This document shows positions 1 to 64,000 of a stretch of 64,000 nucleotides of DNA, piece after piece. This stretch comes from Patescibacteria group bacterium. GTDB lineage: Bacteria; Patescibacteriota; Patescibacteriia; UBA9934; GWF2-40-263. The notes below the pieces were generated by a model. It had not been told where the DNA came from and did not search any database. It worked only from the letters and a program-made list of their open reading frames with translations. The stretch covers positions 219,642 through 283,641 of the forward strand of contig SCUM01000001.1 of the NCBI GenBank assembly GCA_004297215.1, given 5' to 3'. The stretch's first letter is position 1, and every line of letters starts with the position of its first letter. The translations under genes were made by a program, and so were the position numbers.

Positions 1-29
1 TCGATGATGCCATCCGGGCTTCCCTTCCG

Positions 30-581
30 ATGGATGATGGTCGTTGGCAGGATCGCATCGCTTTTTATCACTCCGTGGGACTGCTGAAAGACATCGCGGG
101 AAGGACCGACGCGGAATCGGCGAAAAAACTGCAAGAGGCATTTGCGTACGAGTGGAGCGACATTGCGGAACCGTATGACGAGATCTTCATGCTCGGCCTG
201 GATGCGGATCACGTCCTCGTGACCGACCCGGAAGCCGACGTCCTCGATGGGAATGAGATGTACGTCGAGACCTTGGACCAGCTGGCAAAGCTGTCTGACA
301 GCGCGTTTGCCCCAAAGGACATCGAGGAGCGCTGGGCCGGAGAGGAGGGTCCGGTCACCGTGTCGTTCAAGGTAGCCGGAACGTCGCATACGTTCTCCCC
401 TGCCTATCTCGACGACTGGCTGGACCTTGGCGCCACGCTCGACGCGGCGAACGCGACCCTGCCGGCCGACGGATCTCGGTTCTGGATGTTCGTCGACGGG
501 AACACCGCCATCATCGCTTTCCTCACCGCGGCCCAACATGAAGCCATCAGGACGAAGCGCGGCATCGAGTTCGTAAGATAA
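30..581 (+). CDS. hypothetical protein (reading frame is open to window start; may be 5'-partial)
   Basis: 183-aa ORF with genome-typical composition, followed by a hairpin terminator. No recognisable motif. Confidence 0.45.
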   Translation: MDDGRWQDRIAFYHSVGLLKDIAGRTDAESAKKLQEAFAYEWSDIAEPYDEIFMLGLDADHVLVTDPEADVLDGNEMYVETLDQLAKLSDSAFAPKDIEERWAGEEGPVTVSFKVAGTSHTFSPAYLDDWLDLGATLDAANATLPADGSRFWMFVDGNTAIIAFLTAAQHEAIRTKRGIEFVR

Positions 582-605
582 AAAAGCCCCGAGCGGAGTC
601 GGGGC
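581..605. terminator. bidirectional intrinsic terminator hairpin (GCCCCGA-GCGGA-GTCGGGGC flanked by A5 / T-tract on the opposite strand)
   Basis: Perfect 7-8 bp GC stem seen directly. It lies between the convergent ORFs 30..581 and 642..839. Confidence 0.5.
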
Positions 606-641
606 ATGCGTGGGCGGACTCTCGTGCGAATCCGCAGCGCG

Positions 642-839
642 TCAGCGCTTGTTCGCGCGGATGCGCTCGAGCGGGCCCATCCAGAGCGAACGGGGCCGTG
701 GCCGGTCAACGGCCGGATCGGGCGCCTCGGCCTCGTCGGCGTCATCGTCTGACGGGACCGGGGGAGGGCCGGCCGTGGAGGAAGGGGCCGGCGGTTGTTC
801 TTCGCGTCGTGGCGGCTTCTTGAATCCTTTGAAAGACAT
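642..839 (-). CDS. small Pro/Asp/Glu-rich hypothetical protein (65 aa from Met with a GGAGG SD 4 nt upstream; the ORF track extends to 905)
   Basis: ORF 642..905(-). The internal ATG at 837-839 is preceded by GGAGG. Low-complexity sequence, so it may be spurious. Confidence 0.25.
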   Translation of the reverse strand: MSFKGFKKPPRREEQPPAPSSTAGPPPVPSDDDADEAEAPDPAVDRPRPRSLWMGPLERIRANKR

Positions 840-1160
840 CGGTCCTCCGTCTGTATCGTCTCGGCACACGGTGAGCTGGAAGCCCATAAACGGTACGCCT
901 GGCATTTGCAGCCGTCAAACGTAAAACCCGCCATGAGGCGGAATGAATTGTGTTATCCACAGCCCTAGCCTTGAAGCACTGAACGAGTCATGCTAGTCTT
1001 CAAAATAGGCCGTTTTGGCCGTCATAAGTCTTTATTGGCAAGTGCTATGAAGGACTTTTTGATCGCTCCCACCTCGGAGAAGGATGAAATCCGGTAGCCG
1101 CGTGAATTCCAGTTCACAAAGCTGCTAGACAGAGGCCCGAACCTTTCGTTTGGGAGCAAC

Positions 1161-1331
1161 ATGGCACAAAGCGTCGGATGCTTGCGTGATGAAAGCAATA
1201 GCGTCTGGAAAACGCGCGGCGATGGATATGCACTGGAAATGCTGGGCCATCGCGTATATCACGACCCTGAGGAACGCAGAGTGAATATTGGCGGGGCTTC
1301 CAACCCCGTCTTTATTTTTGTCAACAAATAA
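1161..1331 (+). CDS. small hypothetical ORF (56 aa) in island, possible gene remnant
   Basis: ATG with a GGGAGC SD 5 nt upstream. It ends in the GGGGCTTCCAACCCC + T-run terminator (~1290-1320). Not in the ORF track because it is under 60 aa. Confidence 0.2.
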   Translation: MAQSVGCLRDESNSVWKTRGDGYALEMLGHRVYHDPEERRVNIGGASNPVFIFVNK

Positions 1332-2042
1332 TTACTTTGTTGAAACATTACGAACAAGCGAGACGACGCCCTTATAAAGGCAGTACACGACTACCACGTC
1401 TCCGAAGATCGCCGCGCCAGTACCAATGATATCTGCTGTCGCGTTGCCAGTATTACTTAACGCATATCCAAGCAATGCAATACACAGACCAATGACGAAA
1501 ATAACCCATATCGATATTCCACGCTTCTGCTTTCCCTTTTCTGCTTTCCCTATTTGATTGCCAAGGATGATGTAGAGTGTCGCCTGCCTGATACCAAGAA
1601 ATACAACTATAACAATGAGAAGAGCTAGCAATCCGATACCGACGGCTTCACCGCTACCATCTTCCTGTTGATTGATGCTGTTCGGTACGCAAGATTCAGT
1701 CGCGGCCACGTCATTCCAGTAGACCGGATAATAACTAAGAAAGGCACACCCGAATTCAGCATTCGTTATCCATGGATTTGAAACTTCTTTAGCAAAATCT
1801 TCGCCGAGAAATTTTTGCATCTCGGCATTATCTGCGTATGCCTCCCCAACCTTTAAACCGAACTCATCAAGTGACAGTTCACCGGTTCCCAAACACCCGA
1901 CACAGCTTGGTGTATTTTGATCCTCAGTGGCGACTGCTAGTGTCACACCCAGAACGACTATGACCGCTAGCGAAAAAACAAGCCCATACACGACTTGCAC
2001 CAAACGCCACCACGACGTTTTATTTAGCTGTTCGTACGTCAT
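1332..2042 (-). CDS. hypothetical membrane protein (N-terminal TM, ~100-aa Cys-containing extracytoplasmic domain, 2-3 C-terminal TMs)
   Basis: 236-aa ORF in the low-GC island. Hydrophobic segments are read from the translation. No family recognised. Confidence 0.55.
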   Translation of the reverse strand: MTYEQLNKTSWWRLVQVVYGLVFSLAVIVVLGVTLAVATEDQNTPSCVGCLGTGELSLDEFGLKVGEAYADNAEMQKFLGEDFAKEVSNPWITNAEFGCAFLSYYPVYWNDVAATESCVPNSINQQEDGSGEAVGIGLLALLIVIVVFLGIRQATLYIILGNQIGKAEKGKQKRGISIWVIFVIGLCIALLGYALSNTGNATADIIGTGAAIFGDVVVVYCLYKGVVSLVRNVSTK

Positions 2043-2103
2043 AGGTAAGCATCATTAATCGTTTGCAGTATAACACAACACCTGTCTTTCGGCGGGTATT
2101 TAC

Positions 2104-2769
2104 TTATTTCAGTGTCGTGACCTTGTTCGACCACCGTTCATGGAGTGCTATATGCGGGATCTGGAAAGACTCAGCCAATCTTACTACATCAGCCATCCAT
2201 ATTTCGGGAATTGCCCCGATCTGTGTAATGATTAGGTTGACCCGACAGTTCGTCTTCTTCATCAGGGCGAGCTCAATTTGTCGAAATGGATTTGTTATTG
2301 AACTAGCAGGCAGACTAACAACTATAAGCCCTAAATTGTTCTCCTCGCATCGCCTGATCCACTCAGCATCTGATAAATCCAACTGTTTATTCAGAATTTT
2401 CTTAAGTTCCTGGATCGCTCGACCTTCATCCCTGTGTCCCTTAGGAAGTTTTTTTAGAATTAGCGAGAGTCCTGCCGCTCGTTCTGTTGCTATGGGTAAA
2501 AATACCTTACCCAACCCTTCCGACTTACGTTGATAGATAACATTATTCGGGTCGCCGCCAGCCAAGGTGTGCTGGAAATATGCTTCCAGGCCATTAGCGT
2601 CTATAACCTTAAAGTCAGATTCGGGTGACTGTCCCAATCGCATAAACTCTATAACTGCTGCCCCATACACTGACTCATACCAACGATCGAAGGAATTTCG
2701 AAAAAGTCGAATTTCATCCTCAGTCCACTGTTCAAAGGCGTTGATTGAAATTACTTCTCTAACATTCAT
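2104..2769 (-). CDS. hypothetical cytosolic protein, first gene of the island two-gene module
   Basis: 221-aa ORF at ~44% GC. No recognisable motif. Confidence 0.55.
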   Translation of the reverse strand: MNVREVISINAFEQWTEDEIRLFRNSFDRWYESVYGAAVIEFMRLGQSPESDFKVIDANGLEAYFQHTLAGGDPNNVIYQRKSEGLGKVFLPIATERAAGLSLILKKLPKGHRDEGRAIQELKKILNKQLDLSDAEWIRRCEENNLGLIVVSLPASSITNPFRQIELALMKKTNCRVNLIITQIGAIPEIWMADVVRLAESFQIPHIALHERWSNKVTTLK

Positions 2770-2778
2770 AACCTAGAC

Positions 2779-2802
2779 AAAACCCGCCGTGAGGCGGGTT
2801 TT
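2779..2802. terminator. intrinsic terminator hairpin CCCGCC-GTGA-GGCGGG flanked by A4/T4 (bidirectional)
   Basis: Seen in sequence immediately downstream of rpsI. Confidence 0.6.
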
Positions 2803-2810
2803 CGGTTCGC

Positions 2811-3215
2811 TTAACGCTTGGCCCACTGCGGGGAGCGGCGGGCGCCTTTCTTGCCGTATTTCTTGCGCTCGCGCTTGCGCGCGTCGCGGGTGAGGAAACG
2901 GTTCTTCTTGAGCACCGCGCGGTATTCCGGATTGAAGACGAGCAGGGCGCGGGAGATGCCCAGGCGGATGGCGTCGGCCTGGCCGGTGATGCCGCCGCCT
3001 TCGGTGGCGGCGGTCACGTCGAATTTCCCTTCCATCCCGATCGCGGTGAACGGACGGACCACGTTCTGGCGCAGGATGTCGGTGCCGAAGTACTGGCCCA
3101 GGTCCTTGCCGTTGATGGTGACCTTGCCGGTTCCCCCCGCGATGAGGTGCACGCGCGCCGTGCTGGTCTTGCGGCGGCCGAGGCCGTAGTACTGGTTGTC
3201 TTTCGTTTCTGCCAT
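2811..3215 (-). CDS. rpsI: 30S ribosomal protein S9
   Basis: 134 aa with the typical basic C-terminus ...RKRERKKYGKKGARRSPQWAKR and the GLGRRK N-terminal motif. Confidence 0.95.
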   Translation of the reverse strand: MAETKDNQYYGLGRRKTSTARVHLIAGGTGKVTINGKDLGQYFGTDILRQNVVRPFTAIGMEGKFDVTAATEGGGITGQADAIRLGISRALLVFNPEYRAVLKKNRFLTRDARKRERKKYGKKGARRSPQWAKR

Positions 3216-3219
3216 ACGT

Positions 3220-3579
3220 TTAAGCCTTCACGGTGAGCCGCTTGAGTCGCGGGGTGCGGTGGCTGTTTTTCGGGAGCATGCGCGAGACCGCGCGGGTGAT
3301 CACCTGCGTCGGGTCCTCTTCCATGGCGGTCTTCATCGCCTTGGTGCGTAGGCCGCCTGGGGCGCCGGTGTGGTGGTAGTAGGCCTTCTGCTCAAGCTTG
3401 CGGCCCGTGACCTTCACCTTGGCGGCGTTCACCACCTCCACGATGTCCCCGGCGTCGACGTTGGGGAAGAAATCCACCTTATGCTTGCCGATGAGCAGGT
3501 GCGCGATGCGCGAAGCGAGCCGGCCCGGGGCCTGGCCTTCGGCGTCGATCACGTGCGTGGCGCGGGAAATCTTTGCCAT
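3220..3579 (-). CDS. rplM: 50S ribosomal protein L13
   Basis: 119 aa with GRLASRIAHLLIGKHK, typical of L13. Confidence 0.93.
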   Translation of the reverse strand: MAKISRATHVIDAEGQAPGRLASRIAHLLIGKHKVDFFPNVDAGDIVEVVNAAKVKVTGRKLEQKAYYHHTGAPGGLRTKAMKTAMEEDPTQVITRAVSRMLPKNSHRTPRLKRLTVKA

Positions 3580-3580
3580 A

Positions 3581-3931
3581 TCAGACGAGTTCGATTTGCA
3601 CCATGTCGGCCGCGTCGTTGGCGCGATGGCCGAGCTTCACGATGCGCGTGTAGCCGCCCGGACGGGTGGCATAGCGCGGGGACACCACCTCGAGGATCTT
3701 CTTGACCGCGTTCTCGGTATAGAAGAACGACAGGAGCGCGCGGCGGGCCGCGAGGGTGTTGCGCTTGCCGGTGGTGATCATCTTCTCCACGATCGGCTTT
3801 ACCGCCTTGGCCTTGGCCTCGGTGGTCTTCACCTTTTCGTACAGGATGACGGAAGCCGCAAGATTGCGAAGCATGGCTTCGCGCGGAGCCTTTTCTCGAC
3901 CGAGGATTGCGCCTTTCTTACGGTGTCGCAT
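3581..3931 (-). CDS. rplQ: 50S ribosomal protein L17
   Basis: 116 aa with an MRHRKKG.. N-terminus. Position after rpoA is conserved. Confidence 0.93.
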   Translation of the reverse strand: MRHRKKGAILGREKAPREAMLRNLAASVILYEKVKTTEAKAKAVKPIVEKMITTGKRNTLAARRALLSFFYTENAVKKILEVVSPRYATRPGGYTRIVKLGHRANDAADMVQIELV

Positions 3932-3940
3932 ATGAGGAAA

Positions 3941-4675
3941 TTACTCCTTGGCCGGTTCCTCCACCGGCATTTCTCCGCCTTCGGCGGGAGGATTTTGGAG
4001 CAGGATGGAAAAATGGTCGATGAGGGTGTTGGCGGCGCTCTTCACGGCCTCTTCGGGCGTGATGGTGCCGTCGGTCTCGATGGTCATCGTGAGCTTGTCG
4101 TAGTTGGTGATCTCGCCCACGCGCGTGTTTTCCACCTTGTATCCCACGCTGCGGACCGGGGAGAACAGGGCGTCCACCGCGATGGTGCCGAGCTCGGCGG
4201 CCCCGGAGGGGCGCTCCTCGGTCGGGCTGTAGCCCCGGCCGCGGCCCACGGTGATTTCCATGTCGAGGACCGCCTTGTCATCGGTGAGCGTGGCGATCGT
4301 CAGGCTCGGGTTCGCGATCTCGACGTCCGCGTTCTTCTCGATGTCCTTGGCCGTGACGACCTTCGCGCCCTTCACCTTGAGCGAGAGCTTGACCGGCTCC
4401 TCGCTGTGGGACTTGAGGCGCAGCCCCTTGAGGTTGAGGATCATCTCAAGCACGTCCTCCTTGACCCCGTCAATGGCCTGGAACTCATGCGTGGCGCCCT
4501 TGATGCGGATGGCGGTGACCGCCGCTCCGGTAAGGGACGAGAGCATGACGCGGCGCAGGGCGTTGCCGAGCGTCGTGCCGTATCCGTGGTAACACGGTTC
4601 CACCACGACGACGCCCTCGTTGGGGCGCTCGCCGGCTTCGAAGCGGATGGCGGAGGGGAGAAGGATGTTCTCCAT
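3941..4675 (-). CDS. rpoA: DNA-directed RNA polymerase alpha subunit, N-terminal (assembly) domain only; no alpha-CTD
   Basis: 244 aa that align to alpha-NTD. The ORF ends in an acidic tail, with no linker or CTD. Confidence 0.9.
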   Translation of the reverse strand: MENILLPSAIRFEAGERPNEGVVVVEPCYHGYGTTLGNALRRVMLSSLTGAAVTAIRIKGATHEFQAIDGVKEDVLEMILNLKGLRLKSHSEEPVKLSLKVKGAKVVTAKDIEKNADVEIANPSLTIATLTDDKAVLDMEITVGRGRGYSPTEERPSGAAELGTIAVDALFSPVRSVGYKVENTRVGEITNYDKLTMTIETDGTITPEEAVKSAANTLIDHFSILLQNPPAEGGEMPVEEPAKE

Positions 4676-4705
4676 AGATGGGCGTGGGGGTTTATCCCGC
4701 CGAAG

Positions 4706-5326
4706 TTAGCGGGAATAGAATTCGACGATCATGGTGGGATCGAACACCGAGCGGAGGTCTTCCCCGTCGGGCACGGCCGTGACCTTGCCCGAGAGCGTCC
4801 CGATGTCCAAGGCGAGCCACTTGGGCGGCTCGAGCTTGGCGATGCGCTCGGCAAGCCCCTGCAGGAGCCCCTTGCCTTTCTTATTCTCCTTGAACGAAAC
4901 CGTGTCGCCCACGCGCAGGCGGTACGAGGGGATGTTCACCGGCTTGCCGTTCACCAGGAAGAACCCATGGCTCGCCATCTGGCGCGCCTGGCGGCGGGTC
5001 TTGGCGAAGCCGAGGCGGTAGGCCGCGTTATCGAGGCGCAGCTCGAGCATCTGCACGAGGCGCGTGGCCGTGTTGCCTTTCTGGCGGGAGGCCTCCTCGA
5101 AATAGTTGCGGAACTGCGTCTCAAGCACCAGGTACAGGCGCTTTGCCTTTTGCTTCTCGCGCAACTGGGTGCCGTACGAGGACAGGCGCGGCCGGCGCAA
5201 GCTTTGCGCGGGGCCGTGCACGCCCGGCGGGAACGCGCGGCGCTTGACCGCGCATTTCTCGCGCCCGCACAGGGACACCCCTTCGCGGCGGCACATCTTG
5301 CAGGTGGTTTTCAGCGTCTTGCCCAT
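4706..5326 (-). CDS. rpsD: 30S ribosomal protein S4 (with N-terminal Cys4 zinc ribbon)
   Basis: 206 aa with CKMCRREG..C..EKC plus the S4 domain. Confidence 0.93.
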   Translation of the reverse strand: MGKTLKTTCKMCRREGVSLCGREKCAVKRRAFPPGVHGPAQSLRRPRLSSYGTQLREKQKAKRLYLVLETQFRNYFEEASRQKGNTATRLVQMLELRLDNAAYRLGFAKTRRQARQMASHGFFLVNGKPVNIPSYRLRVGDTVSFKENKKGKGLLQGLAERIAKLEPPKWLALDIGTLSGKVTAVPDGEDLRSVFDPTMIVEFYSR

Positions 5327-5332
5327 ATCAGG

Positions 5333-5767
5333 TTACACGCGGCGGGCGCGGCGAGGCCGGCAGCCGTTATGCGGAAGCGGGGTGAGGTCCTTGATGGAAA
5401 GCACGTTGAACAGGTTGGCGTTGAGCGCGCGCACCGCGCTGTCGCGGCCGCTTCCCACCCCTTTCAAGAACACGCTCAGGTCGCGCATGCCATAATCCTT
5501 GATCTTGTCCGCGACGGCCTTGACGATGACGCCGGCCGCGTACGGGGTGGCCTTCTTCGGGCCGCGGAACCCGCATCCACCCGAACTTGCCCAGGCAAGC
5601 GTGTTGCCGTTGAGGTCCGTGATCGTGATGATGGTGTTGTTGAACGTGGCCTGAACGTACGCGCATCCGTGCGGCACGGAGCGGACGGCCTTCGCCTTCT
5701 TCTTGGGCTTCCCGACCGGCTTGGCGCCTTCCTCCGCCACGGCCGTGCCTTTCATCTGTTCGGACAT
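5333..5767 (-). CDS. rpsK: 30S ribosomal protein S11
   Basis: 144 aa with a conserved S11 core. Confidence 0.93.
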   Translation of the reverse strand: MSEQMKGTAVAEEGAKPVGKPKKKAKAVRSVPHGCAYVQATFNNTIITITDLNGNTLAWASSGGCGFRGPKKATPYAAGVIVKAVADKIKDYGMRDLSVFLKGVGSGRDSAVRALNANLFNVLSIKDLTPLPHNGCRPRRARRV

Positions 5768-5774
5768 AGGGAGG

Positions 5775-6161
5775 TTAGGTCTTGGTGAGGATGCGCTTGC
5801 CGCTGCCCGTGGTCTTGCGCACGTTGCCGCGCACGGAGCGGGAGTTGGTGCGGGTGCGCTGGCCGCGCGCCGGCAGGCGCTTGGTGTGGCGCGTGCCGCG
5901 GTAGGAACCGATGTCCTTGAGACGCTTGATGTTGCCGAGCACGTCGCGGCGCAGGTCGCCTTCGAGCTTATAGGTCTTTTCGAGCAGCGTGCGCAGCGCG
6001 TTCACGTCGGCCTCGCTCAAGTCCTTCACGCGGACGTTGCCATCCACCTTGGTCTGCGCAAGCACGTTCTTGGCCGTGGTGTTACCCACCCCGTAGATAT
6101 AGGTGAGGGCGATGACCGTGCGCTTGTTGTTCGGGAGAGTGACTCCGGCGATACGTGCCAT
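5775..6161 (-). CDS. rpsM: 30S ribosomal protein S13
   Basis: 128 aa with an MARIAGV.LP N-terminus. Confidence 0.93.
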
Positions 6162-6170
6162 AGGAAAAGG

Positions 6171-6284
6171 TTAGCCCTGACGCTGCTTATGGCGCGGGTT
6201 CTTGCAGATGACAACGACCCGGCCTTTGCGGCGGGTGGTCTTGCAATCGCGGCAGATCGCCTTGACGGATGCGCGGACCTTCAT
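6171..6284 (-). CDS. rpmJ: 50S ribosomal protein L36
   Basis: Hand-translated as [37 protein letters not shown] (37 aa, C..C..C..H zinc ribbon). Not in the ORF track. Confidence 0.9.
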
Positions 6285-6338
6285 AGAGAGGGGTAACGAG
6301 AAACGCCGTCAGGCGGCTGCCTGATGGCGTTGGGGACT

Positions 6339-6563
6339 CTAGAAACGGTAGACGATGCGTCCCTTCGTAAGGTCGTAAGGGCTCATTTCGACTTTCACCT
6401 CGTCGCCTGGGAGGATGCGGATGCGGTTCATGCGCATTTTCCCGGAGAGGTGGCCAAGGATCTCCTGGCCGTTCTCGAGACGGATTTTGAAATTCGCCGC
6501 CGGCATCAGCTCAAGGACCGAACCGCGCATCTCGATGAACTGCTTCGAACCGTTGTCGGCCAT
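6339..6563 (-). CDS. infA: translation initiation factor IF-1
   Basis: The 74-aa core [16 protein letters not shown]... matches IF-1. The ORF track's 5' extension is not used. Confidence 0.9.
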
Positions 6564-6699
6564 AGTCGACCGAAATGCTATCAGTTGAGCGCAATTCTGG
6601 CAAGCGAGCTGTGGATACGACGAGTGGCCATATGGTACTTGCGCTCCCAGCACATGTCAAGCATCCGTGCCAGAGCCGCCTGTGGATGGATTTTTCCGC

Positions 6700-8535
6700 T
6701 TATTTCAGCGATTCATTAGCTGATACGGTCGCCTTGATGCGCCGGACTCCGGAAGCCACTGCCTCCTCCTTTTGGATGGTAAAGGCCTTGAGCTCGCCCG
6801 TATGCTCGACATGGGGGCCGCCGCAAACTTCCGCGCTCGCTACACCCCCTTGCGCTTGGTCCCCGACGAAATACACCTTGATCTTCCCGCCGAGCTCTGC
6901 GTACTTGTCCTCGAACAGGCCGATGGCGCCTCGGCGCTTGGCCTCCTCGATGTCCAGGATCTCATAGCGCACGGGGAGGTCACGTCGGATGGCGTCGTTC
7001 ACGATCTCCTCGACGCGCCTCACCTGCTCCGTTGTCATCTTCTCGGGGTGCGAGAAATCGAACCGCAGCCGCTCGCGCGTGATGTTGCTCCCCTTCTGCG
7101 CGACGTGCGGTCCGAGCACCTCGCGCAACGCCTGATGAAGGAGATGCGTGGCCGTGTGAAGGCGCGCGCACTCCGCGCTGCTGTCCGCGAGCCCGCCGGT
7201 GAATTTCTGTTCGGCGCCGGCGCGCGAGAGGTCCTGATGCTTCCTAAACTCCGCCTCGAACGCGGCACGGTCTACGTTCTGGCCCTTGTCCTTGGCGAGC
7301 TCCTCGGTAAGCTCGAGCGGAAACCCGTAGGTGGAATACAGGACGAACGCGTCGTCGCCCGTGACCTTCCCTTCCCTGGCAAACAGCTTCTCGAACTCCC
7401 GGAGCCCCTTTTCGAGCGTGCGCCCGAACTTCTCCTCCTCCTTGGTGAGCTCGTCGACCAGGCGCGCCTTCTGATCGAAAAGCGCCGGATAGGCCCCGTC
7501 GAAGGTTTCGACGATCACGTCGTACAGCTTGCCGAGGAACGCGCCGTGCAGGCTGAGCGACAGGCCATGGCGCACGCTCCGACGTATCAACCGTCGGAGC
7601 ACGTATCCCTGGTCCTTGTTGGATGGGATGATGCCGTCGGCGATCATGAACATGGCCGTGCGCGCATGGTCGGCCACGATGCGCATGGAACGCCCGGCAT
7701 CGCTCGCATACGCCTTGCCGGACATCTCCTCGAGCGCCTTGGCGATGGGCGCGAACAGGTCGGTCTCGAACACGTTGTCAAAGCCGTTCAGCACCGCGGT
7801 GATGCGCTCAAGGCCCATGCCGGTATCCACGTTGCGCTGGCGCAGCGGCACGAATTTCCCGTCGGCCGTCTTCTCGTACTGCATGAACACGTCGTTCCAG
7901 ATCTCGATGAACCGGCCGCAATCGCAGGCAGGATGGCAGGTGGCACCAAAGGTCGGATCGTGCATTCGGCCCGTGTCATAGTACATCTCGGTGTCCGGGC
8001 CGCACGGGCCGGTGATGCCGGCCGGTCCCCACCAGTTCTGCTTCTTCGGGTACGAAAAGATCCGTTCGCCGAGTTTCGCGTCGATGCCGGCCGTCTTGAA
8101 CGCCGCCTGCCAAAAGCCGATGGACTCGTCGTCGCGCGGCGCGTCCTGGTCGCCTTCGAATACCGAAACGTACAGGCGCTTGGGATCGAGCCCGAGCCAT
8201 TCCTTTCCCGTGAGGAACTCGAAGCTCCAGGCGATCGCTTCTTGCTTGAAGTAGTCGCCCAGCGACCAGTTGCCGAGCATCTCGAAGAAGGTGAGGTGCC
8301 GGTTGTCTCCCACGTCGTCTATGTCGCCAGTGCGCACGCACTTCTGCACGTCTGCAAGTCGCTTTCCCCCTGGATGCGCCTCGCCCAACAGGTACGGCAC
8401 GAGCGGATGCATCCCGGCCGTAGTGAACAGCACCGTGGGATCATTTTCCGGAACGAGCGAAGCCGACGGGATCACGGTGTGGCCCTTGGAACGGAAGAAC
8501 TCGAGGAATTTAGACCGGATCTGGGCAGAGGTCAT
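6700..8535 (-). CDS. alaS: alanine--tRNA ligase (catalytic + tRNA-binding + editing domains; no C-Ala domain)
   Basis: N-terminus MTSAQIRSKFLEFFRSKGH. HxxxH and CxxxH editing motifs are present. 611 aa when started from the internal Met. Confidence 0.9.
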   Translation of the reverse strand: MTSAQIRSKFLEFFRSKGHTVIPSASLVPENDPTVLFTTAGMHPLVPYLLGEAHPGGKRLADVQKCVRTGDIDDVGDNRHLTFFEMLGNWSLGDYFKQEAIAWSFEFLTGKEWLGLDPKRLYVSVFEGDQDAPRDDESIGFWQAAFKTAGIDAKLGERIFSYPKKQNWWGPAGITGPCGPDTEMYYDTGRMHDPTFGATCHPACDCGRFIEIWNDVFMQYEKTADGKFVPLRQRNVDTGMGLERITAVLNGFDNVFETDLFAPIAKALEEMSGKAYASDAGRSMRIVADHARTAMFMIADGIIPSNKDQGYVLRRLIRRSVRHGLSLSLHGAFLGKLYDVIVETFDGAYPALFDQKARLVDELTKEEEKFGRTLEKGLREFEKLFAREGKVTGDDAFVLYSTYGFPLELTEELAKDKGQNVDRAAFEAEFRKHQDLSRAGAEQKFTGGLADSSAECARLHTATHLLHQALREVLGPHVAQKGSNITRERLRFDFSHPEKMTTEQVRRVEEIVNDAIRRDLPVRYEILDIEEAKRRGAIGLFEDKYAELGGKIKVYFVGDQAQGGVASAEVCGGPHVEHTGELKAFTIQKEEAVASGVRRIKATVSANESLK

Positions 8536-8575
8536 ATCGACGGCATCATGCAGGATTCGCGGTCCGGAATCAACT

Positions 8576-10195
8576 TCACGCCGTCCCTTCGGCGGGCGGG
8601 ATGGCCTCCTCGGGGGCGGCCTTGCGCAATACCTTACGACGCATCCCTTCCATGAGGTCGTGAAGCTCGCGCGTGCGCAGGAGCCGACAGATCGCCACGT
8701 ACGCCGCGAGCCCGAGTCCGCCGGCGATGAATCCCTGGCCGAACACGCCGAAGAAGGTGTCAATCGAGAACAGGGAGAGCACGAGCGGCTTGGTGGCCTG
8801 CATCACGGCGGAGGCGACCATGGACGCGAGCGCGATACGGACGAGCGAGGGGAACATGCTCGCCTCGCCCAGCGTCCCCACGCGCCCGCGCAGCGTGGCC
8901 CACAGGAGCGCCGCGTTCGCGAATGACGCGAGCGAGAACGCCATGGCGAGCCCCGTGACCCCGAAGGGGCCGGTGAGCCAGAAGGCGGTCACGATTCCCA
9001 GGATGCCGGACATGATGCCGGCGACAAGCGGAGTCGCCGTGTCGTGCAGGGCGAAGAACGCGCGTGAAAGGAGATACACGAGCGATTGCGGGACGAAAGA
9101 CAACGCGAAGAACGCGAGCGTATCCGCCGTGACGATGGTCGCGGGCCAATCGAACGCCCCGGCGCCTACCACGACGCGCACCACCTGGGCGCGCACGACC
9201 AGGAACAGCGCGGTGAGCGGGACGATGAAGAACAGCATCTGGCGCACGGACGTCGCGAACGTCTCCACGAACCGATCGTCCTCCTTCCTGGCCGCGTGCT
9301 CGGCAAGCGATGGGAACGCGGCGATGGCGAAGGACACGCCCACGATCCCCACCGGGAAGAACTGGATGTTGTAGGCGAACTGGAACACGGTCACCGATCC
9401 TTCGCTGAGCGTGGACGCGATTCCCGCGAGCGCCACGAACGTGAGCTGCGCGACGGCGATCCCGATCATGCGCGGAGCGGTGAGGCGGAACACCTCGCGC
9501 GCGTCCCTGTCCAGGATCGGCCGCTTGAACGCGGGCCGCCATCCGGCGTTCCATACCCCGATCCCCTGCACGAGTGCGTGCAGCAGGGCCCCCAGCACCA
9601 CGCCCCACGCAAGCCCGATGGGCCCGATGGAGCGCGCGAGCGTCACGGCGCCGACGATGATTCCCAGGTTATAGAGCACGGGCGCGCTCGCGTAGAGCAC
9701 GAACCGCTTCATCCCCTGCAAGGCGCTCCCGAACACGATCGAAAACGAAAGGATGGCCTGCGCGAGCAACATCACGCGCATGTGTCCGGCGACCATCAGC
9801 TGCTTCTGCGGCGCGAATCCAGGCGCGACGAGCGCGGCGAGCGGGTTCGCGAGCGCGGCGGCCACGAGCGCGACCAGTCCCATCCCGACCACGACCACGG
9901 CAAGCACGTGCGAGGTGAGCCGCCACGCGCGCTCATGCGCGAGAGGATTCCCCCAGTACGAGGTGAACAACGGGATGAATCCGGCGGACAAGGACCCCAC
10001 CACGATCAGGGCGAACAGGAGGTCCGGCACCTTGAACGCCGCGTAGTACGCGTCGAGCGTGTCCCCGGCGCCGAATTCGCCGGCAAGGACGCGGTCTCGG
10101 ATGAGACCGAGGAAGCGGCTCGCGAACGAAAGGACGCCGACCACGGTGGCGGCGCCCACGATCGATTTTGACTCGGCGTTCAGGAACTTGAGCAC
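8576..10195 (-). CDS. murJ: lipid II flippase MurJ/MviN
   Basis: Polytopic membrane protein with a MurJ-like N-terminus. A GTG start is inferred at 10193-10195, abutting the upstream stop. Confidence 0.75.
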   Translation of the reverse strand: MLKFLNAESKSIVGAATVVGVLSFASRFLGLIRDRVLAGEFGAGDTLDAYYAAFKVPDLLFALIVVGSLSAGFIPLFTSYWGNPLAHERAWRLTSHVLAVVVVGMGLVALVAAALANPLAALVAPGFAPQKQLMVAGHMRVMLLAQAILSFSIVFGSALQGMKRFVLYASAPVLYNLGIIVGAVTLARSIGPIGLAWGVVLGALLHALVQGIGVWNAGWRPAFKRPILDRDAREVFRLTAPRMIGIAVAQLTFVALAGIASTLSEGSVTVFQFAYNIQFFPVGIVGVSFAIAAFPSLAEHAARKEDDRFVETFATSVRQMLFFIVPLTALFLVVRAQVVRVVVGAGAFDWPATIVTADTLAFFALSFVPQSLVYLLSRAFFALHDTATPLVAGIMSGILGIVTAFWLTGPFGVTGLAMAFSLASFANAALLWATLRGRVGTLGEASMFPSLVRIALASMVASAVMQATKPLVLSLFSIDTFFGVFGQGFIAGGLGLAAYVAICRLLRTRELHDLMEGMRRKVLRKAAPEEAIPPAEGTA

Positions 10196-10196
10196 A

Positions 10197-11465
10197 TCAA
10201 TCCTCGCGGCGGACGGAGAGCCTCTTTCCCTTTCCCGTCTCCCCCCGTGGCGCTTCTGGGACCTCCTTCGGACGGATCGCCTCGGGCAGGTCGATCGCCA
10301 GCTCGTAATCCCGTTCCTTATGCACCGCGAAGGTGGTGCGCACGAGGGTGAACAGCCCGCACAGAAGCAGCACGCAGAGCAAGGCCACGGCCCCTTGCAT
10401 GATCGGATTCCCCAGGCTGAAGAACGGCACCTGGACCTGCGTCTCATCCTTGGTCTCCCGACCGTCAGGATCGGTCACGCTAAGGCGGATGCGGTAGCTG
10501 CCGGAGGCGGCGTACGCATGTTCGAGGGCGTATTGGTTTGACGTGACCCCGTCGCCGAAATCCCACTGAAACCGATAGCCGGGCAGGTCGGGAGTGAGCG
10601 CCTTCACGGCGAAACGGTTCCAATCCAGGCGATCCGTGCTGAACACGGCGGAAATCATCCCGACGTCTCCATCGGGCCGTCCTGTGTCCTCTGCCGTCGG
10701 TTCGACGGGGGGTTCCGGCGGCGGCGTTTCTGAAGTGACGGCCGCCTCGACAGGCGCCGGAGCGGATGCGACGGGGGCCGGTTTTGCCGGCGCGGGGGCC
10801 GGGGCGGGCGCGGGGGCTGGAGGCGGCTCCTTCGTCCTGGTCGGATCGGTCGGGAACACGTCGTCCTTGTCGGACACGCCGTCGCCATCGGTATCCTTCT
10901 TGAGCGGGCTGGTGCCGATTTCCCTTTCCACGTCGTCGGAAAGGCCGTCATCGTCGTCGTCCTCGTCGCAGGCGTCCCCCTGCCCGTCCTTATCCGTGTC
11001 CTTCTGGTCCGCGTTCTTCTTGGAAACGCAATTGTCCTTCTCGTCCACGACCGCGTCGTGGTCCTGGTCCGCGATCGGGGTGAACAGCCCGGTGATGGCG
11101 ACGTCATTGCCGGCGTTCGTATCCTGCGGATCGGTCCCCTTGATCTCGGCGCGGATGTTGAACGACCCCGCCGGGACGGTGAAGTCCACGAACACGTCCT
11201 CGGGCACGCCGTCGGCCCGCACCGATATCACCTGGCTGTCGCCGACCGGGATGGACCCCTGGAAGAACGACACGTATCCGCTCATGTCCTCCGTCCCCAC
11301 GTTGCGGACCTGCGCATACAACCGGATGCGATCCCCGGCCACCAGCGTCTTCACGGAGAAGGAAATGTCGCTCGATCGGATGCTCAAATCGTTCGTCGCA
11401 CAGAGGGCGGCGACGGGGGCGAGGGTCAGCGCGAGGATGATGAGGAAACGGCGGAACATAGCCAC
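10197..11465 (-). CDS. cell-surface protein: signal peptide, CARDB-like N-domain, thrombospondin type-3 Ca-binding Asp repeats, PA-rich linker, PKD domain, C-terminal TM anchor
   Basis: DxDxDGxxD repeats, a PAPAPAPAPA stretch and the WDFGDG...Y.I.L.V.D PKD signature in a 422-aa ORF. Confidence 0.7.
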   Translation of the reverse strand: MAMFRRFLIILALTLAPVAALCATNDLSIRSSDISFSVKTLVAGDRIRLYAQVRNVGTEDMSGYVSFFQGSIPVGDSQVISVRADGVPEDVFVDFTVPAGSFNIRAEIKGTDPQDTNAGNDVAITGLFTPIADQDHDAVVDEKDNCVSKKNADQKDTDKDGQGDACDEDDDDDGLSDDVEREIGTSPLKKDTDGDGVSDKDDVFPTDPTRTKEPPPAPAPAPAPAPAKPAPVASAPAPVEAAVTSETPPPEPPVEPTAEDTGRPDGDVGMISAVFSTDRLDWNRFAVKALTPDLPGYRFQWDFGDGVTSNQYALEHAYAASGSYRIRLSVTDPDGRETKDETQVQVPFFSLGNPIMQGAVALLCVLLLCGLFTLVRTTFAVHKERDYELAIDLPEAIRPKEVPEAPRGETGKGKRLSVRRED

Positions 11466-11474
11466 ATGATACCA

Positions 11475-12035
11475 CTATCCGACCTTGCGGACGGAGGCCC
11501 GGTCACCCGCGGTTACCCACAGTTCGGCCGCCTCGTCGGGAGAGAGGTGGCATTCGAGGGCAAAACTTGGATGCACGCGCACCAGGACATGCTCGACGTG
11601 CGCCCCCGTCTTGTAGAGTTCGAGCGTGACCACGTCTCCGTCCTTCACCCCCAGCCGTGTGGCGTCCGCGCCGTTCGCATGCAGGTGCCGGATGGGGATG
11701 ATGGCGCATTTGCGCCGGACCTGGCCGTGCGGCCCGCGGAGCGTGACCGTGGCGGCGCCCGAAAGCTCGCCGCTCGCGCGCACCGGCGCATCCACCCCGA
11801 GCGCCGCGGCCTCCACGGGCGACAGCTCGAGCTGCGTGGACTCGCGCGCCGGGCCCAGCACGCGCACATGCTCGAGGATCCCCTGCTCGCCGATCACCGC
11901 GACCGTCTCCTTGAACACGTGCTGTCCCTTATGGCCGAGCTCGGCGATCGGCGCGAGCTTCGAGCCGAACAACGCGTCCATGTCCTTTTGCGACAGGTGG
12001 ACGTGCCGATGATGGACGATGATCGGGATTTTCAT
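11475..12035 (-). CDS. pduL: phosphate propanoyl/acetyl-transferase PduL-type
   Basis: Two PduL repeats: IPIIVHHRHVHLSQKDMDALFG and IIPIRHLHANGADATRLGV, plus VRVLGPARESTQLELS. Start taken at the internal Met (12033-35). Confidence 0.8.
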   Translation of the reverse strand: MKIPIIVHHRHVHLSQKDMDALFGSKLAPIAELGHKGQHVFKETVAVIGEQGILEHVRVLGPARESTQLELSPVEAAALGVDAPVRASGELSGAATVTLRGPHGQVRRKCAIIPIRHLHANGADATRLGVKDGDVVTLELYKTGAHVEHVLVRVHPSFALECHLSPDEAAELWVTAGDRASVRKVG

Positions 12036-12067
12036 ACGTCTCGATGCCTCAGGAATCCCTGAAGCCT

Positions 12068-12796
12068 TCACGCCTGCGGCCTTCCCGCCTTTCCATGCCC
12101 GAACGAATAGTTGAACAGGTCGTGCTTGATCGGCCCGAGCGTGGCCAGGTGCAGCTCGGCCAGCATGAACTTGAGCGCGATGTTCACGCGTCCGTCGCGG
12201 TCGAGCCGGCGCACGGACACCGGCACCTTGAACGGCAGGAACCCGAACGAGCCCGCGCGCGCGCCACGGCGCGCGTAGTCGTGGTCTTCGCAGAACGTGA
12301 CGCTCTCGTCGAACCCGCCGATCGCGTCATGGAGCGACCTGCGTACGAGCAGGCAGAACCCGGGCGCATGCGGGAACGCCTTGCCGAGGGCGCGGACGTA
12401 GCGGTTATAGGCGCCGTGCATCACATGGTCGAGTGGGGCGTCGGAAAGGGGGAACACGTCGCATGTGGCGAGGTCGAGCTTGCGGTCTCGCATGCACGCG
12501 ACGGCCTGCTCGAGGAACGTCGGGTCATCAAGCTCCACGTCGGCGTCGAGGAACAGGATGAGCTCGGTGGATGCATGCGCGGCGCCGCGATTGCGTCCGG
12601 GACCTGGCATGCCGCCATCCACCACGCGCGCGCCAAACGAAACCGCGACCTCTCGCGTTCGATCGGTCGAAAACGCGTCCGCCACGATGATTTCGGCAGG
12701 CTGAAGCGTCTGGCGACGGATGGACGCGAGAAGGCGCGGCAGGTAAGTCTCTTCGTCTTTGGCGGGGATGACGATGGTCAGCACACTACCACCCAT
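12068..12796 (-). CDS. family 2 glycosyltransferase
   Basis: GT2 core ...ADA.S.D.T and a DAD motif. Start at the Met abutting the upstream TAG. The C-terminal 7 aa are encoded by a REP copy. Confidence 0.65.
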   Translation of the reverse strand: MGGSVLTIVIPAKDEETYLPRLLASIRRQTLQPAEIIVADAFSTDRTREVAVSFGARVVDGGMPGPGRNRGAAHASTELILFLDADVELDDPTFLEQAVACMRDRKLDLATCDVFPLSDAPLDHVMHGAYNRYVRALGKAFPHAPGFCLLVRRSLHDAIGGFDESVTFCEDHDYARRGARAGSFGFLPFKVPVSVRRLDRDGRVNIALKFMLAELHLATLGPIKHDLFNYSFGHGKAGRPQA

Positions 12797-12797
12797 C

Positions 12798-13277
12798 CTA
12801 GCCGATTTTGCGTCCAAGGACAAACAACGCGACCCCTGTCGCCACGGCCACGTTGAGCGACCGTTTGGCGCCAGGAAGCGGGATTTCCACGGTCGCATCG
12901 CAAGCCGCAACGACTTCTTTGGGGACGCCTTCCACCTCGCTGCCCAGGATCAGGGCGAGACCGGGAGATTGCTTCGTCCCCTTCGACAAGCTCAGGGTCC
13001 TCGCAAAGACAGATAGGTCAACTGCCCCTTCGCGATTGTCGAGCGCGACGACCGTCATCCCCTTTCCCTTCAATTCCACGATGAGCGCCAGCACGTCTTC
13101 CCGCTTTTCCCACGGCATACGGTCCTGACTTCCCAAAGCCGTCTTCGCGATCTCATTCCTTGGCGGAGTCCCGGTGTATCCGGTAAGGTACAATTTCTCC
13201 ACGCCAAAGGCATCGGCGCTCCGAAAGATGGAACCGACGTTATGGAGGCTGCGGATGTCGTGGGCGATGAGGAACAT
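12798..13277 (-). CDS. SPOUT (SpoU/TrmH-family) RNA 2'-O-methyltransferase, TrmL-like
   Basis: 159 aa with SpoU motifs (..LILGSE..GV.., E.PLPGA..SLNVA.A). Confidence 0.65.
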   Translation of the reverse strand: MFLIAHDIRSLHNVGSIFRSADAFGVEKLYLTGYTGTPPRNEIAKTALGSQDRMPWEKREDVLALIVELKGKGMTVVALDNREGAVDLSVFARTLSLSKGTKQSPGLALILGSEVEGVPKEVVAACDATVEIPLPGAKRSLNVAVATGVALFVLGRKIG

Positions 13278-13330
13278 GGGGAAAGGTTTGAAGGGTTGTA
13301 AGGGTTGTAAAGGTGTAGGATGTCTTTTTT

Positions 13331-14695
13331 GTGAAATTATATCAACCGATAAGCGGCAAGATCGAACGTCTCGCGCATGACGGCAGCGGGGAGATTTCGC
13401 GTGCCGAAGGAAAGCCGTATTTCATCTACAACACGATTCCTGGCGAGACGATCACGGCGCTCCCGTTCAAGCGGGCGAAGGAAGGCGTGCGCGCGGAACT
13501 TCAGTCCGTGGCCGAAGCGTCGCTGGATCGCGTCAAACCGACCTGCCCGTATGCCGGCACCTGCGGCGGATGCAAATGGCAGCACATGGGCTACGAGCGC
13601 CAGCTCGCCGAAAAGCTTGCTGGCATCCGTGACGCCTTCGAGAAGGCCGGCCTTACATGTCCCGTCTCTTCCGTGATGCCCTGCCCGGACCCGCTGTACT
13701 ACCGCAATCGGATGGATTACGTGTTCGGTCGCAACGGGGAGCTCGGGCTCAAGCAGCCCAACAAGTGGTGGGCCACGCTCGATCTGGAAACCTGTTATCT
13801 CCTTTCTGAAGAGTCCGTCGAGGTGACGAGACGCGTCCGTGAATGGACACGAAAGACGGGTCTGCCCTTCTGGGACGCGAAGACACAAACGGGATTCTTC
13901 CGCTACCTCGTCATACGCGAGGGAAAGAACACGGGCGAGCGCATGGTAATGATCGTCACCGCTCGACCTGAAGCTCCCCAAGCTCATCAAGCTCTTCAAG
14001 AACTCCCCGCTCTTCTCGACAATCTGGCGACGTCCGTCATCTGGGGCATCAACCCGCATCTGACGGACCTTTCGATCGCCCACGAGATCATCCCGCTCAA
14101 AGGCAACCCGTGGATCCACGAACGGGTGAACGGCGTCTCCTACAAGATCACGCCCAACGCCTTTTTCCAGACCAACACGGTGATGGCCGCGAAGCTGCAA
14201 GACACGGTCCGTGATTTCTGCGGCGACCTGTCGGGCAAGACGCTGCTTGATCTGTACTGCGGGTCAGGATTCTTCTCGCTGGCGCTGGCGCGCGACCCCC
14301 TCATGCTCCCCCTTTCCAAGGGGGAGGTAGCGCGAGTGATCGGCATCGAGCTGTCGGCTGAGGCTATTGAGTGTGCGAAGGAGAATGCGGTCGCGAACGG
14401 GATAACTGCCGAATATTTCGCCTCATCCGCCGAAGCGTTCGACTGGAAAGGCTACGCGCCGGACGTGGTGATCCTCGACCCACCGCGCGCCGGGATGCAC
14501 CCGAAGGTAATCGAAACGATCCTTGAGGCCGCGCCTCCAGTCCTTGTGTACGTATCCTGCAGTTATACGCGTTTTATCCAGGAATTCACGAAGCTCGGCG
14601 ATAAGTACGTCCTCGACTCCGCCACCGCCCTCGACCTATTCCCGCAGACGCCGCACGTGGAGTGCGTGTTCAAACTCGTCCGTCGTCAATCATAA
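13331..14695 (+). CDS. rlmD: 23S rRNA (uracil-5-)-methyltransferase RlmD/RumA (TRAM + 4Fe-4S + SAM MTase)
   Basis: CPYAGTCGGCKWQ cluster, DPPRAG, and the C-terminal DLFPQTPHVE motif. Confidence 0.88.
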   Translation: MKLYQPISGKIERLAHDGSGEISRAEGKPYFIYNTIPGETITALPFKRAKEGVRAELQSVAEASLDRVKPTCPYAGTCGGCKWQHMGYERQLAEKLAGIRDAFEKAGLTCPVSSVMPCPDPLYYRNRMDYVFGRNGELGLKQPNKWWATLDLETCYLLSEESVEVTRRVREWTRKTGLPFWDAKTQTGFFRYLVIREGKNTGERMVMIVTARPEAPQAHQALQELPALLDNLATSVIWGINPHLTDLSIAHEIIPLKGNPWIHERVNGVSYKITPNAFFQTNTVMAAKLQDTVRDFCGDLSGKTLLDLYCGSGFFSLALARDPLMLPLSKGEVARVIGIELSAEAIECAKENAVANGITAEYFASSAEAFDWKGYAPDVVILDPPRAGMHPKVIETILEAAPPVLVYVSCSYTRFIQEFTKLGDKYVLDSATALDLFPQTPHVECVFKLVRRQS

Positions 14696-14943
14696 ATGGA
14701 ATGGTCGCCGATCGAATGGAAAAGTGCATGATGCCGGTCGATGAGCCGAAAGATGATCCGATAACGAAAATTAATCGAGAACGACCAATATTCCTGGAGT
14801 CTGCCGGTCAATTTATGCGTCTTGAGTGTAGGCTCGAACGGGTCAACCAAGAAACGCTCGACGCGGTCTTTCACGATGGAACGAAGCGATGCCGGCAGCT
14901 TCTTCGCTTCGCGCGCGAACCTGGAGGTATAGCTGACTTCCAC
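14686..14943 (-). CDS. type II toxin, RelE/ParE superfamily
   Basis: C-terminal ..YRIIFRLIDRHHALFHSIGDHSIYD is typical of RelE/ParE. A GTG start is inferred 5 nt after the antitoxin stop. Confidence 0.7.
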   Translation of the reverse strand: MEVSYTSRFAREAKKLPASLRSIVKDRVERFLVDPFEPTLKTHKLTGRLQEYWSFSINFRYRIIFRLIDRHHALFHSIGDHSIYD

Positions 14944-14948
14944 AGTCC

Positions 14949-15167
14949 CTAGGCCCAAAGTTCATCGATCTTTTTCAGCTTCTTCGCCTTGCCTGCCGTG
15001 AATTCCTTCTCGCCTTCCTGCAGGTCAACCAGCAACCGTCCGGCCATCCAATCACGGAGCAGGTGCCTGAAAAACTCGCTTTTCGAAGCATAGTGCTTCC
15101 CCTTCACCTCCCGGTCCACGACCGCGTTCAGTTCCGCGGGCAAAGAGATGTTCACGACGTTGCGCAT
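14949..15167 (-). CDS. type II antitoxin, ribbon-helix-helix (ParD/CopG-like)
   Basis: VNISLPAELNAVVD...ASKSEFFRHLLRDW RHH signature. Lies upstream of and adjacent to the toxin. Confidence 0.7.
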   Translation of the reverse strand: MRNVVNISLPAELNAVVDREVKGKHYASKSEFFRHLLRDWMAGRLLVDLQEGEKEFTAGKAKKLKKIDELWA

Positions 15168-15175
15168 ATCCAAGG

Positions 15176-15196
15176 CTGTAATAATATGTATTACAG
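15176..15196. promoter_or_regulatory. perfect 21-bp palindrome CTGTAATAATATGTATTACAG just upstream of the antitoxin start; candidate TA autoregulatory operator / -10 region
   Basis: Inverted repeat seen directly. Confidence 0.45.
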
Positions 15197-15197
15197 T

Positions 15198-15293
15198 ATG
15201 TCATCGGGCAGGCTCCGTCAAATCGCCGCCACCCTCGACCTGTTCCCGAACACGCCGCATGTAGAGGGCGCGTTCAAGCTGGTGAGGAAATAA
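15198..15293 (+). pseudogene. degenerate duplicate of the rlmD 3' end (encodes ..IAATLDLFPNTPHVEGAFKLVRK*)
   Basis: About 80% nucleotide identity to 14618-14695, and protein-level identity to the RlmD C-terminus. Confidence 0.6.
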
Positions 15294-15336
15294 AAAAACA
15301 GCTCCCGAGTCGGGAAGCCGTTGAGACAGTCGGACG

Positions 15337-16161
15337 TCAAAGAGGTGATTCAACCCCATCGCGAACCCGAATTACTTTGCCACCAGGCAAATGGCAGAAG
15401 GCAGGGTAGACGTCGAAGGACCAATGTATTTGGCCGTTCTCCTCGTCATGCTCGAATTCCACTGTCGGAAACGTGTCTCCTACGTCCCCATAAGGACCGT
15501 AAATCTTTCCATCAGCCACTATAGTCACGTGAATGCCTTCTCTCAAAAAGATAAAGGTGTGACCGGCAAATGTCCGTACCGATTTAATGTGATTGTCCGG
15601 ATGGAACGGCCCAATCCTCCAGCCGTCTCCGATAAGGAATAATTCATTCGGCTCGAGGATCGCAGCGATGATGCCGTATTCTTGATACAACGTGATCGAA
15701 TCGCGTCTGAACGGTTCGCTCAATGTCCCGTTCGTGATGAGGAACGATTGTCCGCCGCGTTGCACAATGAATCCGTTGCCCCACCAACCGTCTGGCAGGA
15801 CTTTCTCGACATCGAACGGCACGCCATTCACTTCCCCCGTCACCACCGTGGCGACGGCCCCATCGGGATACGCCTTCAGGAAGCGGTCTCCGTCGGCAAG
15901 CAGCAGATATTCGTCATTCTCCTTTTTGGACGGCCTGCCACGTGATTTCGCAAGGATGCCGAGCATCTCATCAGGCATCTCGAGGAGCGCCTGAATATGC
16001 GCCGGCGTGATTCGGCCAGCGTTGAACTGCTGGAGCAGTTCGATGATCTGGTTTGGAATGGACGCTTTCGCCACGATGCACCTCTTTACCGTTCGGAAGC
16101 GCGCAGGTGTTCCCACGTTCGCTTCTCCGGGCATGGCATGACCACACGACGGATGTCGCAC
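15337..16161 (-). CDS. hypothetical protein (start uncertain), lower-GC (~50%) gene adjacent to TA cassette
   Basis: 274-aa ORF with no recognisable family. Confidence 0.5.
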   Translation of the reverse strand: MRHPSCGHAMPGEANVGTPARFRTVKRCIVAKASIPNQIIELLQQFNAGRITPAHIQALLEMPDEMLGILAKSRGRPSKKENDEYLLLADGDRFLKAYPDGAVATVVTGEVNGVPFDVEKVLPDGWWGNGFIVQRGGQSFLITNGTLSEPFRRDSITLYQEYGIIAAILEPNELFLIGDGWRIGPFHPDNHIKSVRTFAGHTFIFLREGIHVTIVADGKIYGPYGDVGDTFPTVEFEHDEENGQIHWSFDVYPAFCHLPGGKVIRVRDGVESPL

Positions 16162-16235
16162 GGGTCCAGTTGGACACGCGTAAAATAGCTCAATCTTGCC
16201 AAAATGTCAATCCTCTGCTAGCCTACGCGTAATTT

Positions 16236-17105
16236 ATGGCTGAAACGCAGAAGAAATCCGGGTTCGCCGTGATGGTGGGGCGCTCCAACGTGGGGAAATC
16301 CACGATCTTGAACGAACTCGTTGGCTCCAAGGTGGCCATCACCACGCCAAAGCCGCAAACCACCCGCCTGCCCGTTCAGGGCATCGTTTCGCGTCCGGAA
16401 GGACAGGTGGTGTTCGTGGACACGCCGGGGATCATCCAGAAGTCCCGCGATTCCCTCACCCAGCGGATGACCAAGTCGGCAAAGGACTCGCTGCGCGACA
16501 TCGACGTGGTGCTGTATGTCGTGGACCCCACCCGTCACATCGGGGACGAGGAAAAGGCCGTGATGCGCATGCTCGAGGACGTGACGAAACCCAAGTTCCT
16601 CGTGATCAACAAGATGGACCTGCCCGAGGGCGAACGGGAATTCCAGGACTATTACGACGACCTTCAGGGGCTCTACGACGGGACGTTCGAGGTATCCGGC
16701 AAGACCGGCAAGGGCCTTGATGCGCTGCTCGCGGCGGTGTTCGAGAAGCTGCCGGAGGGCGAACCGTATTATCCGGAAGGCCAGCTCACCAACATGCCGA
16801 GCGAGCGCTGGGTGGCCGAGCTCATCCGCGAGAAGCTGTTCCTGCGCCTACGCGAGGAAGTGCCTTACTCCACGCACGTGGAGGTGGAAGAGCTGGAGCG
16901 CCGCGAGGACGGGACGATGTACGTCAAGGCGACCGTCTACACCACGGAGGAGCGCTACAAGCGCATGATCATCGGCGCGCGCGGCCAGGGCATCAAGGAG
17001 ATCGGAAGCAGCACGCGGCATGAGCTGGAGGCCGTGATGCAGACGAAAGTGTTCCTGGACCTGAACGTGGACACGGACCCGCATTGGGTGGACAGGATGG
17101 AGTGA
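16236..17105 (+). CDS. era: GTPase Era
   Basis: GRSNVGKSTILN G1 motif, DTPG, NKMD, and a KH domain at the C-terminus. Confidence 0.92.
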   Translation: MAETQKKSGFAVMVGRSNVGKSTILNELVGSKVAITTPKPQTTRLPVQGIVSRPEGQVVFVDTPGIIQKSRDSLTQRMTKSAKDSLRDIDVVLYVVDPTRHIGDEEKAVMRMLEDVTKPKFLVINKMDLPEGEREFQDYYDDLQGLYDGTFEVSGKTGKGLDALLAAVFEKLPEGEPYYPEGQLTNMPSERWVAELIREKLFLRLREEVPYSTHVEVEELERREDGTMYVKATVYTTEERYKRMIIGARGQGIKEIGSSTRHELEAVMQTKVFLDLNVDTDPHWVDRME

Positions 17106-17222
17106 GCGAAAACTTGAAACGTGAAAACTTGAAATCTTGAAAGGAAACGTGAAAACTTTTGAAAAGGCGAAACGGATAAACCGCTTCGTCTTTTTTCATC
17201 GTTTCAAAGTTTCAAGTTTTTC
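17106..17222. terminator. AT-rich intergenic palindromic repeat structure (GAAAACTTGAAA x3 direct + inverted copy) between convergent era and pilD; probable bidirectional terminator
   Basis: Direct and inverted repeats seen in sequence. Confidence 0.5.
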
Positions 17223-18012
17223 ACCCAAAAAACCCCATGTACCACGTGAGGATCGGTCGTCCGAACAGCAGCATCACGAGCGTTGCCAGGGTAAGGAACG
17301 TGCCGAACGGGACCTGCGTCTGCCAGGCCGCCTTCTCGCGCTGGATGAGGAAGAGCCCCACGACGGCACCCAGGGCATAGGCGATGAACAGGGCGCCCAG
17401 CGCGTCCTTCCAGCCGAGCATGAATCCCATGAGCACGCCCAGGCGGATGTCCCCGCCGCCGATCCAGCGGCCTTTGGAGAACAGGTATTGGGCCAGGAAG
17501 AATCCGCCCAGGATCAGCCCTCCCGACAGGAGATCGTACGGATGGAAGGTGCCAACCCACACGTTGAAGGCGAACGCGATCGCCATGGCCGGGACCGTGA
17601 ACCGATCCAGGATGAGGTAATACTTGAGGTCGTAGACGAACAGGAGCATCAGGGAGGTGACGAACGCCAGGTCGCGCAGGAAGAACGCCACCGACTGCAT
17701 CGGGGAAAGCTCCGGCGGCAAGCCGAATCCGTACATGAACCGGAGGTAAAAGACGAAAAACAGCAGCCCGGTGCCGAATTCCACCAGCGGGTACTGCCAG
17801 GAGATGCGCTCGCCGCAGCTTCGGCACTTGCCGCGCAGCGCGATGAAGCTCAAGACCGGGATCAGGTCCTTTGGGGCGATTTGCGCCTGGCAGGACAGGC
17901 AACGCGAACGCCCGCCAAAAGAACTCCCGGCGTTCGTGCGCAGGATGACCACGTTGAGGAAGCTCCCGACCGAGAGCCCGATGACGAAGGCCAAGAGCGC
18001 GCCCATCATCAT
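17221..18012 (-). CDS. pilD: type IV prepilin peptidase (A24 family)
   Basis: MMMGALLAFVIGLSVGSFLNVVILR, a Cys pair and polytopic TMs. Internal start abuts the upstream stop. Confidence 0.8.
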   Translation of the reverse strand: MMMGALLAFVIGLSVGSFLNVVILRTNAGSSFGGRSRCLSCQAQIAPKDLIPVLSFIALRGKCRSCGERISWQYPLVEFGTGLLFFVFYLRFMYGFGLPPELSPMQSVAFFLRDLAFVTSLMLLFVYDLKYYLILDRFTVPAMAIAFAFNVWVGTFHPYDLLSGGLILGGFFLAQYLFSKGRWIGGGDIRLGVLMGFMLGWKDALGALFIAYALGAVVGLFLIQREKAAWQTQVPFGTFLTLATLVMLLFGRPILTWYMGFFG

Positions 18013-18014
18013 AG

Positions 18015-18506
18015 CTAGAGGCGGCAGGCGCCGGCCGAGAGCCCGTCCGGACTCGCGCAGTTGAGGCCCTTCGCGAGGCCGGCCTCGGGCCAATTCCCTT
18101 CGAGCTCGAATTGGATGCGGTACGTGGAATCTTCCCGGATGGAGAGGTAGCACAACGCATCCGCCTCGCCGGCGCAGGAGGCCAGGCCATCGAGCCCCTT
18201 GACGACCGTGGCCGGGACCCTGCGCAGGAACGTGGCGCCGGCGCAGGAGGCGGCGAACCCCTCTTCGCCCAAACATCCGGTCTCAAGCACGCCCAGCGCG
18301 ATCCCTTCCCCTCCCGGCGGGTAGGCGTTCTTCTGGTTGAAGTAATTCTCCATGGCCGCCTGGACCTGGCGAACGTTAGAAAGACGCACGGCGTCCCGCG
18401 CCTGCGCGCGAGCCGCGTTCACCTCGACCGCGGCGAACGCGCCGATGAGGCCGATCGCCAGCAGGCCGGCCAGGATCTGGATGATCTTGCGCTGTCGTTC
18501 CTCCAT
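18015..18506 (-). CDS. pilin-like protein with non-canonical N-terminus (no G/FxxxE prepilin motif) and C-terminal Cys pairs
   Basis: Hydrophobic N-helix followed by ARDAVRLSNVRQVQAAMENYF...YP, a pilin-like signature. Start at the internal Met. Confidence 0.45.
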   Translation of the reverse strand: MEERQRKIIQILAGLLAIGLIGAFAAVEVNAARAQARDAVRLSNVRQVQAAMENYFNQKNAYPPGGEGIALGVLETGCLGEEGFAASCAGATFLRRVPATVVKGLDGLASCAGEADALCYLSIREDSTYRIQFELEGNWPEAGLAKGLNCASPDGLSAGACRL

Positions 18507-18527
18507 AGGGTCTGGATGAAGAATGTG

Positions 18528-18581
18528 GGATGAAGGATGTAGGATTTCTTTGCGTATCCTACATCCTACATCCTTCATCCT
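18528..18581. promoter_or_regulatory. 19-bp perfect inverted repeat GGGATGAAGGATGTAGGAT / ATCCTACATCCTTCATCC(C) with heptamer duplications, between response-regulator stop and pilin start
   Basis: Seen directly. It overlaps the last codons of the response regulator. Confidence 0.45.
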
Positions 18582-18969
18582 ACATTCTAACCCGTTCCTT
18601 TACGAGCCGCTCCACGTGCGCGCGCGTTTCCGTCGGCGTGACATGGCCCTTGAGCAGGTATCCGTCCGTGCCGCAGGCAAGCGTCTCGCGCACATGCTCG
18701 CGGTCCCCGCGCGCCGTGAGCGCGACCACGACGATGCCGGAGCTGGTCGGGTCTTCCTTGAGCGCGCGGACGAGCGCGAACGCCTCCGGCACCGTATCGG
18801 CGTCGAGGAGCATCGCGTCCGGAGCCTTCTTCGCGACGAGCTTGCGCGCCTCCTTCGCGTCCGGCGCGAGGCGCGCGACCCACCGGGCCGCCTCGAACCG
18901 CCGCGCGTAGATGCCGGCGAACGTCGCGTCCGGATCAACGATGAGCAGCTGGCGCTTGCGGGCAGGCAC
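18580..18969 (-). CDS. stand-alone response regulator receiver (CheY-like) protein
   Basis: 129 aa with LLIVDPD, MLLDAD, VVALTARGD and the GTDGYLLKG receiver motifs. Confidence 0.7.
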   Translation of the reverse strand: MPARKRQLLIVDPDATFAGIYARRFEAARWVARLAPDAKEARKLVAKKAPDAMLLDADTVPEAFALVRALKEDPTSSGIVVVALTARGDREHVRETLACGTDGYLLKGHVTPTETRAHVERLVKERVRM

Positions 18970-18970
18970 A

Positions 18971-20083
18971 CTACTCGATGTCGCGCATCGCGAGCCCGAT
19001 CGACACGGCCATGCGCGGTCCGATCTCGTCGAGCACCGGACGCAGGTCCGCCGGGTAGGACACCCGCGCCCACGGGTCGCCGCGATAGACGTTCAGGTTG
19101 AGCGAGGCGGAGAGGAACTCGGGCACGCCCGGGAGATGCGCGCTGCCGCCGGTCACCACCACCTTTTCCACCTTCTTGAACTCCGTGAGCTCCATGCGCG
19201 CGTACAGCTGGAGCGCGTACTGGATCTCGTGGAGGATGGGTCCCATCGCAGCCTCCACCGCGGGCGGGAGCTTGCCTCCGGGCATGGCCGGCTGGTTCCC
19301 CAGGTCGGTCTTGATCTGTTCGGCCTCCGATTCGGGCACCGACATCTGCTCCATGATCTTCTTCGTGACGGACGATCCTCCCACGTTGATGGACCTGGTG
19401 AGGAACGGGATGCCTTTCTCGACCACGGTGATGTTCGTGCGCCCGAACCCGATGTCGAGGATGAGCACCGCGCTCTTGTCCTTGCCGATCAGGCTGCGGA
19501 TGAGGGCGAAGGACTCGGTATCGATCGCCTGGAGCTCGAGCTTGGCCGTGCGGAAGATCTCGATGTACTTCTGCACGAGCGTCTTGGCCGCGCCCGTGAC
19601 GAGCACGCGCACGTAGTCGGACGGCTTGCCAGCCGGAACCGTTTGTTCTTTTCCTGCGGCCTTCGTGCCTGAGGCCTTCCCCGCCTGCAGAGGATCGATG
19701 AACGTCGAATAGGTGATCATCTCCGAGATGGGAAGCGGGGTGAGCTTGGCCACCTGCGCGTCGATGAGCGGTTTCATCTCCTTCTCGTCCTTGCGCCGCG
19801 GCACCGCCACGATCGTCGAAAAGATCGAGGACAGCGGGAGCGCCGCCATGGCCTTGTTCGTCTTCACCCCGGCGCGCTTGCACAGTTCGGCAAGCGTCTC
19901 CCCGGCGCCCTTGACGTCCTCGAACGGCGAAACCACGGCCTCTCCCGGCTTGCGCTCGGAATAGCCGTAGGTCAGCAGCGTGGCGCGGCCCTTCTCGTTG
20001 GAAAGCTCCACCACCTTGACCCCCCCGGCGCCGACGTCCACGCCGAGGAAACTTTGCTTTTTCGGAGCGCCGAACAGGGCCAT
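18971..20083 (-). CDS. pilM: type IV pilus assembly protein PilM (actin-like ATPase)
   Basis: SFLGVDVGAGGVKVVELS N-terminus and the actin fold ~350 aa. Confidence 0.75.
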   Translation of the reverse strand: MALFGAPKKQSFLGVDVGAGGVKVVELSNEKGRATLLTYGYSERKPGEAVVSPFEDVKGAGETLAELCKRAGVKTNKAMAALPLSSIFSTIVAVPRRKDEKEMKPLIDAQVAKLTPLPISEMITYSTFIDPLQAGKASGTKAAGKEQTVPAGKPSDYVRVLVTGAAKTLVQKYIEIFRTAKLELQAIDTESFALIRSLIGKDKSAVLILDIGFGRTNITVVEKGIPFLTRSINVGGSSVTKKIMEQMSVPESEAEQIKTDLGNQPAMPGGKLPPAVEAAMGPILHEIQYALQLYARMELTEFKKVEKVVVTGGSAHLPGVPEFLSASLNLNVYRGDPWARVSYPADLRPVLDEIGPRMAVSIGLAMRDIE

Positions 20084-20107
20084 AACCGGCTCAGTATACC
20101 ACAACGG

Positions 20108-20509
20108 TCAGGTGTGCGCGTCCAGACACGCATTCACCGCCGCATCCGCCTCCGTGTTCTGCTCGCGTCGCACGTGCTTGAACGTGACGCGCTTGAAGCC
20201 GAGGGCGAGGTTGTGCACCTGCATGAACAGCTTCGCGAGGTCCGGATTCTTCACCTTATACTCGCCCTTGAGCTGCTTCACCGCCAGTTCCGAATCCATG
20301 CGCATCTCCACTTCCGTCGCCCCATGCCGCTTGGCCGCTTCGAGCGCGATGACGATGCCGGTGTACTCCGCCACGTTGTTGGTGGCGCGACCCAGGAACC
20401 GCGAGAGCGTCTCGAGCACTTCGCCGTCCGCGGTCTTCACGACCGCGCCGCCGCACGCCGGCCCCGGGTTGCCGCGCGATCCTCCGTCGGAATAGGTGAT
20501 GAGTTTCAT
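20108..20509 (-). CDS. rnhA: ribonuclease HI
   Basis: MKLITYSDGGSRGNPG, with DEDD catalytic residues in the pattern. Confidence 0.85.
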   Translation of the reverse strand: MKLITYSDGGSRGNPGPACGGAVVKTADGEVLETLSRFLGRATNNVAEYTGIVIALEAAKRHGATEVEMRMDSELAVKQLKGEYKVKNPDLAKLFMQVHNLALGFKRVTFKHVRREQNTEADAAVNACLDAHT

Positions 20510-20523
20510 ACGGATAGGCAGGA

Positions 20524-20588
20524 AGGCCTCAGACGTGAAGGCGTTAAGGGTAATCCCTGAGGCCTTGTCCGCCTAAGGCCTTCACGCC
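20524..20588. repeat. full-length copy of dispersed palindromic REP/MITE-like element (L-arm units ..GTGAAGGCGTTAAGG / centre / R-arm CCTGAGGCCTTGTCCGCCTAAGGCCTTCACGCC)
   Basis: Shares the core GGCCTTGTCCGCCTGAGGCC with at least 12 other loci. It supplies the recJ stop codon. Confidence 0.8.
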
Positions 20589-22396
20589 TTCAAGTCAACG
20601 ATCCTCAACTGCAATTCCCGGTTCCCCTTCCACTCGTTCACGCCTAATTCGAAGGCGACGTCCAATGCCTGCCCCGGTTTCAGTCGCTTCACCCATTCCC
20701 CGAACCGGAACCCGATGAACTTGGCTATTCTCCCACCCTTGCCGCGCGCCGACAACCGGAGATGCTTCCCGTCCGCGCCGACCGTGTCAAAGGCGACGAC
20801 GGTCGCGCGCGAGGCGAACAATGGACGCGGGTTCTTCTCGCCGAACGGTTCGAGTTTCTGCACGGCCTCGAGCAACGCCCAATCCACGTCCTCGAGGTCG
20901 AGGTCGGCGTCCACGCGCAGGATCGGACGCAAGTCATCCGGCTTGATGTGCGCGTCGGCGTGCTTATGGAGCGATTCGACGAGGAACGCGAACCGTTCTT
21001 CCCCGCTCACCGAAAACCCGCACGCCTGCGGATGCCCGCCGAACCGATCGAGGTGTTCCTTGCACGCGTGAAGCGCCGCGGTCACGTCGAACCCGCCGAA
21101 GCTACGGCCGGAGCCGACATAACGCTCGCCATCTTTTCCGACCGCATACACCGGACGACAAAAATCGTTCACCAACTTGCCCGCGACGAGCCCGACGAGT
21201 CCCGGCGACCAGCCGGCGCTTGAGACGATGACGCACTTCGTGTCACCGGGATCGCCGACGAGACGCTTCGCCTCCTGATACATCGCCTCGGACGCCTTCT
21301 GACGATCTGCGTTCACTTCGTTGAGACGCATGGCAAGCTCGGCCGCTCGCGTCGGGTCTTCTTCGAGCAACAACTCGACCGCGCCACGTGCGTGCTCCAT
21401 GCGTCCAGCTGCATTCAGCCGCGGTCCGATCTGAAAACCTATGGTCACGGTGTCGAGCTCCCCGCCCTTGTTACCAGCCGCCTCGAGGAGTTTTTGGATG
21501 CCCACGCGCCGCGTCTTGTTGAGCACTTTGAGCCCATACGTCTCGAGCACGCGGTTCTCCCCCATGAGCGGCATCACGTCCGTGACGGTCGCGATGGCGA
21601 CGAGGTCGAGCAGCCATTTCTCATACCCTTCCGCGAAGCTCGCACCACGTTTAGATGCCTCATGGATAAGCGCGCTCGCCAACTTAAAGGCGACTCCTGT
21701 CCCGCACAGCGTCTTGTTCGGATACGTCTCCCCTGGCACTTGCGGGTGCAGCAGGATGGCCGCGTCCGGGAGCGCGTCGGGCACGGCATGGTGATCGCAC
21801 ACGATGGTGTCCACGCCCAGCTCGCGGCCCCGGTCGATCGCGTCCTTGTTGGAAATGCCGCAGTCCACGGTGATGACCAGCTTTGTCCCTTCGGCCGCAA
21901 GCTTTTCCATGGTCGCGACGGACAGGCCGTAGCCTTCCTTCTCGCGGTGAGGGATATAGGAGGAGAGCTGAAAGGCGGTAGAGGCCCGCAGGCCCGCAGG
22001 GTTTTCCCTGAAAGCCTTGTCCGCCTGGGGGCCTTGTCCGCCTAACGATCGACAGATGTCGCACAGCGTGGACATGAGCACGGTCGTGCCGCACACGCCG
22101 TCCGCGTCGTAGTCGCCGTGGACCGTGATGCGCTCGCCGGCCTCAAGCGCCGCGAAGACGCGCTCAACGGCCGCTTGCATGTTGCGAAACATCGAGGGCG
22201 AGTGCGCATCACGACTCCAATCCGGCCCCAGGAACACGTCCATTTCGGCTTGGGTCCTCACTCCCCTGTTCCACAGCAACCGTAATGCCACCGGATGCAC
22301 GTCCGGGAATGCCGCCCGAGCCTCGTCGGGCACGGCCGGATCGGTTATCCACACGCGCTCTTTCATGGCACGAGGATAGCACAAACGGACCCGCAC
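20582..22396 (-). CDS. recJ: single-stranded-DNA-specific exonuclease RecJ
   Basis: DHH motifs (HGDYDADG) and DHHA1. Contains a ~26-codon in-frame REP insertion (..GGQGPQADKAFRENPAGLRAS..). Confidence 0.88.
   Translation of the reverse strand: MRVRLCYPRAMKERVWITDPAVPDEARAAFPDVHPVALRLLWNRGVRTQAEMDVFLGPDWSRDAHSPSMFRNMQAAVERVFAALEAGERITVHGDYDADGVCGTTVLMSTLCDICRSLGGQGPQADKAFRENPAGLRASTAFQLSSYIPHREKEGYGLSVATMEKLAAEGTKLVITVDCGISNKDAIDRGRELGVDTIVCDHHAVPDALPDAAILLHPQVPGETYPNKTLCGTGVAFKLASALIHEASKRGASFAEGYEKWLLDLVAIATVTDVMPLMGENRVLETYGLKVLNKTRRVGIQKLLEAAGNKGGELDTVTIGFQIGPRLNAAGRMEHARGAVELLLEEDPTRAAELAMRLNEVNADRQKASEAMYQEAKRLVGDPGDTKCVIVSSAGWSPGLVGLVAGKLVNDFCRPVYAVGKDGERYVGSGRSFGGFDVTAALHACKEHLDRFGGHPQACGFSVSGEERFAFLVESLHKHADAHIKPDDLRPILRVDADLDLEDVDWALLEAVQKLEPFGEKNPRPLFASRATVVAFDTVGADGKHLRLSARGKGGRIAKFIGFRFGEWVKRLKPGQALDVAFELGVNEWKGNRELQLRIVDLKA
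21966..22043. repeat. REP-like element inserted in-frame inside recJ CDS
   Basis: GCCTTGTCCGCCTGGGGGCCTTGTCCGCCT plus an AGGCCCGCAGGCCCGCAGG arm. It interrupts the conserved DHH region. Confidence 0.75.
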
Positions 22397-22408
22397 GGGT
22401 CCGTTTGC

Positions 22409-24202
22409 CTACCCCCGTTTCAGCACGCTCATGTACGCCTCGCTCGGGATGTCGACGGAGCCGCGGCCGAACTCGGCCATCTTGGCCTTGCCCTTCTTCT
22501 GCTTCTCGAGGAGCTTGCGCTTGCGCGTGACGTCGCCGCCGTAGAGCTTGGCCGTGACGTCCTTGCGCATGGCGCTGATGCGCTCGCTTGCCACGATCTT
22601 GCCGCCCACCGCGGCCTGCAGCTTGATCACGAAGTTCTGCGCCGGGATGCTTTCCTTGAGGCTCTCGAGCATGCGGCGGCCCACGCGGTCGGCCTCGTCG
22701 CGATAGACGAGCGACGCGAACGCTTCGACCGGTTCTTCCGCGACCAGGATGTCCAATTTCACGACGTCCGCGACGCGAAAATCCATCAGCTCGTAGTTGA
22801 GGCTGGCGTACCCGCTGGTGACCGACTTGAGCTTGTCGTAGAAATCCACGATCACCATGGCGAGCGGGATCTCGTAGTGGAGGATGACCCGGTTCTCGGA
22901 CAGGTATTCGGTGTCCTTGTAGATGCCCCGGCGATCCGTGACCAGCTGCATCACGCCGCCGATGTGGTCGCTGGGCGTGACGATGTCGGCCTTCACCCAC
23001 GGCTCCTCGATCTCCTTGATGTGCGACATGTCGGGAAGCTCCGAGGGGGACTTCACGACGAGCGTCTCCCCGGACATCTTGAGCACCTTGTACGCCACGC
23101 TCGGCACGGTCACCACGAGCTCGATGTCGAACTCGCGCGACAGGCGCTCCTTCACGATCTCCATGTGCAGCATGCCCAGCAACCCGCAGCGGAACCCGTA
23201 GCCGAGCGCGGGCGAATGCTCGGGCTCGTAGGTGAGCGAGGCGTCGTTGAGCTTGAGCCGCTCCATCCCCTCGCGCAATCGCGCGAAGTCGAACCCTTCC
23301 TTGGGGAACAGCCCGGCGAACACCATGGGCCGCACCTCGCGGTACCCGGAGAGCGCCTCGGTGGCCGGCACCTTGAGGCTCGTGACCGTGTCGCCCACGC
23401 GGCAGGCCGCGATGTCCTTGAACCCGGTCACGACGTAGCCGATCTGCCCGCATTCGAGCTCGGGCATGGCGTCGAAGCGGCCCGGGCGCAGCGCGCCCAC
23501 GTCGAGCAGCTCGCCGTCGCTGCGGCTGGCCATCATCAGGATCCTGTCGCCCTTCTTGAACGCGCCGTCCACCACGCGCACGTACGCCACCACGCCCTTG
23601 TAGTCGTCGTAGGCCGAGTCGAACACGAGCGCGCGGGCGCTCGCCGCGGGGTTCCCTTCCGGCGCAGGCACGCGCTCCACGATGGCGTCGAGAAGTTCAG
23701 GAACGCCCTGCCCCGTCTTTCCGCTCACCAGCAGCACGTCTTCCTCCTTGCATCCGATGAGCTGCACCAGCTCGGCCATGCGCCGTGGCACGTCGGCGGC
23801 GGGCATGTCGATCTTGTTGAGCGCCGGGATGATCACGAGGTCTTCGGCGAGCGCGAGGTACAGGTTGCCGATGGTCTGCGCCTGCACGCCCTGCGTGGCG
23901 TCCACGAGCAGCACCGCGCCTTCCACGGCCGCGAGCGAGCGCGACACCTCGTAGTTGAAATCGACGTGGCCAGGGGTGTCGATCAGGTTGAGGATATGGC
24001 CCTTGTGGGTCATGCGCGCCGGAGCGAGCTTGATGGTGATCCCGCGTTCGCGCTCGAGGTCCATGGAGTCGAGCATCTGGTCCTTCATCTGACGCTTGTC
24101 GACCGTCCCGGTGACCTCAAGCAGCCGGTCGGAAAGCGTGGACTTCCCGTGGTCGATGTGCGCGATGATGCAGAAGTTGCGGATCTTGGACTGGGGAACC
24201 AT
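22409..24202 (-). CDS. lepA: elongation factor 4 (LepA)
   Basis: IRNFCIIAHIDHGKST G-domain and the LepA C-terminal domain. Confidence 0.92.
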   Translation of the reverse strand: MVPQSKIRNFCIIAHIDHGKSTLSDRLLEVTGTVDKRQMKDQMLDSMDLERERGITIKLAPARMTHKGHILNLIDTPGHVDFNYEVSRSLAAVEGAVLLVDATQGVQAQTIGNLYLALAEDLVIIPALNKIDMPAADVPRRMAELVQLIGCKEEDVLLVSGKTGQGVPELLDAIVERVPAPEGNPAASARALVFDSAYDDYKGVVAYVRVVDGAFKKGDRILMMASRSDGELLDVGALRPGRFDAMPELECGQIGYVVTGFKDIAACRVGDTVTSLKVPATEALSGYREVRPMVFAGLFPKEGFDFARLREGMERLKLNDASLTYEPEHSPALGYGFRCGLLGMLHMEIVKERLSREFDIELVVTVPSVAYKVLKMSGETLVVKSPSELPDMSHIKEIEEPWVKADIVTPSDHIGGVMQLVTDRRGIYKDTEYLSENRVILHYEIPLAMVIVDFYDKLKSVTSGYASLNYELMDFRVADVVKLDILVAEEPVEAFASLVYRDEADRVGRRMLESLKESIPAQNFVIKLQAAVGGKIVASERISAMRKDVTAKLYGGDVTRKRKLLEKQKKGKAKMAEFGRGSVDIPSEAYMSVLKRG

Positions 24203-24221
24203 ACGTGCGCGCATCCTAATA

Positions 24222-24246
24222 GAAAAAGCCCTGGAAATCCAGGGCG
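24222..24246 (-). terminator. intrinsic terminator (GCCCTGGA-AAT-CCAGGGC + T-run on minus strand)
   Basis: Seen directly, downstream of the 147-aa gene. Confidence 0.55.
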
Positions 24247-24277
24247 CGAAGGCGCGGGGACGGGCCGAAGCGGCGGG

Positions 24278-24721
24278 TCAATCCTCTTCGATGAGGCGTA
24301 CGGCGCGCTCGAGATCGGCACGCGAGTCCGAATCGAGCTGTTCGCGGGCGAGGACGAAGCCCGCATCCGCGCTGTTCGCGAGCGTCTTGTCCACGTCCGA
24401 GCGCACGGCATGACGCACTTCGGCGTAGCACAGCGCGCGCTGGTAGGCGCTTTCCATCCTCGACGCGAGGGCGAGCGCTTGGGCGTACTGCCCGAGCCCG
24501 ACGTGCGCGTCCACGACGAAACCGCGGGCCGCGTCGCGCAGCCACGGGTCGCGGATGCGCGCGATCTCCTCCAGCGCGGCGACGAACACCGCCTCGGCCT
24601 GGCCCGGCTCGACCTGCGTGGCGAGCTTGGCGAGGCGCGCGGCGCGGCGGATGGGATCTCGCAGGGCACGGGTGCTCTCGACGAGCGAGAGGATTTTGGA
24701 AGGTCCGTGGTTCTTCGACAT
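24278..24721 (-). CDS. hypothetical protein (147 aa, alpha-helical)
   Basis: C-terminal portion of ORF 24278..25282 starting at the internal Met. Followed by a terminator. Confidence 0.45.
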   Translation of the reverse strand: MSKNHGPSKILSLVESTRALRDPIRRAARLAKLATQVEPGQAEAVFVAALEEIARIRDPWLRDAARGFVVDAHVGLGQYAQALALASRMESAYQRALCYAEVRHAVRSDVDKTLANSADAGFVLAREQLDSDSRADLERAVRLIEED

Positions 24722-24837
24722 GCTTCCTCCTTGGGTTGAAGCCCCACGAAGATACCCGCTTCGGACGCGAGCGTCAATCCGCGGAAAAAGAAAACACCCT
24801 GGGACCCAGGATGCGAGCGTCGTGGTGGCGCGCGGCA

Positions 24838-25275
24838 TCAGGCCATGGAGCCGCGTGGCACGATCGAGGACTTGGTCGGGACGCGCACGTCCATCATCAC
24901 CACCTGCGCGCGACGCCTGGGATCCCTGATGTACGGCACCAGGTCGTTGGCCGCGTCGACCGCCCCGATGCGCACGAAGAGCTCGAGCGCCTTCTCGATC
25001 CTCGCCTCGAGCGCGTTCGCGTCGAGCCGTTCGAGGCAGTACGACGCCCGGTTGGCGAGATTCCTCGCCTGCGACCTCTTGTCCATCCTCTCGGCGAAGC
25101 GCACCACGAGCAGCATGGCGTCCGCCTTGCGCCGCGGTTCGACGGCGCGCAACGCCTGCTGCTCGGCCTTCCACAACGGCACGTCGAGGTGGGCCCACCC
25201 GTCGCCGGTCTCGACGTAGCGCTCCACTTCCTTGAAAAAAGGATCTAACGCGAACACGGACATCGTTTCCTCCAT
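24838..25275 (-). CDS. hypothetical protein (145 aa)
   Basis: ORF with plausible composition. Competing plus-strand ORFs look like GC artefacts. Confidence 0.35.
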   Translation of the reverse strand: MEETMSVFALDPFFKEVERYVETGDGWAHLDVPLWKAEQQALRAVEPRRKADAMLLVVRFAERMDKRSQARNLANRASYCLERLDANALEARIEKALELFVRIGAVDAANDLVPYIRDPRRRAQVVMMDVRVPTKSSIVPRGSMA

Positions 25276-25319
25276 TTGGCAACGCGGATGGTACGCCCGC
25301 GTGAGACGGGCGTCAACCG

Positions 25320-26687
25320 TCAGACCTCGACCGTCTCCCCGAAGCTCGGGGCGTGGACCTCGGTCTTCAGCTCGTGGCGCAGATGCGTCTCGAACACGTC
25401 CTGCGCCTCGGGGTCGCCGTGCACGAGGAAGATCTTCTTGGGCACCCCGCCCTCCTCGGGCATGAGCCAGCGCGTGAGCTTGTTCATGTCGCCGTGCGCG
25501 GAAAACGAACCGATGGCGGACACTTTGCAGCGCACCGTCACCTCCTCACGGAACACCTTCACGCGCTTGGCCCCCTCGTAGATCTTGCGGCCGAGCGTGC
25601 CGGCCGCCTGGTAGCCGATGATGAGCAGCGTCGATTTCGGGTCAGGCAGGTGGCGGATGAGGTGGTGCAGGATGCGCCCGCCGCTCATCATGCCGCTCCC
25701 GGCGATGAGCACGTACGGCGGCTTCACGTCGAAGATCGCTTTCGACTCGGGAACCGTGAGCGTCTCGCGCAAATTGGGGAAGCTGAAGAAGTCCCGATCC
25801 GGCTCGGACAGGATGGAGCGGTCGAACAGGAGGTACTCCTTGAACTGCCGGTAGATCTCGGTGGCGCGGATGGCCATCGGCGAATCGAGGAACATCGGGA
25901 TGTCCGTCCGAAGGTCCTTGAGCAGGTTATTGATGGCATACAGGAGCTCCTGCGTGCGCTCGATGGAGAAGCTCGGGATCATGAGCACCCCGCGGTCGCG
26001 GATGACCTGCTCGATGGCCGCGCGCAGCTTCTCCCCGCGCTCCTTCATGGGCTCATGCACGCGGTGGCCGTAGGTGGATTCGCACACCACGGCGTCGGCG
26101 CGCGAGAGGCGCTCGGTGGGCGGAAGGATCGGGACGTTGTCGTTCCCGATGTCGCCCGAAAAGACGACGCGCTTCCCTTCGGCCTCGATCGAGACGAACG
26201 AGCTGCCGAGGACGTGGCCGGCGTCGTGGAACATCACGGTGATGCCCGGGGCGATCTCGACCTGCTCGTGGTAGCCCACCCCCTCGCAGCGGGAAATGAG
26301 CGCATCCAGGTCTTCGGGCGCATACAAGACCGGATCGCCGCAGCGCTTGGCGTTCTCCTCCATGATGTGCGCCGCGTCCAGGAGTACGATGCGGGTGAGC
26401 GCGCAGCACGGGCGCGTCATGATCACGCGGCCGGCGAACCCTTCCTTGAGGAGCTTGGGCAGGCGCCCGGTGTGGTCGGCGTGCGGATGCGTGACGAACA
26501 CGGCCTCCACGGACTCCGGGTCGAACCCGAACGGCAGCATGTTCTTGCTCCCGCACAGGCGCTCCTCGCCCTGGAACATCCCGCAGTCCACGAGGAACCG
26601 GTGCGCCTGTCCGGCGCTGTCCGCCGCTTCGACGAGGTAGCAAGAGCCCGTGACCTCGCGCGCGGCGCCGTAAAAGGAGATCTTCAC
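25320..26687 (-). CDS. MBL-fold beta-CASP RNA-metabolising hydrolase (RNase J / CPSF-like)
   Basis: HxHxDH (VTHPHADH) and a beta-CASP C-terminal region. 455 aa. Confidence 0.8.
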   Translation of the reverse strand: MKISFYGAAREVTGSCYLVEAADSAGQAHRFLVDCGMFQGEERLCGSKNMLPFGFDPESVEAVFVTHPHADHTGRLPKLLKEGFAGRVIMTRPCCALTRIVLLDAAHIMEENAKRCGDPVLYAPEDLDALISRCEGVGYHEQVEIAPGITVMFHDAGHVLGSSFVSIEAEGKRVVFSGDIGNDNVPILPPTERLSRADAVVCESTYGHRVHEPMKERGEKLRAAIEQVIRDRGVLMIPSFSIERTQELLYAINNLLKDLRTDIPMFLDSPMAIRATEIYRQFKEYLLFDRSILSEPDRDFFSFPNLRETLTVPESKAIFDVKPPYVLIAGSGMMSGGRILHHLIRHLPDPKSTLLIIGYQAAGTLGRKIYEGAKRVKVFREEVTVRCKVSAIGSFSAHGDMNKLTRWLMPEEGGVPKKIFLVHGDPEAQDVFETHLRHELKTEVHAPSFGETVEV

Positions 26688-26929
26688 AGCTGCGGCTGCT
26701 CCGTGTCCAAGCCGATCGCGGCCTGATACTCCGCGAACCGTCCGCGAAGCGCTTCGGCCATGCCCACGGTCGACGAGTCGTCATGCATTTCGCCGAATCC
26801 GCGATGCCGTTCGATCACTTCGTCCACGAGGTCGACGTATTGCTCCTTCGTGTTGATGCCCTCGGCGCGGCCGAGCTCGACGATCTCCAGGAAGATTTCG
26901 GACGGGTCGACGTTGAGGAATTCGATCAT
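26684..26929 (-). CDS. small hypothetical protein (81 aa), 4-nt overlap with downstream MBL gene
   Basis: ORF; operon position only. Confidence 0.4.
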   Translation of the reverse strand: MIEFLNVDPSEIFLEIVELGRAEGINTKEQYVDLVDEVIERHRGFGEMHDDSSTVGMAEALRGRFAEYQAAIGLDTEQPQL

Positions 26930-26935
26930 ATGAGG

Positions 26936-27012
26936 ATAGGCGTTAAGGCTTCAGGCGTGAAGGCGTTAAGGGATTTCCTGAGGCCTTATCGCCTGAGGCC
27001 TTCATGCCTGAG
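26936..27012. repeat. full-length REP-like element (inverted arrays of ~15-bp units around GGATTTCC centre)
   Basis: GCGTTAAGGCTTCAGGCGTGAAGGCGTTAAGGGATTTCCTGAGGCCTTATCGCCTGAGGCCTTCATGCC. It encodes the last 7 aa and stop of the VKOR gene. Confidence 0.8.
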
Positions 27013-27432
27013 AAGAATGACGCAAAGGATGAGGATCGTCAGAATGGAGACTTGCGACGTCACGCACAGCAGGCACCAGCTCTTGAGCACGAACGCCTCG
27101 ATGCCCGAAAGGTAAAGCGCGAAGGCCGTCCCGCCGGCGGCGGCGGCGAGCAGGATGCGCGTGAGGTTCTTGTCCTGCATGTCGCGGCGCTTGAGCGCCG
27201 CGGCGGCGAGCAGGAACAGGTATCCGAGTACGCCGATGCCTGCCACGGGGATGCCGAACAGCACCGAATACGGCCCCTTGTTGACCACGTCGCAATTGAA
27301 CGTGTCGCCGATGGTGCAGAACGACCCCGACGAGAACCCGCGATTATGAAGGAAGGCGTAGGTCGATATCGAAAGGCCGATGGCGGAGAGGAGCATCACG
27401 AGGTGCAGGACGTGCTTGTCTTTCCCTTCCAT
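26986..27432 (-). CDS. vitamin K epoxide reductase (VKOR) family membrane protein
   Basis: Loop Cys pair (CTIGDTFNCD) and a CLLC active site in the TM helix. Confidence 0.75.
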   Translation of the reverse strand: MEGKDKHVLHLVMLLSAIGLSISTYAFLHNRGFSSGSFCTIGDTFNCDVVNKGPYSVLFGIPVAGIGVLGYLFLLAAAALKRRDMQDKNLTRILLAAAAGGTAFALYLSGIEAFVLKSWCLLCVTSQVSILTILILCVILLRHEGLRR

Positions 27433-27439
27433 ATCCTGC

Positions 27440-27835
27440 CTATCGGGCCGTCTCCGCCGGAAGTTCGCACCCGACCTTGGCGCCCAGCGCTTCGAACGAC
27501 TGCTCGCCGGAAAGGCGCGTGCCGTCGGGGAACGTCCAGGTGGGATATCCTTCGACCCCGTCGTCCTTGCACTTTTGCGACATGGCCTTGGTGCCGCCCG
27601 GGGAACATTCGACGTAGTCCACCTTGGAGAAGGCGTTACCGAACAGCGCCTTCTGCTTGGTGCAGTGCGGACACCACCAGGCGCCGTACATCTTCGCCCC
27701 TTTCTCGGTGAGGCACTGCGCGAAGGCGGTCGCGGGAGACGGGACCTGCCCGTTCTTCACCACGAAGCCGATGAGACCGATGGCGACCACGGCCGCGACG
27801 AGCATGAGGATCTGGGAGGACGTGACCTTCGCCAT
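27440..27835 (-). CDS. membrane-anchored thioredoxin-like thiol-disulfide oxidoreductase (VKOR partner, DsbA-like role)
   Basis: N-terminal TM and the WCPHC motif. Confidence 0.75.
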   Translation of the reverse strand: MAKVTSSQILMLVAAVVAIGLIGFVVKNGQVPSPATAFAQCLTEKGAKMYGAWWCPHCTKQKALFGNAFSKVDYVECSPGGTKAMSQKCKDDGVEGYPTWTFPDGTRLSGEQSFEALGAKVGCELPAETAR

Positions 27836-27910
27836 ACGGGGATTGACCCGGCAGCTGCCAGGGTTGAGGAATCAGGGAGTTTCGGCTAGTATACGCGGAT
27901 TCCGAAACGT

Positions 27911-28921
27911 ATGGCAACGCTCGACTGGAACAGCCTGCCCCGCCCGATCGTGGCGCTCTCGCCCATGGCCGACATGACCGACTCGGCGTTTTGCCGCATC
28001 GTGAAGTCCATGGCGTCGCCCGTCGTGTTCCGCGAGATGGTCTCCTCCGAGGCGGTCGTGCGCGGCAACGACAAGACGCTCGGAATGACCGGCATCCATC
28101 CGGCCGAGCGCCCGCTCGTACAGCAGCTGTTCGGCTCGGACCCGGCCGTGATGGCCGAGGCGGCGCGCGTCATCTACGAGTCTCACGGGCCCGAGGCGTT
28201 CGACGTCAACATGGGCTGCCCGGTGTACAAGATCGTGCACAATTTCAACGGCGCGGCGCTCATGAAGGAGCCGGCGCGCGCCGCCGCGATCGTGAAGGCG
28301 ATCCGCGAGGCCGTGCCCGTCCCTGTTTCCGTGAAGATCCGCACCGGCTGGAGCGACCCCGCGGACTGCCTCGCCTTCGCGCCTGTGCTCGAACAGGCCG
28401 GCGCGGCGCTCATCACCATCCACGGCCGCACCAAGGCGCAGGGCTACGCCGGCGTTTCCGACTGGGCGCGCATCGCCGAGGTGAAGAGGCTGGTCTCGAT
28501 CCCCGTGCTCGCCAACGGCGATGCGCACACCGCGCCGAGGGTCGTTGAGATGCTCGAGGCCACCGGAGCCGACGGCGCCATGGTGGCGCGCGGCGCGCTC
28601 GGCAACCCGTGGATCTTCGCGCAGGCGGACGACCTGCTCGCCGGACGTCCTCCGAGAGAGGTCACGACGGAGGAGCGGATTCGCGTCGTGAAGGCTCACG
28701 CCAGGCTTCACGTCGAACAGTACGGGGACCCTTCGACTTCACTCAGGGTCGGGCTGAGCCAGTCGAAGCCCGAACGAGGAGTCCACACCTTCCGCAAACA
28801 CCTCTCGTGGTACTTCAAGGGCCAACGCGGGGCGAAGCTTTTCCGCGAAAAGCTCATGCGGGTTTCCACGCTTGCAGAGCTTGATGCGGCGCTGGATGCC
28901 GTTTCCGCATCGGCGCCCTGA
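27911..28921 (+). CDS. dusB: tRNA-dihydrouridine synthase
   Basis: TIM-barrel Dus motifs (LSPMADMTD, NMGCP, KIR.G). Confidence 0.85.
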   Translation: MATLDWNSLPRPIVALSPMADMTDSAFCRIVKSMASPVVFREMVSSEAVVRGNDKTLGMTGIHPAERPLVQQLFGSDPAVMAEAARVIYESHGPEAFDVNMGCPVYKIVHNFNGAALMKEPARAAAIVKAIREAVPVPVSVKIRTGWSDPADCLAFAPVLEQAGAALITIHGRTKAQGYAGVSDWARIAEVKRLVSIPVLANGDAHTAPRVVEMLEATGADGAMVARGALGNPWIFAQADDLLAGRPPREVTTEERIRVVKAHARLHVEQYGDPSTSLRVGLSQSKPERGVHTFRKHLSWYFKGQRGAKLFREKLMRVSTLAELDAALDAVSASAP

Positions 28922-29142
28922 AAAGCAAAATGCCCGGCCCCCACGACCAGGCATCCTGCGAAGAGCGCCGGAACGGATCAGCCGATGCGGGCGGCGGAGA
29001 GCCGTCCTCATCACGCGTCCATTTCAGCGCTGCCATTGTACCGAAGGGCCTGAAAACGGGCAAGAAGGGATATCCACGGCGCGGATTGACAGGGCCGCAT
29101 GCCTTGTCAGGACGACGATCCCTTGGTACTCTTTCGCCGTTC

Positions 29143-29216
29143 TCCGGGATCGTCTAATGGCAGGACAACAGACTCTGAATCTGTTTATCTTGGTTCGAAT
29201 CCAAGTCCCGGAACCA
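29143..29216 (+). tRNA. tRNA-Gln (anticodon CUG)
   Basis: Hand-folded cloverleaf. 7-bp acceptor with U1:A72, a perfect anticodon stem ACAGA/TCTGT, loop CTCTGAA, a GGTTCGAATCC T-arm, and encoded CCA. Confidence 0.8.
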
Positions 29217-29218
29217 AT

Positions 29219-29253
29219 ATTCCTCCATACGCGATGATGGAGGAATTTTTTTC
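29219..29253 (+). terminator. intrinsic terminator (ATTCCTCCAT-loop-ATGGAGGAAT + T8)
   Basis: 10-bp perfect stem followed by TTTTTTTT, directly after the tRNA. Confidence 0.8.
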
Positions 29254-29311
29254 TCGGGACGGGTTCGAGTCGCCTGTAGATAAGTGCCCGAACCCCAATG
29301 AACCGGGGACG

Positions 29312-29339
29312 TTGACCGTGCTTTTCATTCGTCTATAAT
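29312..29339 (+). promoter_or_regulatory. sigma70-like promoter TTGACC-16nt-TATAAT for nrdDG
   Basis: Consensus hexamers seen. Followed by a ~160-nt leader. Confidence 0.5.
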
Positions 29340-29499
29340 CAGGAAGCGATGTGTGTCACTTGTGCTCCCCGAATTCGGATGTCTTTTCTGCTCTACGCTC
29401 CTGTCGAAGGACGTGGTGGGAGAGGCGGGAATCGAGGCCGCATGCAAGGGACGCGTAGCTCGTGAAGCTCGCGGTTCAGCGGGCGTATTCCCCCACCGT

Positions 29500-31296
29500 A
29501 TGCCATCTCCATCCACCATCGACGTGACCGGCACGGTCGAAGAGTACCTCGGACGCGAGGACTGGCGCGTGAACGCGAACGCCAACCAGGGCTACTCCCT
29601 GGGCGGCATGATCCTGAACATGGCCGGAAAGGTGACGGCGAAGTACTGGCTGCACAACGTCTATCCGGAGGCGATCCGGGACGCCCACATCGACGGGGAC
29701 TTCCATATCCATGACCTTGACATGTTTTCCGGCTACTGCGCCGGATGGAGCCTTCGCCAACTCCTCGAGGAAGGGTTCAACGGGGTGGCGAACAAGGTGG
29801 AATCCGCCCCGCCCAAGCATTTCGACACCGCCCTCGGGCAGATGGTGAACTTTCTCGGCACCTTGCAGAACGAATGGGCCGGCGCCCAGGCGTTCTCCTC
29901 GTTCGATACCTACCTCGCCCCCTACGTCAAGGCCGACGGCCTCACCTACGACCAGGTGCGGCAAGGGGTCCAGACCTTCGTGTTCAACCTCAACGTCCCG
30001 TCGCGCTGGGGGATGCAGACCCCGTTCACGAACATCACCCTGGACTGGACCTGCCCGGAAGACATGCGCGAGAAGCAGCCCATGATCGGGGGAGTCGTGC
30101 AGCCCTTCACGTATGCCGATTGCCAGCCGGAGATGGACATCATCAACCGCGCGTACATCGACGTGATGAGCGCCGGTGACAATAAGGGGCGCATCTTCAC
30201 CTTCCCCATCCCCACCTACAACGTCACGAAGGATTTCGACTGGGACCATCCCAACGCCCAAGGGCTGTTCGAGATGACGGCCAAGTACGGCATCCCCTAT
30301 TTCCAAAACTTCCTCAACTCCTCCCTCAACCCGAGCGACGTGCGCAGCATGTGCTGCCGCCTCCAGCTGGACCTGCGGGCGCTCAAGGCGCGCGGGGGCG
30401 GCCTGTTCGGCTCGGCGGAAATGACCGGGAGCGTGGGCGTGGTCACGATCAACCTGCCGCGCATCGGCTACCTCTCGCGCACGAAAGAGGAGTTCTTCAC
30501 GCGCCTGGGGACGCTCATGGACCTCGCGCAGACCTCGCTCGAGCTCAAGCGCAAGGTGGTGCAGGAAAACATGGATCGCGGCCTGCTCCCGTACACCAAG
30601 CGCTACCTGTACTCGCTGCGCAACCATTTCTCCACCATCGGGCTCAACGGGATGAACGAGGCGTGCCTCAACTTCCGCGGATGCGACATCGCCTCGCAAG
30701 ACGGCAAGGCGTTCGCGGAGGAGGTGCTGGTCTTCATGCGCGACCGGCTCGTGGAATACCAGGAGCATACCGGCCACCTGTACAACCTCGAGGCCACGCC
30801 GGCCGAAGGGACGACCTATCGGTTCGCGCGCAAGGACCGCAAGCGGTTCCCGGACATCGTCCAGGCCGGCACGCCGGACGCCCCGTACTACACCAACTCC
30901 TCCCACCTCCCCGTCGGGTACTCGGACAACCCGTTCGACGCGCTCCGGCACCAGGACGACCTGCAGACGAAATACACCGGCGGCACCGTGCTCCATCTCT
31001 TCCTCGGGGAGCGGGTGGAGGACTGGAAGGCGTGCCGCGCGTTCGTCCGCAAGGCCCTGGAAAACTTCCGCCTCCCCTACATCACCGTCACGCCGACGTT
31101 CAGCATCTGCCCGACGCACGGATACCTGCGCGGCGAGCTCCCGACCTGCCCGACCTGCGCGGCGGAATGCGAGGTGTGGTCGCGGATCGTGGGGTATTTC
31201 CGGCCGGTCAGCCAGTGGAACAAGGGAAAGAAGTCGGAGTTCGCCGAACGGGTCGAGTACCGCACGGAAGCTTCCCTTGAACCGGTGTGCGCCTAG
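29500..31296 (+). CDS. nrdD: anaerobic ribonucleoside-triphosphate reductase (class III)
   Basis: C-terminal CPTCAAEC zinc ribbon and the glycyl-radical motif SRIVGYFRP. Confidence 0.88.
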   Translation: MPSPSTIDVTGTVEEYLGREDWRVNANANQGYSLGGMILNMAGKVTAKYWLHNVYPEAIRDAHIDGDFHIHDLDMFSGYCAGWSLRQLLEEGFNGVANKVESAPPKHFDTALGQMVNFLGTLQNEWAGAQAFSSFDTYLAPYVKADGLTYDQVRQGVQTFVFNLNVPSRWGMQTPFTNITLDWTCPEDMREKQPMIGGVVQPFTYADCQPEMDIINRAYIDVMSAGDNKGRIFTFPIPTYNVTKDFDWDHPNAQGLFEMTAKYGIPYFQNFLNSSLNPSDVRSMCCRLQLDLRALKARGGGLFGSAEMTGSVGVVTINLPRIGYLSRTKEEFFTRLGTLMDLAQTSLELKRKVVQENMDRGLLPYTKRYLYSLRNHFSTIGLNGMNEACLNFRGCDIASQDGKAFAEEVLVFMRDRLVEYQEHTGHLYNLEATPAEGTTYRFARKDRKRFPDIVQAGTPDAPYYTNSSHLPVGYSDNPFDALRHQDDLQTKYTGGTVLHLFLGERVEDWKACRAFVRKALENFRLPYITVTPTFSICPTHGYLRGELPTCPTCAAECEVWSRIVGYFRPVSQWNKGKKSEFAERVEYRTEASLEPVCA

Positions 31297-31982
31297 GGGG
31301 ATTCATCCCCGTAAGCCTGCTGGATTATCCGGGCAAGGTGGCCGCGGTCGTGTTCACGCAAGGGTGCCCGTTCCGCTGCGTCTATTGCCACAATCCCGAA
31401 CTGATCCCGTCCGACCGGCCCGGAGCGATCGACGAGGAAGAGGTCATCTCGCGGCTCGCCGTCGACCGCGCCCTGCTCGACGGGGTGTGCGTCACCGGCG
31501 GCGAACCGACGTCCCAGCCGGACCTCCCCGCGTTCCTCGCCCGCATCAAGGCGCTCGGCCTCGCGGTAAAGCTCGACACCAACGGGATGCACCCGCGCAT
31601 GGTGGCGTCCTGCCTTGAGGCCGGCCTCGTGGATTGCCTCGCCATGGACCTCAAGCACCGGTGGGAGCGGTATGCGGACGTGATCGGCGAGCAGGCCGCG
31701 GCGGCCGTCTCGCGATGCCGCGAGACGTTCGCCCTCATCCAGCGCTCCGGCATCGACCATGAGTTCCGCACGACGACGTATCCCCGACTCCATACGGCCG
31801 AGGACCTGCACGAGATCGCCTCCCACCTGAGGCCGGGGGAGCGGTATTTCATACAGCCGATCCGTTACGGCAAGACGTTCGTGCCGGATCTTGAGCGGGT
31901 GCCCATGGACTACGCCGAAACGGTGGCATCCCTTCAGCGGGCCTATCCTCTCCTGGAGATCGCCGTGCGCGGCCAGGCCTGA
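31287..31982 (+). CDS. nrdG: anaerobic RNR activating protein (radical SAM)
   Basis: CPFRCVYCHN CxxxCxxC motif. GTG start overlapping the nrdD stop. Confidence 0.85.
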   Translation: MRLGGFIPVSLLDYPGKVAAVVFTQGCPFRCVYCHNPELIPSDRPGAIDEEEVISRLAVDRALLDGVCVTGGEPTSQPDLPAFLARIKALGLAVKLDTNGMHPRMVASCLEAGLVDCLAMDLKHRWERYADVIGEQAAAAVSRCRETFALIQRSGIDHEFRTTTYPRLHTAEDLHEIASHLRPGERYFIQPIRYGKTFVPDLERVPMDYAETVASLQRAYPLLEIAVRGQA

Positions 31983-32083
31983 ACCGCTCGCTTAGAGCCC
32001 GGTCTCGCGATTTATCCACCGTTGACAACCATGCCGGATTCAGGCATCATTTCGGTTCCATCGAACATTTTCGCGGAGGCTAG

Positions 32084-32284
32084 ATGGACATGAAGTGCCC
32101 TACGTGCGCCCGTCCCCTTCCTGACCTTCCCTCTTCCTCCCCTCCAGGCGTGTGCGCCCAGTGCCAGGAGGGGTTCAAGGCTCTCGACCGCGCGCTCCAG
32201 AAAGACCGCGCGAGGCTCCGACGCCGCAAGCCGCTCGCCGACGTCCTTTCCCGCCATCTGCGCCAGGGCAAACGACCGCCCTGA
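32084..32284 (+). CDS. small zinc-ribbon protein (66 aa)
   Basis: CPTC...CAQC. A GGAGG SD 5 nt upstream. Followed by two hairpins. Confidence 0.4.
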   Translation: MDMKCPTCARPLPDLPSSSPPGVCAQCQEGFKALDRALQKDRARLRRRKPLADVLSRHLRQGKRPP

Positions 32285-32292
32285 GTTCCTTC

Positions 32293-32365
32293 GCCTGCCT
32301 GCCGGTAGGCAGGTCGCAGAGACTCCTCATGATGACCCTCCCCTCTGCGGGAAGGGTCTTTTTTC
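32293..32365 (+). terminator. tandem hairpins (CCTGCCT-GCCGGT-AGGCAGG; GACCCTCC-loop-GGAAGGGTC + T6)
   Basis: Seen directly. Confidence 0.5.
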
Positions 32366-33986
32366 ATGCCGCGCTGCCGCCGAACTCCTCGAGAAGGAGG
32401 TCCACGGCCTCGTCCGGATCCGTCGCTCGCGCATACGTGCCGTGCAGGTGCAGGCGCGCGCCGTACACGCGCTCGAGCACGGGATCGAGGATGAGGCGGT
32501 TGCGGACGGTATTGAGCGTGTCGGCGTGGAGCGAATAGGCGAAGCTGATCTCGATGCGGTCGCCATCCACCCTGGAGATCTCTCCGGTCCGCAGCACGAC
32601 GGGCAGCGACGCGTTTGCGGCCTTCACCAGCTGGAACACGTCCGGCCATTTGGCCTTGACCTGGTCGATGGAGAGGACGGGGACGGTGCCGAGAGCAGTG
32701 GGGGGAGAAGGCGGTAAGGCATCAGGCGTTGAAGGCCTCAGGACGGGCGAATCGGAGACCGAAATAGTCTGAACTTCTACGTTCCCTTCGGCCTTGTCGC
32801 CTACGGCCTTCACGCCTCCCTCTAGCCTCACCGAACCAACCCTCGTCCTCCTAAAATCCGCGCTTCCCTGCGGGCCTTGTCCGCCTGAGGCCTTGTCCGC
32901 CTCGCCGACGCACGACTCCACGATCGCGATCTCTAACGGGAGCGATGGAATGGATTCGCCTTTGGACTGACGCCGCGCCTTTTCAAAACGATCGATGAGC
33001 ACGGCGATCGCACGCGGATTCGTCTGCCCAAGCAATGCGGTAAGTCGTCCTGCGCTGTCATGGTCGAGGCGCGAGGGGAGCGCTTGCGCGTCGCCAAGGC
33101 TCGCGTGGAGCAGGGCGCGCAAGGCGTCCACCACGTCGGCGGCGAAATGCGGGAGATCGACCCCCTGCTCCGCCACCTTCCCGACGAGGGCCACGGCCGA
33201 GGCCGCGTCGCGCTTCACCACGTGTTCGACGAGTTCGGCGGCCGCCAGCGCGTTGGTCGCGGGCAAGACGAGCGAGGCCTCTTCCATCCCCACCTTCTTG
33301 CCGCCGATGGCGAACAGCTGGCCAAGAAGCGACTCGGCATCGCGCAATCCTCCTTCGGCATGACGCGCCACGGCCGCGAGCACGGCTTCCTCGACCTCCA
33401 CCCCTTCCTTCTTGGCGATGCCACGGAGCGTCTCGACGAGTTCCGCGACGGGGATGCGTCGGAAATCGAACCGTTCGCAGCGGCTGATCACCGTCGCGGG
33501 GACCTTGTGGATCTCGGTGGTGGCCAGGATGAACACGGCGTGCGCGGGCGGCTCCTCGAGCGTCTTTAAGAGCGCGTTGAACGAACCGGCGGAGAGCATG
33601 TGCACCTCGTCGATCACGTACACGCGGCGCTTGAGGCGGTTGGGCGCGAAACGCACGGCCTCGATCACCGTCTCGCGGATGTTGTCGACGCCCGTGTGCG
33701 TGGCCGCGTCGATCTCGAGCACGTCCATGGCCGAACCGGCGGCGACGGACTGGCAGGACTCGCACGCGTTACACGGCTCGCCCCCCTTCGACGCGAGACA
33801 ATTCACGGCCTTGGCCAGGATGCGGGCGATGGTGGTCTTCCCCACCCCGCGCGGACCCGTGAACAGATACGCATGCGCGACCTTGCCCGAAACAACCTCG
33901 TTTCTGAGCGTGGTCTTCACGTGGTCCTGGCCGACCACTTCGTCGAAGCAGGTCGGACGGTAGGTTCGATACAAGGCTTCGGACAT
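32364..33986 (-). CDS. dnaX: DNA polymerase III subunit gamma/tau
   Basis: GPRGVGKTT Walker A, a Cys4 Zn module and sensor motifs. Carries 3 in-frame REP-derived segments in the linker. Confidence 0.9.
   Translation of the reverse strand: MSEALYRTYRPTCFDEVVGQDHVKTTLRNEVVSGKVAHAYLFTGPRGVGKTTIARILAKAVNCLASKGGEPCNACESCQSVAAGSAMDVLEIDAATHTGVDNIRETVIEAVRFAPNRLKRRVYVIDEVHMLSAGSFNALLKTLEEPPAHAVFILATTEIHKVPATVISRCERFDFRRIPVAELVETLRGIAKKEGVEVEEAVLAAVARHAEGGLRDAESLLGQLFAIGGKKVGMEEASLVLPATNALAAAELVEHVVKRDAASAVALVGKVAEQGVDLPHFAADVVDALRALLHASLGDAQALPSRLDHDSAGRLTALLGQTNPRAIAVLIDRFEKARRQSKGESIPSLPLEIAIVESCVGEADKASGGQGPQGSADFRRTRVGSVRLEGGVKAVGDKAEGNVEVQTISVSDSPVLRPSTPDALPPSPPTALGTVPVLSIDQVKAKWPDVFQLVKAANASLPVVLRTGEISRVDGDRIEISFAYSLHADTLNTVRNRLILDPVLERVYGARLHLHGTYARATDPDEAVDLLLEEFGGSAA
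32708..32902. repeat. cluster of three REP-like arm copies inside dnaX CDS (32708-32742, 32789-32816, 32868-32902), all in-frame
   Basis: AGGCGTTGAAGGCCTCAGG; GGCCTTGTCGCCTACGGCCTTCACGCC; GGGCCTTGTCCGCCTGAGGCCTTGTCCGCC. Confidence 0.75.
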
Positions 33987-33987
33987 G

Positions 33988-34605
33988 TCAGCTCTTCATC
34001 ACGTTCTCCATCGCCGCCCACACGGATTTCGCCCCTTTCGGGACCAGCACCGCCGCCTCGTCGCCGGGCTCGGCGCGATAGAAGGTGATGCTCGCGGTAA
34101 GTACCTTGTACACCGCCCCGGGCGTGCTCACAAGGTAGGAATCCGTGCTGGGGTCGAACGCCACTTTTCCCGTGACGCGCCGGCGCTCGACCGGGCTGAT
34201 CTGCTTGAAAAGGTGCGCGCCGTCCGCGCGGATGCACAGCTTCAGCACGTCCCCTTCCACCAGGCGGGATTTGGACGCGTAATTGGGCGGCACCCGATAG
34301 CTGCGGCCGTCGTTGCCCACCATGGCGCACCCGTCGAACACCCCTTCCACGACCTGTCCGCCGCCTTGGAGCGCCTCTGCGGCCTGCCGCTTCCCCGCGA
34401 CAAGCGAGGCGATGTGCCGGTGCGCCAGTGCCCCGTCGCCGCCCTCAAGCAGGGCGAGCGCGTTGCCGATCGCCTCGTGCGCCTGATGGAGGATCCGCGC
34501 CGCCAGTTCCGTCCGGCCTTGCGCACAGAGCGCCGGCGCCGACGGATCGCCCGCCTCGTCGGGTTCGGGCTCGAAAGACGTGAAATCAGGCTGGTCGGTT
34601 GGCAT
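33988..34605 (-). CDS. hypothetical protein (205 aa) between dnaX and the TM ATPase
   Basis: ORF tightly packed in the operon (2-nt and 18-nt gaps). Confidence 0.55.
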   Translation of the reverse strand: MPTDQPDFTSFEPEPDEAGDPSAPALCAQGRTELAARILHQAHEAIGNALALLEGGDGALAHRHIASLVAGKRQAAEALQGGGQVVEGVFDGCAMVGNDGRSYRVPPNYASKSRLVEGDVLKLCIRADGAHLFKQISPVERRRVTGKVAFDPSTDSYLVSTPGAVYKVLTASITFYRAEPGDEAAVLVPKGAKSVWAAMENVMKS

Positions 34606-34623
34606 ATTGGTGTTTGTCTGGAT

Positions 34624-37176
34624 TTATTTCCCTCCCACGTCCGACTGGATGGGCGCGGCGGCGGCGATAGACGTGCGTTCCAGGATTTCCGCCTCCACGA
34701 GACGCTTGTCGCGGCCGTACTTGAGGCGTGAGAGCTCCTTGATCGCCTCGGCAAGCTCGACGTTTCCCTTGGGCGCGGGGGTGAAGCCCATCGTGAACGG
34801 CTTCACCGAAGCGTTATCCACGATCATCTTGGTATACCAGGTGAACTTGTCGCTGTTCTGCATGTCGTACCCGGAAAAGTCCGGCGCGTAGATCTTCTCG
34901 AAGATCTCCACGTCCTCGGGACCGATGCGGCCCACCATCATGGTGCCGGCGTTGCCGAACACGGCGTCCTTGATCTTCGTGTCGTTGTCCTTCACCAGCT
35001 GTCCGACATATTGGTGGGCGATGATGAGGTCGAGCCGGTACTTGCGCGCCTCCGACAGGATGGTGGCGATCGAATCCGTGATGAAATTCTGGAACTCGTC
35101 GATGTAGAGGTAGAAATCGCGACGTTCGCTCTCCGGCATGTCGGCGCGGGCGAGCGCGGCCATCTGGAGCTTGGACACGATGATGAGGCCCAAGAGCTCC
35201 GCGTTGACGTCGCCAGTCTTCCCCTTCGACAGGTTCACGAGCAGGATCTTCCCCTCATCCATCACCTCGCGGAAATCGAAGCTCGACTCCTGCTGGCCGA
35301 TGATGTTGCGCATCATCTCGTTCTCCACGAACCGGCCCACCTTGGAAATGAGGTATCCGAGCATCTCGGACTTGTGGAAGTCGCTCGTCTTGTCCACCTC
35401 GTTCACCCAGTAGGACATCACCACCGGGTCCGTGATCTTCGCCCGCCACTTGTTCTGGAAATCCACGTCCGAGAACATGCGCGGAATCTCGATGATGCTC
35501 CCCGCCTGCTCCGGATCGGACATGAGGGTGAGCATCGCGTTGCGCATGTGGTGCTCGAACATGGGCCCGATCATCTCCGGCGGGAACAGCTTGTAGAAGA
35601 TGGCGATCATCTCCTGCACGGCCATGTCCTTCTGGCTCGGATCCTTGCATTCGAGCATGTTGAGCCCCATGGGCCGGTCCGTGTCCGACGGGCAGAAATG
35701 CACGACGTCGTCCACGCGCTCCTTGGGGATGTTCGCGAGGAGATGCTCGATGAGGTCGCCGTGCGGGTCCACCACGGCCACGCCGCGGCCGGCCTTGATG
35801 TCCTGGACGGCGAGCGAGGCGATCAGCTGGGTCTTTCCCGCGCCGGACTTGCCCATGACGTACATGTGGCGCTGGCGGTCGGCCTCCTTGATCCACACCG
35901 GGGTCTTCACCCCGCGGTACACGTTATATCCCATCTCGAGCACGCCGCCGTCCTGCGGACCGGTGGGCACGTTGCTTGGCACGGCGCCGGCGCGCGCCCC
36001 GAGCCACTGGATGTTGGGGGTCTCGGTCCAGGGCGTGGGCATGTGCCAGAGCGTGGCCATCTCCTCGGCGTTGAGCACGATCCTCGCCTTCTCGTCGAAC
36101 GCGCGCGCGATGAACTGGCGCACGATCTTCGTCTTCGACCGGGGCACGCGCTTCTCGAAGGAATTGCCGTACTCGTAGATGTTGAACGGCGAAAAGGCGT
36201 TCAACATGTTGGACAGCGTCGACTGCGCGCTCTGCGCGTCCGGTCCGCTTACCATGAGGCGGATGTTGGCCTCCATCCCGGCCTTGCTCGCCTTTTCCTC
36301 GAGCCCCTTCACCAATTGCTCTTCCTGCGGCGACAGCTTGTGCTCCCTGGGCGGCTCCTGCCCTTCCTTCGCGGACGCGAATCCGGAGAGCTGCGCGACG
36401 CTGCTCCCTTCGCCCTTGCGCTTGCCCTTGATCGCCTCCTCAAGCGTCATCCCCTGCTGCATGTTCTTCGCGATGCGCACGCCGGCCCTGCGCCAGCCGC
36501 CCGGGGCGGAGCGGACGACGAACTGGAACGCGGCCCCGCTCCCCTCGGGGATCTTGGCGATCGCGTTGGTGATGGCGGAGAGCGGATCCTTGTCCTGGCC
36601 GCGGTACGTCTTGATCGGGAACACGCTGTCGCGGCGCAGCGCGAGGTGCGCGCCAAGGATGACGCCGGTAGGCGCGAAGATGTTATAGTCCTCGACTTCT
36701 TCCACGTGCGCGTCGTGATAGCTGGCGGAAAAGGTCTGCTCGACGAACGCCTGCAGGTGGCGGGGAGCGGCCACATAGAACCGGATGAGCTTCTCATGGC
36801 TCACGATCTCGAAGGACATCTCCTCATGGTTCCCTTTGAGCCAGGTGAAGAACCCGTGACGGGGCTTGAGCCCGCCGATCGCGGAGAACATCGTTTCCGC
36901 CGCGGCCACGGCCTCGATGAGCTGCTCCTTGGTGCCCGTGCGCGTGCTCTCCTCCTCGTGCCGGAACTTCGGGAGGCTCACGGACAGCACCACGTGGTCG
37001 AACCCGCCGCGGCGGGCGCGGATCCGACGGCGGATGAGCAGGAGGACGAGCCCGGCGAACGACAGGATGCCGACGCCAACCGCCGCCACCCACCCGTACT
37101 GGGCGATGGCGTCGTTTGCCGCCGACGTGTCGACGAAGGACGGGGGAACGTCCGTTTCGAGGCCGAACTGGAACAT
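34624..37176 (-). CDS. membrane-anchored P-loop ATPase, type IV coupling protein-like (TraD/TraG/VirD4, AAA_10-type)
   Basis: N-terminal TM. Walker A VMGKSGAGKTQ followed by VAVVDPHGDL (T4CP-like), and Walker B LYIDEFQNF. 850 aa. Confidence 0.5.
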   Translation of the reverse strand: MFQFGLETDVPPSFVDTSAANDAIAQYGWVAAVGVGILSFAGLVLLLIRRRIRARRGGFDHVVLSVSLPKFRHEEESTRTGTKEQLIEAVAAAETMFSAIGGLKPRHGFFTWLKGNHEEMSFEIVSHEKLIRFYVAAPRHLQAFVEQTFSASYHDAHVEEVEDYNIFAPTGVILGAHLALRRDSVFPIKTYRGQDKDPLSAITNAIAKIPEGSGAAFQFVVRSAPGGWRRAGVRIAKNMQQGMTLEEAIKGKRKGEGSSVAQLSGFASAKEGQEPPREHKLSPQEEQLVKGLEEKASKAGMEANIRLMVSGPDAQSAQSTLSNMLNAFSPFNIYEYGNSFEKRVPRSKTKIVRQFIARAFDEKARIVLNAEEMATLWHMPTPWTETPNIQWLGARAGAVPSNVPTGPQDGGVLEMGYNVYRGVKTPVWIKEADRQRHMYVMGKSGAGKTQLIASLAVQDIKAGRGVAVVDPHGDLIEHLLANIPKERVDDVVHFCPSDTDRPMGLNMLECKDPSQKDMAVQEMIAIFYKLFPPEMIGPMFEHHMRNAMLTLMSDPEQAGSIIEIPRMFSDVDFQNKWRAKITDPVVMSYWVNEVDKTSDFHKSEMLGYLISKVGRFVENEMMRNIIGQQESSFDFREVMDEGKILLVNLSKGKTGDVNAELLGLIIVSKLQMAALARADMPESERRDFYLYIDEFQNFITDSIATILSEARKYRLDLIIAHQYVGQLVKDNDTKIKDAVFGNAGTMMVGRIGPEDVEIFEKIYAPDFSGYDMQNSDKFTWYTKMIVDNASVKPFTMGFTPAPKGNVELAEAIKELSRLKYGRDKRLVEAEILERTSIAAAAPIQSDVGGK

Positions 37177-37178
37177 GG

Positions 37179-37709
37179 TTAGACGGCGTTGCCGCGCTCA
37201 CGCTTCTCCGCTTCCGCGAGCAAGAGGAGCTTGTCGGTCTTGATCTTGGCTTCCTGCTCCAAGTAGAACCTGTTCGCCCGGTCGGAGAGGAGCTTCAGCC
37301 AGTCGCGGATGGCGTCGAACACCTTCTTCACGTTCACCTTGGTCTGCATGAGCAGCTCCCGCACCGAACGCGCGGTCTCTTCGCCCTGCTTCTTGAAATG
37401 CGCGCGCTCCTTGGGAGAAAGCTGCTTGTAGATTTCTTCAAGCCCTTCGGAAAGGACCGCTTCGACCTCCGCCGTCATCCGGTCCTTGGGGGCCTGGATG
37501 ACCCGTTGCACCATCTGCACGGGGGTCGGTGCCGCGACAGGTTCGGTCGCAGCCTGCTCTGTCGTTGGCTCCTCAAGCTCTTCAAACTCCTCTTTCCCTT
37601 CCGGCGCAGCTTCAACCCGCCTGCCCGCCGTAGCTTCAGCGGAGGCGGGTTCAACTCGAATCTCCCCGCCGACCGGGGCAAGACCTTTCTTTTCGGGCTC
37701 CAAGGCCAT
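37179..37709 (-). CDS. hypothetical protein (176 aa; acidic N-half, helical C-half)
   Basis: C-terminal portion of ORF 37179..38105, from the internal Met that follows the cysS stop and a REP copy. Confidence 0.45.
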   Translation of the reverse strand: MALEPEKKGLAPVGGEIRVEPASAEATAGRRVEAAPEGKEEFEELEEPTTEQAATEPVAAPTPVQMVQRVIQAPKDRMTAEVEAVLSEGLEEIYKQLSPKERAHFKKQGEETARSVRELLMQTKVNVKKVFDAIRDWLKLLSDRANRFYLEQEAKIKTDKLLLLAEAEKRERGNAV

Positions 37710-37731
37710 AGATGGGGCTATTGTAGCACAA

Positions 37732-37767
37732 AAGGCGGACAAGGCCTCAGGCGTTGAAGGCCTTAGG
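37732..37767. repeat. REP-like L-arm copy (AAGGCGGACAAGGCCTCAGGCGTTGAAGGCCTTAGG); contains cysS stop codon
   Basis: Family core in reverse orientation. Confidence 0.75.
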
Positions 37768-39139
37768 AAGTCTTGATGACGGGTCCGTTCGCGCCGTCTT
37801 CGACGGCAAACCCTCGAACGGCGATCTCGTCGCGCAGCCGGTCGGATTCCTTCCAATCCTTTGCCTTCCGCGCCGCTTCGCGGGCCTGCACCAGCATATG
37901 GACGTCGTCCGGGACTTCGATCGCCTTTCCGACGAGATCGACGAGTCCCAACCCGAATACCGAGTCGAACACGGCGAGCGACTTGGCCTTCGCCGCGCTC
38001 GGGAGCGACGCGTCCTCGACCATGTTCCACAGGGCTGCCAGCGCTTCCGGCGTGTTCAGGTCGTCTTCGATCGCCTTCCAGAACGCACGCTCGTGATCGG
38101 CACATCCGACCGTGCCAGGCTCATCCCAACCTCGGACCGTGTCGCGCAGGCGCTTGAGCGCATTCTGCGCCGCCGTGAGCGCTTCCCAGGTGAAATTCAG
38201 CTTCGTCCGGTAATGGGCGCCCAGGCAGAAATAGCGGAAGGCGAGCGGATCGAATCCGCGGGTGACCAATTCCTCGAGCGTGAACAGGTTGCCGAGCGAC
38301 TTGCTCATCTTGCCGCCGTCGACCGTGAGGAACTCGCCGTGCATCCAGACGTTGGCCTCGAGGACGCCGTCGGCCCCTTGCGTCTGCGCGAGCTCGTTCT
38401 CGTGGTGCACCGGCACATGGTCGATGCCGCCGGTGTGGATGTCGAACGGGACGCCGAGAAACTTCTTGGACATCGCGGAGCACTCGATGTGCCAGCCCGG
38501 GAACCCTTTTCCCCAGGGAGATTCCCACTCCATTTCGCGTTTCCCGTCCGTCGGCGAGAACTTCCACAGGGCGAAGTCCGTCGAATTCCGCTTTTCGCCC
38601 ATGTCCACGCGCGCGCCCGCCTTCTTGTCTTCCGCTTTCTGACCGGACAGCCGGCCGTAATCCGGGAGCTTCGACGTTTCGAAATACACGCCGTCGGACG
38701 TGACGTACGCGTACCCGTTCTTCTCCAGTCGACGGATCATGTCGATCTGCTCCGGAATGTTGTCGGTGGCCCGCGGATACGCATCCGCCGGCAGGACGTT
38801 CAACCGCGCCAGGTCCTTCATGAACGCCGCCTCGTAGAACCGGGCGATGTCGTAGGCGGTCTTCCCCTCGCGACGCATCGCGAGCAGCATCTTGTCCTCG
38901 CCCAGGTCGGCGTCATCCGTGAGATGGCCCACGTCGGTGACGTTCATGACGAGCTTCGTCTTCAGGCCGGCCATCGACAGGGCACGTCGCAGCACGTCCA
39001 CGAACACGTATGTGCGCAAATTTCCCACATGCGCGAACCAATACACGGTGGGGCCGCAGGCATAGATGCCGACATTCCCTTCCTGGATGGGCTTGAATTC
39101 CTCGACCTTGCGTGTGAGCGTGTTGTAGAGCCGGATCAT
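37763..39139 (-). CDS. cysS: cysteine--tRNA ligase
   Basis: MIRLYNTLTRK..YACGPTVY, HVGN (HIGH) and KMSKS motifs. Start at the internal Met. Confidence 0.9.
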   Translation of the reverse strand: MIRLYNTLTRKVEEFKPIQEGNVGIYACGPTVYWFAHVGNLRTYVFVDVLRRALSMAGLKTKLVMNVTDVGHLTDDADLGEDKMLLAMRREGKTAYDIARFYEAAFMKDLARLNVLPADAYPRATDNIPEQIDMIRRLEKNGYAYVTSDGVYFETSKLPDYGRLSGQKAEDKKAGARVDMGEKRNSTDFALWKFSPTDGKREMEWESPWGKGFPGWHIECSAMSKKFLGVPFDIHTGGIDHVPVHHENELAQTQGADGVLEANVWMHGEFLTVDGGKMSKSLGNLFTLEELVTRGFDPLAFRYFCLGAHYRTKLNFTWEALTAAQNALKRLRDTVRGWDEPGTVGCADHERAFWKAIEDDLNTPEALAALWNMVEDASLPSAAKAKSLAVFDSVFGLGLVDLVGKAIEVPDDVHMLVQAREAARKAKDWKESDRLRDEIAVRGFAVEDGANGPVIKTS

Positions 39140-39175
39140 AGTCGCACGCAGTATATCGGGAGCGACCCTAAACGC

Positions 39176-39201
39176 AAACCCCGCCTGGACGGCGGGGTTT
39201 T
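39176..39201. terminator. intrinsic terminator AAACCCCGCC-TGGAC-GGCGGGGTTTT (bidirectional)
   Basis: Seen directly. Confidence 0.6.
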
Positions 39202-39206
39202 GCTGC

Positions 39207-40670
39207 TTAGTCCTCGTCTTCGTCCTCGCTGTCATCATCCTCGTCTTCGTCACTCTCGTCGGTATCCTCATCATCATCCTCGTCTTCGTCCTCATCCGCA
39301 TCCTCCTCCTCGGCATCTTCCGGCTCCTGCTCGCGCACAATATCCTCGGCGTGGCGCTTTCCGTGGGCGGTCTCGATGCGCTCCTTCACGATCTCCTTGA
39401 GCGGCCGCTCGCGCTTGAGCGGGTGGAAATCGGCCGACGTGGCGTGGATGAAGGAGGCGGCGACCGTGTGCAGGGTGGCGTTGGCGACCCCTTCCACGCG
39501 GACGATGTCCCCGACCTTGAGGTCGGCCTCCGTGGCTTCCTTGCCATTCTTCTTGATCTTCGTGTCGTCCGTGTACGTCACCTTCCACGTGACGCTCGTG
39601 TCGATCCGGGAAACCCCTTCGTTCTGGGCATGGATGGACCCCTTGAGCTCCTTGCGCAGGGCGAGCTCGACCGTCAATTCGTTCTTGGCCGTGTCGATCG
39701 CCTTGATCTTGCCCAGATGGCGGGCCACGCCGCGCTTGAAGATGGATTCGTCCTTGATGAGCCGAGCCGTGATGGTGCCGTCGTCGTCCACGCGGCCGAC
39801 CACGAACAGCGTGTCGCCGACCGTGAGCTCGTCGAGCGACGCCTCTCCCTTGTACTTTCGTACGAACTTGGTGTGCTCATCCACCTTGACGGTGACCAGC
39901 TCTCCCGGGACGCCCACCAGGTTGTTCACGTCGTCGGCGCGCAGGCGCTTGTCAGCCGCGAGCTCCACCGTGAGCGTCTTCGCGGACTCGTCGATCGCCT
40001 TGAGCGTGCCCGTGAACGGGCGCGTGCGGGCCTTCAGGAAGATGTCGTCCCCGCGGCGAAGCGCCACGATGATGCTCGCCTCGTTCGTGGCCGTCCCTTC
40101 GACCAGGCGGGCGCGGACGCGGTCTCCGACCTTGAAATCGGCAAGGACGGCCGGGTTCTTGGGCGGGACCACGAGATGCGTCTTGCCCGTCACCTTGAGC
40201 ACGGTGTCCTTTTCCTTCCACGTGACCGTCATCGTCGATGCGGCCGTATCGATCGCCTTCACCCAGCCGTTCACCCCTTCGCGGCCGGAAAGGCTCAAGG
40301 AAAGGTCCTTGACCTCGCGCGCCGTCACGACGAGGGTGTTGTCGTTGAGCGTCCCTTCCACCTTGAGGGAATCCCCGGTGATCCAGGTGGACATGGCCGG
40401 TTTCACCTCGGCGCCGACGGGCACCTCCACCGTGTAATCCTTGAACGCGCCGGTCGGGTTCACGCGCACGACGATGGTCGTGGGCAGGTCGGTGGAGGAC
40501 AGCTCGATGAGCTGGCCCTTGAGCTCGATCTTGGTCGTCGTCTCCTCCGTCGCTTCCGCCTCGGCGGAATCCTGGGCGGCCGCGGGCAATACCGGCAGCA
40601 CGACGAGGGCGGCGGCGAGCGCGAGGCACGCGGCGATCCACGATCGCTTGAGGACGATGGTCATCGTCAT
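39207..40670 (-). CDS. secreted repeat protein with poly-acidic (D/E) C-terminal tail
   Basis: Signal peptide. About 4 internal repeats (...KAIDTA..TLTVEL...). The last ~45 aa are almost all D/E. Confidence 0.6.
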   Translation of the reverse strand: MTMTIVLKRSWIAACLALAAALVVLPVLPAAAQDSAEAEATEETTTKIELKGQLIELSSTDLPTTIVVRVNPTGAFKDYTVEVPVGAEVKPAMSTWITGDSLKVEGTLNDNTLVVTAREVKDLSLSLSGREGVNGWVKAIDTAASTMTVTWKEKDTVLKVTGKTHLVVPPKNPAVLADFKVGDRVRARLVEGTATNEASIIVALRRGDDIFLKARTRPFTGTLKAIDESAKTLTVELAADKRLRADDVNNLVGVPGELVTVKVDEHTKFVRKYKGEASLDELTVGDTLFVVGRVDDDGTITARLIKDESIFKRGVARHLGKIKAIDTAKNELTVELALRKELKGSIHAQNEGVSRIDTSVTWKVTYTDDTKIKKNGKEATEADLKVGDIVRVEGVANATLHTVAASFIHATSADFHPLKRERPLKEIVKERIETAHGKRHAEDIVREQEPEDAEEEDADEDEDEDDDEDTDESDEDEDDDSEDEDED

Positions 40671-40680
40671 AAGAGAAGGG

Positions 40681-41307
40681 TTAATTTTCGTAAGATGGAT
40701 GATCTTCGTCCCGGTCGCGTCCGTCCATGCCGCCGCGACGGTGCGAGTCGATGAGCTTCTTCGCCTCTTCCTTGAAACGCTTGCGCTTTTCCTCGCGGGT
40801 GCCGTCGCCGTCGCGGACGCGCTTCACGAGGTCGCGGACCTCCGGGCCGAGCCGGGACTTGGACTCCTCACGCAACTTTACACGCTCGCGCACGGATTCG
40901 TAACGCTCCCGTTCGTCCGCCGCCCGCTCGATGAGGCGCTCCTGCCGCCCGTTTGCGATCCGCTCCGCTTCCTTGAGGCGTTTTTCCAGCATCTTCGCGT
41001 AAAACGCTGCGGCGCGTTCGGGGCTCGTCTTCGCGATCGCCGCCTCGGCCGTCTCGATCCCCTGCTTCATCGCGAACAACGGGTGCCCTTCCACCACGTC
41101 CGGGCTCTCATAGGCGAACGCGCCGGTGCCGGAGACGAGCAACGCGAACGCGCACAGCCCCACCGCCACCGGACGAAGGCGCATCGCGGGACGCGCCACG
41201 AACCCGCCCTCGGCGGCGAGCCGCGCATACAACGCGACACGAAACGCTCGGCGCGGGGAAAGGCGCCGGCGCATCCGGTTGAGGTTGAAACGTGTCAGCC
41301 AATCCAT
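40681..41307 (-). CDS. putative anti-sigma factor (single-pass membrane protein downstream of ECF sigma)
   Basis: Gene order sigma then anti-sigma. TM segment, then a charged helical C-terminus. Confidence 0.45.
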   Translation of the reverse strand: MDWLTRFNLNRMRRRLSPRRAFRVALYARLAAEGGFVARPAMRLRPVAVGLCAFALLVSGTGAFAYESPDVVEGHPLFAMKQGIETAEAAIAKTSPERAAAFYAKMLEKRLKEAERIANGRQERLIERAADERERYESVRERVKLREESKSRLGPEVRDLVKRVRDGDGTREEKRKRFKEEAKKLIDSHRRGGMDGRDRDEDHPSYEN

Positions 41308-41311
41308 ACGA

Positions 41312-41791
41312 TCACAGCAATCCGCGGAGTTTCTTGATCACGCGATGCGTGGCCATCTTGAGCGACGTCGCGGGCCGGCCGAGCAATTCGGCCATGTCCG
41401 CGTATCCATACCCCTCAAGGTACTTGAGCGTAACAAGGCGTCGTTCCTCGGGTTCCAGCGCCGAAAAGGCCCTGGCCACCAGCCGCTGGTCGTCGGTCCG
41501 CTGCTCCAGGCCGCGACCGTCCTGTCCCACGAGCAGGTCGCAGACGTCATCGAGGTCCACATGCATGCGCCGGTCGCGGTACCAGTTGGCGAGGTGGTTA
41601 TGCGCGATGCGGTAGATCCAGGCCGAGCGGGACACGGCCTCGTCGTAGCGGTCGAACGCCGCGAGCGCCTTCAGGAAGATCTCGCTCGTCAGGTCCTCGG
41701 CGGTCGGCTCGTCCGGGACGCGCAAACGGACGTATCGGTAGATACGATCGATGTTCGCGCAATAGAAGCGGTCAAATGCCCTGCGATCCAT
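41312..41791 (-). CDS. ECF-type RNA polymerase sigma factor
   Basis: Sigma70 region 2 (..YRIAHNHLANWYR) and region 4 (LKYLEGYGYADMAELLG). Confidence 0.8.
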   Translation of the reverse strand: MDRRAFDRFYCANIDRIYRYVRLRVPDEPTAEDLTSEIFLKALAAFDRYDEAVSRSAWIYRIAHNHLANWYRDRRMHVDLDDVCDLLVGQDGRGLEQRTDDQRLVARAFSALEPEERRLVTLKYLEGYGYADMAELLGRPATSLKMATHRVIKKLRGLL

Positions 41792-41796
41792 GGATG

Positions 41797-41882
41797 AGGC
41801 GATAAGGCCTCAGGCAAGAAGGCCACAGATTGACGAATCCTTCAAATCCCTGAAGCCTTGTCCGCCTGAGGCCTTCACGCCT
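41797..41882. repeat. full-length REP-like element between sigma factor start and upstream gene stop
   Basis: GGCGATAAGGCCTCAGGCAAGAAGG..centre..CCTGAAGCCTTGTCCGCCTGAGGCCTTCACGCC. Confidence 0.8.
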
Positions 41883-42432
41883 CCCTACGCCGGATCGCGC
41901 CGAATGCCACCATCGCGACGATGGGGAGCAGGGCCCACACGCTCTTGCCCCCGTCGCTCGTGAAGACGGTGCGCGTGAGCGGCGACAGCCAGGGCGACGT
42001 GTCGGCCGGGAAGAAGGACAGGGTGACGCTGATGAGCAGGCCCGCGTGCAGGACGGAAAACGCGGCAACTTGCATGAAGCTCCCCTGCTCGGCCGACGCG
42101 CCGAACGCCTTGAGGAGCGCGGACTGCGACAGGAGGAAGAACAGCAGGATGAACGCGCCCAGGAACACGCTCACCTTGAGCGCGAAGGTGTCGTTCACGG
42201 AGATGCTCGCCTGGAACTCGCTGATGAACGGCACGTACTTCACCACGGCGAGCGCCATGTAGATCGCCACCATCATCACGAGGATGCGGTCGCGGCCGAG
42301 GCTGATGCCGTAGAGCAGCGAGGAAACGAGGAAGAACAGGATGATGAACACATCCCACGACGGCTGCAGCCAGTTGATGCTCGACAGGTACTGGGCGGCC
42401 TGGTGCGTGTCGATGACGACGGTCTGTAGCAT
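41875..42432 (-). CDS. hypothetical polytopic membrane protein
   Basis: 185-aa ORF with 5-6 hydrophobic helices. Confidence 0.5.
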   Translation of the reverse strand: MLQTVVIDTHQAAQYLSSINWLQPSWDVFIILFFLVSSLLYGISLGRDRILVMMVAIYMALAVVKYVPFISEFQASISVNDTFALKVSVFLGAFILLFFLLSQSALLKAFGASAEQGSFMQVAAFSVLHAGLLISVTLSFFPADTSPWLSPLTRTVFTSDGGKSVWALLPIVAMVAFGAIRRREA

Positions 42433-42488
42433 GGATCCCCCTTATGGGCTGAAGTATAACACAAAATGGCCTCTCGGCCATTTCGGGA

Positions 42489-42857
42489 TCATCGGGCGAG
42501 CGCCACGCTCGGGCGTCCCGCCTCCACGTAGGCCGGCGCGTCCGCTCGCACGAGCCCCATCATCTTCACGGATTGTTCCAAACGGACCAGCGACTGCGCC
42601 TTGCGCGCCGCCACCTCCAGCTTCTCGTTCTCGAGCGCGAGCGCGTCCACGCGCACCTCAAGGTCGCGCAGCGCATACCCGGCCGCCACGGACCCGTTGA
42701 TCTGCGCGATGTACGCCGAAACCCCGCACAGCACCGCGACGAAGCCGAGCACGTTGAACGCCACCACGTGGCGTCCGAAAAACTCGGACGCGGCGCGGAT
42801 CGCATGCTTCGGCGCTCCCGAAGGAGGCGTTTGCGTCGTGGGGGGGACGTTGTTCAC
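42489..42857 (-). CDS. FtsL-like cell-division protein (TM + coiled coil)
   Basis: Position after rsmH. Single TM and a leucine-rich coiled coil. GTG start inferred. Confidence 0.4.
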   Translation of the reverse strand: MNNVPPTTQTPPSGAPKHAIRAASEFFGRHVVAFNVLGFVAVLCGVSAYIAQINGSVAAGYALRDLEVRVDALALENEKLEVAARKAQSLVRLEQSVKMMGLVRADAPAYVEAGRPSVALAR

Positions 42858-42865
42858 AAAATGAT

Positions 42866-43750
42866 TCAGGTCTTTTCCGCGACGCGCAGCTTGGCGCTGC
42901 GGGCGCGCGGGTTTCTTCGTGCTTCCTCGTCGGAAGCGGGGATGGGCCGTTTGGTGATGAGACGGAGGCCCTTCCCGTCCTGTGCCTTGAAAAACCGTTT
43001 CACGATGCGATCCTCGAGCGAGTGGAACGAAATGACCGCGATGCGGCCGCCGGGGGGCAATAATCCTACGAGCTCCGGCAATGCGCGCGCGAGCCCGCCC
43101 AACTCGTCGTTCACTGCGATGCGCAACGCCTGGAACGTGCGCGTGGCCGGATGGATCCGCCCCGTGCGCCGCACGACCGTTCCCACGATCTCGGCCAGGC
43201 GGCCGGTCGTGAGGATCCGCTCTTCCCGTCTTGCCGCGACGATCGCCTTCGCGATCCGTCGCGCGTTCGGCTCTTCTCCGTAAAGCCGGAGCATCTCGGC
43301 AAGTTCCTCCTCTCTCCATCCGTTCACCACCGCCGCGGCGGTGAGCTCAGCCCCCGGGTCGTAACGCATGTCGAGCGGCCCGTCGTGGATGAACGAGAAT
43401 CCGCGCGACGCATCCTCGATGTGCGCAGACGAAAACCCAAGATCCAGAAGGATCCCGGAAAATCTCCCAACCATTGCATGCGCACGGGCCACCTCGGCCG
43501 CGTCCGCGTAATTCCCTTGCACGGCGATCACCCGGTTCCCGAACGGCTTGAGCCGTTCCTTGGCAACCTCCAGGTTGCGCGGGTCCCGATCGATCGCGAG
43601 CACCCTTCCCAGGGGTGCGGTTCTCTGAAGGATGGCAACGCTATGGCCACCCTGCCCCACGGTTCCATCAAGGAAGTCCTCGCCTGGTTTCGGATCTAAG
43701 GCTTGGAGGACTTCGGTCAACATCACTGGAACATGCACGATTTCGCTCAT
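42866..43750 (-). CDS. rsmH: 16S rRNA (cytosine1402-N4)-methyltransferase
   Basis: GGHS..., DLG.SS MraW motifs. Lies downstream of mraZ. Confidence 0.88.
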   Translation of the reverse strand: MSEIVHVPVMLTEVLQALDPKPGEDFLDGTVGQGGHSVAILQRTAPLGRVLAIDRDPRNLEVAKERLKPFGNRVIAVQGNYADAAEVARAHAMVGRFSGILLDLGFSSAHIEDASRGFSFIHDGPLDMRYDPGAELTAAAVVNGWREEELAEMLRLYGEEPNARRIAKAIVAARREERILTTGRLAEIVGTVVRRTGRIHPATRTFQALRIAVNDELGGLARALPELVGLLPPGGRIAVISFHSLEDRIVKRFFKAQDGKGLRLITKRPIPASDEEARRNPRARSAKLRVAEKT

Positions 43751-43925
43751 ACGGGACGCGCTCGAGTGGCGCGGTACCGGTACGGATGCGGGAAAAGGTT
43801 CAGTAAACCCGCATCCATGCCGGAGCCGCGCCACTCAAGTCCTGGGCTGACCCTCCTTCGCTCCTGATCCACCTTCGTCCTGCTGGACTTCGGTGGACGG
43901 GTGGAGCTTCGGAAGGGCTGACAAG

Positions 43926-44357
43926 CTACACGCCCAGCTCCCCGAGCTTCTCTGCGATGTTCCCTGCTTCCGCTTCGGTCTGGACCTTGTAGGCCTCCCA
44001 GCGCTCCGTATCCCAGAGCTCCAGGCGGTTATAGAGGCCCGCGACCACCACGTTCTTGGCTATTCCGGCGTACTTCCGAAGATATTCCGGAACCACGAGC
44101 CGTCCCTGCTTGTCCACGTCCACGTCCATTGCCCCCGCAAGCATGAGCCGGGCGAATGCGCGCGAATTGGACTGCCCCAGGGGCAAACCTGCCAGCTTTT
44201 CGGCAAGCTTGTCCCACTCCTCCTTGGGGAACAGGAACAGCGAAGCGTCAAGACCTCGCGTAACCACAGCCCCTCTCGCGAGGTCTTGGCGAAACTTCAC
44301 CGGGATCGCCAGGCGTCCCTTCTCGTCGATGGTGTGTTTGTACTCACCAATGAACAT
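43926..44357 (-). CDS. mraZ: transcriptional regulator MraZ
   Basis: Duplicated DxxxR / KGR.. motifs. 143 aa. Confidence 0.88.
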   Translation of the reverse strand: MFIGEYKHTIDEKGRLAIPVKFRQDLARGAVVTRGLDASLFLFPKEEWDKLAEKLAGLPLGQSNSRAFARLMLAGAMDVDVDKQGRLVVPEYLRKYAGIAKNVVVAGLYNRLELWDTERWEAYKVQTEAEAGNIAEKLGELGV

Positions 44358-44519
44358 GGGACTGTGGGTGGGGTAGAACTGCTTAAGAAAAAGCGAGCAC
44401 TGAACCGAAGTTCAATCCCCACTTCGTTCCACCTGCAACCACTATATGCCACTGCGTGACACGGGTCAACACGTTCCACCATCGCTGAATCTTGGCTAAT
44501 CCTGTATCATTTATAAAAA

Positions 44520-44540
44520 TTATCCATGTTCTGTGGATAA
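44520..44540. promoter_or_regulatory. inverted pair of DnaA-box-like 9-mers (TTATCCATG ... TGTGGATAA) in mraZ/doxX divergent region
   Basis: TGTGGATAA is a perfect match to the E. coli DnaA R-box. Seen directly. Confidence 0.35.
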
Positions 44541-44556
44541 CTAATCATTCCCCACT

Positions 44557-44952
44557 ATGATGTACGGATACTTCATGGCCGGCGGCCTGGGCATGCTCGC
44601 CTTGCGCCTTGCCCTTGCCGCGATCTTCATCGTCCACGGCCTCCCCAAGATCCAAAAGCCCGAGGGCATGGCAACGGCGATGAAATGGTCGAAAACGCAG
44701 GTGCAGGTGCTGGGCATCGCGGAGCTCGTGGGCGGATTGGCCGTTGGCACGGGGATTGCCATGAGCCTTGGCGCGCTCGTGCTCGCGGCGGTCATGGTGG
44801 GCGCGATCTACTACAAGACCCAGGTGTGGAAGACGCCGTTCACGGCGCACGACAAGATGGGCTGGGAGTTCGACCTCATCCTGCTCGCCGCGGCGCTCGC
44901 GGTGTGGTCCTCTTCCGGTTGGGGCTGGGGGATGATGGGCCGCTGGTACTAG
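44557..44952 (+). CDS. DoxX-family membrane protein
   Basis: 131 aa with a 4-TM DoxX pattern. Confidence 0.6.
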   Translation: MMYGYFMAGGLGMLALRLALAAIFIVHGLPKIQKPEGMATAMKWSKTQVQVLGIAELVGGLAVGTGIAMSLGALVLAAVMVGAIYYKTQVWKTPFTAHDKMGWEFDLILLAAALAVWSSSGWGWGMMGRWY

Positions 44953-44957
44953 GCAAC

Positions 44958-44988
44958 CAAAACGCCCGGCGCGTGCCGGGCGTTTTTA
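44958..44988 (+). terminator. intrinsic terminator ACGCCCGGC-GCGTG-CCGGGCGT + T5
   Basis: Seen directly. Confidence 0.8.
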
Positions 44989-44998
44989 TGTCGCCTTA

Positions 44999-45232
44999 CT
45001 ACGATTTCCGCAATCCCACCATTCCGCCGAGAATAGCGCCGAGGACCGAGCCGCCGATCATCGCGATTTGTACCGGAAGACCCTCGACGCCTGGTTCACC
45101 GCCTGGCAGGACGCTCGCGAGACCAATGATGAGATAGAGGAACAGGATGCCGCACACCATTCCGATCAGCCCCCCAAGGACAGCATGGATGGTGGTGACC
45201 GTAAGCGGATCGCGCTTGAGATCGTAGGACAT
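44999..45232 (-). CDS. small Gly-zipper membrane protein (77 aa)
   Basis: ORF with two hydrophobic helices. Confidence 0.4.
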   Translation of the reverse strand: MSYDLKRDPLTVTTIHAVLGGLIGMVCGILFLYLIIGLASVLPGGEPGVEGLPVQIAMIGGSVLGAILGGMVGLRKS

Positions 45233-45241
45233 ACGTTCGAA

Positions 45242-46591
45242 TTACCTTTTTCCTAAAGACTTTTTCCCTCGCACGTTGCGATGGTACTTTACCGCGAACC
45301 GGTGCGCCTCGTCACGGACGGCCTGGAACAGCTCTTTGCCGCGATGGATGACCTTCACGAGCTCGGCATCGTCCTTGTCATACACCAGTCGATCCTGACG
45401 ACGATCGAACCCCTTCGCGATTCCCAGCACATGAAGCTCCTCAAGCTCCCCAAGCTCCTCGATTACTCCCTCGACGGTGTTCACCTGCCCCTCTCCCCCG
45501 TCGATCACCATCACCTGCGGCAGCTCCCATCCCTTCTCGCCGCGGATGCCGCGCACGAGGCGACGGCGCACCACCTCGGCCATGGACGCGAAATCGTTGG
45601 CGCCCTCGACCGTCTTTACCCTGAACGTGCGGTACAGCGTCTTGTCCGGACGGCCTTCCACGAACACGGTCATGGACGCCACGTTCGACGTGCCGGAGAT
45701 GTTGCTGATGTCGAACGCCTCGATGCGGCCGTCCAGGTCGATTCCCCCGTCCGTTTCGGGCTTCGAGAACGGGAGCTCCACGTCCTCGCGCGTGATGAGC
45801 GCCACGTCGCGGATGTGCTCGAGCGCATAAATCCCGTTACGCAACTTTGCCGCCTCCTCAAACTGATTCGCTTTCGCCGCCGCTTTCATGTCGCGTTCCA
45901 TCTGACTGACAAGGAGCGCCTTCCTCCCCTCAAAGAACAGCACGAACCGACGTATGATCTTCCTGTAGTCTGCGGACGAGATCGCTCCCGTACACACGCC
46001 CGGACAGCGGCCGAGGTGGACGTCGAAGCAGGGGCGGGAGTTGGTATGTGGGAGTTGGGAGTTGGTATGCGCAGGCGGGATGCAGGTACTCCACGGAATC
46101 ACCTTGCGGATGAGGTCGAGCGCGCGCTTCAGGGACAGGCCGCTCGTGTACGGGCCGAAGACGCGAAGGAACTTCTTTTTCGCGGCGCCGGAGAGCGCGG
46201 CGTCGAACGGGTTCACGCCCAGCTTCTCGAGCTCGTGGCCGCGCATGATGAGCGGGCGCGGGAATCTCTCGTTGGTGACGACGAGATAATTGAACGTCTT
46301 GTCGTCCGTCATCAGCACGTTGTAGTACGGCTTGAGCGCCTTGATCTTATTCGCTTCAAGCACGAGCGCCTCGATCACCGTGGGCGTCTCCACGTAGTCG
46401 ATGCGGGCGATCCGACCGACCATTTCCGCGAGACGGGCGTTGTGCGCCTTGGTGAAATACGACGCGACGCGTTTCTTGAGCGAGGTGGCCTTGCCGACGT
46501 ACAGCAACGCGTCGGCCGCGTCGTAATAGAAATACACCCCGGGAGAATCGGGGAGCGAACCGTCCTTGATGGTTATGGATGCCGGGAGCAT
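45242..46591 (-). CDS. uvrC: excinuclease ABC subunit C, lacking C-terminal (HhH)2 domain
   Basis: GIY-YIG N-terminus (PGVYFYYD..LYVGKA), a UvrBC domain and an RNase H-like domain. Starts at the internal Met. Carries a small in-frame tandem duplication. Confidence 0.85.
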   Translation of the reverse strand: MLPASITIKDGSLPDSPGVYFYYDAADALLYVGKATSLKKRVASYFTKAHNARLAEMVGRIARIDYVETPTVIEALVLEANKIKALKPYYNVLMTDDKTFNYLVVTNERFPRPLIMRGHELEKLGVNPFDAALSGAAKKKFLRVFGPYTSGLSLKRALDLIRKVIPWSTCIPPAHTNSQLPHTNSRPCFDVHLGRCPGVCTGAISSADYRKIIRRFVLFFEGRKALLVSQMERDMKAAAKANQFEEAAKLRNGIYALEHIRDVALITREDVELPFSKPETDGGIDLDGRIEAFDISNISGTSNVASMTVFVEGRPDKTLYRTFRVKTVEGANDFASMAEVVRRRLVRGIRGEKGWELPQVMVIDGGEGQVNTVEGVIEELGELEELHVLGIAKGFDRRQDRLVYDKDDAELVKVIHRGKELFQAVRDEAHRFAVKYHRNVRGKKSLGKR

Positions 46592-46625
46592 AATTGCTTC
46601 AATTGATACTAGCCTCAAACTCGCT

Positions 46626-47030
46626 ATGAAGAAAGCGCTCCTCGTCCTGTCCGCCCTCGCGCTCGCCGGCGCCGGATGCTCATCGGCCGCCCCCGCCACG
46701 ACCGAAACGGCCCCGACGCCGTCCATCGCGGTTGGCGAACCGAACCCGTCGGCTCCGGACGGGGACGTCCTCAAGGTGGACATGGAGGTCGGCAATTTCT
46801 TCTTCTCTCCGACGACCATCACGGCCAAGGCCGGGCAAAAGGTGGACATCACGTTCACCAAGAACGAGGGGTTCCACACCTTCGTGATCGACGGGGTCGC
46901 CAAGCTCCCGATCGCGGTGGGAACGACAAAGTCGTTCACGGTGCCGACCGCGCCGGGCTCTTACGAATTCTGGTGCGACGTGGGGAGCCACAAGGCCAAG
47001 GGCATGGTCGGCACCTTGATCGTGGAATAG
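46626..47030 (+). CDS. cupredoxin (type-1 blue copper) lipoprotein
   Basis: Lipobox LAGAGC. Copper ligands H..C...H...M (FWCDVGSHKAKGM). Confidence 0.75.
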   Translation: MKKALLVLSALALAGAGCSSAAPATTETAPTPSIAVGEPNPSAPDGDVLKVDMEVGNFFFSPTTITAKAGQKVDITFTKNEGFHTFVIDGVAKLPIAVGTTKSFTVPTAPGSYEFWCDVGSHKAKGMVGTLIVE

Positions 47031-47031
47031 T

Positions 47032-47445
47032 GTGACCGCTTTCGCCATCCTCTTCACCATGGCCGCGATCGGCATTGCCGAGACGAGCTACCTCATCCGC
47101 GCCCGCAAGGCGGCCGAACGGCCGGTGTGCGTGCTCGTGAACGGGTGTTCCAAGGTGCTTGAGAGCCGGTACAATTCCCTCTTCGGTGTGCACAACGACC
47201 TGCTGGGCCTCGCGTTCTACCTCGCGATGAGCGCCCTTACCGCGCTGCTGGTGATAGGCGCCGGTCCGGTGCCGTGGTGGGAACTGGGCGCCAAGCTCCT
47301 GGTGGGCGGCGGCCTGGTCATGTCTGCGGCGCTCACCTTCATCCAATGGCGCGTCCTCAAGGCCTGGTGCTTCTGGTGCCTCATGTCAGCCGGCACGGTG
47401 CTCGTCATGGCCCTTGTCCTCTTGCCTGCGGCCTTGTCCGCCTGA
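47032..47445 (+). CDS. VKOR-family membrane protein (second copy)
   Basis: Loop Cys pair VNGC and a CFWC active site. The last 7 aa plus stop come from a REP copy. Confidence 0.7.
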   Translation: MTAFAILFTMAAIGIAETSYLIRARKAAERPVCVLVNGCSKVLESRYNSLFGVHNDLLGLAFYLAMSALTALLVIGAGPVPWWELGAKLLVGGGLVMSAALTFIQWRVLKAWCFWCLMSAGTVLVMALVLLPAALSA

Positions 47446-47458
47446 GGCCTTCAATGCC
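47426..47458. repeat. REP-like R-arm copy (CTGCGGCCTTGTCCGCCTGAGGCCTTCAATGCC)
   Basis: Family core. It provides the VKOR stop codon. Confidence 0.75.
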
Positions 47459-47849
47459 TATCCCTATGTCAAAACCTTCCGCCTACCACATCATGCGCGT
47501 CGCAATGGGGATCACCTTCGCCTGGATCGGCATCCTCATCTTCAAAGAGCCGGAATCTTGGGGCGGGTTCATCCAGCCTTGGGCCGCGAACCTCCTCCCC
47601 GTCCCGCTCGAACTCGCCATGATCGGCACGGCCGTGCTCGACCTCGCTATCGGCTTGCTCCTGCTCGTGGACGCGTTCGTCTGGATCGCCGCGACCGTGG
47701 CCGTTGCGCATCTCGCCATCGTCCTTACCGTGTCCGGCATCGATTCCGTCACCGTGCGCGACATCGGGCTTCTCGGCGCCGCCATCATGCTGTTCTGGGA
47801 AGACGCGCCCGAGACGCTCAAGGCGAAATTCCGCCGATTCCAGCACTAG
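47454..47849 (+). CDS. DoxX-family membrane protein
   Basis: 131 aa with multiple TMs. Start at the internal Met immediately after the REP copy. Confidence 0.5.
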   Translation: MPIPMSKPSAYHIMRVAMGITFAWIGILIFKEPESWGGFIQPWAANLLPVPLELAMIGTAVLDLAIGLLLLVDAFVWIAATVAVAHLAIVLTVSGIDSVTVRDIGLLGAAIMLFWEDAPETLKAKFRRFQH

Positions 47850-47940
47850 GCGACCGAAACCGTTTCGTCCACCGCTCGTCGGGGTTGACCCGCGGGCGGT
47901 TTTCGTCTATCATTGCGATTCCACGTATGGAGGCACGTGC

Positions 47941-48294
47941 ATGAAGCAAGATGACGCCGGAGGCGATCGCCCTGACAACCGGATCGACAGCTACGACGCG
48001 CTCGTGGAAGAAGCCGCGAAACGCCGGATCCGCAGTGCCGAAGGGTACGACCGGGCGGCGCGCGAAGACCCGCAGTTCCCGGCGCAGCCGTACTACGCGT
48101 TCCGCGAAGAATGGAAGCTCCACGGCGACTGGCCGGGGTTCCTCAAGAGGGTCGACGCGCACATGAAGCTCGGCGCCAGGAAATCGTCCAAGCGCATCCC
48201 GCCGCCGAGGATTCCGCCGCACGCGGTGCGCGCCAAGGATCCGGCGATCCGCGGACGTCTCGTGCGCGTCGCGGGCGCGGACATCGAGGACTGA
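47941..48294 (+). CDS. hypothetical protein (117 aa), paralog of next gene
   Basis: Shares a Y..DP..P..P..Y..F...KGGW..FLG-like core with 48415..48969. Confidence 0.45.
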   Translation: MKQDDAGGDRPDNRIDSYDALVEEAAKRRIRSAEGYDRAAREDPQFPAQPYYAFREEWKLHGDWPGFLKRVDAHMKLGARKSSKRIPPPRIPPHAVRAKDPAIRGRLVRVAGADIED

Positions 48295-48414
48295 CTTCCT
48301 CCTCGCCCGTCGGACCGCCGCCTCCACGCAAGGGGCGGCTTTTTCTTCATCATCCCATTGACACGGACGCGAGGTTCCGATAGAACGGACGGAGCCCCCT
48401 TGAAAGGAGGCCGC

Positions 48415-48969
48415 ATGGACGACCGAGCAAGGCGCGATACGCCGCCGTATGAGACGTTCGAGGAGGCCTCCGCGGAGGCGCGCGCCCTTGGGACGCGGAA
48501 CCGGTTGGAATACGACTACTTCGTCGAGCTCCGGCTCGACCCGCGGCTTCCGGAACATCCGGCCGCCCAGTATCTGGACTTCCACGAAAAGGGCGGATGG
48601 GACGCGTTCCTCGGCAAGACGCCGATCGTCCGGCCGAAGCCGCAACCGCCTCGCCCCGCGTCCCAGACGCCCGAGCCGGAACCGCCGGCCCCGACTCCGG
48701 CGCCTGCACCGCCAATGGCACGACCGGAACCGGAAGCGGTCGTGATGCCCAGCGGCGCCAAGGCGTCGGTGCGCACCGGACGGCCGAAACGGCTCAAGCC
48801 GCCGCCGGCCGTGGAGGCGCACGAGGAACCGCTTCCGGTCGCGAAAAAGCCTCCGCCGGAACCCAAGAAGCCGTCCGTGCCGCGGATGCGCCGCAACGAC
48901 CTCAAGAGCGAAGAAGCCAAACGCGTGTTCGATATGTTCTCCTGCATCACGGGAGACTGGGACGACTGA
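48415..48969 (+). CDS. hypothetical protein (184 aa) with Pro-rich basic C-terminal extension
   Basis: AGGAGG SD 5 nt upstream of the ATG. Paralogous N-domain. Confidence 0.55.
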   Translation: MDDRARRDTPPYETFEEASAEARALGTRNRLEYDYFVELRLDPRLPEHPAAQYLDFHEKGGWDAFLGKTPIVRPKPQPPRPASQTPEPEPPAPTPAPAPPMARPEPEAVVMPSGAKASVRTGRPKRLKPPPAVEAHEEPLPVAKKPPPEPKKPSVPRMRRNDLKSEEAKRVFDMFSCITGDWDD

Positions 48970-49032
48970 ACGAGGTCCTTCGCCGCTGACGCGTCTCTGG
49001 ATGACCGGATCCTCTGCGGATCCGGTCATTTT

Positions 49033-51591
49033 TCATTTCAGCAACCGCTTGAGGTAATGGCCGGTGGCGCTCCTCGCGTTGCGCGCGATGTCCTCGGGCG
49101 TGCCCGTGGCCACGACCTCCCCGCCCTTGTCGCCGCCCTCGGGGCCGAGGTCGATGATCCAGTCCGCGGTCTTGATCACGTCGAGGTTGTGCTCGATGAC
49201 GACCACGGTGTTCCCCTTCTTGACCAGCGTATGGAGGACCTCCAGCAGCTTCCGCACGTCCGCGAAGTGCAGTCCTGTCGTCGGCTCGTCGAGCAAGTAC
49301 AGCGTGCGGGTGGTCGAGCGCTTGCACAATTCGCTCGACAGCTTCACGCGCTGCGCTTCCCCGCCCGACAAGGTCGTCGCGCTTTGGCCGATCTTGAGGT
49401 AGCCGAGGCCGACTTCGACCAGGGTGTCGAACTTGTCCGCGATGGGCGAGATGTCCTTGAAGAACTCCGCGCCTTCCTCGACCGTCATCTCGAGGACATC
49501 CCAGATGTTCTTCTCCTTGAATTGCACCTCGAGCGTCTCGCGGTCGAACCGCTTGCCGCGGCACACCTCGCACGCCACGTGCACCGTGGGGAGGAAATGC
49601 ATCTCGATCGCGATCGTGCCGTGGCCCTCGCAGTTCTCGCACCGGCCGCCCGGCGTGTTGAAGCTGAAGCGCCCCGGCTTGTACCCGCGGAAGCGCGCCT
49701 CCTCGGTGGCCGCGTACAGGTCGCGGATGGGGCCCCAGGCTCCGGTGTAGGTGGCCGGGTTGCTGCGCGGCGTGCGGCCAATCGGCCCCTGGTCGATGAG
49801 GATCGCCTTGTCGATGTATTCGATGCCGAGTACGGCCTTGTGCTTGCCGGGCGTATGCGCCGTGCCGTAGAGGCGCCGCGCGATCTCCTTGTACATCGTC
49901 TCGTACGCGAGCGTGGATTTGCCCGAGCCGGATACCCCCGTGATGCACACGAAGCGACGCAACGGCAGGTCCACGTCCACGTTCTTCAAGTTGTTCTCTG
50001 AGGCCCCGCGTATCTTGATGACGTCCTTGGCCGGGCTGCGGCGCTCCTCGGGGACCGGCACCATCTCGTCGCCGCGCAGATAGGCGGCCGTGAGCGACTT
50101 CTTGTCCTCGAAGATCTTGGGCGTGGGCCCGGCGGCCACCACTTCCCCGCCGTGCACGCCCGCTCCCGGCCCGATCTCGATCATGTAGTCGCTGGCGCGG
50201 ATCGTGTCCTCGTCATGTTCGACGACAAGCACGGTGTTGCCCGCGTCGCGCAGTTGCAGCAGCGTCTCGATGAGGCGGTCGTTGTCGCGCTGGTGAAGTC
50301 CGATCGTGGGCTCGTCGAGCACGTACAAGGCGCCCACGAGGCGCGAACCGACCTGGCTCGCGAGACGGATGCGCTGCGCCTCGCCGCCCGAGAGCGTTCC
50401 GGCCATGCGGTTCAGCGTAAGGTAATGCAGCCCCACGTCGAGCATGAAGGTGAGGCGCGAAAGCACCTCCTTCATGGCCGCGCCCGAGATCTCCTTCTCG
50501 CGCTCCGACAGCAGAAGCGTCGACAGGTACGAATGCGCTTGGTCGATCGAGAGCTTCGTGAGGTCGACAATCGACATCCCTGCGGCCTTCCTGCCTGGGG
50601 CCTTGTCCGCCTTGCCCCCCGGCAGCCAGACGTGCAGCGCCTCCTTTCTCAGTCGGTCGCCCGTGCACAACCCGCACAGCTCCTCGCTGAACAGCTCGGC
50701 CGTGCCCAGGCCGTGGCACTCGGGGCAGGCGCCGTAGGGCGAGTTGAACGAGAACAGGCGCGGCTCGATTTCGGGGAACGAGAACCCGTCGTCCGGGCAG
50801 GAGAACTTGGCGGAAAGCAATTGTTCGCGCCCGTCCGGGAAGATCGCCGTCACCACGTCCTCGCCGCGCTCCACGGCCTGTACCAGCGCGTCAGCCAGGC
50901 GTTGGCGCGCGGCCTTCTCGTCCTTGGCGAACAGCGAGAGCGCGATCGTGTCCACCACCACTTCGATCGTGTGCTGCTGGTAGCGCGACAGCTTGATCTG
51001 CTTGCTCAAGTCGTATTCCTTGCCGTCGATGCGCACCTTGGCGAACCCGGAGTTGTAGAGGTCGTACAGCAGCTGGTAGTACTCCCCCTTGCGCCCGCGG
51101 ACCATCGGGGCCAGAATCTTAATCGATCCCTTCCCCCCTTCGGTCCCTTCGGCCACTCCGGCCCCTTTCAGCACCACGTCCACCATCTCTTCATTGGTCA
51201 GCTTCCGGATCTCCTTCTTGCAGGTGACGCAATGCGGCACGCCGATGCGCGCGTACAGCACGCGCAGGTAGTCGTAGATTTCCGTGATCGTGGCCACGGT
51301 CGATCGCGGGTTGCTGGAGTGCGCCTTCTGGTCGATGGAAATGGCCGGCGACAGCCCTTCGATCTCGTCCACGTCCGGCTTTTCCATCTGCCCCAGGAAC
51401 TGCCGGGCGTACGCGGACAGGGACTCGACGTACCGGCGCTGCCCCTCGGCGAAGATGGTGTCGAACGCGAGCGAAGACTTCCCCGAGCCCGAAAGCCCCG
51501 TGATGGTCACGAGCTTGTTGCGCGGGATGTCGAGCGAGATGTTCTTGAGGTTATGCTCGCGCGCGCCCTTGATGCGGATGGAATCGTTCAT
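49033..51591 (-). CDS. uvrA: excinuclease ABC subunit A
   Basis: Two ABC modules (GLSGSGKSS / GVSGSGKST) and zinc fingers. Contains an in-frame REP segment (..[14 protein letters not shown]..). Confidence 0.92.
50578..50614. repeat. REP-like R-arm copy inserted in-frame in uvrA
   Basis: CTGCGGCCTTCCTGCCTGGGGCCTTGTCCGCCTT. Confidence 0.75.
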
Positions 51592-51597
51592 ACGGAT

Positions 51598-51668
51598 AGG
51601 CGGTAAGGCTTCAGGCGTGAAGGCCTTAGGATTTCCTGAGGCCTTGTCCGCCTGAGGCCTTCTTGCCT
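51598..51668. repeat. full-length REP-like element in uvrA-uvrB junction; encodes the last ~12 aa of UvrB
   Basis: AGGCGGTAAGGCTTCAGGCGTGAAGGCCTTAGGATTTCCTGAGGCCTTGTCCGCCTGAGGCCTTCTTGCC. Confidence 0.8.
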
Positions 51669-53692
51669 TTCAGTTCTCTCATCAGATACACGATTTCGTC
51701 GCGCAGGATGGCGGCGGTCTCGAAGTCGAGCTCCTTGGCCGCGACCTTCATTTGTTTCTCTTTCTCCTTGATGACGGCCTCGATCTCATGCGGCTCGGCT
51801 ACCATCTCGATGTCGAGGATCTTCTCGACCGTCGCATCCGGATCGGCGCCGAGCATGGCGCGGATGTCCTTGATCTTCTTTTGAATCGTCTTGGGGGTGA
51901 TGCCGTGCTCCGCGTTGTGCGCGAGCTGGATCTTGCGGCGGCGGTCGGTCTCGCGGATGGCGCTCTTGAGCGAGCCGGTCATCTGGTCGGCGTAGAGGAT
52001 CACCTTGCCGTCCACGTTGCGCGCCGCGCGGCCGATCGTTTGGATGAGCGACGTCTCGGAGCGCAGGAACCCTTCCTTGTCCGCGTCGAGGATGGCGACG
52101 AGCGTGACTTCCGGCAGGTCGAGCCCTTCGCGCAGCAGGTTCACGCCCACCAGCACGTCGTAGGTGCCCTTGCGGAAATCCGTAAGGACCGTGATGCGGT
52201 CGAGCGTGCTCACGTCGGAGTGGAGGTATTGCACCTTGATGTCCTTCTCCTTCAGGAACTCCGTGAGGTCCTCGGCCATCTTCTTGGTGAGCGTGGTGAC
52301 CAGCGTGCGCTCGTTCTTGGCCGCCCGCGCGACGATCTCGCCTATCAGGTCTTCGACCTGCCCCTTTCCGCCCTTTCCGTCTTTTCCACCCTTTCCGGAA
52401 ACCGGCCGCACTTCCACGGCCGGGTCAACCAGCCCGGTCGGACGGATGATCTGTTCGACCGTCTGCGCCGACACCTTGTGCTCGAACAGGCCCGGCGTGG
52501 CCGAGACGAACACGGCCTGGCCGATCTTCTTTTCGAATTCCTGCCATTTGAGCGGGCGGTTGTCGCGCGCGCTCGGGAGGCGGAACCCGTGGTCGATGAG
52601 CGTGTTCTTGCGCGCCTGGTCGCCGTTATACATCCCGCCCACTTGCGGGACCGTGACATGCGACTCGTCCACGAATAGCAGGAAATCTTCCGGGAAGTAA
52701 TCGAGCAGGGTGTACGGCGGCTCCCCGGCCTTGCGTCCGTCGAAATGGCGCGAATAGTTCTCGATGCCGTTGCAGTACCCCACGTTCTGGATCATCTCGA
52801 TGTCATAGCGCGTGCGGCGCTTGAGGCGTTCGGCCTCAAGCGGCTTCCCTTCGGCCTCCAGTTCCTTGAGCCGTTCGTCGAGCTCGCGGCGCATGTCCGT
52901 AAGCGCGCGTTCCTTGGTCCGTTCCGGGACCACGTAGTGCTTGGCCGGGAATAGCCATTCGTCCTGGCGCGACGCCTTGTGCGAACGCGTCACCGGGTCG
53001 AGCTCGTCGATGCGCGAAGCCGTGTCGCCCTCGAAGGAGATGCGGTAGATGATCTCCTCGTTCATGGGCATCACCTCCATCACGTCGCCGCGCACGCGGT
53101 AGCTGCCGCGCTTCAAGTCCGCCGTGGTGCGCTCGAACTGCATGTCCACGAGCCGGCTCATCGTCTCTTCGCGATTCGATCCCTGCCCTGAGCCTGTCGA
53201 AGGGTCGCCGACCTTGAGATGCAGCACCTCCTTCTTGTACTCGGTGGGCGAGCCGAGGCCGTAGATGCAGGAGACGGACGCCACGATGATCGTGTCTCGT
53301 CGGGAAAGGATGGCCGACGTTGCCGCGTGGCGCAGGCGGTCGATCTCGTCGTTGATCATCGCCTCCTTTTCGATGTACGTGTCGGTGCGCGGCAGATACG
53401 CCTCCGGCTGGTAGTAGTCGTAGTACGACACGAAATACTCCACCGCGTTCTCCGGGAAGAACTCCCGGAACTCGTTGCACAGCTGCGCCGCCAGCGTCTT
53501 GTTATGCGCGAGCACGAGCGCCGGCCGCTGCGTCTGTTGGATGACGTTGGCCATCGTGAACGTCTTTCCCGAGCCGGTGACGCCAAGCAGCGTCTGGAAG
53601 CGGTCCTTGGACTTCAAGCCTGCGACCAACTGTTCGATGGCTTTCGGCTGGTCGCCAGCAGGTATATACGGAGCCTTCAGTTTGAATTTCAT
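51626..53692 (-). CDS. uvrB: excinuclease ABC subunit B
   Basis: Helicase motifs ([12 protein letters not shown]), a beta-hairpin and a UVR domain. Contains an in-frame GK-rich tandem-repeat insertion. Confidence 0.92.
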
Positions 53693-53832
53693 AAAAATTA
53701 TCCTTCCCTACCACCTACCCACTACCCCCTAACTTATGCGCAAACGCCCCGAGAGCCAGGGCTCTAGGGGGTATGTGAACGGATTGTGGGGACAGGCTAT
53801 CGGGAATCAGGCGAGTTGTCCACAATCTGATG

Positions 53833-53861
53833 TTGACGGAAAACACTTTTTAGCATATGCT
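53833..53861 (+). promoter_or_regulatory. sigma70-like promoter TTGACG-17nt-TATGCT
   Basis: Hexamers seen upstream of the tRNA region. Confidence 0.4.
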
Positions 53862-53912
53862 GTTCTCATCCAGGTGAGGTTCATGGTTGAATCCTCTCGG
53901 TGTCACATAAAA

Positions 53913-53942
53913 CGACCCTCTGAAATGAGGGGCGTTTTTTGT
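53913..53942 (+). terminator. hairpin + T6 between promoter and tRNA (attenuator or end of a short transcript)
   Basis: CGACCCTC-TGAAAT-GAGGGGCG followed by TTTTTT. Confidence 0.45.
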
Positions 53943-53962
53943 TCGTACCCTGGGCAGATCGT

Positions 53963-54038
53963 GGGCCCATGGAAGTAGTGGCAACTTCACCTGGATTGAC
54001 ACCGGGAGTCGCGGGTTCGATTCCCGCTGGGTCCACCA
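53963..54038 (+). tRNA. tRNA with atypical anticodon loop ATTGACA (nominal anticodon UGA, Ser-reading) but class-I architecture and alanine-like acceptor identity (G3:U70, A73)
   Basis: Hand-folded. Acceptor GGGCCCA/TGGGTCC, D-stem GAAG/CTTC, anticodon stem CCTGG/CCGGG, T-arm GCGGG-TTCGATT-CCCGC, and CCA. Followed by a terminator. Confidence 0.6.
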
Positions 54039-54046
54039 GCCCGGGA

Positions 54047-54086
54047 CCAACCGCCCCGCCCATTTGGGCGGGGTTGGAACCCTTTT
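54047..54086 (+). terminator. GC-rich hairpin (CCAACCGCCCCGCCC-ATTT-GGGCGGGGTTGG) + T-run
   Basis: Seen directly after the tRNA. Confidence 0.6.
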
Positions 54087-54301
54087 CCATCAAAAGTCGA
54101 GGATCTCTCTTCCGAGAAGGCCGTCTCGGTGTTCCTATCCTTCATTTCAAAAAGATTGTCTCCATCGGATCCAAAATCTGCGTTCAAATCACTCAAACGG
54201 CTTCTGGCGCTCAATACGAAAAAGAACTACAAGGATTTCGAACTTGCGCAACGAAAGATCGTGTTCTTGAATGTCACGTAAACTGCCGCGCGCTCCCACA
54301 C

Positions 54302-54814
54302 CTATTTCTCCCCGTACTCGATCACGATCACGTCGTGGTCGCGCATCACGAGATTCTCGAACTTCGTCGACGGCTTGCCGTTGACCGTCATCGTGACCGC
54401 ATGCGAGTCATCCGCCACCTTGTCGAGAATCTGCGTGGCGGAGAACGGCTTGCCCCATACGGCGAAGAAGTCGCCGAGGGTGAAAGGCTGCTCGGTGGGA
54501 TACTCTATGTGAATCTTGCCGGTGGCGTCGTGCGTGTGCAATGCGCGCATGCATGAGGCATCGACCCCGATGTCGGCGGGAAGCTCCACGCGCTCTCCGT
54601 CCACGAGGATGGCGAGCTCGGGATGCACGTGATAGCTGATCGCGGACCCGTGCGTGACGCAGGCCATGGCCAGCTCGCGGGTCGACGACTCGGGTTCGGA
54701 GATTTCCAGAGCAGGTTCGGGCACGGAGGGTTCCGGCGCTTCCGACTTCAAGGCGAAGACGAGCAGGGTGACGACCGCGAGGACGGGGATGCCGTACGTG
54801 AGGATCGGTTTCAT
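54302..54814 (-). CDS. hypothetical secreted/membrane-anchored protein (HTHD motif)
   Basis: 170 aa with a signal anchor, next to the copper cluster. Confidence 0.5.
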   Translation of the reverse strand: MKPILTYGIPVLAVVTLLVFALKSEAPEPSVPEPALEISEPESSTRELAMACVTHGSAISYHVHPELAILVDGERVELPADIGVDASCMRALHTHDATGKIHIEYPTEQPFTLGDFFAVWGKPFSATQILDKVADDSHAVTMTVNGKPSTKFENLVMRDHDVIVIEYGEK

Positions 54815-54816
54815 GT

Positions 54817-55305
54817 TCAGGTATTACAAGCTGTCTCGCAGGTGCCGTTCACCTTCTTGGCGGTGGCATGCATGGCGAACAGGGTGATGCCGATGGCGGC
54901 GGCGGAAAACCACCAGCGGTTGGTGACGATGAACGCGGTGCCGCCCACCCCGAACACGGCGAGCACCGACGAATAGCAGGCTGCGCACGCGAGCGTGGAG
55001 AGCACCGACGCGCCGGCGATGCCAAGCAGCGTGGTCGCTTCCTTCGTGCTCGGGCGCCTCTTCTCGTTCCGCTTCGCATGGCGGTACATGACGAACAGCA
55101 GGCCGTTCAGGACGGAAAGCAGTCCCATGAGCACGATCACTTCCCAGGGCGTGATGTGCAGCTGGAACAGGATGTCGTTCCCGGGCGTGGTGTACACCGG
55201 GACGAGGATGAGGAGGGCGAACACGGCGAGCGCCGCGGCCGCGGCTTCGAGGCCGGCGCGCGGGGAGTCGATGGACGTCTTGATGGCTTTCAGGGCGGAT
55301 TTCAT
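54817..55305 (-). CDS. hypothetical membrane protein with C-terminal CETAC motif
   Basis: Start at the internal Met. 4 TMs. Immediately downstream of copA. Confidence 0.45.
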   Translation of the reverse strand: MKSALKAIKTSIDSPRAGLEAAAAALAVFALLILVPVYTTPGNDILFQLHITPWEVIVLMGLLSVLNGLLFVMYRHAKRNEKRRPSTKEATTLLGIAGASVLSTLACAACYSSVLAVFGVGGTAFIVTNRWWFSAAAIGITLFAMHATAKKVNGTCETACNT

Positions 55306-55397
55306 ACGCCTGTCTTTGCGAGGAGCGTGCCGTCCAGGCGACGAAGCAATCTCCCGGGAGGTTGCTTCGTCGACCTGCGGGTCTCCTCGCAAAGACG

Positions 55398-57671
55398 TTA
55401 TAATTTCGCTTTCCGAATTCGCAACGAGTTTAGCACCACCGAGACCGATGAGAAAGCCATGGCGGCGGAGGCGATGATGGGGTTGAGCAGTCCGAGGGCC
55501 GCGAGCGGAATGGCCGCCACGTTGTAGAAGAACGCCCAGAACAGGTTCTGCCGGATGCCGGCGTAGGTGCGCCGCGACAGGCGGATGGCGTCAACGACCT
55601 TTTCCGGTCCGCCTCCGACCAGGACGATCTGTCCGGCCTCGATCGCCACGTCCGTGCCGCTCCCCACCGCGATGCCGAGGTCAGCCTGGGTGAGCGCGGG
55701 CGCGTCGTTGATCCCGTCGCCCACGAACGCCACCTTCTTGCCCGCGGCCTGCGCCTCCTTCACGATCTCGAGCTTGCGCGCCGGGAGCACTTCCGCCTCG
55801 ATGCGGTCGATCCCGAGCTCCCTCCCGACCGCTTCGGCCGTGGCGCGATGGTCGCCGGTGATCATGACGACCTCGACGCCCATGGTCCGCAACTCCTTCA
55901 CGGCTTCCGCTGCCGTCGCTTTCGCCTTGTCCGCGACCGAGATCGCGGCAACGGCCTTCTTGTCGCGCGCGAGCACCATCACGGTCTGCGCCTTCGCCTG
56001 CATCGCGACGACGGCCTCGCGCACGGCGGACACGTCCACGCCCTCTTCTTCCATCAGCCGGAGATTGCCGAGCAGGACCGGTCCCCCGTCGACGGAACCC
56101 GACACGCCGCGTCCGGCCACGGCCGAGAACCCGGACACCTTGGCCGGCGCGACGCCCTTCTCCTTCGCGTACGCGACGATCGCCTTGGCAAGCGGATGCT
56201 CGGAGTTCGCCTCCAAACCCGCCGCGATCGCAAGAACCTCAGGCTCCTCAAGCTCCTTCGTCACCTCGATACCCGTCACCACCGGCCTCCCTTCCGTGAG
56301 CGTCCCGGTCTTGTCGAACATCACGACATGGAACGCCTTGCTGCGCTCGAGCGCCTCCCCGCTCTTGATGAGGATACCCATGCCCGCGCCGCGACCCGTC
56401 CCGACCATGATGGCGGTCGGCGTCGCGAGCCCGAGCGCGCACGGGCAGGCGATGATGAGCACGGCGACGGCCGGCACGAACGAGGCCGTGACGTCGCCCG
56501 TCGCGACGAACCAGGCGACGAAGGTGACGGCGGCCGCGCCGATGACGACCGGCACGAACACGCCGGAGATGCGGTCCACCAGCTTCTGGATCGGCGCCTT
56601 CTTCATCTGCGCGTCAGCCACGAGCCGCACGATCTGCGCGAGCACGGTGTCCCCCGCGGCCTTCTTCACCTCGACGGTCAAGGCTCCCTGCTGGTTCACG
56701 GTCGCGCCGAACACGAGGTCGCCGGCCTTCTTCGACACGGGCAGCGATTCGCCCGTAAGCATGGACTCGTCGAGCGACGAGGCGCCCTCGAGGATGACCC
56801 CGTCCACCGGCACTTTCTCGCCAGGCTTCACGAGCACGACGTCGCCCACTCGCAATCCGTCGACTGCGACTTCTTCCGTTTCCATCCCTGAGGCCTTGTC
56901 CGCCTGAGGCCTTCCCGCCTTAAACCGATGCGCCGTCTTCGCCCCAAGCTCCACCAGCTTCGCGATCGCCGCGCTCGCGCGCCCCTTGCTCTTGGCCTCG
57001 AAGTAGCGGCCGAGCAGGATGAAGGCGGTGATGATCGCCGCGACCTCGAAATAGAGGTGACCGTCGACGAACAGCTGCCACCAGCTGAATAGGAGCGCCG
57101 TAAGCGTTCCCATGGAAATGAGCGCATCCATGCCGAACGAGAGCCGGATCGCCTGCTTTACGGCCACGCGGTGGAACTCCATGCCCGGCCCAAGCACCAC
57201 GATCGTCGCGAGGATCGCCTGCACCCACACCGACGGGCTGATGCCCACGACGTCGCCCGGGATCTCGAGCCCCGACATGACGAGCACGAGCGGGATCGCG
57301 GCGAGCCCGAGTGCGAGCGCCGCCTTTCGTCCGGCCTTCCTCATGTCCGCGCCGTGCGCCATATGCCCGCCCGCCGAAGCCTCGGCGGAGGCGGGGTCTT
57401 CCCCGCTCATCACGGTGCCGTCCGGCATGACATGGCTGCCCGCCGACGCCTTGGCAGAGGCGGAACCGGCGACCGAATACCCTTGGTCCGTGACGGCCTT
57501 ATGCAGCGTCGTCTCGTCCGTTTTCTCGGGATCGTATTCGACCGCCGCCTTCTCAAGCGCGTAATTGACGCTCGCCGAAGATACGCCGGGCGTCTTCGCC
57601 AGGCTGCTCTCGATCTTCACCGCGCAGCTCGCGCAATGCATCCCCCTGATGCCGAAAGAGGTCTTTTCCAT
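55398..57671 (-). CDS. copA: copper-translocating P1B-type ATPase with N-terminal HMA domain
   Basis: GMHCASC, CPC, DKTGTLT and GDGINDAP motifs. Contains an in-frame REP segment ([12 protein letters not shown]). Confidence 0.92.
56887..56922. repeat. REP-like R-arm copy inserted in-frame in copA
   Basis: CCTGAGGCCTTGTCCGCCTGAGGCCTTCCCGCCTT. Confidence 0.75.
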
Positions 57672-57672
57672 A

Positions 57673-58758
57673 TCAGGTGTTCGGTTCGACCACCATCGTC
57701 CCACGGAACATCCCCATCGAACAGGTGAACGGGTATCGGCCGGGGCGCTGCGGGGTGAAGGAGAAGACGTTCTCGCCAGGCTTCAGTTGCGCCCGGATCC
57801 CTCCTTCCTTGAACAGGAGGGTGCCGCCGCATCCCACTTCGTTGCCGCGTTCCACCTCCCAACGCACCGGGACGCCGGCTCGCACCGTGAGCACGTCCGG
57901 CTCGTACGTCCCGTACCGCGTGACTTCCATCTGGATGAGCTGTTCGCCGTTCGCGAGAGAGCTTGAGGAGATTGAGGGGCTTGAGGAGCTTGAGGCTGCC
58001 ACCGGGGCGATCCCAAGAAGCGCTAGCCCATTCTGCGCGTTGAAGATGCCAAGCGTCGCGATGAGGATGCCGGCCGCCGTGGAAAAATGCTTTGAGCGCT
58101 TCTTTCCGGAAGAGGCGGCCATGCCCACGGCGATGAGCGGCGGCGCGGACCCGAGCGCGAACAGCGCCATCACGAGGGCGCCTTGCGTGGGACTTCCCGC
58201 GGTAGCGGCGTACAGCTGCATGGACTGGGTGAATCCGCACGGGAGGAAGAACGTGGCGCCGCCAAGCAACAACGGGTCGCTCGAGAGCTTCGCGACGAAT
58301 GCCGGCGTCTTGAACGAGAGCAGGCGCCCCGGGACGAGTCCGAGCATCTTGAGGCCGTAGGCGAGCATCAGGGCGGCCACGACGAGCACCAACGCGCCCG
58401 ACATGGCCGGAGAGAGTGATAGGGATCCGCCGATCCATCCGAGCGCGGCGCCCAGCGTGGCGAACGTGAGGATGCGTCCGGCATGGAACTGCAGGTGAAA
58501 GGACAGGGGTTTGGCCGAGGCGGCGACGAGCGCCGTGACGAGCGCCCCGCACGAGGAGAGCGTGGACGCAAGCCCGATGACGAGCACGGATCCCAGGCCC
58601 ACGGCCGCGCCGACTTGCGGCGAGAAGCGCGCGAGGCCGGTGCGGTCGAGAATCAGGTACGTGCCGAGGATGGCGAGCGCGAACGCGCCGACGCGTTTCC
58701 AGTCGGTCGTGCGCGGCGCGTCCGGCGTGCAGCAGTCGGGTAGCTGATGTTCAGACAT
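57673..58758 (-). CDS. DsbD_2-like (two conserved Cys) polytopic membrane domain fused to C-terminal cupredoxin-like domain
   Basis: TM Cys residues (SCGALV, LPCGF). The C-terminal ~100 aa have a beta-sandwich pattern with FTCSMGMF. Start overlaps the copA region. Confidence 0.5.
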
Positions 58759-58802
58759 AGGAAGAAATCAAAAACGAAGAAACGAGACGCCGTCCCTTCG
58801 CT

Positions 58803-59108
58803 TCATTCCCGCCGTTGCGACAACCTTCTCCGTCTCCATCGGTCGGAGTCCTGCGCCGTCTGCGCCTCGAAACGCGACGTGAGGTCCGGGGTCGCGAACA
58901 GCCAGGCAAACGCGCTGATGGCGACCGTCGCCGCCAGGGCGAGCGAAGCCGCCGGAGCCGCATCCTGCATCGCCTGGTCGATGCAGGATGAAAGGCAGCC
59001 CAGGTCCATCTCCGGCATCATCGAGAGCTGCGTGGACGCCTGCGCGACGGCAAAGAAGCCGCACAGGGCGGCCGCGGCGATCGTCAGGATGGTCAGTCTT
59101 CGATTCAT
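58803..59108 (-). CDS. small secreted hypothetical protein (101 aa)
   Basis: Signal peptide MNRRLTILTIAAAALCGFFAVAQA. ATGA overlap with the upstream gene. Confidence 0.45.
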   Translation of the reverse strand: MNRRLTILTIAAAALCGFFAVAQASTQLSMMPEMDLGCLSSCIDQAMQDAAPAASLALAATVAISAFAWLFATPDLTSRFEAQTAQDSDRWRRRRLSQRRE

Positions 59109-59791
59109 GCCTTCGTTCTTGCCATGAGCATCGAGAGCCAGACGTAGATAAGGATCGCCTGGGTCCAGAACATCACCACATTTATGCCATGAGTGCCCGG
59201 ACCTGTCCAGCCGGCCGCCAGATAGAAGTTGGCGTTCATGAGCATCCCGCCGAACAAGGCGATGGCGGAAACGGCTAAGGCGTTGTGTCGGGATTCCGCG
59301 TCCTTCAGGAAGACGTAGGCGGCCCCGGCGGCGGCGAGCGTCAGGCCGATGGCGACCTGGCTCCACTGCACCGCTTGCGCAAACACTGTCGCGTTCTCGC
59401 TCGCGAACCCGAGGAGGAAATCCTTATACCACGGGAACGGGTTCTCGCTCGCGAAACGCGCGAGCGTGCCGCCGATGCCCTGGACGAATCCGGGGCTCGA
59501 CACCTTTTCCCATCCCGCGGACCACCACTCGTACGCGAGCACCATCTGCGTCCCGACCACGCCTATGAGCAGCAAGGCCTTCTCGTCGAGGCGATCCTTC
59601 ACGCCCTTCGCCCCCAGATGCGCGGCAAGCGGACAGGCGGCGGACAGGCCTTCCGCGAGCGCGAAAAGTCCGCCGACGAATGCCAGGATCCTGGCAACCG
59701 GATGTTGATAGAGCACGACCGCGGCGAAGAGGAGGATCGCGGCGAGCGCGATGCGGACGAGGCGATCGAACGGGGCGAGATTCCGTCTCAT
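59105..59791 (-). CDS. membrane protein, YgaP/DUF2892-like N-terminus + DoxX-like domain
   Basis: 228 aa with a CP motif in the first helix and multiple TMs. Confidence 0.5.
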   Translation of the reverse strand: MRRNLAPFDRLVRIALAAILLFAAVVLYQHPVARILAFVGGLFALAEGLSAACPLAAHLGAKGVKDRLDEKALLLIGVVGTQMVLAYEWWSAGWEKVSSPGFVQGIGGTLARFASENPFPWYKDFLLGFASENATVFAQAVQWSQVAIGLTLAAAGAAYVFLKDAESRHNALAVSAIALFGGMLMNANFYLAAGWTGPGTHGINVVMFWTQAILIYVWLSMLMARTKA

Positions 59792-59993
59792 ATCCTTACT
59801 TCGAATGTTTCTTGATCAGCACCCACAGGAGCCAACCGACGAGGACCGAGTTCACCGTCCAGGTGAGTATCCAGACGAATCCGAACAGGGACATGACACC
59901 GAATCCGGCTCCCATCATCCCCCAACCGTCGTAGAAACCCATCATACTGTCGATGATACTGAATGATTACGCTATACTATACAGGATTGACCT

Positions 59994-61694
59994 ATGGCCG
60001 TCATGCGCCGTCCGCATCTGAAACGCGTCCGCGAAGTGGTCGGCGTCTTTTACGACCTCGGGTTCGGCGCGTGGATCAGCCGGATGAAGCTGCAGTTCGT
60101 CGTCCCGATCCACAAGCGATGGATGAGGCGAACAGGCGGACCTGCGGACCTTCCTTGTCCGATCGAAGAAGAAGCGATGACGGAACTCTCGGATGTTCCT
60201 AAAAAACTCCGTCTGGCCTTCGAGCGTCTGGGCGGCACGTACGTGAAGCTCGGACAGATGTTGAGTCTGCGCGCCGATCTGGTGACGCAGCCGGTCGCCG
60301 ACGAGCTCCGTAAGCTGCAAGACAGGGTCCCGCCGTTCCCGTTCGAGCAGGTCAAGGCCTCGATCGAGAAGGAACTCGGGAAGCCGCTAACGAAGCTGTT
60401 CAGGTCTTTCGACAAGAAACCCGTCGGCGCCGCGTCGCTCGCCCAAGTCCACCGCGCCGTGTTGCCGAACGGAAAAACCGTCGCGGTAAAGGTTTTGCGT
60501 CCGAATATCGAGGCGCTTGCCCGGGAGGACATCGCCTTGCTGCGATGGCTCGCAAGGCTTCTGGAGGACCATGTCCCTGCAACCCGTCCGTATCAGCCTC
60601 GCCGGGTGATTGACGAATTTCGGGAATGGACGCTCCGCGAGCTCAACCTGGTGAACGAGGGAGTCAACATCGAGCATTTCCGAACGCTTTACAAAGACGA
60701 CGAACAGGTCTTTATCCCAGGCGTCCACTGGACACACACGAACCCGCGCATCCTGACGACCGACTTCAGCCATGGAATCCACATGGACGATTTCGCGTCG
60801 TATAGGAAAATTCGTTGTTCGCGGAAGGTCGTGGCCGAAATCGGCGCCAGGCTCGTCTACAGCCAGTTCTTTGAACACGGGTTTTTTCATGGCGATCCTC
60901 ATCCGGGAAACTTCTTCGTCCTGCCGAACAACGTCGTATGCCTGCATGATTTCGGCATCGTCGGGCACATCGACGACAAGACGCGGCGCGAACTGATCGG
61001 CTGCTTCGTCGACTTCCTGGAGAAGAACGCTAACGGGGCCGTCAACCACATGCTCCATATGGCGCGCACGGACAACCGGTCGGACGTGGACGGGTTCCGG
61101 CGGGACGTCACGGTCATCCTGGAGCGTTGGTTCTATTCCCCGACGGCCGGAGAACGCCTGTCCATGGCGTTTTATCGCACGGTCGTGAGCGGCGCGTCGC
61201 ACGGGGTGACATTCCCCTCAAGCGTCGTCCTGCTCGCGAAAGCCATCGTCACTATGGAGGGCATGGCGCTCCTGCTCGATCCGAAATTCGACGTCGCGGA
61301 AAAGCTACGGCCGTACCTCCAGCGGATCATGACCCTGGACCTCACGCCGGAGCGTATCGCGAAACGCGGCCGTGACGTGCTGCTCGACGCCGCGAACCTC
61401 CTCGAAGACATTCCCGAGGCAGCGCGTAAGCTCATGAAGCTCGTGCAAAGCGAAGAAATCGGGATCAAGGTCGACGCGACGGATTTCGACGCGATCAAGG
61501 AGGAGATCGACCGTCAGGCCGACATCAAGTTCCTCACGCTTTTTCTTGTGGCCGACCTGCTCGCGACCGCCGTCCTGCTCCATCTGGAAGGGGTGGAACG
61601 CATCGCCGGCATCCCATTCGGGGCTGCCGGCGTGGTGATCGGAACCGTGCTTGGCCTGCTCGTCCTGTCGAAAATCAGGCAAAAACCCTCCTGA
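59994..61694 (+). CDS. ubiB: ABC1/UbiB-family atypical protein kinase
   Basis: AASLAQVH, a kinase core with HGDPHPGN and DFG, and C-terminal TMs. Confidence 0.85.
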   Translation: MAVMRRPHLKRVREVVGVFYDLGFGAWISRMKLQFVVPIHKRWMRRTGGPADLPCPIEEEAMTELSDVPKKLRLAFERLGGTYVKLGQMLSLRADLVTQPVADELRKLQDRVPPFPFEQVKASIEKELGKPLTKLFRSFDKKPVGAASLAQVHRAVLPNGKTVAVKVLRPNIEALAREDIALLRWLARLLEDHVPATRPYQPRRVIDEFREWTLRELNLVNEGVNIEHFRTLYKDDEQVFIPGVHWTHTNPRILTTDFSHGIHMDDFASYRKIRCSRKVVAEIGARLVYSQFFEHGFFHGDPHPGNFFVLPNNVVCLHDFGIVGHIDDKTRRELIGCFVDFLEKNANGAVNHMLHMARTDNRSDVDGFRRDVTVILERWFYSPTAGERLSMAFYRTVVSGASHGVTFPSSVVLLAKAIVTMEGMALLLDPKFDVAEKLRPYLQRIMTLDLTPERIAKRGRDVLLDAANLLEDIPEAARKLMKLVQSEEIGIKVDATDFDAIKEEIDRQADIKFLTLFLVADLLATAVLLHLEGVERIAGIPFGAAGVVIGTVLGLLVLSKIRQKPS

Positions 61695-61994
61695 TCAGCT
61701 CCGCTTCTTCTTTTTTCCCGCGACCCGGCGCTTCAGCGCCTCGAATTCCGACCGCGTCGGGATGTCGAGCGTCTTGAGCGTCTCCCGGACGGCCTTCCCA
61801 TACCCGGTCGACATCGCCCGATATTCCGTTTTCCCCCGGGCGGCCAGGTCCTTGCGCATCCTGGCTTGGTCCTTGGCGGCCAGCTTCCCTTCCTTCAGGA
61901 GGTAATCAAGGAAGTCCGCCGCGCGCTCTTTGGCGAGCGATGCGACTCCCAACCCCAGCATCAACGGCTCCTCGAGCTTCAGCTTTTTTGCCAT
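61695..61994 (-). CDS. small helical protein, phasin-like (uncertain)
   Basis: 99 aa, Lys-rich coiled-coil. Confidence 0.4.
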   Translation of the reverse strand: MAKKLKLEEPLMLGLGVASLAKERAADFLDYLLKEGKLAAKDQARMRKDLAARGKTEYRAMSTGYGKAVRETLKTLDIPTRSEFEALKRRVAGKKKKRS

Positions 61995-62011
61995 ATGCCG
62001 GCTTCTGTAGG

Positions 62012-62278
62012 TTATTTCTTAGGCGCGCAGCCGTTCTCGTGGAAGGCATGGAAGACGAGCGAACCCGCGAACCCATACGCGAAACTCCAGAGGGCGCCCA
62101 CGATGATGCTCGGCAAGGCGAACCCCGTGAACCCCGGGAACAGGAACTTGAGCGAGGTGAGATGGAACTCCTGGACCGCCGGGTCCGTGCTCCACATCTG
62201 CCAGATGAGGCAAAGCGCGTACAGGATGACGAAGAACCCGGCAACGCGCAGAGCGTGTGACGACTGGGCTTTTTGCAT
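62012..62278 (-). CDS. small membrane protein (88 aa)
   Basis: Start at an internal Met with AAGGAG upstream. Two or three TMs. Confidence 0.45.
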   Translation of the reverse strand: MQKAQSSHALRVAGFFVILYALCLIWQMWSTDPAVQEFHLTSLKFLFPGFTGFALPSIIVGALWSFAYGFAGSLVFHAFHENGCAPKK

Positions 62279-62307
62279 ACTCCTTAAGGAGTTAAGGATA
62301 AGTTGGA

Positions 62308-62817
62308 TTATTTCCCTTTCACCCGTTCCACCCCGTTGAGCGCCGAGATGGTGGCCGCGACCTCTTCCGGCACCTTCGCCTTCCAGTCGCCCCCTGCTTT
62401 CATCATCGCGCGTACGTCCGTCGCGCTGATGCCCGGCACCTCCTTGATGTCCTTCACCTCCTTGCCGAGCGCGACGAATGGCGCCTTGGTGGCCGGGTTG
62501 CCGGTCCACACCTGGTGCACCTCGCCTGCCTTTTCCAACACGGCCTTGGCCCACGCCTCATCAGAAGCCATGTCCGGGACCATGACGAACTCCACGTCGA
62601 AGTTTGGGATGATGTCCTCGCCCTGCAGCGCGCGCTGGATCATGTCGCGGCGCTCCTCGGCCGTGAACGGGTTTTCGTTCGTGCCGCTCTTGTCGGAGGA
62701 ACCGATCGCCACTACCAGCTTGCCGCATAGCTTGGCCATTCCCTTCACGACCAGCATGTGGCCGTTGTGGAACGGCTGGAAACGGCCTGGGAACAGGCAG
62801 GTGAATTTGGTAGGCAT
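62308..62817 (-). CDS. nadM: nicotinamide-nucleotide adenylyltransferase (archaeal-type, cytidylyltransferase fold)
   Basis: GRFQPFHNGH HxGH motif. 169 aa. Confidence 0.8.
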   Translation of the reverse strand: MPTKFTCLFPGRFQPFHNGHMLVVKGMAKLCGKLVVAIGSSDKSGTNENPFTAEERRDMIQRALQGEDIIPNFDVEFVMVPDMASDEAWAKAVLEKAGEVHQVWTGNPATKAPFVALGKEVKDIKEVPGISATDVRAMMKAGGDWKAKVPEEVAATISALNGVERVKGK

Positions 62818-62826
62818 ATGATGAGA

Positions 62827-62931
62827 GGCGATAAGGCCGCAGGCGATAAGGCCGCAGGCGATAAGGCCGCAGGCGATAAGGCCGCAGGCGATAAGGCCGC
62901 AGGCGATAAGGCCGCAGGCGATAAGGCCTAA
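62827..62931. repeat. 7 contiguous 15-bp tandem units GGCGATAAGGCCGCA (last unit variant) abutting nadM start codon
   Basis: Counted directly: 6 perfect units plus 1 variant. The unit equals the REP L-arm subunit. Confidence 0.9.
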
Positions 62932-62969
62932 GCGCTGAAGCCTTGTCCGCCTGAGGCCTAAGGCCTGAC
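62932..62969. repeat. REP-like R-arm copy (GCGCTGAAGCCTTGTCCGCCTGAGGCCTAAGGCC); supplies stop codon of DUF362 gene
   Basis: Family core. Confidence 0.8.
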
Positions 62970-63839
62970 AAAAAATTTTATGGACCTCTTCCAGTCCGTC
63001 TCGCCGACCACGTCGATCCGCGTTTCATCCAACACACCGTACCCCCGCTGCGACGCCAGGGCAAGATAGCGGATGCCCGAGGGATCGATGCCCATGAGCC
63101 GGCAACCGATCGAATCGACCGCGACCGCGTCCGTGCCGGCGAGGGCGAGCTTCATCTCGACCGGGTCGCCATGCGTGGGTCCGTCCCCTTCCATGGCGAG
63201 GAAGGCGTCCACGACGCACAGGTCGGGCTTGGTCTGGCGCAGGAGCTCCGCGATCGTCTCGTGGTGGGCGTCGTTCCCCTGCGCGTGCAGGTACGGAGCG
63301 CGCGCCCAGATCCGGCCCGAAAGCCCGATGCTGGAAGCCGCCACCCACGTGCCGATGGTCCAATTCTTCACGCACAAGGAGACGCCGACGTCGCGATGGG
63401 TCTTCATGACCGTCAGGTCGACCGTAAAATCGGATTCCGCGACCGTTTTCGCGATTCCCATGGGCCCGAGCGATCCGTCGCGCTTCACGTACGTGCCCGG
63501 CACGGTCGCGTCGTCGTTCAGGTCAAACAGCCGGACGTCCGGGTATTCGCCAGGCAGGTTCTCGTACCCGAAATGGCGGAACGCGGCCTTGGTGCCGTGA
63601 TACGAGGCGTCGGCGATGACGACGGGCGCGGCCGTCTTCGAACGGACGACGTCGAGCACGGCCCGTACCGCGTCCGCATGCGTCGAGGCGAGCTGGTTCA
63701 AGTGGTGCACCAGGTTTGGCTTGATGAGTACCGAACGGGCCGACACGAGCCCCGCGAGGACATCGGGAGGCAACGCCTCGATGGCTCGTCGGACGTTTTC
63801 CCTGCGGTTTTCCCCACGGATGACAGATACCTGTACCAT
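62958..63839 (-). CDS. DUF362-domain protein
   Basis: VLIKPNLV motif. Start at the internal Met. Confidence 0.5.
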
Positions 63840-63860
63840 AGTGTCGAAAGTATATCCCAT

Positions 63861-64000
63861 ATGCTGGGCATATTCGACTCCGGATTCGGCGGGCTCACGG
63901 TGCTCAAGGACATCCACCGCCGCCTTCCTTCCCTCTCCACCGTCTACCTCGGCGACAACGCCCGGGCGCCGTACGGGACCAGGCCCCAGGACGAGATCTT
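63861..64000 (+). CDS. murI: glutamate racemase (5' part; continues beyond window)
   Basis: [18 protein letters not shown]...[12 protein letters not shown]-terminal signature. Confidence 0.8.

What the first reader, a model, noticed from the sequence alone, without database searches (positions are those of the whole stretch)
20524..20588. Dense family of REP/MITE-like palindromic elements built from ~15-bp subunits (core GGCCTTGTCCGCCTGAGGCC)
There are at least 13 copies in 64 kb. Their positions are 12046-12091, 20524-20588, 21966-22043, 26936-27012, 32708-32902 (three arms), 37732-37767, 41797-41882, 47426-47458, 50578-50614, 51598-51668, 56887-56922 and 62827-62969. Full copies are inverted arrays of units: a left arm ~AGGCG(T/A)TAAGG-C(T/C)TCAGGCGTGAAGG, a centre GGATTTCC, and a right arm CCTGAGGCCTTGTCCG-CCTGAGGCCTTCNNGCC. 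These could form long hairpins. Partial single-arm copies also occur. This is far denser than typical REP families and has no obvious transposase partner in the window.
Basis: seen in the sequence. Interest (0 to 1): 0.8.

Follow-up and report, generated by a model that had tools for sequence, protein, structure and literature searches.

The report
Hairpin repeats invading CPR bacterial genes
A tiny-genome "candidate phyla radiation" bacterium carries a family of hairpin-forming DNA repeats that has recently spread between genes and, in frame, inside essential genes such as RecJ, UvrA, DnaX and CopA, much as the palindromic elements of Rickettsia do.

Summary
The repeat family is real. There are 13 loci (21 arms, 981 nt, 1.5% of the window) and chance expects about none. 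The window is a chromosome segment of a Patescibacteria (Uhrbacteria-like) bacterium.

**Structure.** Each arm follows a strict grammar: (unit A AGGC-G-NN(N)-A, then unit B AGGCC-NN) twice, then AGG. Two arms form hairpins of -37 to -56 kcal/mol (z -6 to -7.6).

The family is not purely extragenic.
- Five loci are in-frame insertions in PilM, RecJ, DnaX, UvrA and CopA.
- Six lie at gene junctions, carry the upstream stop codon, and end 0-8 nt before the next ATG.
- Two are single arms at gene ends.

**Comparison with two close relatives.**
- Several copies are absent at orthologous sites. One is a clean 76-nt insertion into an ATGA stop/start overlap, with no target duplication.
- Three copies are shared. 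In two of them, units have been swapped.

**Ruled out or not found.** The hairpins are not terminators: none has a T-run. No transposase lies in the window. The sister genome has a distant RAYT-like gene, but it is flanked by a different hairpin.

**Best reading.** This is a selfish, non-autonomous hairpin repeat that behaves like RPE and REP elements and is kept only where harmless. How it moves is unknown. I rate it a new variant of a known kind, of moderate to high interest.

The parts
12046..12094 (-). Junction copy, a truncated palindrome (full 5' arm, centre GGGATTCC, short 3' arm). It contains the last codons and the TGA stop (12068-12070) of a GT2 glycosyltransferase. The next gene (PTAC) starts at 12035.
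19653..19686 (-). Single arm in frame inside the PilM-like gene (18971-20104), encoding AGKASGTKAAG. The sister genome L016 has the orthologous arm (33/34 identical). Relative L013 has a (CAGTTCC)n array at the same point.
20512..20587 (-). Full palindrome, an exact 76-nt insertion between RecJ and RNase H. It supplies RecJ's last codon and TGA stop (20582-20584). The RNase H ATG is at 20509. The site is empty (ATGA overlap) in both L016 and L013. No target-site duplication.
21966..22043 (-). Full but degraded palindrome, in frame inside RecJ (26 codons: GGQGPQADKAFRENPAGLRASTAFQL), between the DHH helix and the IPHREKEGYG motif. Orthologous copy in L016 with different 5'-arm units. Predicted to be a disordered loop.
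26934..27014 (-). Full palindrome at the junction of VKOR-family gene 1 (stop TAA 26986-26988, inside the 5' arm) and an 81-aa gene (ATG 26929). L016 has only a degenerate 3'-arm-like sequence here, translated as the VKOR tail.
32708..32902 (-). Composite of three arms (32867-32902, 32785-32821, 32708-32742) plus spacers. The whole stretch is open in frame inside the DnaX (gamma/tau) linker after domain III, about 65 codons.
37732..37767 (-). Single arm (CCT-rich in the sense strand) overlapping the CysRS stop (TAA 37763-37765), just upstream of a TGnTACAAT promoter-like box. At this junction L016 has a RAYT-like gene instead.
41795..41886 (-). Full palindrome with a long centre. It contains the TGA stop (41875-41877) of a 185-aa gene and ends directly before the sigma-factor ATG (41791). 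Orthologous copy in L001/L016, where the 3' arm is conserved and the 5' arm units differ.
47422..47462 (+). Single arm between two plus-strand genes. It holds the VKOR-2 stop (TGA 47443-47445) and ends ...GCCTATCC, 3 nt before the next ATG (47466). It is absent in L001, where the two genes overlap by 4 nt.
50578..50614 (-). Single arm in frame inside UvrA. It adds 12 residues relative to solved UvrA structures. It is absent from the closest relatives (P0002, P0003). A recognisably related arm sits at the same codon in more distant Uhrbacteria (L014, L015).
51594..51668 (-). Full palindrome between UvrB (stop TAA 51626-51628, in the centre) and UvrA (ATG 51591). In L001 UvrB and UvrA overlap (ATGA) and there is no palindrome.
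56887..56922 (-). Single arm in frame inside the CopA-type P-type ATPase ([12 protein letters not shown]), in the actuator region. Absent in L001.
62822..62972 (-). Palindrome whose start-proximal arm has expanded to seven tandem A-B double units (AGGCGATAAGGCCGC x6.9). It holds the DUF362 gene stop (TAG 62958-62960). The NMNAT-like gene starts at 62817.

Best explanation
The family is a lineage-specific, non-autonomous, hairpin-forming dispersed repeat in an Uhrbacteria-like (Patescibacteria/CPR) chromosome. It behaves like a selfish element.

**Shown**
- Each element is built from ~34-nt arms with a fixed grammar, (A-B)x2-AGG. Two inverted arms make a long, regularly mismatched hairpin.
- Copies have been added in this lineage at new sites, without target-site duplication.
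- Existing copies exchange units with one another, which indicates gene conversion or concerted evolution.

**Inferred**
- Only harmless insertions survive. There are three such places:
  - Tight gene junctions. The 5' arm brings a stop codon for the upstream gene, and the ...GCCTATCC end leaves the downstream ATG intact 0-8 nt away.
  - Disordered surface loops, linkers or tails of proteins. Here stop-free AGG-rich arms are read through as Lys/Ala/Gly-rich peptides.
  - Gene ends.
- At junctions the upstream ribosome terminates inside the hairpin and melts it. Translation of the downstream gene therefore probably stays coupled, as it was in the ancestral ATGA overlap.

**Not shown**
- How copies move. 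My best guess is single-stranded hairpin DNA handled in trans by a Y1/HUH (RAYT-type) enzyme, or microhomology-guided template switching, followed by gene conversion between copies.
For: **Dispersal and definition**
- Identical 19-36-nt stretches occur at 13 loci with unrelated flanks.
- The profile census is sharply bimodal.
- Almost all arms share the fixed two-double-unit architecture.

**Recent gain**
- The RecJ/RNase H junction carries an exact 76-nt insert. The site is empty in two relatives.
- Copies at the UvrB/UvrA junction, inside UvrA, inside CopA and at 47426 are absent in L001, which is about 85% identical in nucleotide sequence.
- Arm density is 0.38 per kb in the window against 0-0.19 per kb in relatives.

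**In-frame insertions**
- UvrA has 12 extra residues and RecJ about 26, relative to solved structures.
- Uhrbacteria protein alignments agree.
- NCBI annotated the insert-bearing RecJ, UvrA and DnaX each as a single protein (P0121, P0001, P0241).
- In the RecJ AlphaFold model (pLDDT 84), the only segment below 50 is the insert.
- The sister genome's exact-core copy is in frame in RadA.

**Unit swapping in old copies**
- RecJ-internal and 41797 keep one arm but have different units in the other arm compared with L016/L001.

**Structure**
- Hairpins fold at -37 to -56 kcal/mol, z about -6 to -7.6.

**Selection filter**
- Intragenic arms use almost only stop-free A units: 1/12 carry a stop triplet against 5/11 in junction arms (Fisher p = 0.07).

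**Precedent**
- RPEs insert in frame at high frequency (PMC10969869).
Against: - No mobilising enzyme was identified. The window has none, and the rest of the 842-kb source genome could not be read.
- The RAYT-like gene of the sister genome is flanked by a different hairpin, CCCGTCACCWGGTGACGGGG. It is therefore not demonstrably the partner.
- Only one filled/empty site has sharp boundaries. At other empty sites the relative shows weak similarity to the element: CGGACAA in UvrA, the UvrB tail, and the VKOR1 tail. Some 'gains' could therefore be losses or in-situ conversions.
- The UvrA site is occupied in more distant Uhrbacteria but empty in the closest ones. The polarity there is ambiguous.
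- The constant position of junction copies relative to stop and start could reflect function rather than mere tolerance.
Confidence: 0.7

Rival explanations
1. The junction hairpins are primarily functional cis-acting RNA elements. They could be intercistronic stem-loops that couple translation of the downstream gene to termination of the upstream one, or that stabilise or process polycistronic mRNA, in a bacterium that largely lacks Shine-Dalgarno sequences. Under this view the intragenic copies are by-products.
For: - All six junction copies have the same layout. The stop codon lies inside the 5' arm or centre, and the hairpin base lies 0-8 nt before the next ATG, often through the shared end GCCTATCC.
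- The hairpins are very stable.
- Most starts in the window lack a recognisable SD. A Parcubacteria subgroup is reported to lack the anti-SD motif (PMC9297842).
- The four assessable new junction copies replaced overlapping or near-abutting gene pairs (a 4-nt overlap in three, a 2-nt gap in the fourth).
Against: - The same junctions work without any hairpin in relatives that are 75-88% identical.
- The identical sequence also occurs as half copies and inside ORFs.
- No compensatory changes are seen. The variable unit positions of the two arms are systematically unpaired.
- Tight junctions are common in these genomes, so 4 out of 4 is weak evidence.
Confidence: 0.2
2. The arrays arise locally and independently at each site. 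Replication slippage of short AGG-containing units, plus fold-back template switching, would create them, with sequence convergence and no dispersal of an element.
For: - The window and its relatives hold many other short-unit arrays of different sequence at junctions and inside genes.
- One arm is expanded to seven tandem double units.
- Different lineages carry different arrays at the same protein sites.
Against: - Identical 20-36-nt stretches occur at many unrelated loci.
- Arm length is constant at two double units, not a spread of lengths.
- A complete 76-nt palindrome appears in one step at a site that is empty in two relatives.
Confidence: 0.05
3. They are ordinary intrinsic transcription terminators conserved at gene ends.
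For: They are GC-rich hairpins located after stop codons.
Against: - None is followed by a T-run on either strand.
- None is called by the terminator scan, which does find canonical hairpin-plus-T-run sites elsewhere in the window.
- They sit inside operons 0-8 nt before the next start codon.
- Five lie inside ORFs.
- They are absent at orthologous junctions in relatives.
Confidence: 0.02
4. They are assembly or binning artefacts of a metagenome-assembled genome.
For: The source is a MAG. Palindromes can be created by mis-assembly.
Against: - Every copy has unique flanks and preserves reading frames.
- Three copies (PilM, RecJ, 41797) recur at orthologous sites in contigs from other samples (ENA), and the RadA arm recurs in an NCBI genome record and a JGI metagenome contig.
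Confidence: 0.01

Closest known systems
Rickettsia palindromic elements (RPEs)
   Same: - Dispersed palindromic repeats in a small genome.
- Often inserted in frame into unrelated housekeeping genes as well as between genes.
- The encoded peptide sits where the protein fold tolerates it.
- No associated transposase is known (PMC10969869; the remaining points are from my own knowledge).
   Different: - No sequence relationship, and a different phylum (Patescibacteria versus Alphaproteobacteria).
- These elements are shorter: 34-nt arms and 70-90-nt full copies, against about 100-150 bp for RPEs.
- They are built from a modular A/B unit grammar.
- They often occur as half elements.
- They are read in several frames rather than encoding one conserved peptide.
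REP / REPIN elements mobilised by RAYTs (Y1 HUH transposases)
   Same: - Short GC-rich hairpin repeats at gene ends, numerous per genome.
- Inserted without target-site duplication.
- A distant RAYT-like gene exists in the sister genome, flanked by its own hairpins.
   Different: - A single arm is not itself a palindrome.
- 5 of 13 loci are intragenic.
- No conserved RAYT recognition tetranucleotide was identified.
- The RAYT-like gene found is flanked by a different repeat, and none lies in the window.
Bacterial MITEs (Correia, ERIC, Nezha, etc.)
   Same: - Small non-autonomous inverted-repeat elements.
- They can fuse to ORFs and supply stop or start signals.
- They show insertion polymorphism between relatives.
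   Different: - No target-site duplication at the clean site.
- No parent IS with matching terminal inverted repeats.
- The whole element is the inverted repeat.
Mycobacterial interspersed repetitive units (MIRUs)
   Same: From my own knowledge, MIRUs lie between genes of operons and overlap the stop of the upstream gene and the start of the downstream gene. They are thought to preserve translational coupling.
   Different: - MIRUs are direct tandem repeats that carry a bridging small ORF.
- Here the small ORF that starts at the GTGA overlap ends in the loop and does not reach the next ATG.
- These elements are hairpins.
Selfish GC-rich palindromic clusters of organelle genomes (e.g. Volvox mitochondrial/plastid palindromes)
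   Same: Short hairpin repeats that proliferate in a compact genome and can invade coding regions (PMC2670323, abstract listed).
   Different: Organellar rather than bacterial, with unrelated sequences and no modular A/B grammar.

Membership tests
REP/REPIN-RAYT system | The basic repeat unit is itself a short imperfect palindrome (20-40 nt hairpin) | tested here: not met
   Arms are direct (A-B)x2 arrays with no internal self-complementarity. Only two inverted arms together make a hairpin.
REP/REPIN-RAYT system | Extragenic location | tested here: not met
   5 of 13 loci are in frame inside ORFs. All six junction copies overlap the upstream gene's last codons and stop.
REP/REPIN-RAYT system | A cognate RAYT gene in the genome, flanked by the same repeats | tested here: inconclusive
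   - No RAYT gene lies in the 64-kb window.
- The rest of the source genome could not be read.
- The sister genome has a Y1_Tnp gene (Pfam 28.7 bits against a cut-off of 23; NCBIfam REP_Tyr_transpos 29 bits against a cut-off of 80). It is flanked by a different hairpin.
REP/REPIN-RAYT system | Insertion without target-site duplication | tested here: met
   The RecJ/RNase H site: TTGAAG|GTATGAA is empty in L013 and L016, and the window has a 76-nt insert with no duplicated flank.
MITE | Target-site duplication flanking the element | tested here: not met
   At the same clean site the apparent GCGTGAA/GTATGAA similarity is a regular unit A of the element, not a duplication.
MITE | Terminal inverted repeats shared with an autonomous IS in the same or related genomes | not testable with these tools
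   No IS lies in the window or in the about 100 kb of relatives fetched. The full source genome is unavailable.
Rickettsia palindromic elements | Sequence membership in one of the RPE families | not tested
   Not compared directly. The host phylum and base composition differ, so only the behaviour is compared.
Rickettsia palindromic elements | Palindromic repeat inserted in frame into unrelated conserved genes at structurally tolerated positions | tested here: met
   In-frame copies in UvrA, RecJ, DnaX, CopA and PilM, and in RadA in the relative. The RecJ insert is the only low-confidence loop in the model.
Intrinsic (Rho-independent) terminator | GC-rich hairpin immediately followed by a U/T run | tested here: not met
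   No T-runs. None is called by the scan, which finds canonical terminators elsewhere.
MIRU-like intercistronic repeat | A small ORF within the repeat whose start and stop overlap those of the flanking genes | tested here: not met
   At 20512-20587 the ORF starting at the GTGA overlap (VKALGGQGLRDYP*) ends in the loop, about 35 nt before the next ATG.

The most novel reading that the evidence does not exclude
Uhrbacteria (and perhaps other Shine-Dalgarno-poor CPR bacteria) may have an active, clade-wide process that writes short modular hairpins into gene junctions and protein loops.

- At least three unrelated mini-palindrome families and several heptamer arrays occupy the same 'hot' sites in different lineages.
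- Units are exchanged between copies.
- The driver could be a dedicated Y1/HUH enzyme or a template-switching mechanism not yet described.
- The junction hairpins may have been co-opted as translation-coupling devices that replace ATGA overlaps.
Probability: 0.15. Interest if true: 0.8.

Novelty: new variant of a known kind. Interest (0 to 1): 0.6.

Why it matters
CPR/Patescibacteria have extremely small, gene-dense genomes and are usually thought to be poor in repeats. Here a hairpin repeat family takes up 1.5% of a 64-kb stretch. It splits overlapping gene pairs and adds peptides to core DNA-repair and replication proteins (UvrA, RecJ, DnaX, and RadA in the relative).

If confirmed genome-wide, it would matter in several ways:
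- It would be a second clear case, after Rickettsia RPEs, of selfish palindromes reshaping essential proteins in a reduced genome.
- It would be a source of the lineage-specific protein insertions seen in CPR.
- It is a practical caveat for gene calling and for alignment-based phylogeny of these organisms.
- It offers a natural experiment on how translation of downstream cistrons copes with very stable hairpins when Shine-Dalgarno sequences are rare.

Tried and rejected
1. **Finding the rest of the source genome.**
   - Scans of genome contigs and metagenome contigs with the 19-nt core returned only one true relative copy (the RadA arm, L004 and L011) plus isolated chance hits in GC-rich Proteobacteria and unrelated contigs.
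   - Exact-protein look-ups for the window's LepA and UvrA found no record.
   - A genome-wide census and a RAYT search in the source genome were therefore impossible.
2. **Phage origin.** The long co-directional gene array first suggested a phage. Housekeeping genes rule this out.
3. **AAGG units as Shine-Dalgarno sites.** Rejected, because most genes here have no SD. In full copies the AGG-rich arm lies 40-60 nt from the ATG and is paired.
4. **Target-site duplication or a GTATGAA target.**
   - The GCGTGAA at the insert's left end is a normal unit A.
   - CGT-ATG is a common start context in this genome.
5. **MIRU-like bridging ORF.** Not present.
6. **Terminator function.** Rejected. The terminator upstream of LepA, which shares the GGATTTCC loop, is unrelated.
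7. **Sister genome's RAYT-like gene as the partner.**
   - Its flanking hairpin is absent from the window.
   - tblastn against the window finds nothing.
   - There is no PDB sequence match.
8. **Known RNA families.** Rfam and tRNA scans found only two tRNAs in the window.
9. **Covariation analysis.** Not attempted. The paired positions are nearly invariant and the variable positions are systematically unpaired, so it would be uninformative.

Full report
**1. The observation**

- The 20-nt core has 9 matches at <=3 mismatches, against 0.01 expected from dinucleotide-preserving shuffles.
- A periodic AGGC(N3-4) pattern hits 17 arms, against 0.16 in Markov shuffles.
- An nhmmer profile built from the arms recovers the same places at E <= 1e-4. 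Nothing else scores better than E = 2.8.

In total there are 13 loci and 981 nt. That is 1.5% of the window, or one locus per 4.9 kb.

**2. Where the window comes from**

The window is a bacterial chromosome of about 63% G+C. It carries housekeeping genes:
- LepA, UvrA/B/C, RecJ, DnaX, CysRS and AlaRS;
- NrdDG, a ribosomal-protein/RpoA block, and MraZ/RsmH;
- PilM/PilD and a CopA-type ATPase.

Its UvrA, RecJ and DnaX are 100% identical to NCBI proteins of a 'Patescibacteria group bacterium' on an 842,311-bp contig. All close homologues are Candidatus Uhrbacteria.

**3. Anatomy**

Written in the AGG-rich orientation, every arm has the same grammar.
- Unit A is AGGC-G-NN(N)-A, 8-9 nt. The commonest forms are AGGCGGACA, AGGCGATA and AGGCGTGA.
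- Unit B is AGGCC-NN, 7 nt. The commonest forms are AGGCCTC and AGGCCGC.
- A and B alternate, almost always exactly twice, followed by AGG.
- The exception is 62826-62928, where the double unit is repeated 6.9 times.

A full element is an AGG-rich arm, a short centre (GGGATTTCC-like) and a CCT-rich arm. In several copies it ends ...GCCTATCC.

Full copies fold into hairpins of -37 to -56 kcal/mol, z -5.9 to -7.6, with 0/200 shuffles as stable. The conserved AGGCC/GGCCT parts pair. The variable middle of unit A is not complementary between the two arms of a copy, so it gives regular internal loops.

**4. Position relative to genes (the main new finding)**

Six-frame views and checked coordinates show three classes.

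(a) Six junction copies: 12046, 20512-20587, 26934, 41795, 51594 and 62822.
- They lie between co-directional genes.
- The upstream gene's last codons and stop codon are inside the 5' arm or centre.
- The base of the hairpin is 0-8 nt before the next ATG.

(b) Two single arms at gene ends.
- 37732 overlaps the CysRS stop.
- 47422 overlaps the VKOR-2 stop.

(c) Five copies inside ORFs, in frame and without stops.

| Gene | Coordinates | Form | Encoded peptide |
|---|---|---|---|
| PilM | 19653 | single arm | AGKASGTKAAG |
| RecJ | 21966-22043 | full palindrome, 26 codons | GGQGPQADKAFRENPAGLRASTAFQL |
| DnaX linker | 32708-32902 | three arms, about 65 codons | not listed here |
| UvrA | 50578 | single arm | [12 protein letters not shown] |
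| CopA | 56887 | single arm | [12 protein letters not shown] |

Evidence that these are true insertions:
- Against solved structures, UvrA has exactly 12 extra residues at this point.
- RecJ has about 26 extra residues between two aligned blocks.
- Alignments of Uhrbacteria homologues agree.
- An AlphaFold2 model of RecJ is confident overall (pLDDT 84, pTM 0.80). Its only segment below pLDDT 50 is residues 111-130, inside the insert.
- Intragenic arms use almost only stop-free variants of unit A: 1/12 carry a stop triplet, against 5/11 in junction arms (p = 0.07).

**5. Comparison with relatives**

Two close relatives were fetched.
- L001 and L016 are contigs of one sister genome. They share an identical element, and P0242 names the genome as Ca. 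Uhrbacteria RIFCSPHIGHO2_01_FULL_63_20-like. Nucleotide identity is 73-92% for most aligned segments. Together they cover window 19.5-62.3 kb.
- L013 is a slightly more distant relative covering 16.3-24.0 kb.

| Site in window | Sister genome (L001/L016) | L013 |
|---|---|---|
| RecJ/RNase H junction, 76-nt palindrome | Empty, ...AAA\|GTATGAA (ATGA overlap) | Empty, ...AAG\|GTATGAA (ATGA overlap) |
| UvrB/UvrA junction | No palindrome; genes overlap (ATGA) | not covered |
| VKOR-2/next gene | No arm; genes overlap by 4 nt | not covered |
| UvrA internal | Absent | not covered |
| CopA internal | Absent | not covered |
| PilM internal | Same arm, 33/34 identical | (CAGTTCC)n array instead |
| RecJ internal | Shared; one arm conserved, other arm has different units | Different mini-palindrome |
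| 41795 junction | Shared; one arm conserved, other arm has different units | not covered |

- The RecJ/RNase H insert is exact and has no target-site duplication.
- In the two shared copies with swapped units, the window carries the locally dominant CAGGCGGACAAGGCC in the changed arm. This indicates exchange between copies.
- Arm density is 0.38 per kb in the window, against 0-0.19 per kb in relatives.
- The exact 19-nt core is otherwise almost absent from 185,579 species genomes and from the JGI metagenomes. The one real extra hit is in the sister genome. It is again an in-frame insert, in RadA.

Polarity is not always clear.
- The UvrA site is empty in the closest relatives. In more distant Uhrbacteria it holds a recognisably related arm at the same codon: L014 has (GGGAAGGC)x3...GCATGGT|ATG, and L015 has a degenerate form.
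- At some 'empty' sites the relative has weak similarity to the element.

**6. What it is not**
- It is not a terminator. No T-runs follow the hairpins. None is called by a scan that finds canonical terminators elsewhere.
- It is not a known RNA family.
- It is not an assembly artefact. Orthologous copies occur in contigs from other samples and collections.
- It is not a set of ribosome-binding sites. Most starts here have no Shine-Dalgarno sequence. This fits the reported lack of the anti-SD motif in a Parcubacteria subgroup (PMC9297842).

**7. Transposase partner**

None of about 48 window proteins has a transposase, integrase or Y1 domain.

In the sister genome the junction after CysRS holds a 233-aa gene, exactly where the window has copy 37732-37767.
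- It has a Pfam Y1_Tnp hit above threshold (28.7 against 23 bits).
- It has an HFHLLL (HUH) motif.
- Its only NCBIfam hit is 'REP-associated tyrosine transposase', at 29 bits, below the 80-bit cut-off.
- It is flanked by four perfect hairpins, CCCGTCACC(W)GGTGACGGGG.

That is a classic REP-RAYT layout, but with a different repeat. Neither that hairpin nor the gene is in the window. A Y1-type enzyme acting in trans is therefore possible but not shown.

**8. Mechanism**

Shown:
- a dispersed, sharply defined family;
- at least one clean recent insertion without target duplication;
- expansion in this lineage;
- unit exchange in old copies;
- translation-compatible intragenic copies at disordered or variable protein sites.

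Inferred:
- The elements are selfish or neutral, and selection keeps only harmless insertions.
- Junction copies are tolerated because they bring a stop codon and leave the downstream start context intact.
- Because the upstream ribosome terminates inside the hairpin, it should melt the hairpin and keep downstream translation coupled, as the ancestral ATGA overlap did.

Unknown: the mobilisation chemistry. Candidates are a Y1/HUH enzyme acting in trans on single-stranded hairpins, or microhomology-guided template switching and gene conversion. On the second idea, the RNase H and UvrA start regions share 15 identical nucleotides, GCCTATCCGTATGAA, across the element/flank boundary.

**9. Comparison with known systems**
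- In behaviour the closest match is the Rickettsia palindromic elements, which insert in frame into unrelated genes (PMC10969869).
- In form and lack of target duplication they resemble REP/REPIN elements. However, they fail the 'unit is a palindrome' and 'extragenic' criteria, and a cognate RAYT is unproven.
- MITE criteria (target duplication, parent IS) are not met or not testable.
- Full-text searches found no paper combining Patescibacteria or Parcubacteria with such repeats.

I therefore rate it a new variant of a known kind.

**10. Wider pattern**

The same genomes hold other mini-palindromes and short-unit arrays at the same kinds of sites. Details are listed under things noticed in passing. 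This suggests a general propensity of this clade, which is the basis of the more novel reading given separately.

Noticed in passing
window 37619-37652, 57365-57398, 57434-57467: A second, unrelated mini-palindrome family (CCGCCTCCGCYGARGCTWCGGCGGGC, about -20 to -28 kcal/mol) lies in frame in a 193-aa protein and twice in CopA. It encodes (E/D)PASAEA(S/T)AG-like peptides. One CopA copy is a clean 30-nt gain relative to L001.
   Followed up: partly
L013 about 1950-1990 (RecJ) and L001 about 5100-5140 (CopA): Relatives carry a third mini-palindrome type (C5-7TT...AAG5-7) in frame. It sits at the same protein sites where the window has other repeats. Different repeat families therefore occupy the same 'hot' positions.
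   Followed up: partly
window 18508-18593: An intercistronic hairpin (-46 kcal/mol, z -7.5) is built from different heptamers (GGATGAA/GGATGTA against ATCCTAC). It has the same layout as the AGGC family: stop codon at its 5' edge and the next ATG 9 nt after it. It is absent in L013.
   Followed up: partly
window 17108-17219: Inverted arrays of 7-8-nt units (GAAAACTT/GAAACGT against GTTTCAAA) lie between the convergent Era and PilD genes. They are present in L013 with a different copy number.
   Followed up: partly
window 51135-51167, 52362-52397, 46036-46065, 45434-45460, 56237-56257, 57959-57995: Short tandem arrays lie inside UvrA (CCCCTTCGG x3.7), UvrB (CCCTTTCCG x4) and UvrC (GGGAGTT x4.3). 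A dispersed 9-nt array, (GAGGAGCTT)n, lies in UvrC, CopA and a DsbD-like gene.
   Followed up: no
window 53706-53731 and 13280-13314; L014 4440-4480: G-rich AGG-phased heptamer/nonamer arrays lie just upstream of first cistrons (UvrB, TrmA). A similar array lies upstream of UvrB in L014. Their role (leader, promoter-proximal element or G-quadruplex-like) is unknown.
   Followed up: no
L016 5401-6173: A RAYT-like Y1 transposase gene (233 aa, HFHLLL motif) is flanked by four perfect hairpins, CCCGTCACC(W)GGTGACGGGG. It is inserted between CysRS and the next gene in the sister genome and is absent from the window.
   Followed up: yes
window, start regions of about 50 genes; e.g. 37700-37725: Most start codons lack a Shine-Dalgarno sequence; contexts such as CCTnnT-ATG and CGT-ATG dominate. 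Some genes have a TGnTACAAT-like -10 box only about 10 nt before the ATG, which suggests leaderless or near-leaderless mRNAs.
   Followed up: partly
window 49033-51591 (UvrA): UvrA is about 850 aa, here and in all Uhrbacteria homologues. It lacks about 90-110 residues (Geobacillus UvrA about 330-417) relative to solved class I UvrA structures.
   Followed up: no
window 1-4000 and 14000-16000: These segments have lower G+C (54-56% against about 64%). Their ORFs have no Pfam hits (30-581, 1332-2042, 2104-2769, 15337-16161). They may be foreign DNA.
   Followed up: no
L014 1788-1949: A large imperfect hairpin (65-nt arms, 82% complementary) of unrelated sequence lies at a gene junction upstream of the NMNAT-like gene. 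This is roughly where the window has the expanded copy at 62822-62972.
   Followed up: no

Follow-up and report, generated by a model that had tools for sequence, protein, structure and literature searches.

Background

Palindromic repeats inside protein genes have precedents in Rickettsia and in a few other bacteria. The Rickettsia palindromic elements (RPEs; Ogata et al. 2000) are, as described in PMC10969869 and PMC3733652, repeats of ~105-150 bp which lie in frame in Rickettsia genes, with some intergenic copies, and by the same descriptions RPE-4 and RPE-6 carry a CGTC tag. Intragenic GTAG/CGTC REPs (Di Nocera et al. 2013, PMC3733652) code for 10-30 amino acids and are concentrated in genes of replication and repair. 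In-frame repeats in uvrA, uvrB and other repair genes have been described earlier in other phyla, uvrA and uvrB being listed in Opitutus terrae, Thioalkalivibrio and R. conorii (PMC3733652). MIRUs (reviewed in PMC3184786) are 40-100 bp long, intergenic in operons and can form variable tandem arrays. MITEs (ERIC, BOX, Correia and others; PMC10969869, PMC3184786) are non-autonomous, have inverted symmetry and sometimes extend or interrupt open reading frames in frame. TIGR arrays (10.64898/2026.09.09.750476) are hairpins with variable spacer pairs and box C/D motifs, adjoining a tas (Nop-domain) gene.

We analysed a stretch of 64,000 nt (the window; SCUM01000001.1, positions 219,642-283,641, GCA_004297215.1, Patescibacteria group bacterium). 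The host is an Uhrbacteria-like Patescibacterium of the candidate phyla with a tiny genome, and our repeat census covers this one 64-kb stretch of its 842-kb, ~92% coding sequence. We found no in-gene palindromic repeats described for the Uhrbacteria-like group. The window carries a repeat family which, with a probability of about 0.75, is a selfish, non-autonomous, lineage-specific palindromic family whose copies have been filtered by selection.

A discrete family of palindromic repeats

The 12-mer GGCGGACAAGGC occurs 14 times in the 64-kb window at no more than one mismatch as compared to 0.71 occurrences expected, a count reached in 0 of 100 shuffles. An HMM of the arm gives 25 matches at E<=5e-5 in the 64 kb while the next match has E~1; the family is discrete, with no continuum of weaker matches. 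Arms are 32-38 nt in length and made of conserved 8-nt blocks (AGGCGnnn / AAGGCCnC), and positions that vary within the family span merely 2-3 nt. Two inverted arms make up a full element, an interrupted hairpin of 70-95 nt whose outer end reads GGAT-AGGC (GCCTATCC on the opposite strand). Boundaries vary between copies, which occur as single arms, full palindromes and one tandem array.

The 14 loci (Table 1) comprise six inside five intact genes (recJ, dnaX twice, uvrA, copA and pilM) and eight at gene junctions, a gene-internal share of 6/14 against a ~92% coding fraction of the window. The initial annotation had placed copies in recJ, dnaX, uvrA and copA and at the C-terminus of a GT2 gene; repeat copies are present at all of these positions, in dnaX as three arms at 32706-32905, and the peptides quoted there agree with our translations. 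The pilM internal copy and the junction copies are additions to that list.

Table 1. Repeat copies in the window, their parts and the recJ host gene (positions counted from the first nucleotide of the window).
Feature	Position	Strand	Description
Arm and short hairpin, GT2 gene end	12046..12094	-	last residues KAGRPQA and TGA stop from the element; arm at C-terminus 12057-12093; GT2 identity backed by Pfam
Single arm inside pilM	19652..19689	-	codes for QAGKASGTKAAG
Full palindromic element, recJ/rnhA junction	20508..20593	-	recJ TGA stop sits within it; rnhA start: GCCTATCC-GT-ATG
recJ host gene, intact	20582..22366	-	DHH/DHHA1/RecJ_OB domains
Full palindromic element in recJ	21966..22046	-	codes for ~24 aa
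recJ element, 5' arm	22010-22043	-	
recJ element, loop		-	GGGAAAACCC
recJ element, degenerate 3' arm	21966-21997	-	
Full palindromic element	26935..27012	-	between VKOR-like gene (26986-27432; stop within 5' arm) and 81-aa gene (start at 26929)
Palindromic element, dnaX linker	32706..32820	-	sense and antisense arm, ~45-nt loop
dnaX antisense arm	32706-32743	-	reads LRPSTPDALPPS
dnaX sense arm	32784-32820	-	reads GGVKAVGDKAEG
Extra single arm, dnaX linker	32867..32905	-	codes for EADKASGGQGPQ
Lone arm	37730..37768	+	directly 3' of cysS stop codon, upstream of TACAAT box
Full palindromic element	41794..41885	-	between genes 41875-42432 and 41312-41791
Single arm	47420..47462	-	between plus-strand genes 47032-47445 and 47466-47849; upstream TGA stop inside; downstream ATG after GCCTATCC
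Single arm inside uvrA	50578..50615	-	codes for 12 aa
Full palindromic element, uvrB/uvrA junction	51595..51671	-	12-aa UvrB tail and stop are element sequence; uvrA ATG after GCCTATCC-GT
Single arm in copA, actuator domain start	56886..56923	-	codes for 12 aa
Tandem array, then inverted arm	62826..62969	array +; arm -	seven perfect 15-mers AGGCGATAAGGCCGC (62826-62928; period 15, 6.9 copies, 100% match); arm 62933-62969 holds TAG stop of DUF362 gene; next ATG at 62817

RNA folding places four junction two-arm elements at -37 to -55 kcal/mol (z -5.8 to -7.0), namely those at recJ/rnhA (-46.2 kcal/mol, z -6.5), uvrB/uvrA (-44.8, z -7.0), 26935..27012 (-37.1, z -5.8) and 41794..41885 (-54.9, z -6.3). 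The elements inside recJ and dnaX (two-arm) fold at -40.9 (z -2.6) and -53.8 kcal/mol (z -3.3), respectively. Of six single arms, only that at 37730-37768 folds better than shuffles (z -2.9); the other five do not (z -1.4 to +0.5). Compensatory changes are found in 2 of 25 pairs, among copies too alike for covariation to inform. Rfam identifies two tRNAs only in the window and no riboswitch or other known RNA at the elements.

We also considered whether the elements have a set orientation on the chromosome, since 12 of the 13 exact core motifs lie on the minus strand (the sole plus-strand copy is that at 37730..37768). The informative loci 47420 and 37733 disagree, and therefore no polarity rule can be claimed. 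That stops close the antisense reading and so cause the sense orientation is weakly true at most, open frames numbering 31/60 in antisense and 37/60 in sense.

Copies at gene junctions

All eight junction copies contain or overlap the upstream stop codon, seven of them containing it, and in six of the eight the downstream ATG lies 0-5 nt past the GCCTATCC-like end of the element. Such uniform and precise placement, with very stable hairpins, would fit a selected function in which the hairpins act as intercistronic RNA or DNA elements (in the stability or processing of operon mRNA, or in uncoupling the translation of genes that once overlapped) and in-gene copies are by-products. Junction copy 41797 is kept in both lineages, as a diverged orthologous copy in the relative L122, and Shine-Dalgarno sites are lacking in most window genes, so that intergenic structure could matter; the lack itself is no effect of the elements, as it extends to most genes of the window. 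However, close relatives manage without elements at the same junctions, where the genes simply overlap: the recJ/rnhA site in L121 and L124 and the uvrB/uvrA site in L122 are overlapping GTATGA stop/starts. At the uvrB/uvrA site L127 has an 8-nt gap, and at the 26935..27012 site L124 has a 2-nt gap and no element. Moreover, the hairpins are not followed by a T-run terminator, unstructured single arms have spread as well, and survivorship predicts the same placement where a genome has no intergenic space to spare. We consider a selected function unlikely as the primary explanation, and it would be compatible with a selfish origin.

Copies inside genes

Every gene-internal insert keeps the reading frame. 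A single common frame had been claimed at first, which does not hold: two frames occur inside genes, and an Arg-rich frame is used in one C-terminal tail only. With the core GGCGGACAAGGCC as reference, copA, uvrA, the second unit of recJ and the first unit of dnaX use the ADKA frame, and the first unit of recJ, the second unit of dnaX and the uvrB tail use the GGQG frame. The host genes are not pseudogenes, in line with the initial annotation: ORFs are intact, codon-position GC is normal and all catalytic motifs are kept.

The recJ element codes for ~24 aa, GGQGPQADKAFRENPAGLRASTAF, in a product that is 100% identical to NCBI RecJ P0001 and whose DHH-motif residues are invariant columns in the alignment. 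This segment is missing from ~110 of 120 orthologs, which have a short loop there. Alignments to solved RecJ structures in the PDB skip query residues 103-132, and in the AlphaFold2 model pLDDT falls to ~50 at residues ~108-131 against a whole-model mean of 92. In L124, recJ contains an orthologous, diverged copy of the element; judging from this shared sequence, the insertion in recJ is not recent but old, and is common to a related Uhrbacteria genome. The NCBI annotation of a relative's recJ begins past the insert, giving 445 aa as compared to 599 aa in the ENA call.

The uvrA arm lies in the HVWLP|SIVD loop and adds 33 nt to the gene relative to L122 and 12 aa to the protein relative to PDB 2r6f. 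A minimal loop is present in 45 of 120 UvrA orthologs, including the three nearest (90%, 82% and 81% identity), and the AlphaFold2 model has pLDDT <50 at residues 327-335. In both models confidence is low at the inserts only and high elsewhere, so the RecJ and UvrA inserts are apparently disordered, low-confidence loops; as had been anticipated, both map to loops, and solved structures lack the segments. The copA arm is a 30-nt insertion relative to L122, in a loop longer than in solved CopA-type ATPases. Compared with L124, DnaX is longer by two segments (18 and 22 aa), each overlapping element arms. The pilM arm is common to L124 with 1 mismatch and is absent in L121 (8-aa gap).

It might be argued that no mobility is involved and that purine-rich units in Gly/Ala/Lys linkers expanded by local replication slippage, as convergent low complexity. 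The window does hold the perfect 7 x 15-nt array and further 9-nt tandem repeats in uvrA (51135-51167) and uvrB (52362-52397), and the UvrA loop of relatives bears other short-unit runs (GGGAAGGC x3 in L126, AAGGGGCNN x4 in L127). Unrelated loci nevertheless share identical stretches of at least 27 nt (the cores at 51637, in the uvrB/uvrA junction, and at 56889, in copA, are identical over 27 nt), together with the two-arm architecture and distinct arm subtypes. The shared stretches and architecture are beyond what local slippage can produce; the family is discrete, and copies lie at non-coding junctions too. Slippage as the whole explanation is thus quite improbable.

Comparison with relatives

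Nine loci filled in the window are empty in syntenic relatives (~77-86% DNA identity): uvrA, copA, uvrB/uvrA, 47420, recJ/rnhA, 26938, both dnaX loci and the site downstream of cysS. For copA, 47420, 26938 and dnaX the empty site is seen in a single comparator each, where precise loss in the relative is an alternative. The arm at 47420..47462 is a 39-nt insertion relative to L122. Three loci are common to relatives, pilM and recJ with L124 and 41797 with L122, and the family is therefore older than the split. The GT2 C-terminal copy stands outside this locus-by-locus comparison, and no relative-specific element copy was found in the ~44 kb compared. An unbiased scan for insertions of 8 aa or more that are specific to the window yielded eight, of which four are copies of the element.

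The segments might instead be ancestral, or have been acquired with the genes, and have been lost by relatives. The RecJ and pilM copies shared with L124 are compatible with this, and UvrA and RecJ loops bear some insert in many Uhrbacteria. However, those inserts (found at just these positions in over half of the 120 UvrA and in ~10 of the 120 RecJ orthologs) are unrelated in sequence, the nearest UvrA relatives have the minimal loop, the segments are missing in solved RecJ and UvrA structures and the same DNA is found at non-coding junctions. An ancestral origin is therefore very improbable. The earlier view of the segments as element-derived holds, as they are absent from uvrA, copA and dnaX of syntenic relatives and from most RecJ orthologs, and the same peptides were not seen in the inserts of other lineages. 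That the in-gene copies escape translation, by ribosome bypass, removal or inactivity of the genes, is hardly credible in spite of the strong hairpins within recJ and dnaX mRNA, because all internal copies are in frame and stop-free in the frame used, which would be needless if they were skipped, the uvrA, copA and pilM single arms lack structure to drive bypass, and catalytic motifs and normal codon bias are kept in the hosts.

Proposed history and copying route

A selfish family filtered by selection would have the following history. The family would have multiplied recently in the 842-kb genome, which is seen in part, and in a ~92% coding genome with overlapping genes harmless copies would persist. 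At junctions these would be copies that hold or overlap the upstream stop codon and spare the downstream ATG. Inside genes they would be copies with a length that is a multiple of three, no stop in the frame used and Gly/Ala/Lys/Ser-rich frames, placed in flexible loops or linkers, and these would then presumably be translated as extra disordered loops. Signs of such filtering would be the small gene-internal share of loci in a largely coding window, the frame kept by all internal inserts, the low model confidence confined to the RecJ and UvrA inserts, and the four element copies among the eight window-specific insertions. The junction-spanning peptides implied are RecJ ...SLGGQGPQADK, UvrA ...ADKAPGR, CopA ...AGRPQADK and DnaX ...ASGGQGPQGSADFR.

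Two candidates for the copying step are a transposase that acts in trans from a gene elsewhere in the genome, and templated copying of existing elements by gene conversion or by template switching guided by microhomology. No transposase was found in the 64-kb window by tblastn and Pfam, and no IS in the window or in the relatives' loci. Comparison of empty with filled sites revealed no target-site duplication at recJ/rnhA, uvrB/uvrA and 47420, with an ambiguity of at most 1 nt at recJ/rnhA. Short homologies to the element are present at the junctions, GAAGG at recJ/rnhA, AAGAAG at uvrB and GGACAA/ACAAGG at uvrA and copA, which are as compatible with templated copying as with transposition. A link to the RAYT-like gene of L124 was rejected: downstream of cysS, this relative has a ~880-nt RAYT-like cassette in place of the lone arm, and its Y1_Tnp gene is flanked by other hairpins, CCCCGTCACCAGGTGACGGGG; neither the gene nor these hairpins were found in the window.

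It is possible, although doubtful, that the process is clade-wide, in Uhrbacteria and perhaps wider in the CPR, with lineage-specific short-unit palindromic families entering, time and again, a small set of permissive loops in housekeeping proteins (as with the unrelated inserts at the UvrA and RecJ sites) and operon stop/start overlaps by transposase-independent, microhomology-guided copying. If so, clade-wide repeats would remodel loops of proteins as well as the ends of genes in ultra-small genomes, and would change translational coupling there. A scan of 596 Gb of genome contigs with GGCGGACAAGGCNNCAGG gave scattered single matches in unrelated phyla, mostly chance-like, for a pattern that is too short. 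Two scans of JGI metagenome contigs gave 0 matches and 4 unrelated tandem repeats, and the family was not found in them.

Even a streamlined genome of 842 kb, ~92% coding, can apparently host an actively expanding selfish repeat. Lacking free space to settle in, the repeat comes to lie within essential proteins or gives genes new ends. Old shared copies set beside lineage-only copies would provide dated examples of new disordered loops and C-termini, and flag permissive sites in RecJ, UvrA, CopA and DnaX. Repeats of this kind can mislead gene calling. For strain typing they can serve as markers, the perfect 7 x 15-nt array being one example.

Comparison with known systems

The parallel drawn at first with Rickettsia holds at the level of behaviour. 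As in the descriptions of RPEs, small palindromic repeats in a reduced genome lie in frame in unrelated housekeeping genes in a fold-compatible manner, and are intergenic as well. In contrast to RPEs, which are compared here by description, the present family shows no sequence relation, has no CGTC end, is shorter, is built of 8-nt periodic blocks, resides in a high-GC Patescibacterium and inserts as half-elements too.

The initial label of REP-like elements is not supported if REP is taken in the strict sense. As in REP/REPIN-RAYT systems (PMC3733652, PMC3116915, PMC3337134), inverted doublets form long hairpins, mostly between co-directional genes, and as with intragenic REPs the hosts are replication and repair genes (here uvrA, the uvrB tail, recJ and dnaX). 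However, a REP unit is a 20-40 nt imperfect palindrome whereas a single arm of our family forms no stem-loop, no terminal GTAG or CGTC tag is present, and there is no RAYT in the 64-kb window, the RAYT-like gene of L124 being flanked by a different hairpin.

Like MIRUs, the junction copies lie between operon genes, over the neighbouring stop (8/8) and with an ATG within 0-5 nt (6/8). MIRUs, as Supply et al. are said to have described in 1997, overlap the flanking stop and start codons. They are direct and non-palindromic and belong to an unrelated family and host, and frequent in-frame gene-internal inserts are not reported for them. With MITEs the window family shares the non-autonomous nature, the inverted symmetry and in-frame fusions to open reading frames, but it has variable boundaries and neither a detected target-site duplication nor a known parent IS. 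TIGR arrays were rejected as an identity, since the variable positions here are 2-3 nt, the copies are dispersed in housekeeping genes and the loops have no box C/D k-turn. The family therefore behaves like RPEs and intragenic REPs, yet is a member of neither. It also adds a new phylum to those in which palindromic repeats within genes were noted to go together with DNA repair and replication (Di Nocera et al. 2013).

The AGGC repeat family

On the minus strand the recJ sequence includes TTAGGCGGACAAGGCCCCCAGGCGGACAAGGCTTTCAGGGAAAACCCTGCGGGCCTGCGGGCCTCTACCGCCTTTCAG. With up to one mismatch allowed, the 12-mer GGCGGACAAGGC has 14 occurrences in the 64 kb, compared to 0.71 expected, and none of 100 shuffles attains this count. 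Chaining of AGGC words at 6–9 nt spacing was used for copy recovery and retrieved the copies that the initial annotation had reported in dnaX, uvrA, copA and at the GT2 end, plus additional ones; the recJ copy is likewise present and the quoted peptides are correct. A profile trained on 20 arms (the arm being one half of the full palindromic element) gave 25 matches in the window at E<=5e-5 and the next at E~1, and the family is therefore discrete. Judged from 64 kb of the genome, the feature is real and well supported.

The arms are 32–38 nt in length and consist of four blocks with a period of ~8 nt, in which AGGCG(nn/nnn) alternates with AAGGCC(nC) and the terminus is CAGG(G/A), as in AAGGCGGGAAGGCCTCAGGCGGACAAGGCCTCAGGG; 2–3 variable bases separate the conserved blocks. 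Lone arms are weakly structured, five of the six tested being no better than shuffles (z -1.4 to +0.5). An inverted pair of arms with a short loop forms an interrupted hairpin in which the conserved blocks are paired and the variable bases bulged, and RNA folding of four junction copies gave -37 to -55 kcal/mol (z -5.8 to -7.0). Arm subtypes differ within an element, with loop-adjacent AGGCGGACAAGGCC in one and GGATAGGCGGTAAGGCTTCAGGCGTGAAGGCC in the other.

Location of the elements

An NCBI 'Patescibacteria group bacterium' MAG (842,311-bp contig) encodes proteins matching RecJ and UvrA at 100% identity, and the nearest relatives of the two are from Candidatus Uhrbacteria. In the window (GC ~63%, coding fraction ~92%) 14 element loci are present, six inside five genes and eight at gene junctions. 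At each of the eight junctions the element contains the upstream gene's stop codon or shares its first bases with it; GT2, RecJ, UvrB and four further proteins therefore end in element-encoded residues. The downstream ATG follows the conserved GCCTATCC-like end by 0–5 nt at six of these junctions. Most window genes lack a Shine-Dalgarno sequence and have pyrimidine-rich bases before their starts; several starts lie 10–20 nt from TAnnnT -10-like boxes, a spacing which suggests very short leaders.

The genes nrdD and radical-SAM activase adjoin a tRNA gene. Nothing equivalent is present at the syntenic position in L124, a relative's contig, so the two genes form a lineage-specific block beside the tRNA.

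Coordinates of AGGC elements and other features (window positions unless a contig is named)
Feature	Position	Reading frame	Remark
AGGC, pilM	19652-19689		internal
AGGC, recJ	21966-22046	GGQG (unit 1), ADKA (unit 2)	internal
AGGC, dnaX	32706-32820 and 32867-32905	ADKA (unit 1), GGQG (unit 2)	internal
AGGC, uvrA	50578-50615	ADKA	internal
AGGC, copA	56886-56923	ADKA	internal
AGGC	12046		junction
AGGC, recJ–rnhA	20508		junction
AGGC	26935 (also 26938)		junction
AGGC	37730		junction
AGGC	41794 (also 41797)		junction
AGGC	47420		junction
AGGC, uvrB–uvrA	51595	GGQG (UvrB tail)	junction
AGGC	62826		junction; 62826-62928, 15-nt unit x 6.9, zero mismatches
Second family, copA	57365-57398		N-terminal linker
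Second family, copA	57434-57467		N-terminal linker
Second family	37619-37652		ORF 37179-37700
Third junction palindrome	18508-18593
9-nt tandem repeat, uvrB	52362-52397		coding
9-nt tandem repeat, uvrA	51135-51167		coding
GAGCTTGAG or complement	57959-57995, 45434-45460, 56237-56286		three genes including uvrC, copA
uvrA	49033-51591
tRNA gene	29143-29213
nrdD	29353-31296
Radical-SAM activase	31287-31982
Block (nrdD, activase)	~29220-32010
Relative's recJ, NCBI	L125 14754-16091		445 aa
Relative's recJ, ENA	L124 14292-16091		599 aa
Y1 transposase gene	within L124 778-1674		233 aa
Window site of Y1 cassette	37731-37770		lone AGGC arm

Elements as predicted protein segments

Relative to GGCGGACAAGGCC, two frames (ADKA and GGQG) are used internally, and the frame can change inside one copy because of 16- and 17-nt units; the earlier view that the frame is always the same is therefore wrong. 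The Arg-rich frame (RRTRPQ) has no internal use and is seen only in one C-terminal tail of 8 aa. The small, flexible Gly/Ala/Lys/Ser frames may be preferred, but not significantly so with ~7 cases.

Alignment with orthologs, a check proposed in the initial annotation, places the extra segments in predicted loops or linkers. About 110 of 120 RecJ orthologs read ...CRAL-GFDEK-KITSYIPHREKEGYG at the insert site, whereas in the window RecJ ~24 additional residues separate DHH motif I from the following strand. Solved RecJ structures do not align over query residues 103–132, and in the AlphaFold2 model (mean pLDDT 92.3) the sole extended low-confidence stretch is formed by residues ~108–131, flanked by a helix (88–107) and a strand (134–137). 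The UvrA insert is of 12 aa compared to 2r6f, with pLDDT below 50 for residues 327–335 in AlphaFold2; the minimal loop is found in 45 of 120 orthologs, including three of the closest. The actuator domain of CopA accommodates the insert in its first hairpin, and the DnaX inserts are in the linker preceding the C-terminal domain. Since the host genes retain their invariant motifs and a normal GC3, they are not pseudogenes.

UvrA of this clade is ~840–850 aa in length and lacks roughly residues 330–417 of Geobacillus UvrA (2r6f), which places the zinc module's two halves nearly side by side. In a relative's recJ, the NCBI annotation starts downstream of a palindromic insert while the ENA call is full length; the element may disturb gene calling there.

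Presence and absence in relatives

Four syntenic contigs of relatives were compared. L122 (UvrA 90% identical, DNA ~86% identical) lacks four elements, namely those in uvrA (window +33 nt; L122 reads HVWLPSSDKSIVDV), in copA (+30 nt), at the uvrB–uvrA junction, where it has a GTATGA stop/start overlap, and at the 47420 junction (+39 nt); at the 41797 junction it has a diverged orthologous palindrome. L124 (= L125; Uhrbacteria RIFCSPHIGHO2_01_FULL_63_20, GCA_001791045.1, MGDT01000007.1), ~77% identical in DNA, carries no element at recJ–rnhA (GTATGA overlap), downstream of cysS, at either dnaX site (window +18 and +22 aa) or at the 26938 junction. The pilM arm is present in it with 1 mismatch, as is a diverged palindromic element at the exact RecJ site. 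L121 (RecJ 78% identical) is empty in pilM and at recJ–rnhA.

In total, nine loci belong to the window's lineage alone and three occur in both, with no relative-specific copy over ~44 kb, a tally in which some loci have a single comparator and L122 and L124 are possibly from one genome. The arm profile matches 25 times in the window and twice in 51 kb of relatives' sequence. This distribution points to a family older than the compared lineages that has expanded recently in the window's lineage. When 38 ortholog pairs were scanned without bias, eight insertions of 8 aa or more were window-specific; four of these are AGGC elements and one belongs to a second repeat family.

Recurrent insertion at the same loops

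A few other relatives have unrelated inserts at the RecJ site (residues ~107–132), for example the L121 hairpin CCCCCCTTGGTAAGGGGGG. At the UvrA site between HVWLP and SIVD (residues ~324–340, window 50570-50620), more than half of 120 orthologs have inserts of many unrelated sequences, several of which resemble peptides encoded by different repeats (EIAS..PRNDG, PPL.KG.., GAKGAEG); L126 has GGGAAGGC three times and L127 four AAGGGGCNN units. Judged from 120 orthologs each, both loops are insertion hot spots in Uhrbacteria. They either tolerate or attract insertions, and tolerance with a high insertion supply is favoured.

Other repeats in the window

A second in-frame family, a 30–34 nt REP-like hairpin CCCGCCTCCGCCGAGGCTTCGGCGGGCGGG, codes for (D/E)PASAEA(S/T)AG(G/R). 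Its copy at 57366-57395 is a clean 30-nt insertion missing from L122 CopA, and where the window has the other copA copy, L122 carries an unlike sequence of the 'PLTKG' type. The third junction palindrome (7-nt units GTAGGAT/GAAGGAT, -45.5 kcal/mol) lies between a response-regulator gene and the next gene, with ATG directly after; L121 lacks it and L124 has a different purine-rich spacer. The 9-nt repeat in uvrA is a 6-aa insertion compared to L122, and a similar run occurs in L127 at the same UvrB site; the short-unit GAGCTTGAG repeat, also of 9 nt, was scored as inverted matches I2 and I3. A genome scan gave seven matches to GGCGGACAAGGCNNCAGG in Umezawaea tangerina (L006, L037, L038, L040, L045, L077, L080), which may carry its own repeat containing it; the scan was otherwise uninformative.

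Origin of the copies

Sites that are filled in the window are empty in relatives, and the host reading frames are undisturbed; the elements would arise by copying, with the harmless ones alone surviving. A transposase acting in trans would fit the discreteness of the family, the expansion limited to one lineage and the identical ends, GCCTATCCG followed by TATGAA, at recJ–rnhA and uvrB–uvrA, two independent insertions, each into an AGG^TATGAA overlap. Copying from a template, whether through template switching or gene conversion, would instead fit the absence of target-site duplication, the variable boundaries (single arms, doublets, array), the replacement of ~22 native bases at uvrB–uvrA, the short homologies to the element at junctions and the window itself, in which tblastn with a relative's RAYT-like protein and Pfam searches of ten ORFs found no transposase gene. 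Selection of the junction hairpins for mRNA stability or gene uncoupling is possible, but such a role is not required, as close relatives manage with overlapping genes.

L124 contains an IS200-like, RAYT-like Y1 transposase gene (PF01797, 28.7 bits) with hairpins CCCCGTCACCAGGTGACGGGG on both sides; neither this cassette nor its hairpins occur in the window, where a lone AGGC arm occupies the corresponding spot.

Comparison with known systems

The initial annotation was largely right in its interpretation, its frame claim and its strict REP label apart. The likeness it drew to Rickettsia RPEs (PMC10969869) is borne out in behaviour, namely in-frame insertion, but the length and sequence of the AGGC element are wrong for an RPE. 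It is not a REP, as its arm alone is not a stem-loop and has no GTAG or CGTC tag, nor a MITE, as target-site duplications are missing. The junction copies are similar to MIRU-type intercistronic repeats (PMC3184786), but the element is palindromic whereas MIRU is direct. Nothing specific on comparable elements in the candidate phyla radiation was found in the literature. A closer behavioural match than the RPEs is provided by the intragenic REPs of Di Nocera et al. (PMC3733652), singles or dimers coding for 10–30 aa within uvrA, uvrB, polymerases and recBCD in Opitutus terrae, Thioalkalivibrio and R. conorii, for which a bias to replication and repair genes was noted and left unexplained. The AGGC element is a new sequence family of an established type; its phylum is new for such elements, and its host genome is extremely small.

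Follow-up and report, generated by a model that had tools for sequence, protein, structure and literature searches.

The module described here lies in a 64-kb stretch of patescibacterial DNA (the window) and, as read along the minus strand, runs from cysS through genes for proteins of 176, 850, and 205 aa to dnaX (Table 1). The initial annotation had described a three-gene module tightly packed between these two housekeeping genes, and the open reading frames (ORFs) were found exactly where it had placed them. The stop codon of the 176-aa gene and the start of the 850-aa gene are arranged as TAA-cc-ATG, an 18-nt spacer precedes the 205-aa gene, and the dnaX ATG lies 1 nt past the 205-aa stop codon (TGA-c-ATG), such that these three junctions measure 1 to 18 nt. 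The identity of dnaX was supported by Pfam matches to DNA_pol3_delta2 (8.5e-41) and to the DnaX lid and domain III. The third-position GC content (0.92 in the 850-aa ORF, 0.84 in the 205-aa ORF), together with the number of homologues found at E ≤ 1e-3 (148, 2249, and 343 for the 176-, 850-, and 205-aa proteins, respectively), indicated that the three ORFs are real genes. The GC content of the module matches that of its flanks and the host genome composition. The ATPase gene, its two lineage-specific partner genes, and dnaX share one predicted operon.

Table 1. Features of the module and its neighbors (positions in the window)
Feature	Position	Strand	Remarks
cysS	37763-39340		Upstream neighbor of the module
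Extended -10 element, promoter-like (TGcTACAAT)	37720..37728	minus	Read from sequence
176-aa accessory protein gene	37179-37709	minus	
850-aa coupling-protein-family ATPase gene	34624-37176	minus	
TM helix, residues 27-48 YGWVAAVGVGILSFAGLVLLLI	37033..37098	minus	Kyte-Doolittle hydropathy
N-terminal cytoplasmic domain, residues 55-420, PF26449/DUF8128	35917..37014	minus	Precomputed Pfam annotation
VirD4/TrwB-type nucleotide-binding domain, residues 421-800	34777..35916	minus	
Walker A GKSGAGKT, residues 442-449	35830-35853	minus	
DPHGD motif, residues 470-474	35755-35769	minus	
Walker B YLYIDEF, residues 689-695	35092-35112	minus	
205-aa accessory protein gene	33988-34605	minus	
FEPEP motif of the 205-aa protein	34561-34575	minus	Conserved
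Two OB/cold-shock-like barrels, residues 84-205 of the 205-aa protein	33991-34356	minus	Predicted structure
dnaX (clamp-loader tau/gamma subunit)	32364-33986	minus	Last gene of the co-directional string

The 850-aa ATPase

The 850-aa protein comprises a transmembrane (TM) helix, the DUF8128 domain, a VirD4/TrwB-type nucleotide-binding domain, and a conserved C-terminal tail, in this order. The N-terminal TM segment noted in the initial annotation proved to be a single helix, the only part of the protein with a Kyte-Doolittle hydropathy above 1.6. It is followed by RRRIRARR, and the positive-inside rule predicts a short N terminus outside and a cytoplasmic location for the remainder. The DUF8128 region, which connects helix and ATPase over ca. 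370 residues, is predicted to fold like the VirB4 N-terminal domain. Walker A and Walker B (LYIDEF, within YLYIDEF) were both present as first read, and so was VAVVDPHGDL, which, however, does not immediately follow Walker A, as had been claimed, but lies 17 residues downstream. About 240 residues separate Walker A from Walker B, where TrwB has its all-alpha domain; this insertion aligned with TrwB residues 115 to 393, which we take to include that domain, at a similarity far below that of the Walker blocks (hhalign). In an alignment of 43 sequences, the invariant residues include G442, G445, K448, D470, P471, G473, D693, E694, R711, K712, and Q722. Since even sequences with as little as 31% identity keep the Walker A, DPxG, Walker B, and R/K/Q motifs unchanged, the protein is predicted to be an active enzyme.

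Three Pfam models matched the ATPase above their cutoffs, including TrwB_AAD_bind (PF10412; 9.8e-9, 35 bits versus a cutoff of 20.5), T4SS-DNA_transf (PF02534; 1.8e-7, 30.9 bits versus 20.1), and TraG-D_C (PF12696; 3.4e-5, 24.2 bits versus 22). Matches from Pfam and NCBIfam fell within residues 410 to 757, among them the NCBIfam VirD4-like CD1115 model (residues 431 to 748), while NCBIfam equivalog models such as TraD and TrbC scored far under their cutoffs. When the family profile was compared with the PDB, the best solved relatives were TrwB (3.6e-8) and then DotL (3.8e-6), and no VirB4 chain was found at E ≤ 1. Likewise, hhalign gave the ATPase 97.3% against TrwB (E 2e-11; the alignment extends over 264 columns, from Walker A as far as the Q motif) versus 8.5% against VirB4/TrwK, and the Pfam CagE_TrbE_VirB and AAA_10 models gave no match at E ≤ 0.01. 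The NCBI name of the identical protein is [quoted passage not shown] Judged by these profile matches, the ATPase domain is a member of the VirD4/TrwB coupling-protein family, as the initial annotation had proposed. A top match to a housekeeping FtsK, which that annotation had named as the result that would speak against its proposal, did not occur: neither an FtsK_SpoIIIE motor nor a gamma (KOPS-binding) domain was found with Pfam, hydropathy showed no multi-helix membrane domain, and DUF87/HerA matches were confined to the Walker A region.

Like TrwB (R388, PDB 1E9R) and Legionella DotL, the 850-aa protein belongs to the P-loop ATPases of the FtsK/HerA superfamily, is anchored in the membrane, and carries (I/V)VDPxGD after Walker A and a long insertion before Walker B, and its Walker B/RK/Q block aligns with that of TrwB. 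However, its anchor is a single TM helix instead of the two, joined by a short outside loop, of classical coupling proteins; and unlike TrwB and DotL, it has the VirB4-N-terminal-like domain between helix and ATPase, has no relaxase or mating-pair genes nearby, is vertically inherited, and is packed with dnaX. It resembles VirB4 (R388 TrwK, PDB 7O42, 7O41, and 8RTD) in its length (ca. 800 residues) and in joining an N-terminal alpha/beta docking domain to a C-terminal FtsK/HerA-type ATPase, but the sequence relation to VirB4 is limited to the Walker B region, and the signature is of the VirD4 type. With FtsK/SpoIIIE and HerA it shares the ATPase superfamily and with FtsK also the membrane tethering and, in some lineages, replication, Xer recombinase, and division genes as neighbors, although it lacks the gamma domain and the four-helix membrane domain of FtsK. 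On balance, we hold it to be somewhat probable that the module represents a coupling protein of the VirD4/TrwB family that has become domesticated on the chromosome and works with two partners specific to Patescibacteria.

The flanking proteins and the conservation of the module

Both flanking proteins had been described as unrecognizable, and at the sequence level they are: neither matched any Pfam, NCBIfam, PADLOC, or PHROG entry, and for the 176-aa protein the solved structures yielded no match either. The first ca. 75 residues of the 176-aa protein are acidic, rich in Pro, Ala, and Glu, and poorly conserved, while the last ca. 95 residues, presumably helical in character, are conserved and contain the motif W..L.IPGVN.FFLEQEAKIKTDK; the window copy has a degenerate version of the beginning of this motif (WLKLLSDRANRFYLEQEAKIKTDK). 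Residues F105, G109, W137, E151, Q152, K155, K157, and D159 are invariant in the alignment. Its homologues are from Patescibacteria wherever the source is named, with no plasmid homologue found, and its gene lies immediately 5′ of the ATPase gene in ca. 30 loci. The 205-aa protein starts with an acidic, disordered N terminus carrying the FEPEP motif, which in the structural model is followed by a helical hairpin (residues 28 to 79) and two small beta-barrels. The barrels are basic (pI ~9) with conserved aromatic residues, and their best fold matches are RNA- and single-stranded DNA (ssDNA)-binding OB domains. From these predicted OB/cold-shock-like barrels, the 205-aa protein may bind single-stranded nucleic acid. 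Its gene still adjoins the ATPase gene in distant lineages (L046 and L052).

Relatives of the ATPase numbered 5599 at E ≤ 1e-30 among the protein-cluster representatives searched, and at least 600 matches were obtained in species-representative genomes, the best 80 of which, by record title, include Uhr-, Magasanik-, Falkow-, Buchanan-, Komeili-, Staskawicz-, Berkel-, Woese-, Levy-, Curtiss-, Roizman-, and Moranbacteria, among others. The order 176-ATPase-205-dnaX is kept in ca. 30 loci of related genomes at 43 to 72% identity. Overall, 31 of the 84 loci have dnaX downstream of the ATPase gene, and several of these have it directly after, without an intervening 205-aa gene; the two partner genes were undetected beside the ATPase gene in many classes among the loci compared. 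In Microgenomatia-type loci, NrdR-NrdJ-PduO precede the ATPase gene, and a convergent Xer-type tyrosine recombinase and DivIC follow it (9 loci). No relaxase, VirB4, or VirB6 gene was seen among the annotated ORFs of the window, nor were relaxase or mating-pair genes seen in the related loci with annotated neighbors. The module is a vertically inherited, fixed chromosomal gene set and not a mobile element.

The single TM helix and the many classes in which the partner genes were undetected beside the ATPase gene count against the domesticated coupling protein, and so do the dnaX, ribonucleotide reductase, Xer, and DivIC neighbors, which are no less suggestive of replication or division than of secretion.

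These neighborhoods bear on the idea of a chromosome-handling motor independent of any type IV secretion system (T4SS), that is, an FtsK/SpoIIIE/TraB-like membrane-anchored DNA pump serving replication, segregation, or dimer resolution at division, with the OB-fold protein helping the motor to hold DNA. The positions of dnaX, the Xer-type recombinase, DivIC, and NrdR-NrdJ-PduO would fit such a pump, as would the replication and partition genes around a homologue in phage SPO1, but the signature of the ATPase is of the VirD4 type, with no FtsK_SpoIIIE or gamma-domain match, and the neighborhood varies between classes, as expected of drifting housekeeping clusters. Moreover, ftsK is annotated in Saccharibacterium TM7x, and therefore the niche may already be filled. 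We regard this motor as rather unlikely.

Proteins of the same architecture as the ATPase occur on plasmids of monoderms and haloarchaea and in Bacillus phages; they align over residues ca. 100 to 840, DUF8128 region included, with 20 to 31% identity, and are plasmid or phage borne, whereas the module here is chromosomal. On Bacillus subtilis plasmid CP120602, a DUF87 protein of this architecture is encoded upstream of TcpD/TcpE-family genes; haloarchaeal plasmids encode the protein as two separate ORFs beside a pilin gene; gp156 of phage G adjoins a gene annotated as VirB-like; and SPO1 gp27.4 (phrog_5156) adjoins a nicking replication initiator. We know of no T4SS in SPO1-like phages, for which the local gene neighborhood was inspected here, and the homologues in these phages thus count against the domesticated coupling protein. 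No homologues of the 176- and 205-aa proteins were found for these mobile-element relatives. The association with TcpD/TcpE, pilin, VirB-like, and nickase genes suggests an ancestry of the ATPase in transfer systems.

Such relatives could also be taken to mean that the module is a decayed integrated conjugative element, in line with the conjugation remnant offered in the initial annotation, or a defense system with a HerA/MADS-type ATPase, to which a PADLOC mad8 match (4.6e-12, residues 425 to 727) and weak HerA matches, all in the ATPase part only, would correspond. However, the catalytic motifs are all intact and conserved family-wide, the composition is that of the host, the gene order and the phylum-wide spread described above are kept, and the annotated ORFs of the window lack an integrase, relaxase, VirB4/VirB6, methylase, or nuclease partner beside the module; neither flanking protein is known to PADLOC. 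Synteny and conservation contradict this reading, which we consider extremely improbable, and the remnant proposal was not supported. With PADLOC, a full MADS/HerA-based defense gene set was not found beside the ATPase gene.

Possible roles of the module

Several published observations bear on how a domesticated coupling protein could operate in this phylum. In the portion of a 2025 survey cited here (Quinonero-Coronel et al.; PMC12102498), VirD4-type coupling-protein homologues are recorded in 2918 of 3035 (96%) Patescibacteria genomes, only 148 of 5713 of their genes lie near virB4, and relaxases are rare. These homologues are very probably the same gene set as the ATPase here, both being of the VirD4 type, mostly far from virB4, and without an assigned function; relative to that portion, the N-terminal fold, the partner genes, and the dnaX/ribonucleotide reductase neighborhood are additions of the present analysis. 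In S. epibionticum, the essential T4SS cluster has no recognizable coupling protein (PMC10633639), and a coupling-protein homologue is reported in the same portion of the survey not to be essential for epibiotic growth, even though the T4SS is, which argues against an obligatory T4SS partnership (PMC12102498). The dispensability and the distance from virB4 also count in favor of the chromosome-handling motor.

For the domesticated coupling protein, we propose the following mechanism. The 850-aa protein would be tethered to the cytoplasmic membrane via its one helix, and its VirD4-type domain, as judged from the family, would form an ATP-driven ring. By analogy to the VirB4 N-terminal domain in the inner-membrane complex of the R388 T4SS, the VirB4-like domain may dock this ring onto membrane partners. 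The 205-aa protein could serve as an adaptor, the basic barrels of which would hold single-stranded nucleic acid, the likely substrate, while its acidic FEPEP tail or its helical hairpin may contact the motor; the 176-aa protein, from the same transcript, would be a second stoichiometric partner. The channel would most likely be Patescibacteria's own relaxase-less T4SS, which is without a coupling protein in its own cluster. As to the direction of transport, we incline to the view that nucleic acid would be taken up or handled to supply nucleotides.

Alternatively, the ATPase could couple effector proteins to export through the Patescibacteria T4SS, with the small proteins as adaptors or chaperones, analogous to DotM/DotN/IcmSW serving Legionella DotL. 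DotL is the second-best solved relative, and effector-coupling complexes typically include small acidic adaptors. The phylum has almost no relaxases, according to the cited portion of the survey (PMC12102498), and effector delivery by the Patescibacteria T4SS has been speculated upon (PMC11665869; PMC10633639). Yet, the best folds for the 205-aa protein are nucleic acid-binding OB domains rather than known secretion chaperones, the module has no effector-like genes, and its context is nucleotide and DNA metabolism, which makes export of effectors distinctly improbable.

An extension of the coupling-protein reading is that the three proteins serve, as receptor and motor on the cytoplasmic side, an import of host nucleic acid that extends across the phylum, a proposal we put forward as speculative and quite unlikely. 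After entry via the relaxase-less T4SS or a different channel in the envelope, single-stranded RNA or ssDNA would be captured by the OB-fold partner and pulled inward by the VirD4-type ring, docked by the VirB4-like domain; the recurrent adjacency to ribonucleotide reductase and dnaX genes would tie the imported nucleotides to DNA synthesis. If this were true, the mechanism so far missing would be at hand both for the nucleotide acquisition without ComEC that has been inferred in S. epibionticum (PMC11665869) and for the feeding on host RNA described in 2026 (bioRxiv 10.64898/2026.06.21.733656).

Patescibacteria cannot make nucleotides, and a near-universal coupling-type ATPase stripped of every conjugation link, with a predicted single-strand-binding partner and this recurrent adjacency, is a concrete candidate in the question of how nucleotides are acquired. 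The competence machinery is dispensable in the single species tested. If the ATPase were merely the coupling protein of the T4SS, with its gene at another chromosomal site, the outcome would be a useful but ordinary annotation. The combination of a VirD4-type ATPase with a VirB4-like N-terminal domain also bears on the divergence of the two T4SS ATPase families.

A promoter-like element upstream of the module

The extended -10 element TGcTACAAT, which was not called by a generic sigma-70 scan, ends 10 nt 5′ of the ATG of the 176-aa gene. As a putative promoter, it would start a near-leaderless transcript of the module downstream of cysS. In L001/L002, L003, L005, L006, L008, L014, L017, L023, and L036, the homologous gene has a similar TGnTAnnnT a short distance upstream, as read by eye, because the start codons of these loci are imprecisely mapped.

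Layout and predicted transcription of the module

As the initial annotation had described, genes for proteins of 176, 850 and 205 aa lie between cysS and dnaX, and we confirmed this arrangement. Reading the sequence gives TAA-cc-ATG at the 176/850 junction, a spacer of 18 nt between 850 and 205, and TGA-c-ATG at the 205/dnaX junction. The 53-nt gap after cysS contains a TGcTACAAT sequence that resembles an extended -10 element and ends 10 nt short of the ATG start codon of the 176-aa gene. In about nine related loci, comparable elements were read by eye a short way 5′ of the 176-aa homologue. The scan for terminators and promoters performed at chance level and placed no terminator between any of the four genes, and Rfam and tRNA scans gave no match inside or adjoining the module. 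We infer that 176-850-205-dnaX form a single transcription unit. The cysS ORF as called (525 aa, TTG start) exceeds its homologues (458-466 aa) by about 60 residues, and the real start is probably near MIRLYNTL; the DUF5666 ORF carries a long acidic Asp/Glu C-terminal tail overlapping this cysS 5′ extension.

Features of the window and of loci carrying ATPase relatives (L handles)
Feature	Position or loci	Strand	Remark
ECF-type sigma factor gene	41312-41791	-	first of the listed gene string
208-aa ORF	between ECF-type sigma factor and DUF5666 genes	-	
DUF5666 protein ORF	39207-40670	-	upstream of cysS
cysS	37763-39340	-	
176-aa gene	37179-37709	-	locus tag EPO34_01315
850-aa gene	34624-37176	-	
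205-aa gene	33988-34605	-	locus tag EPO34_01305
dnaX	32364-33986	-	after 205-aa gene
PilM	18971-20104		type IV pilus
Response-regulator receiver gene	18580-18969		between PilD and PilM
Prepilin peptidase PilD	17221-18276		~14 kb from module
Low-GC-island ORF, 221 aa	2104-2769	-	
Low-GC-island ORF, 236 aa	1332-2042	-	hydrophobic stretches suggest membrane protein
Xer-like tyrosine recombinase, then DivIC/FtsB	L059, L062-L064, L067, L069, L080, L081, L083 (e.g. L080 7554-8914)	convergent to ATPase	Woese-/Levybacteria-type
~130-150-aa upstream ORF	L037, L039-L041, L043-L045, L047, L050, L051, L054, L057, L060, L066		

Domain architecture of the 850-aa protein

Identical proteins on record carry the NCBI name 'type IV secretory system conjugative DNA transfer family protein'. 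Against Pfam, residues 426-757 matched TrwB_AAD_bind (9.8e-9), T4SS-DNA_transf (1.8e-7) and TraG-D_C (3.4e-5), all over the cut-offs, and a DUF87 match was limited to the Walker A region. NCBIfam matched TraD and TrbC in part and the VirD4-like CD1115 model across the full domain, all far under the equivalog cut-offs. A profile built from 43 family members, which share 31-52% identity with the 850-aa protein, retrieved TrwB (3.6e-8) and DotL (3.8e-6) from the PDB and did not find VirB4 there. When the plasmid R388 sequences of TrwB and TrwK were used as hhalign references, TrwB aligned at 97.3% probability (E 2e-11) over 264 columns that run from Walker A to the Q motif, and TrwK/VirB4 at 8.5%. 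The coupling-protein assignment of the initial annotation was thus borne out by Pfam, the PDB profile and the alignment to TrwB. Its motifs were also correctly read, except that VAVVDPHGDL lies 17 residues past Walker A rather than directly after it. Throughout the family, Walker A, DPxG, Walker B and the R/K/Q residues after it are invariant. A reading as housekeeping FtsK was considered and rejected.

At the N terminus, a single hydrophobic helix (residues 27-48) is followed by an arginine run, and thus the remainder of the protein should be cytoplasmic. Residues 55-420 are assigned to PF26449/DUF8128 by precomputed annotation, and the domain was identified by this route and then via its fold, a Pfam set lacking the PF26449/DUF8128 model giving no match even at E <= 10. 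The AlphaFold2 model of this region, computed with 68 homologues, was confident (pLDDT 87.4, pTM 0.85), and its top ten Foldseek matches, with E from 7e-6 to 3.4e-4 and query TM-scores of 0.39-0.45, were without exception TrwK chains. Together with the VirD4-type ATPase, this TrwK-like fold indicated that a VirB4-like docking domain is joined to a VirD4-type motor in one protein. A full-text literature search for 'DUF8128' retrieved no paper.

Distribution, partner proteins and gene neighbourhood

An exhaustive search found 5599 relatives of the ATPase among protein-cluster representatives at E <= 1e-30, the best 150 of which mostly gave near-full-length alignments. Species-representative genomes yielded at least 600 matches; judged by record titles, some of which seem mislabelled, the best 80 represent a wide range of Patescibacteria lineages. 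Family loci are often titled as 'uncultured Gammaproteobacteria', 'Bdellovibrionales', 'Methylomirabilota' or 'Limisphaerales' MAGs (e.g. L010, L015, L020, L050, L056), and since several of these (e.g. L010, L015, L020) show Patescibacteria-type synteny, their titles are probably placeholders or wrong taxonomy. Giant members of 1.3-2.0 kb-residue (P0377, P0380, P0384 and others) were considered as 'Rosetta-stone' fusions and rejected as such, their extensions being Pro/Ala-rich, low-complexity and devoid of Pfam domains. They consist of the usual core plus a disordered Pro/Ala-rich tail, which ends in a short conserved …GE[VI]Y[VI]D..GN… motif in the two sequences read (P0377 and P0384).

Synteny was counted by profile searches over 84 loci. 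A 176-aa homologue lies immediately 5′ of the ATPase in about 30 of them, with a 205-aa homologue downstream in 28 and dnaX downstream in 31. These arrangements are essentially absent outside the 38 loci with the most similar ATPases (identity of about 41-43% or more; Uhr-, Magasanik-, Falkow-, Buchanan- and Komeilibacteria types). The dnaX gene comes straight after the ATPase in several of those 38. In two distant loci, a 205-aa homologue is flanked by tandem ATPase paralogues, with HTH proteins.

Neither partner had a relative in Pfam, NCBIfam, PADLOC, PHROGs, PDB sequences (searched with profiles) or plasmids. The 205-aa protein modelled well (pLDDT 84.8), with a disordered acidic N terminus that contains a conserved FEPEP, a hairpin of helices and a pair of small beta-barrels. 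Conserved Tyr, Trp, Lys and Arg lie in the barrels, which are basic (pI about 9), and from this model the protein is a plausible single-stranded nucleic acid binder. The N-terminal half of the 176-aa protein is acidic and poorly conserved, and the conserved C-terminal half contains the motif FFLEQEAKIKTDK in most family members. This motif was sought in the distant loci and was absent. In 14 of these, the upstream position is filled by an unrelated acidic-plus-helical ORF of ~130-150 aa, with an acidic N terminus and a conserved KGV.HAV.VA..M.DPYILD..HD motif; this ORF may be analogous to the 176-aa family or very remotely homologous to it.

Ribonucleotide reductase genes repeatedly adjoin the module (window 29353-31982; L003 2074-5247; L080 1000-4451). 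In the window, NrdD and NrdG lie immediately beyond dnaX and converge on it; class II NrdJ is 5′ of the ATPase on the same strand in 11 of the 84 loci. Those 11 represent two distant lineages, and the L080 copy is accompanied by NrdR and a cobalamin adenosyltransferase. A complete Woesebacteria genome has the order NrdR-NrdJ-PduO-(131-aa ORF)-ATPase, after which come an Xer-type recombinase, in convergent orientation, and DivIC. Xer and DivIC occur downstream of the ATPase in nine of the 84 loci, a pairing reminiscent of FtsK-XerCD. This gene neighbourhood supports the main alternative reading, a T4SS-independent motor tied to replication or segregation, which we consider rather unlikely overall.

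Mobile relatives, origin and candidate function

The spread of the N-terminal fold was assessed by tblastn, and proteins aligning with residues ~100-840 of the ATPase were found on 709 plasmid records, with hosts including Bacillus, Priestia, Streptomyces, Embleya and haloarchaea. On haloarchaeal plasmids, the DUF8128-like part is an ORF of its own adjoining the ATPase ORF, with a pilin gene in the same locus; on a B. subtilis plasmid, TcpD/TcpE-family genes lie downstream of the homologue. Among phages, phrog_5156 matched the 850-aa protein over its whole length (4.9e-72), the gp156 homologue of phage G adjoins a gene annotated as VirB-like, and gp27.4 of phage SPO1 (L088 2797-8307) is a full-architecture homologue. 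The latter lies between gp27.9 (annotated as a partition protein) and gp27.3 (annotated as a nicking replication initiator), a region that looks like a plasmid-like unit within a lytic phage. These plasmid, haloarchaeal and phage relatives indicated that the architecture is old and derives from monoderm/archaeal mobile elements. Patescibacteria have fixed it in the chromosome and added new partners.

The proposal that the module is a conjugation remnant was rejected: GC content is even over the module and its flanks, and ORF annotation of the window gives housekeeping genes (including uvrABC, recJ, lepA, alaS, murJ, mraZ/mraW and a copper ATPase), with no relaxase or VirB4/VirB6 among them and no integrase seen. 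A defence-system reading was likewise considered and rejected.

The best explanation, to which we give somewhat better than even chances, is that the module would encode a domesticated translocase complex of the coupling type, whose substrate is likely nucleic acid and whose most likely partner channel is the T4SS of the Patescibacteria phylum. The coupling-protein gene family is already catalogued: Quinonero-Coronel et al. 2025 (PMC12102498) report that 2918 of 3035 Patescibacteria genomes carry VirD4-type homologues, that of these 5713 genes a mere 148 are near virB4, and that relaxases are seldom present. They also describe the S. epibionticum copy as not essential and state that exaptation 'cannot be ruled out'. 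An essential T4SS cluster without recognisable coupling or relaxase proteins has been described in S. epibionticum (Wang et al. 2023, PMC10633639). Reviews (including PMC11665869) emphasise that the dispensability of comEC leaves nucleotide acquisition unexplained, and host-RNA uptake by a mechanism not known has been reported (2026 preprint, bioRxiv 10.64898/2026.06.21.733656).

Elsewhere in the window, pilD and pilM, of the type IV pilus, lie at 17-20 kb, with an unassigned 187-aa ORF also between them and RNase H and recJ after. A low-GC island at 1000-2800 (0.47-0.49 versus about 0.64 elsewhere), which may be foreign DNA, directly adjoins a ribosomal protein gene (2811-3215).
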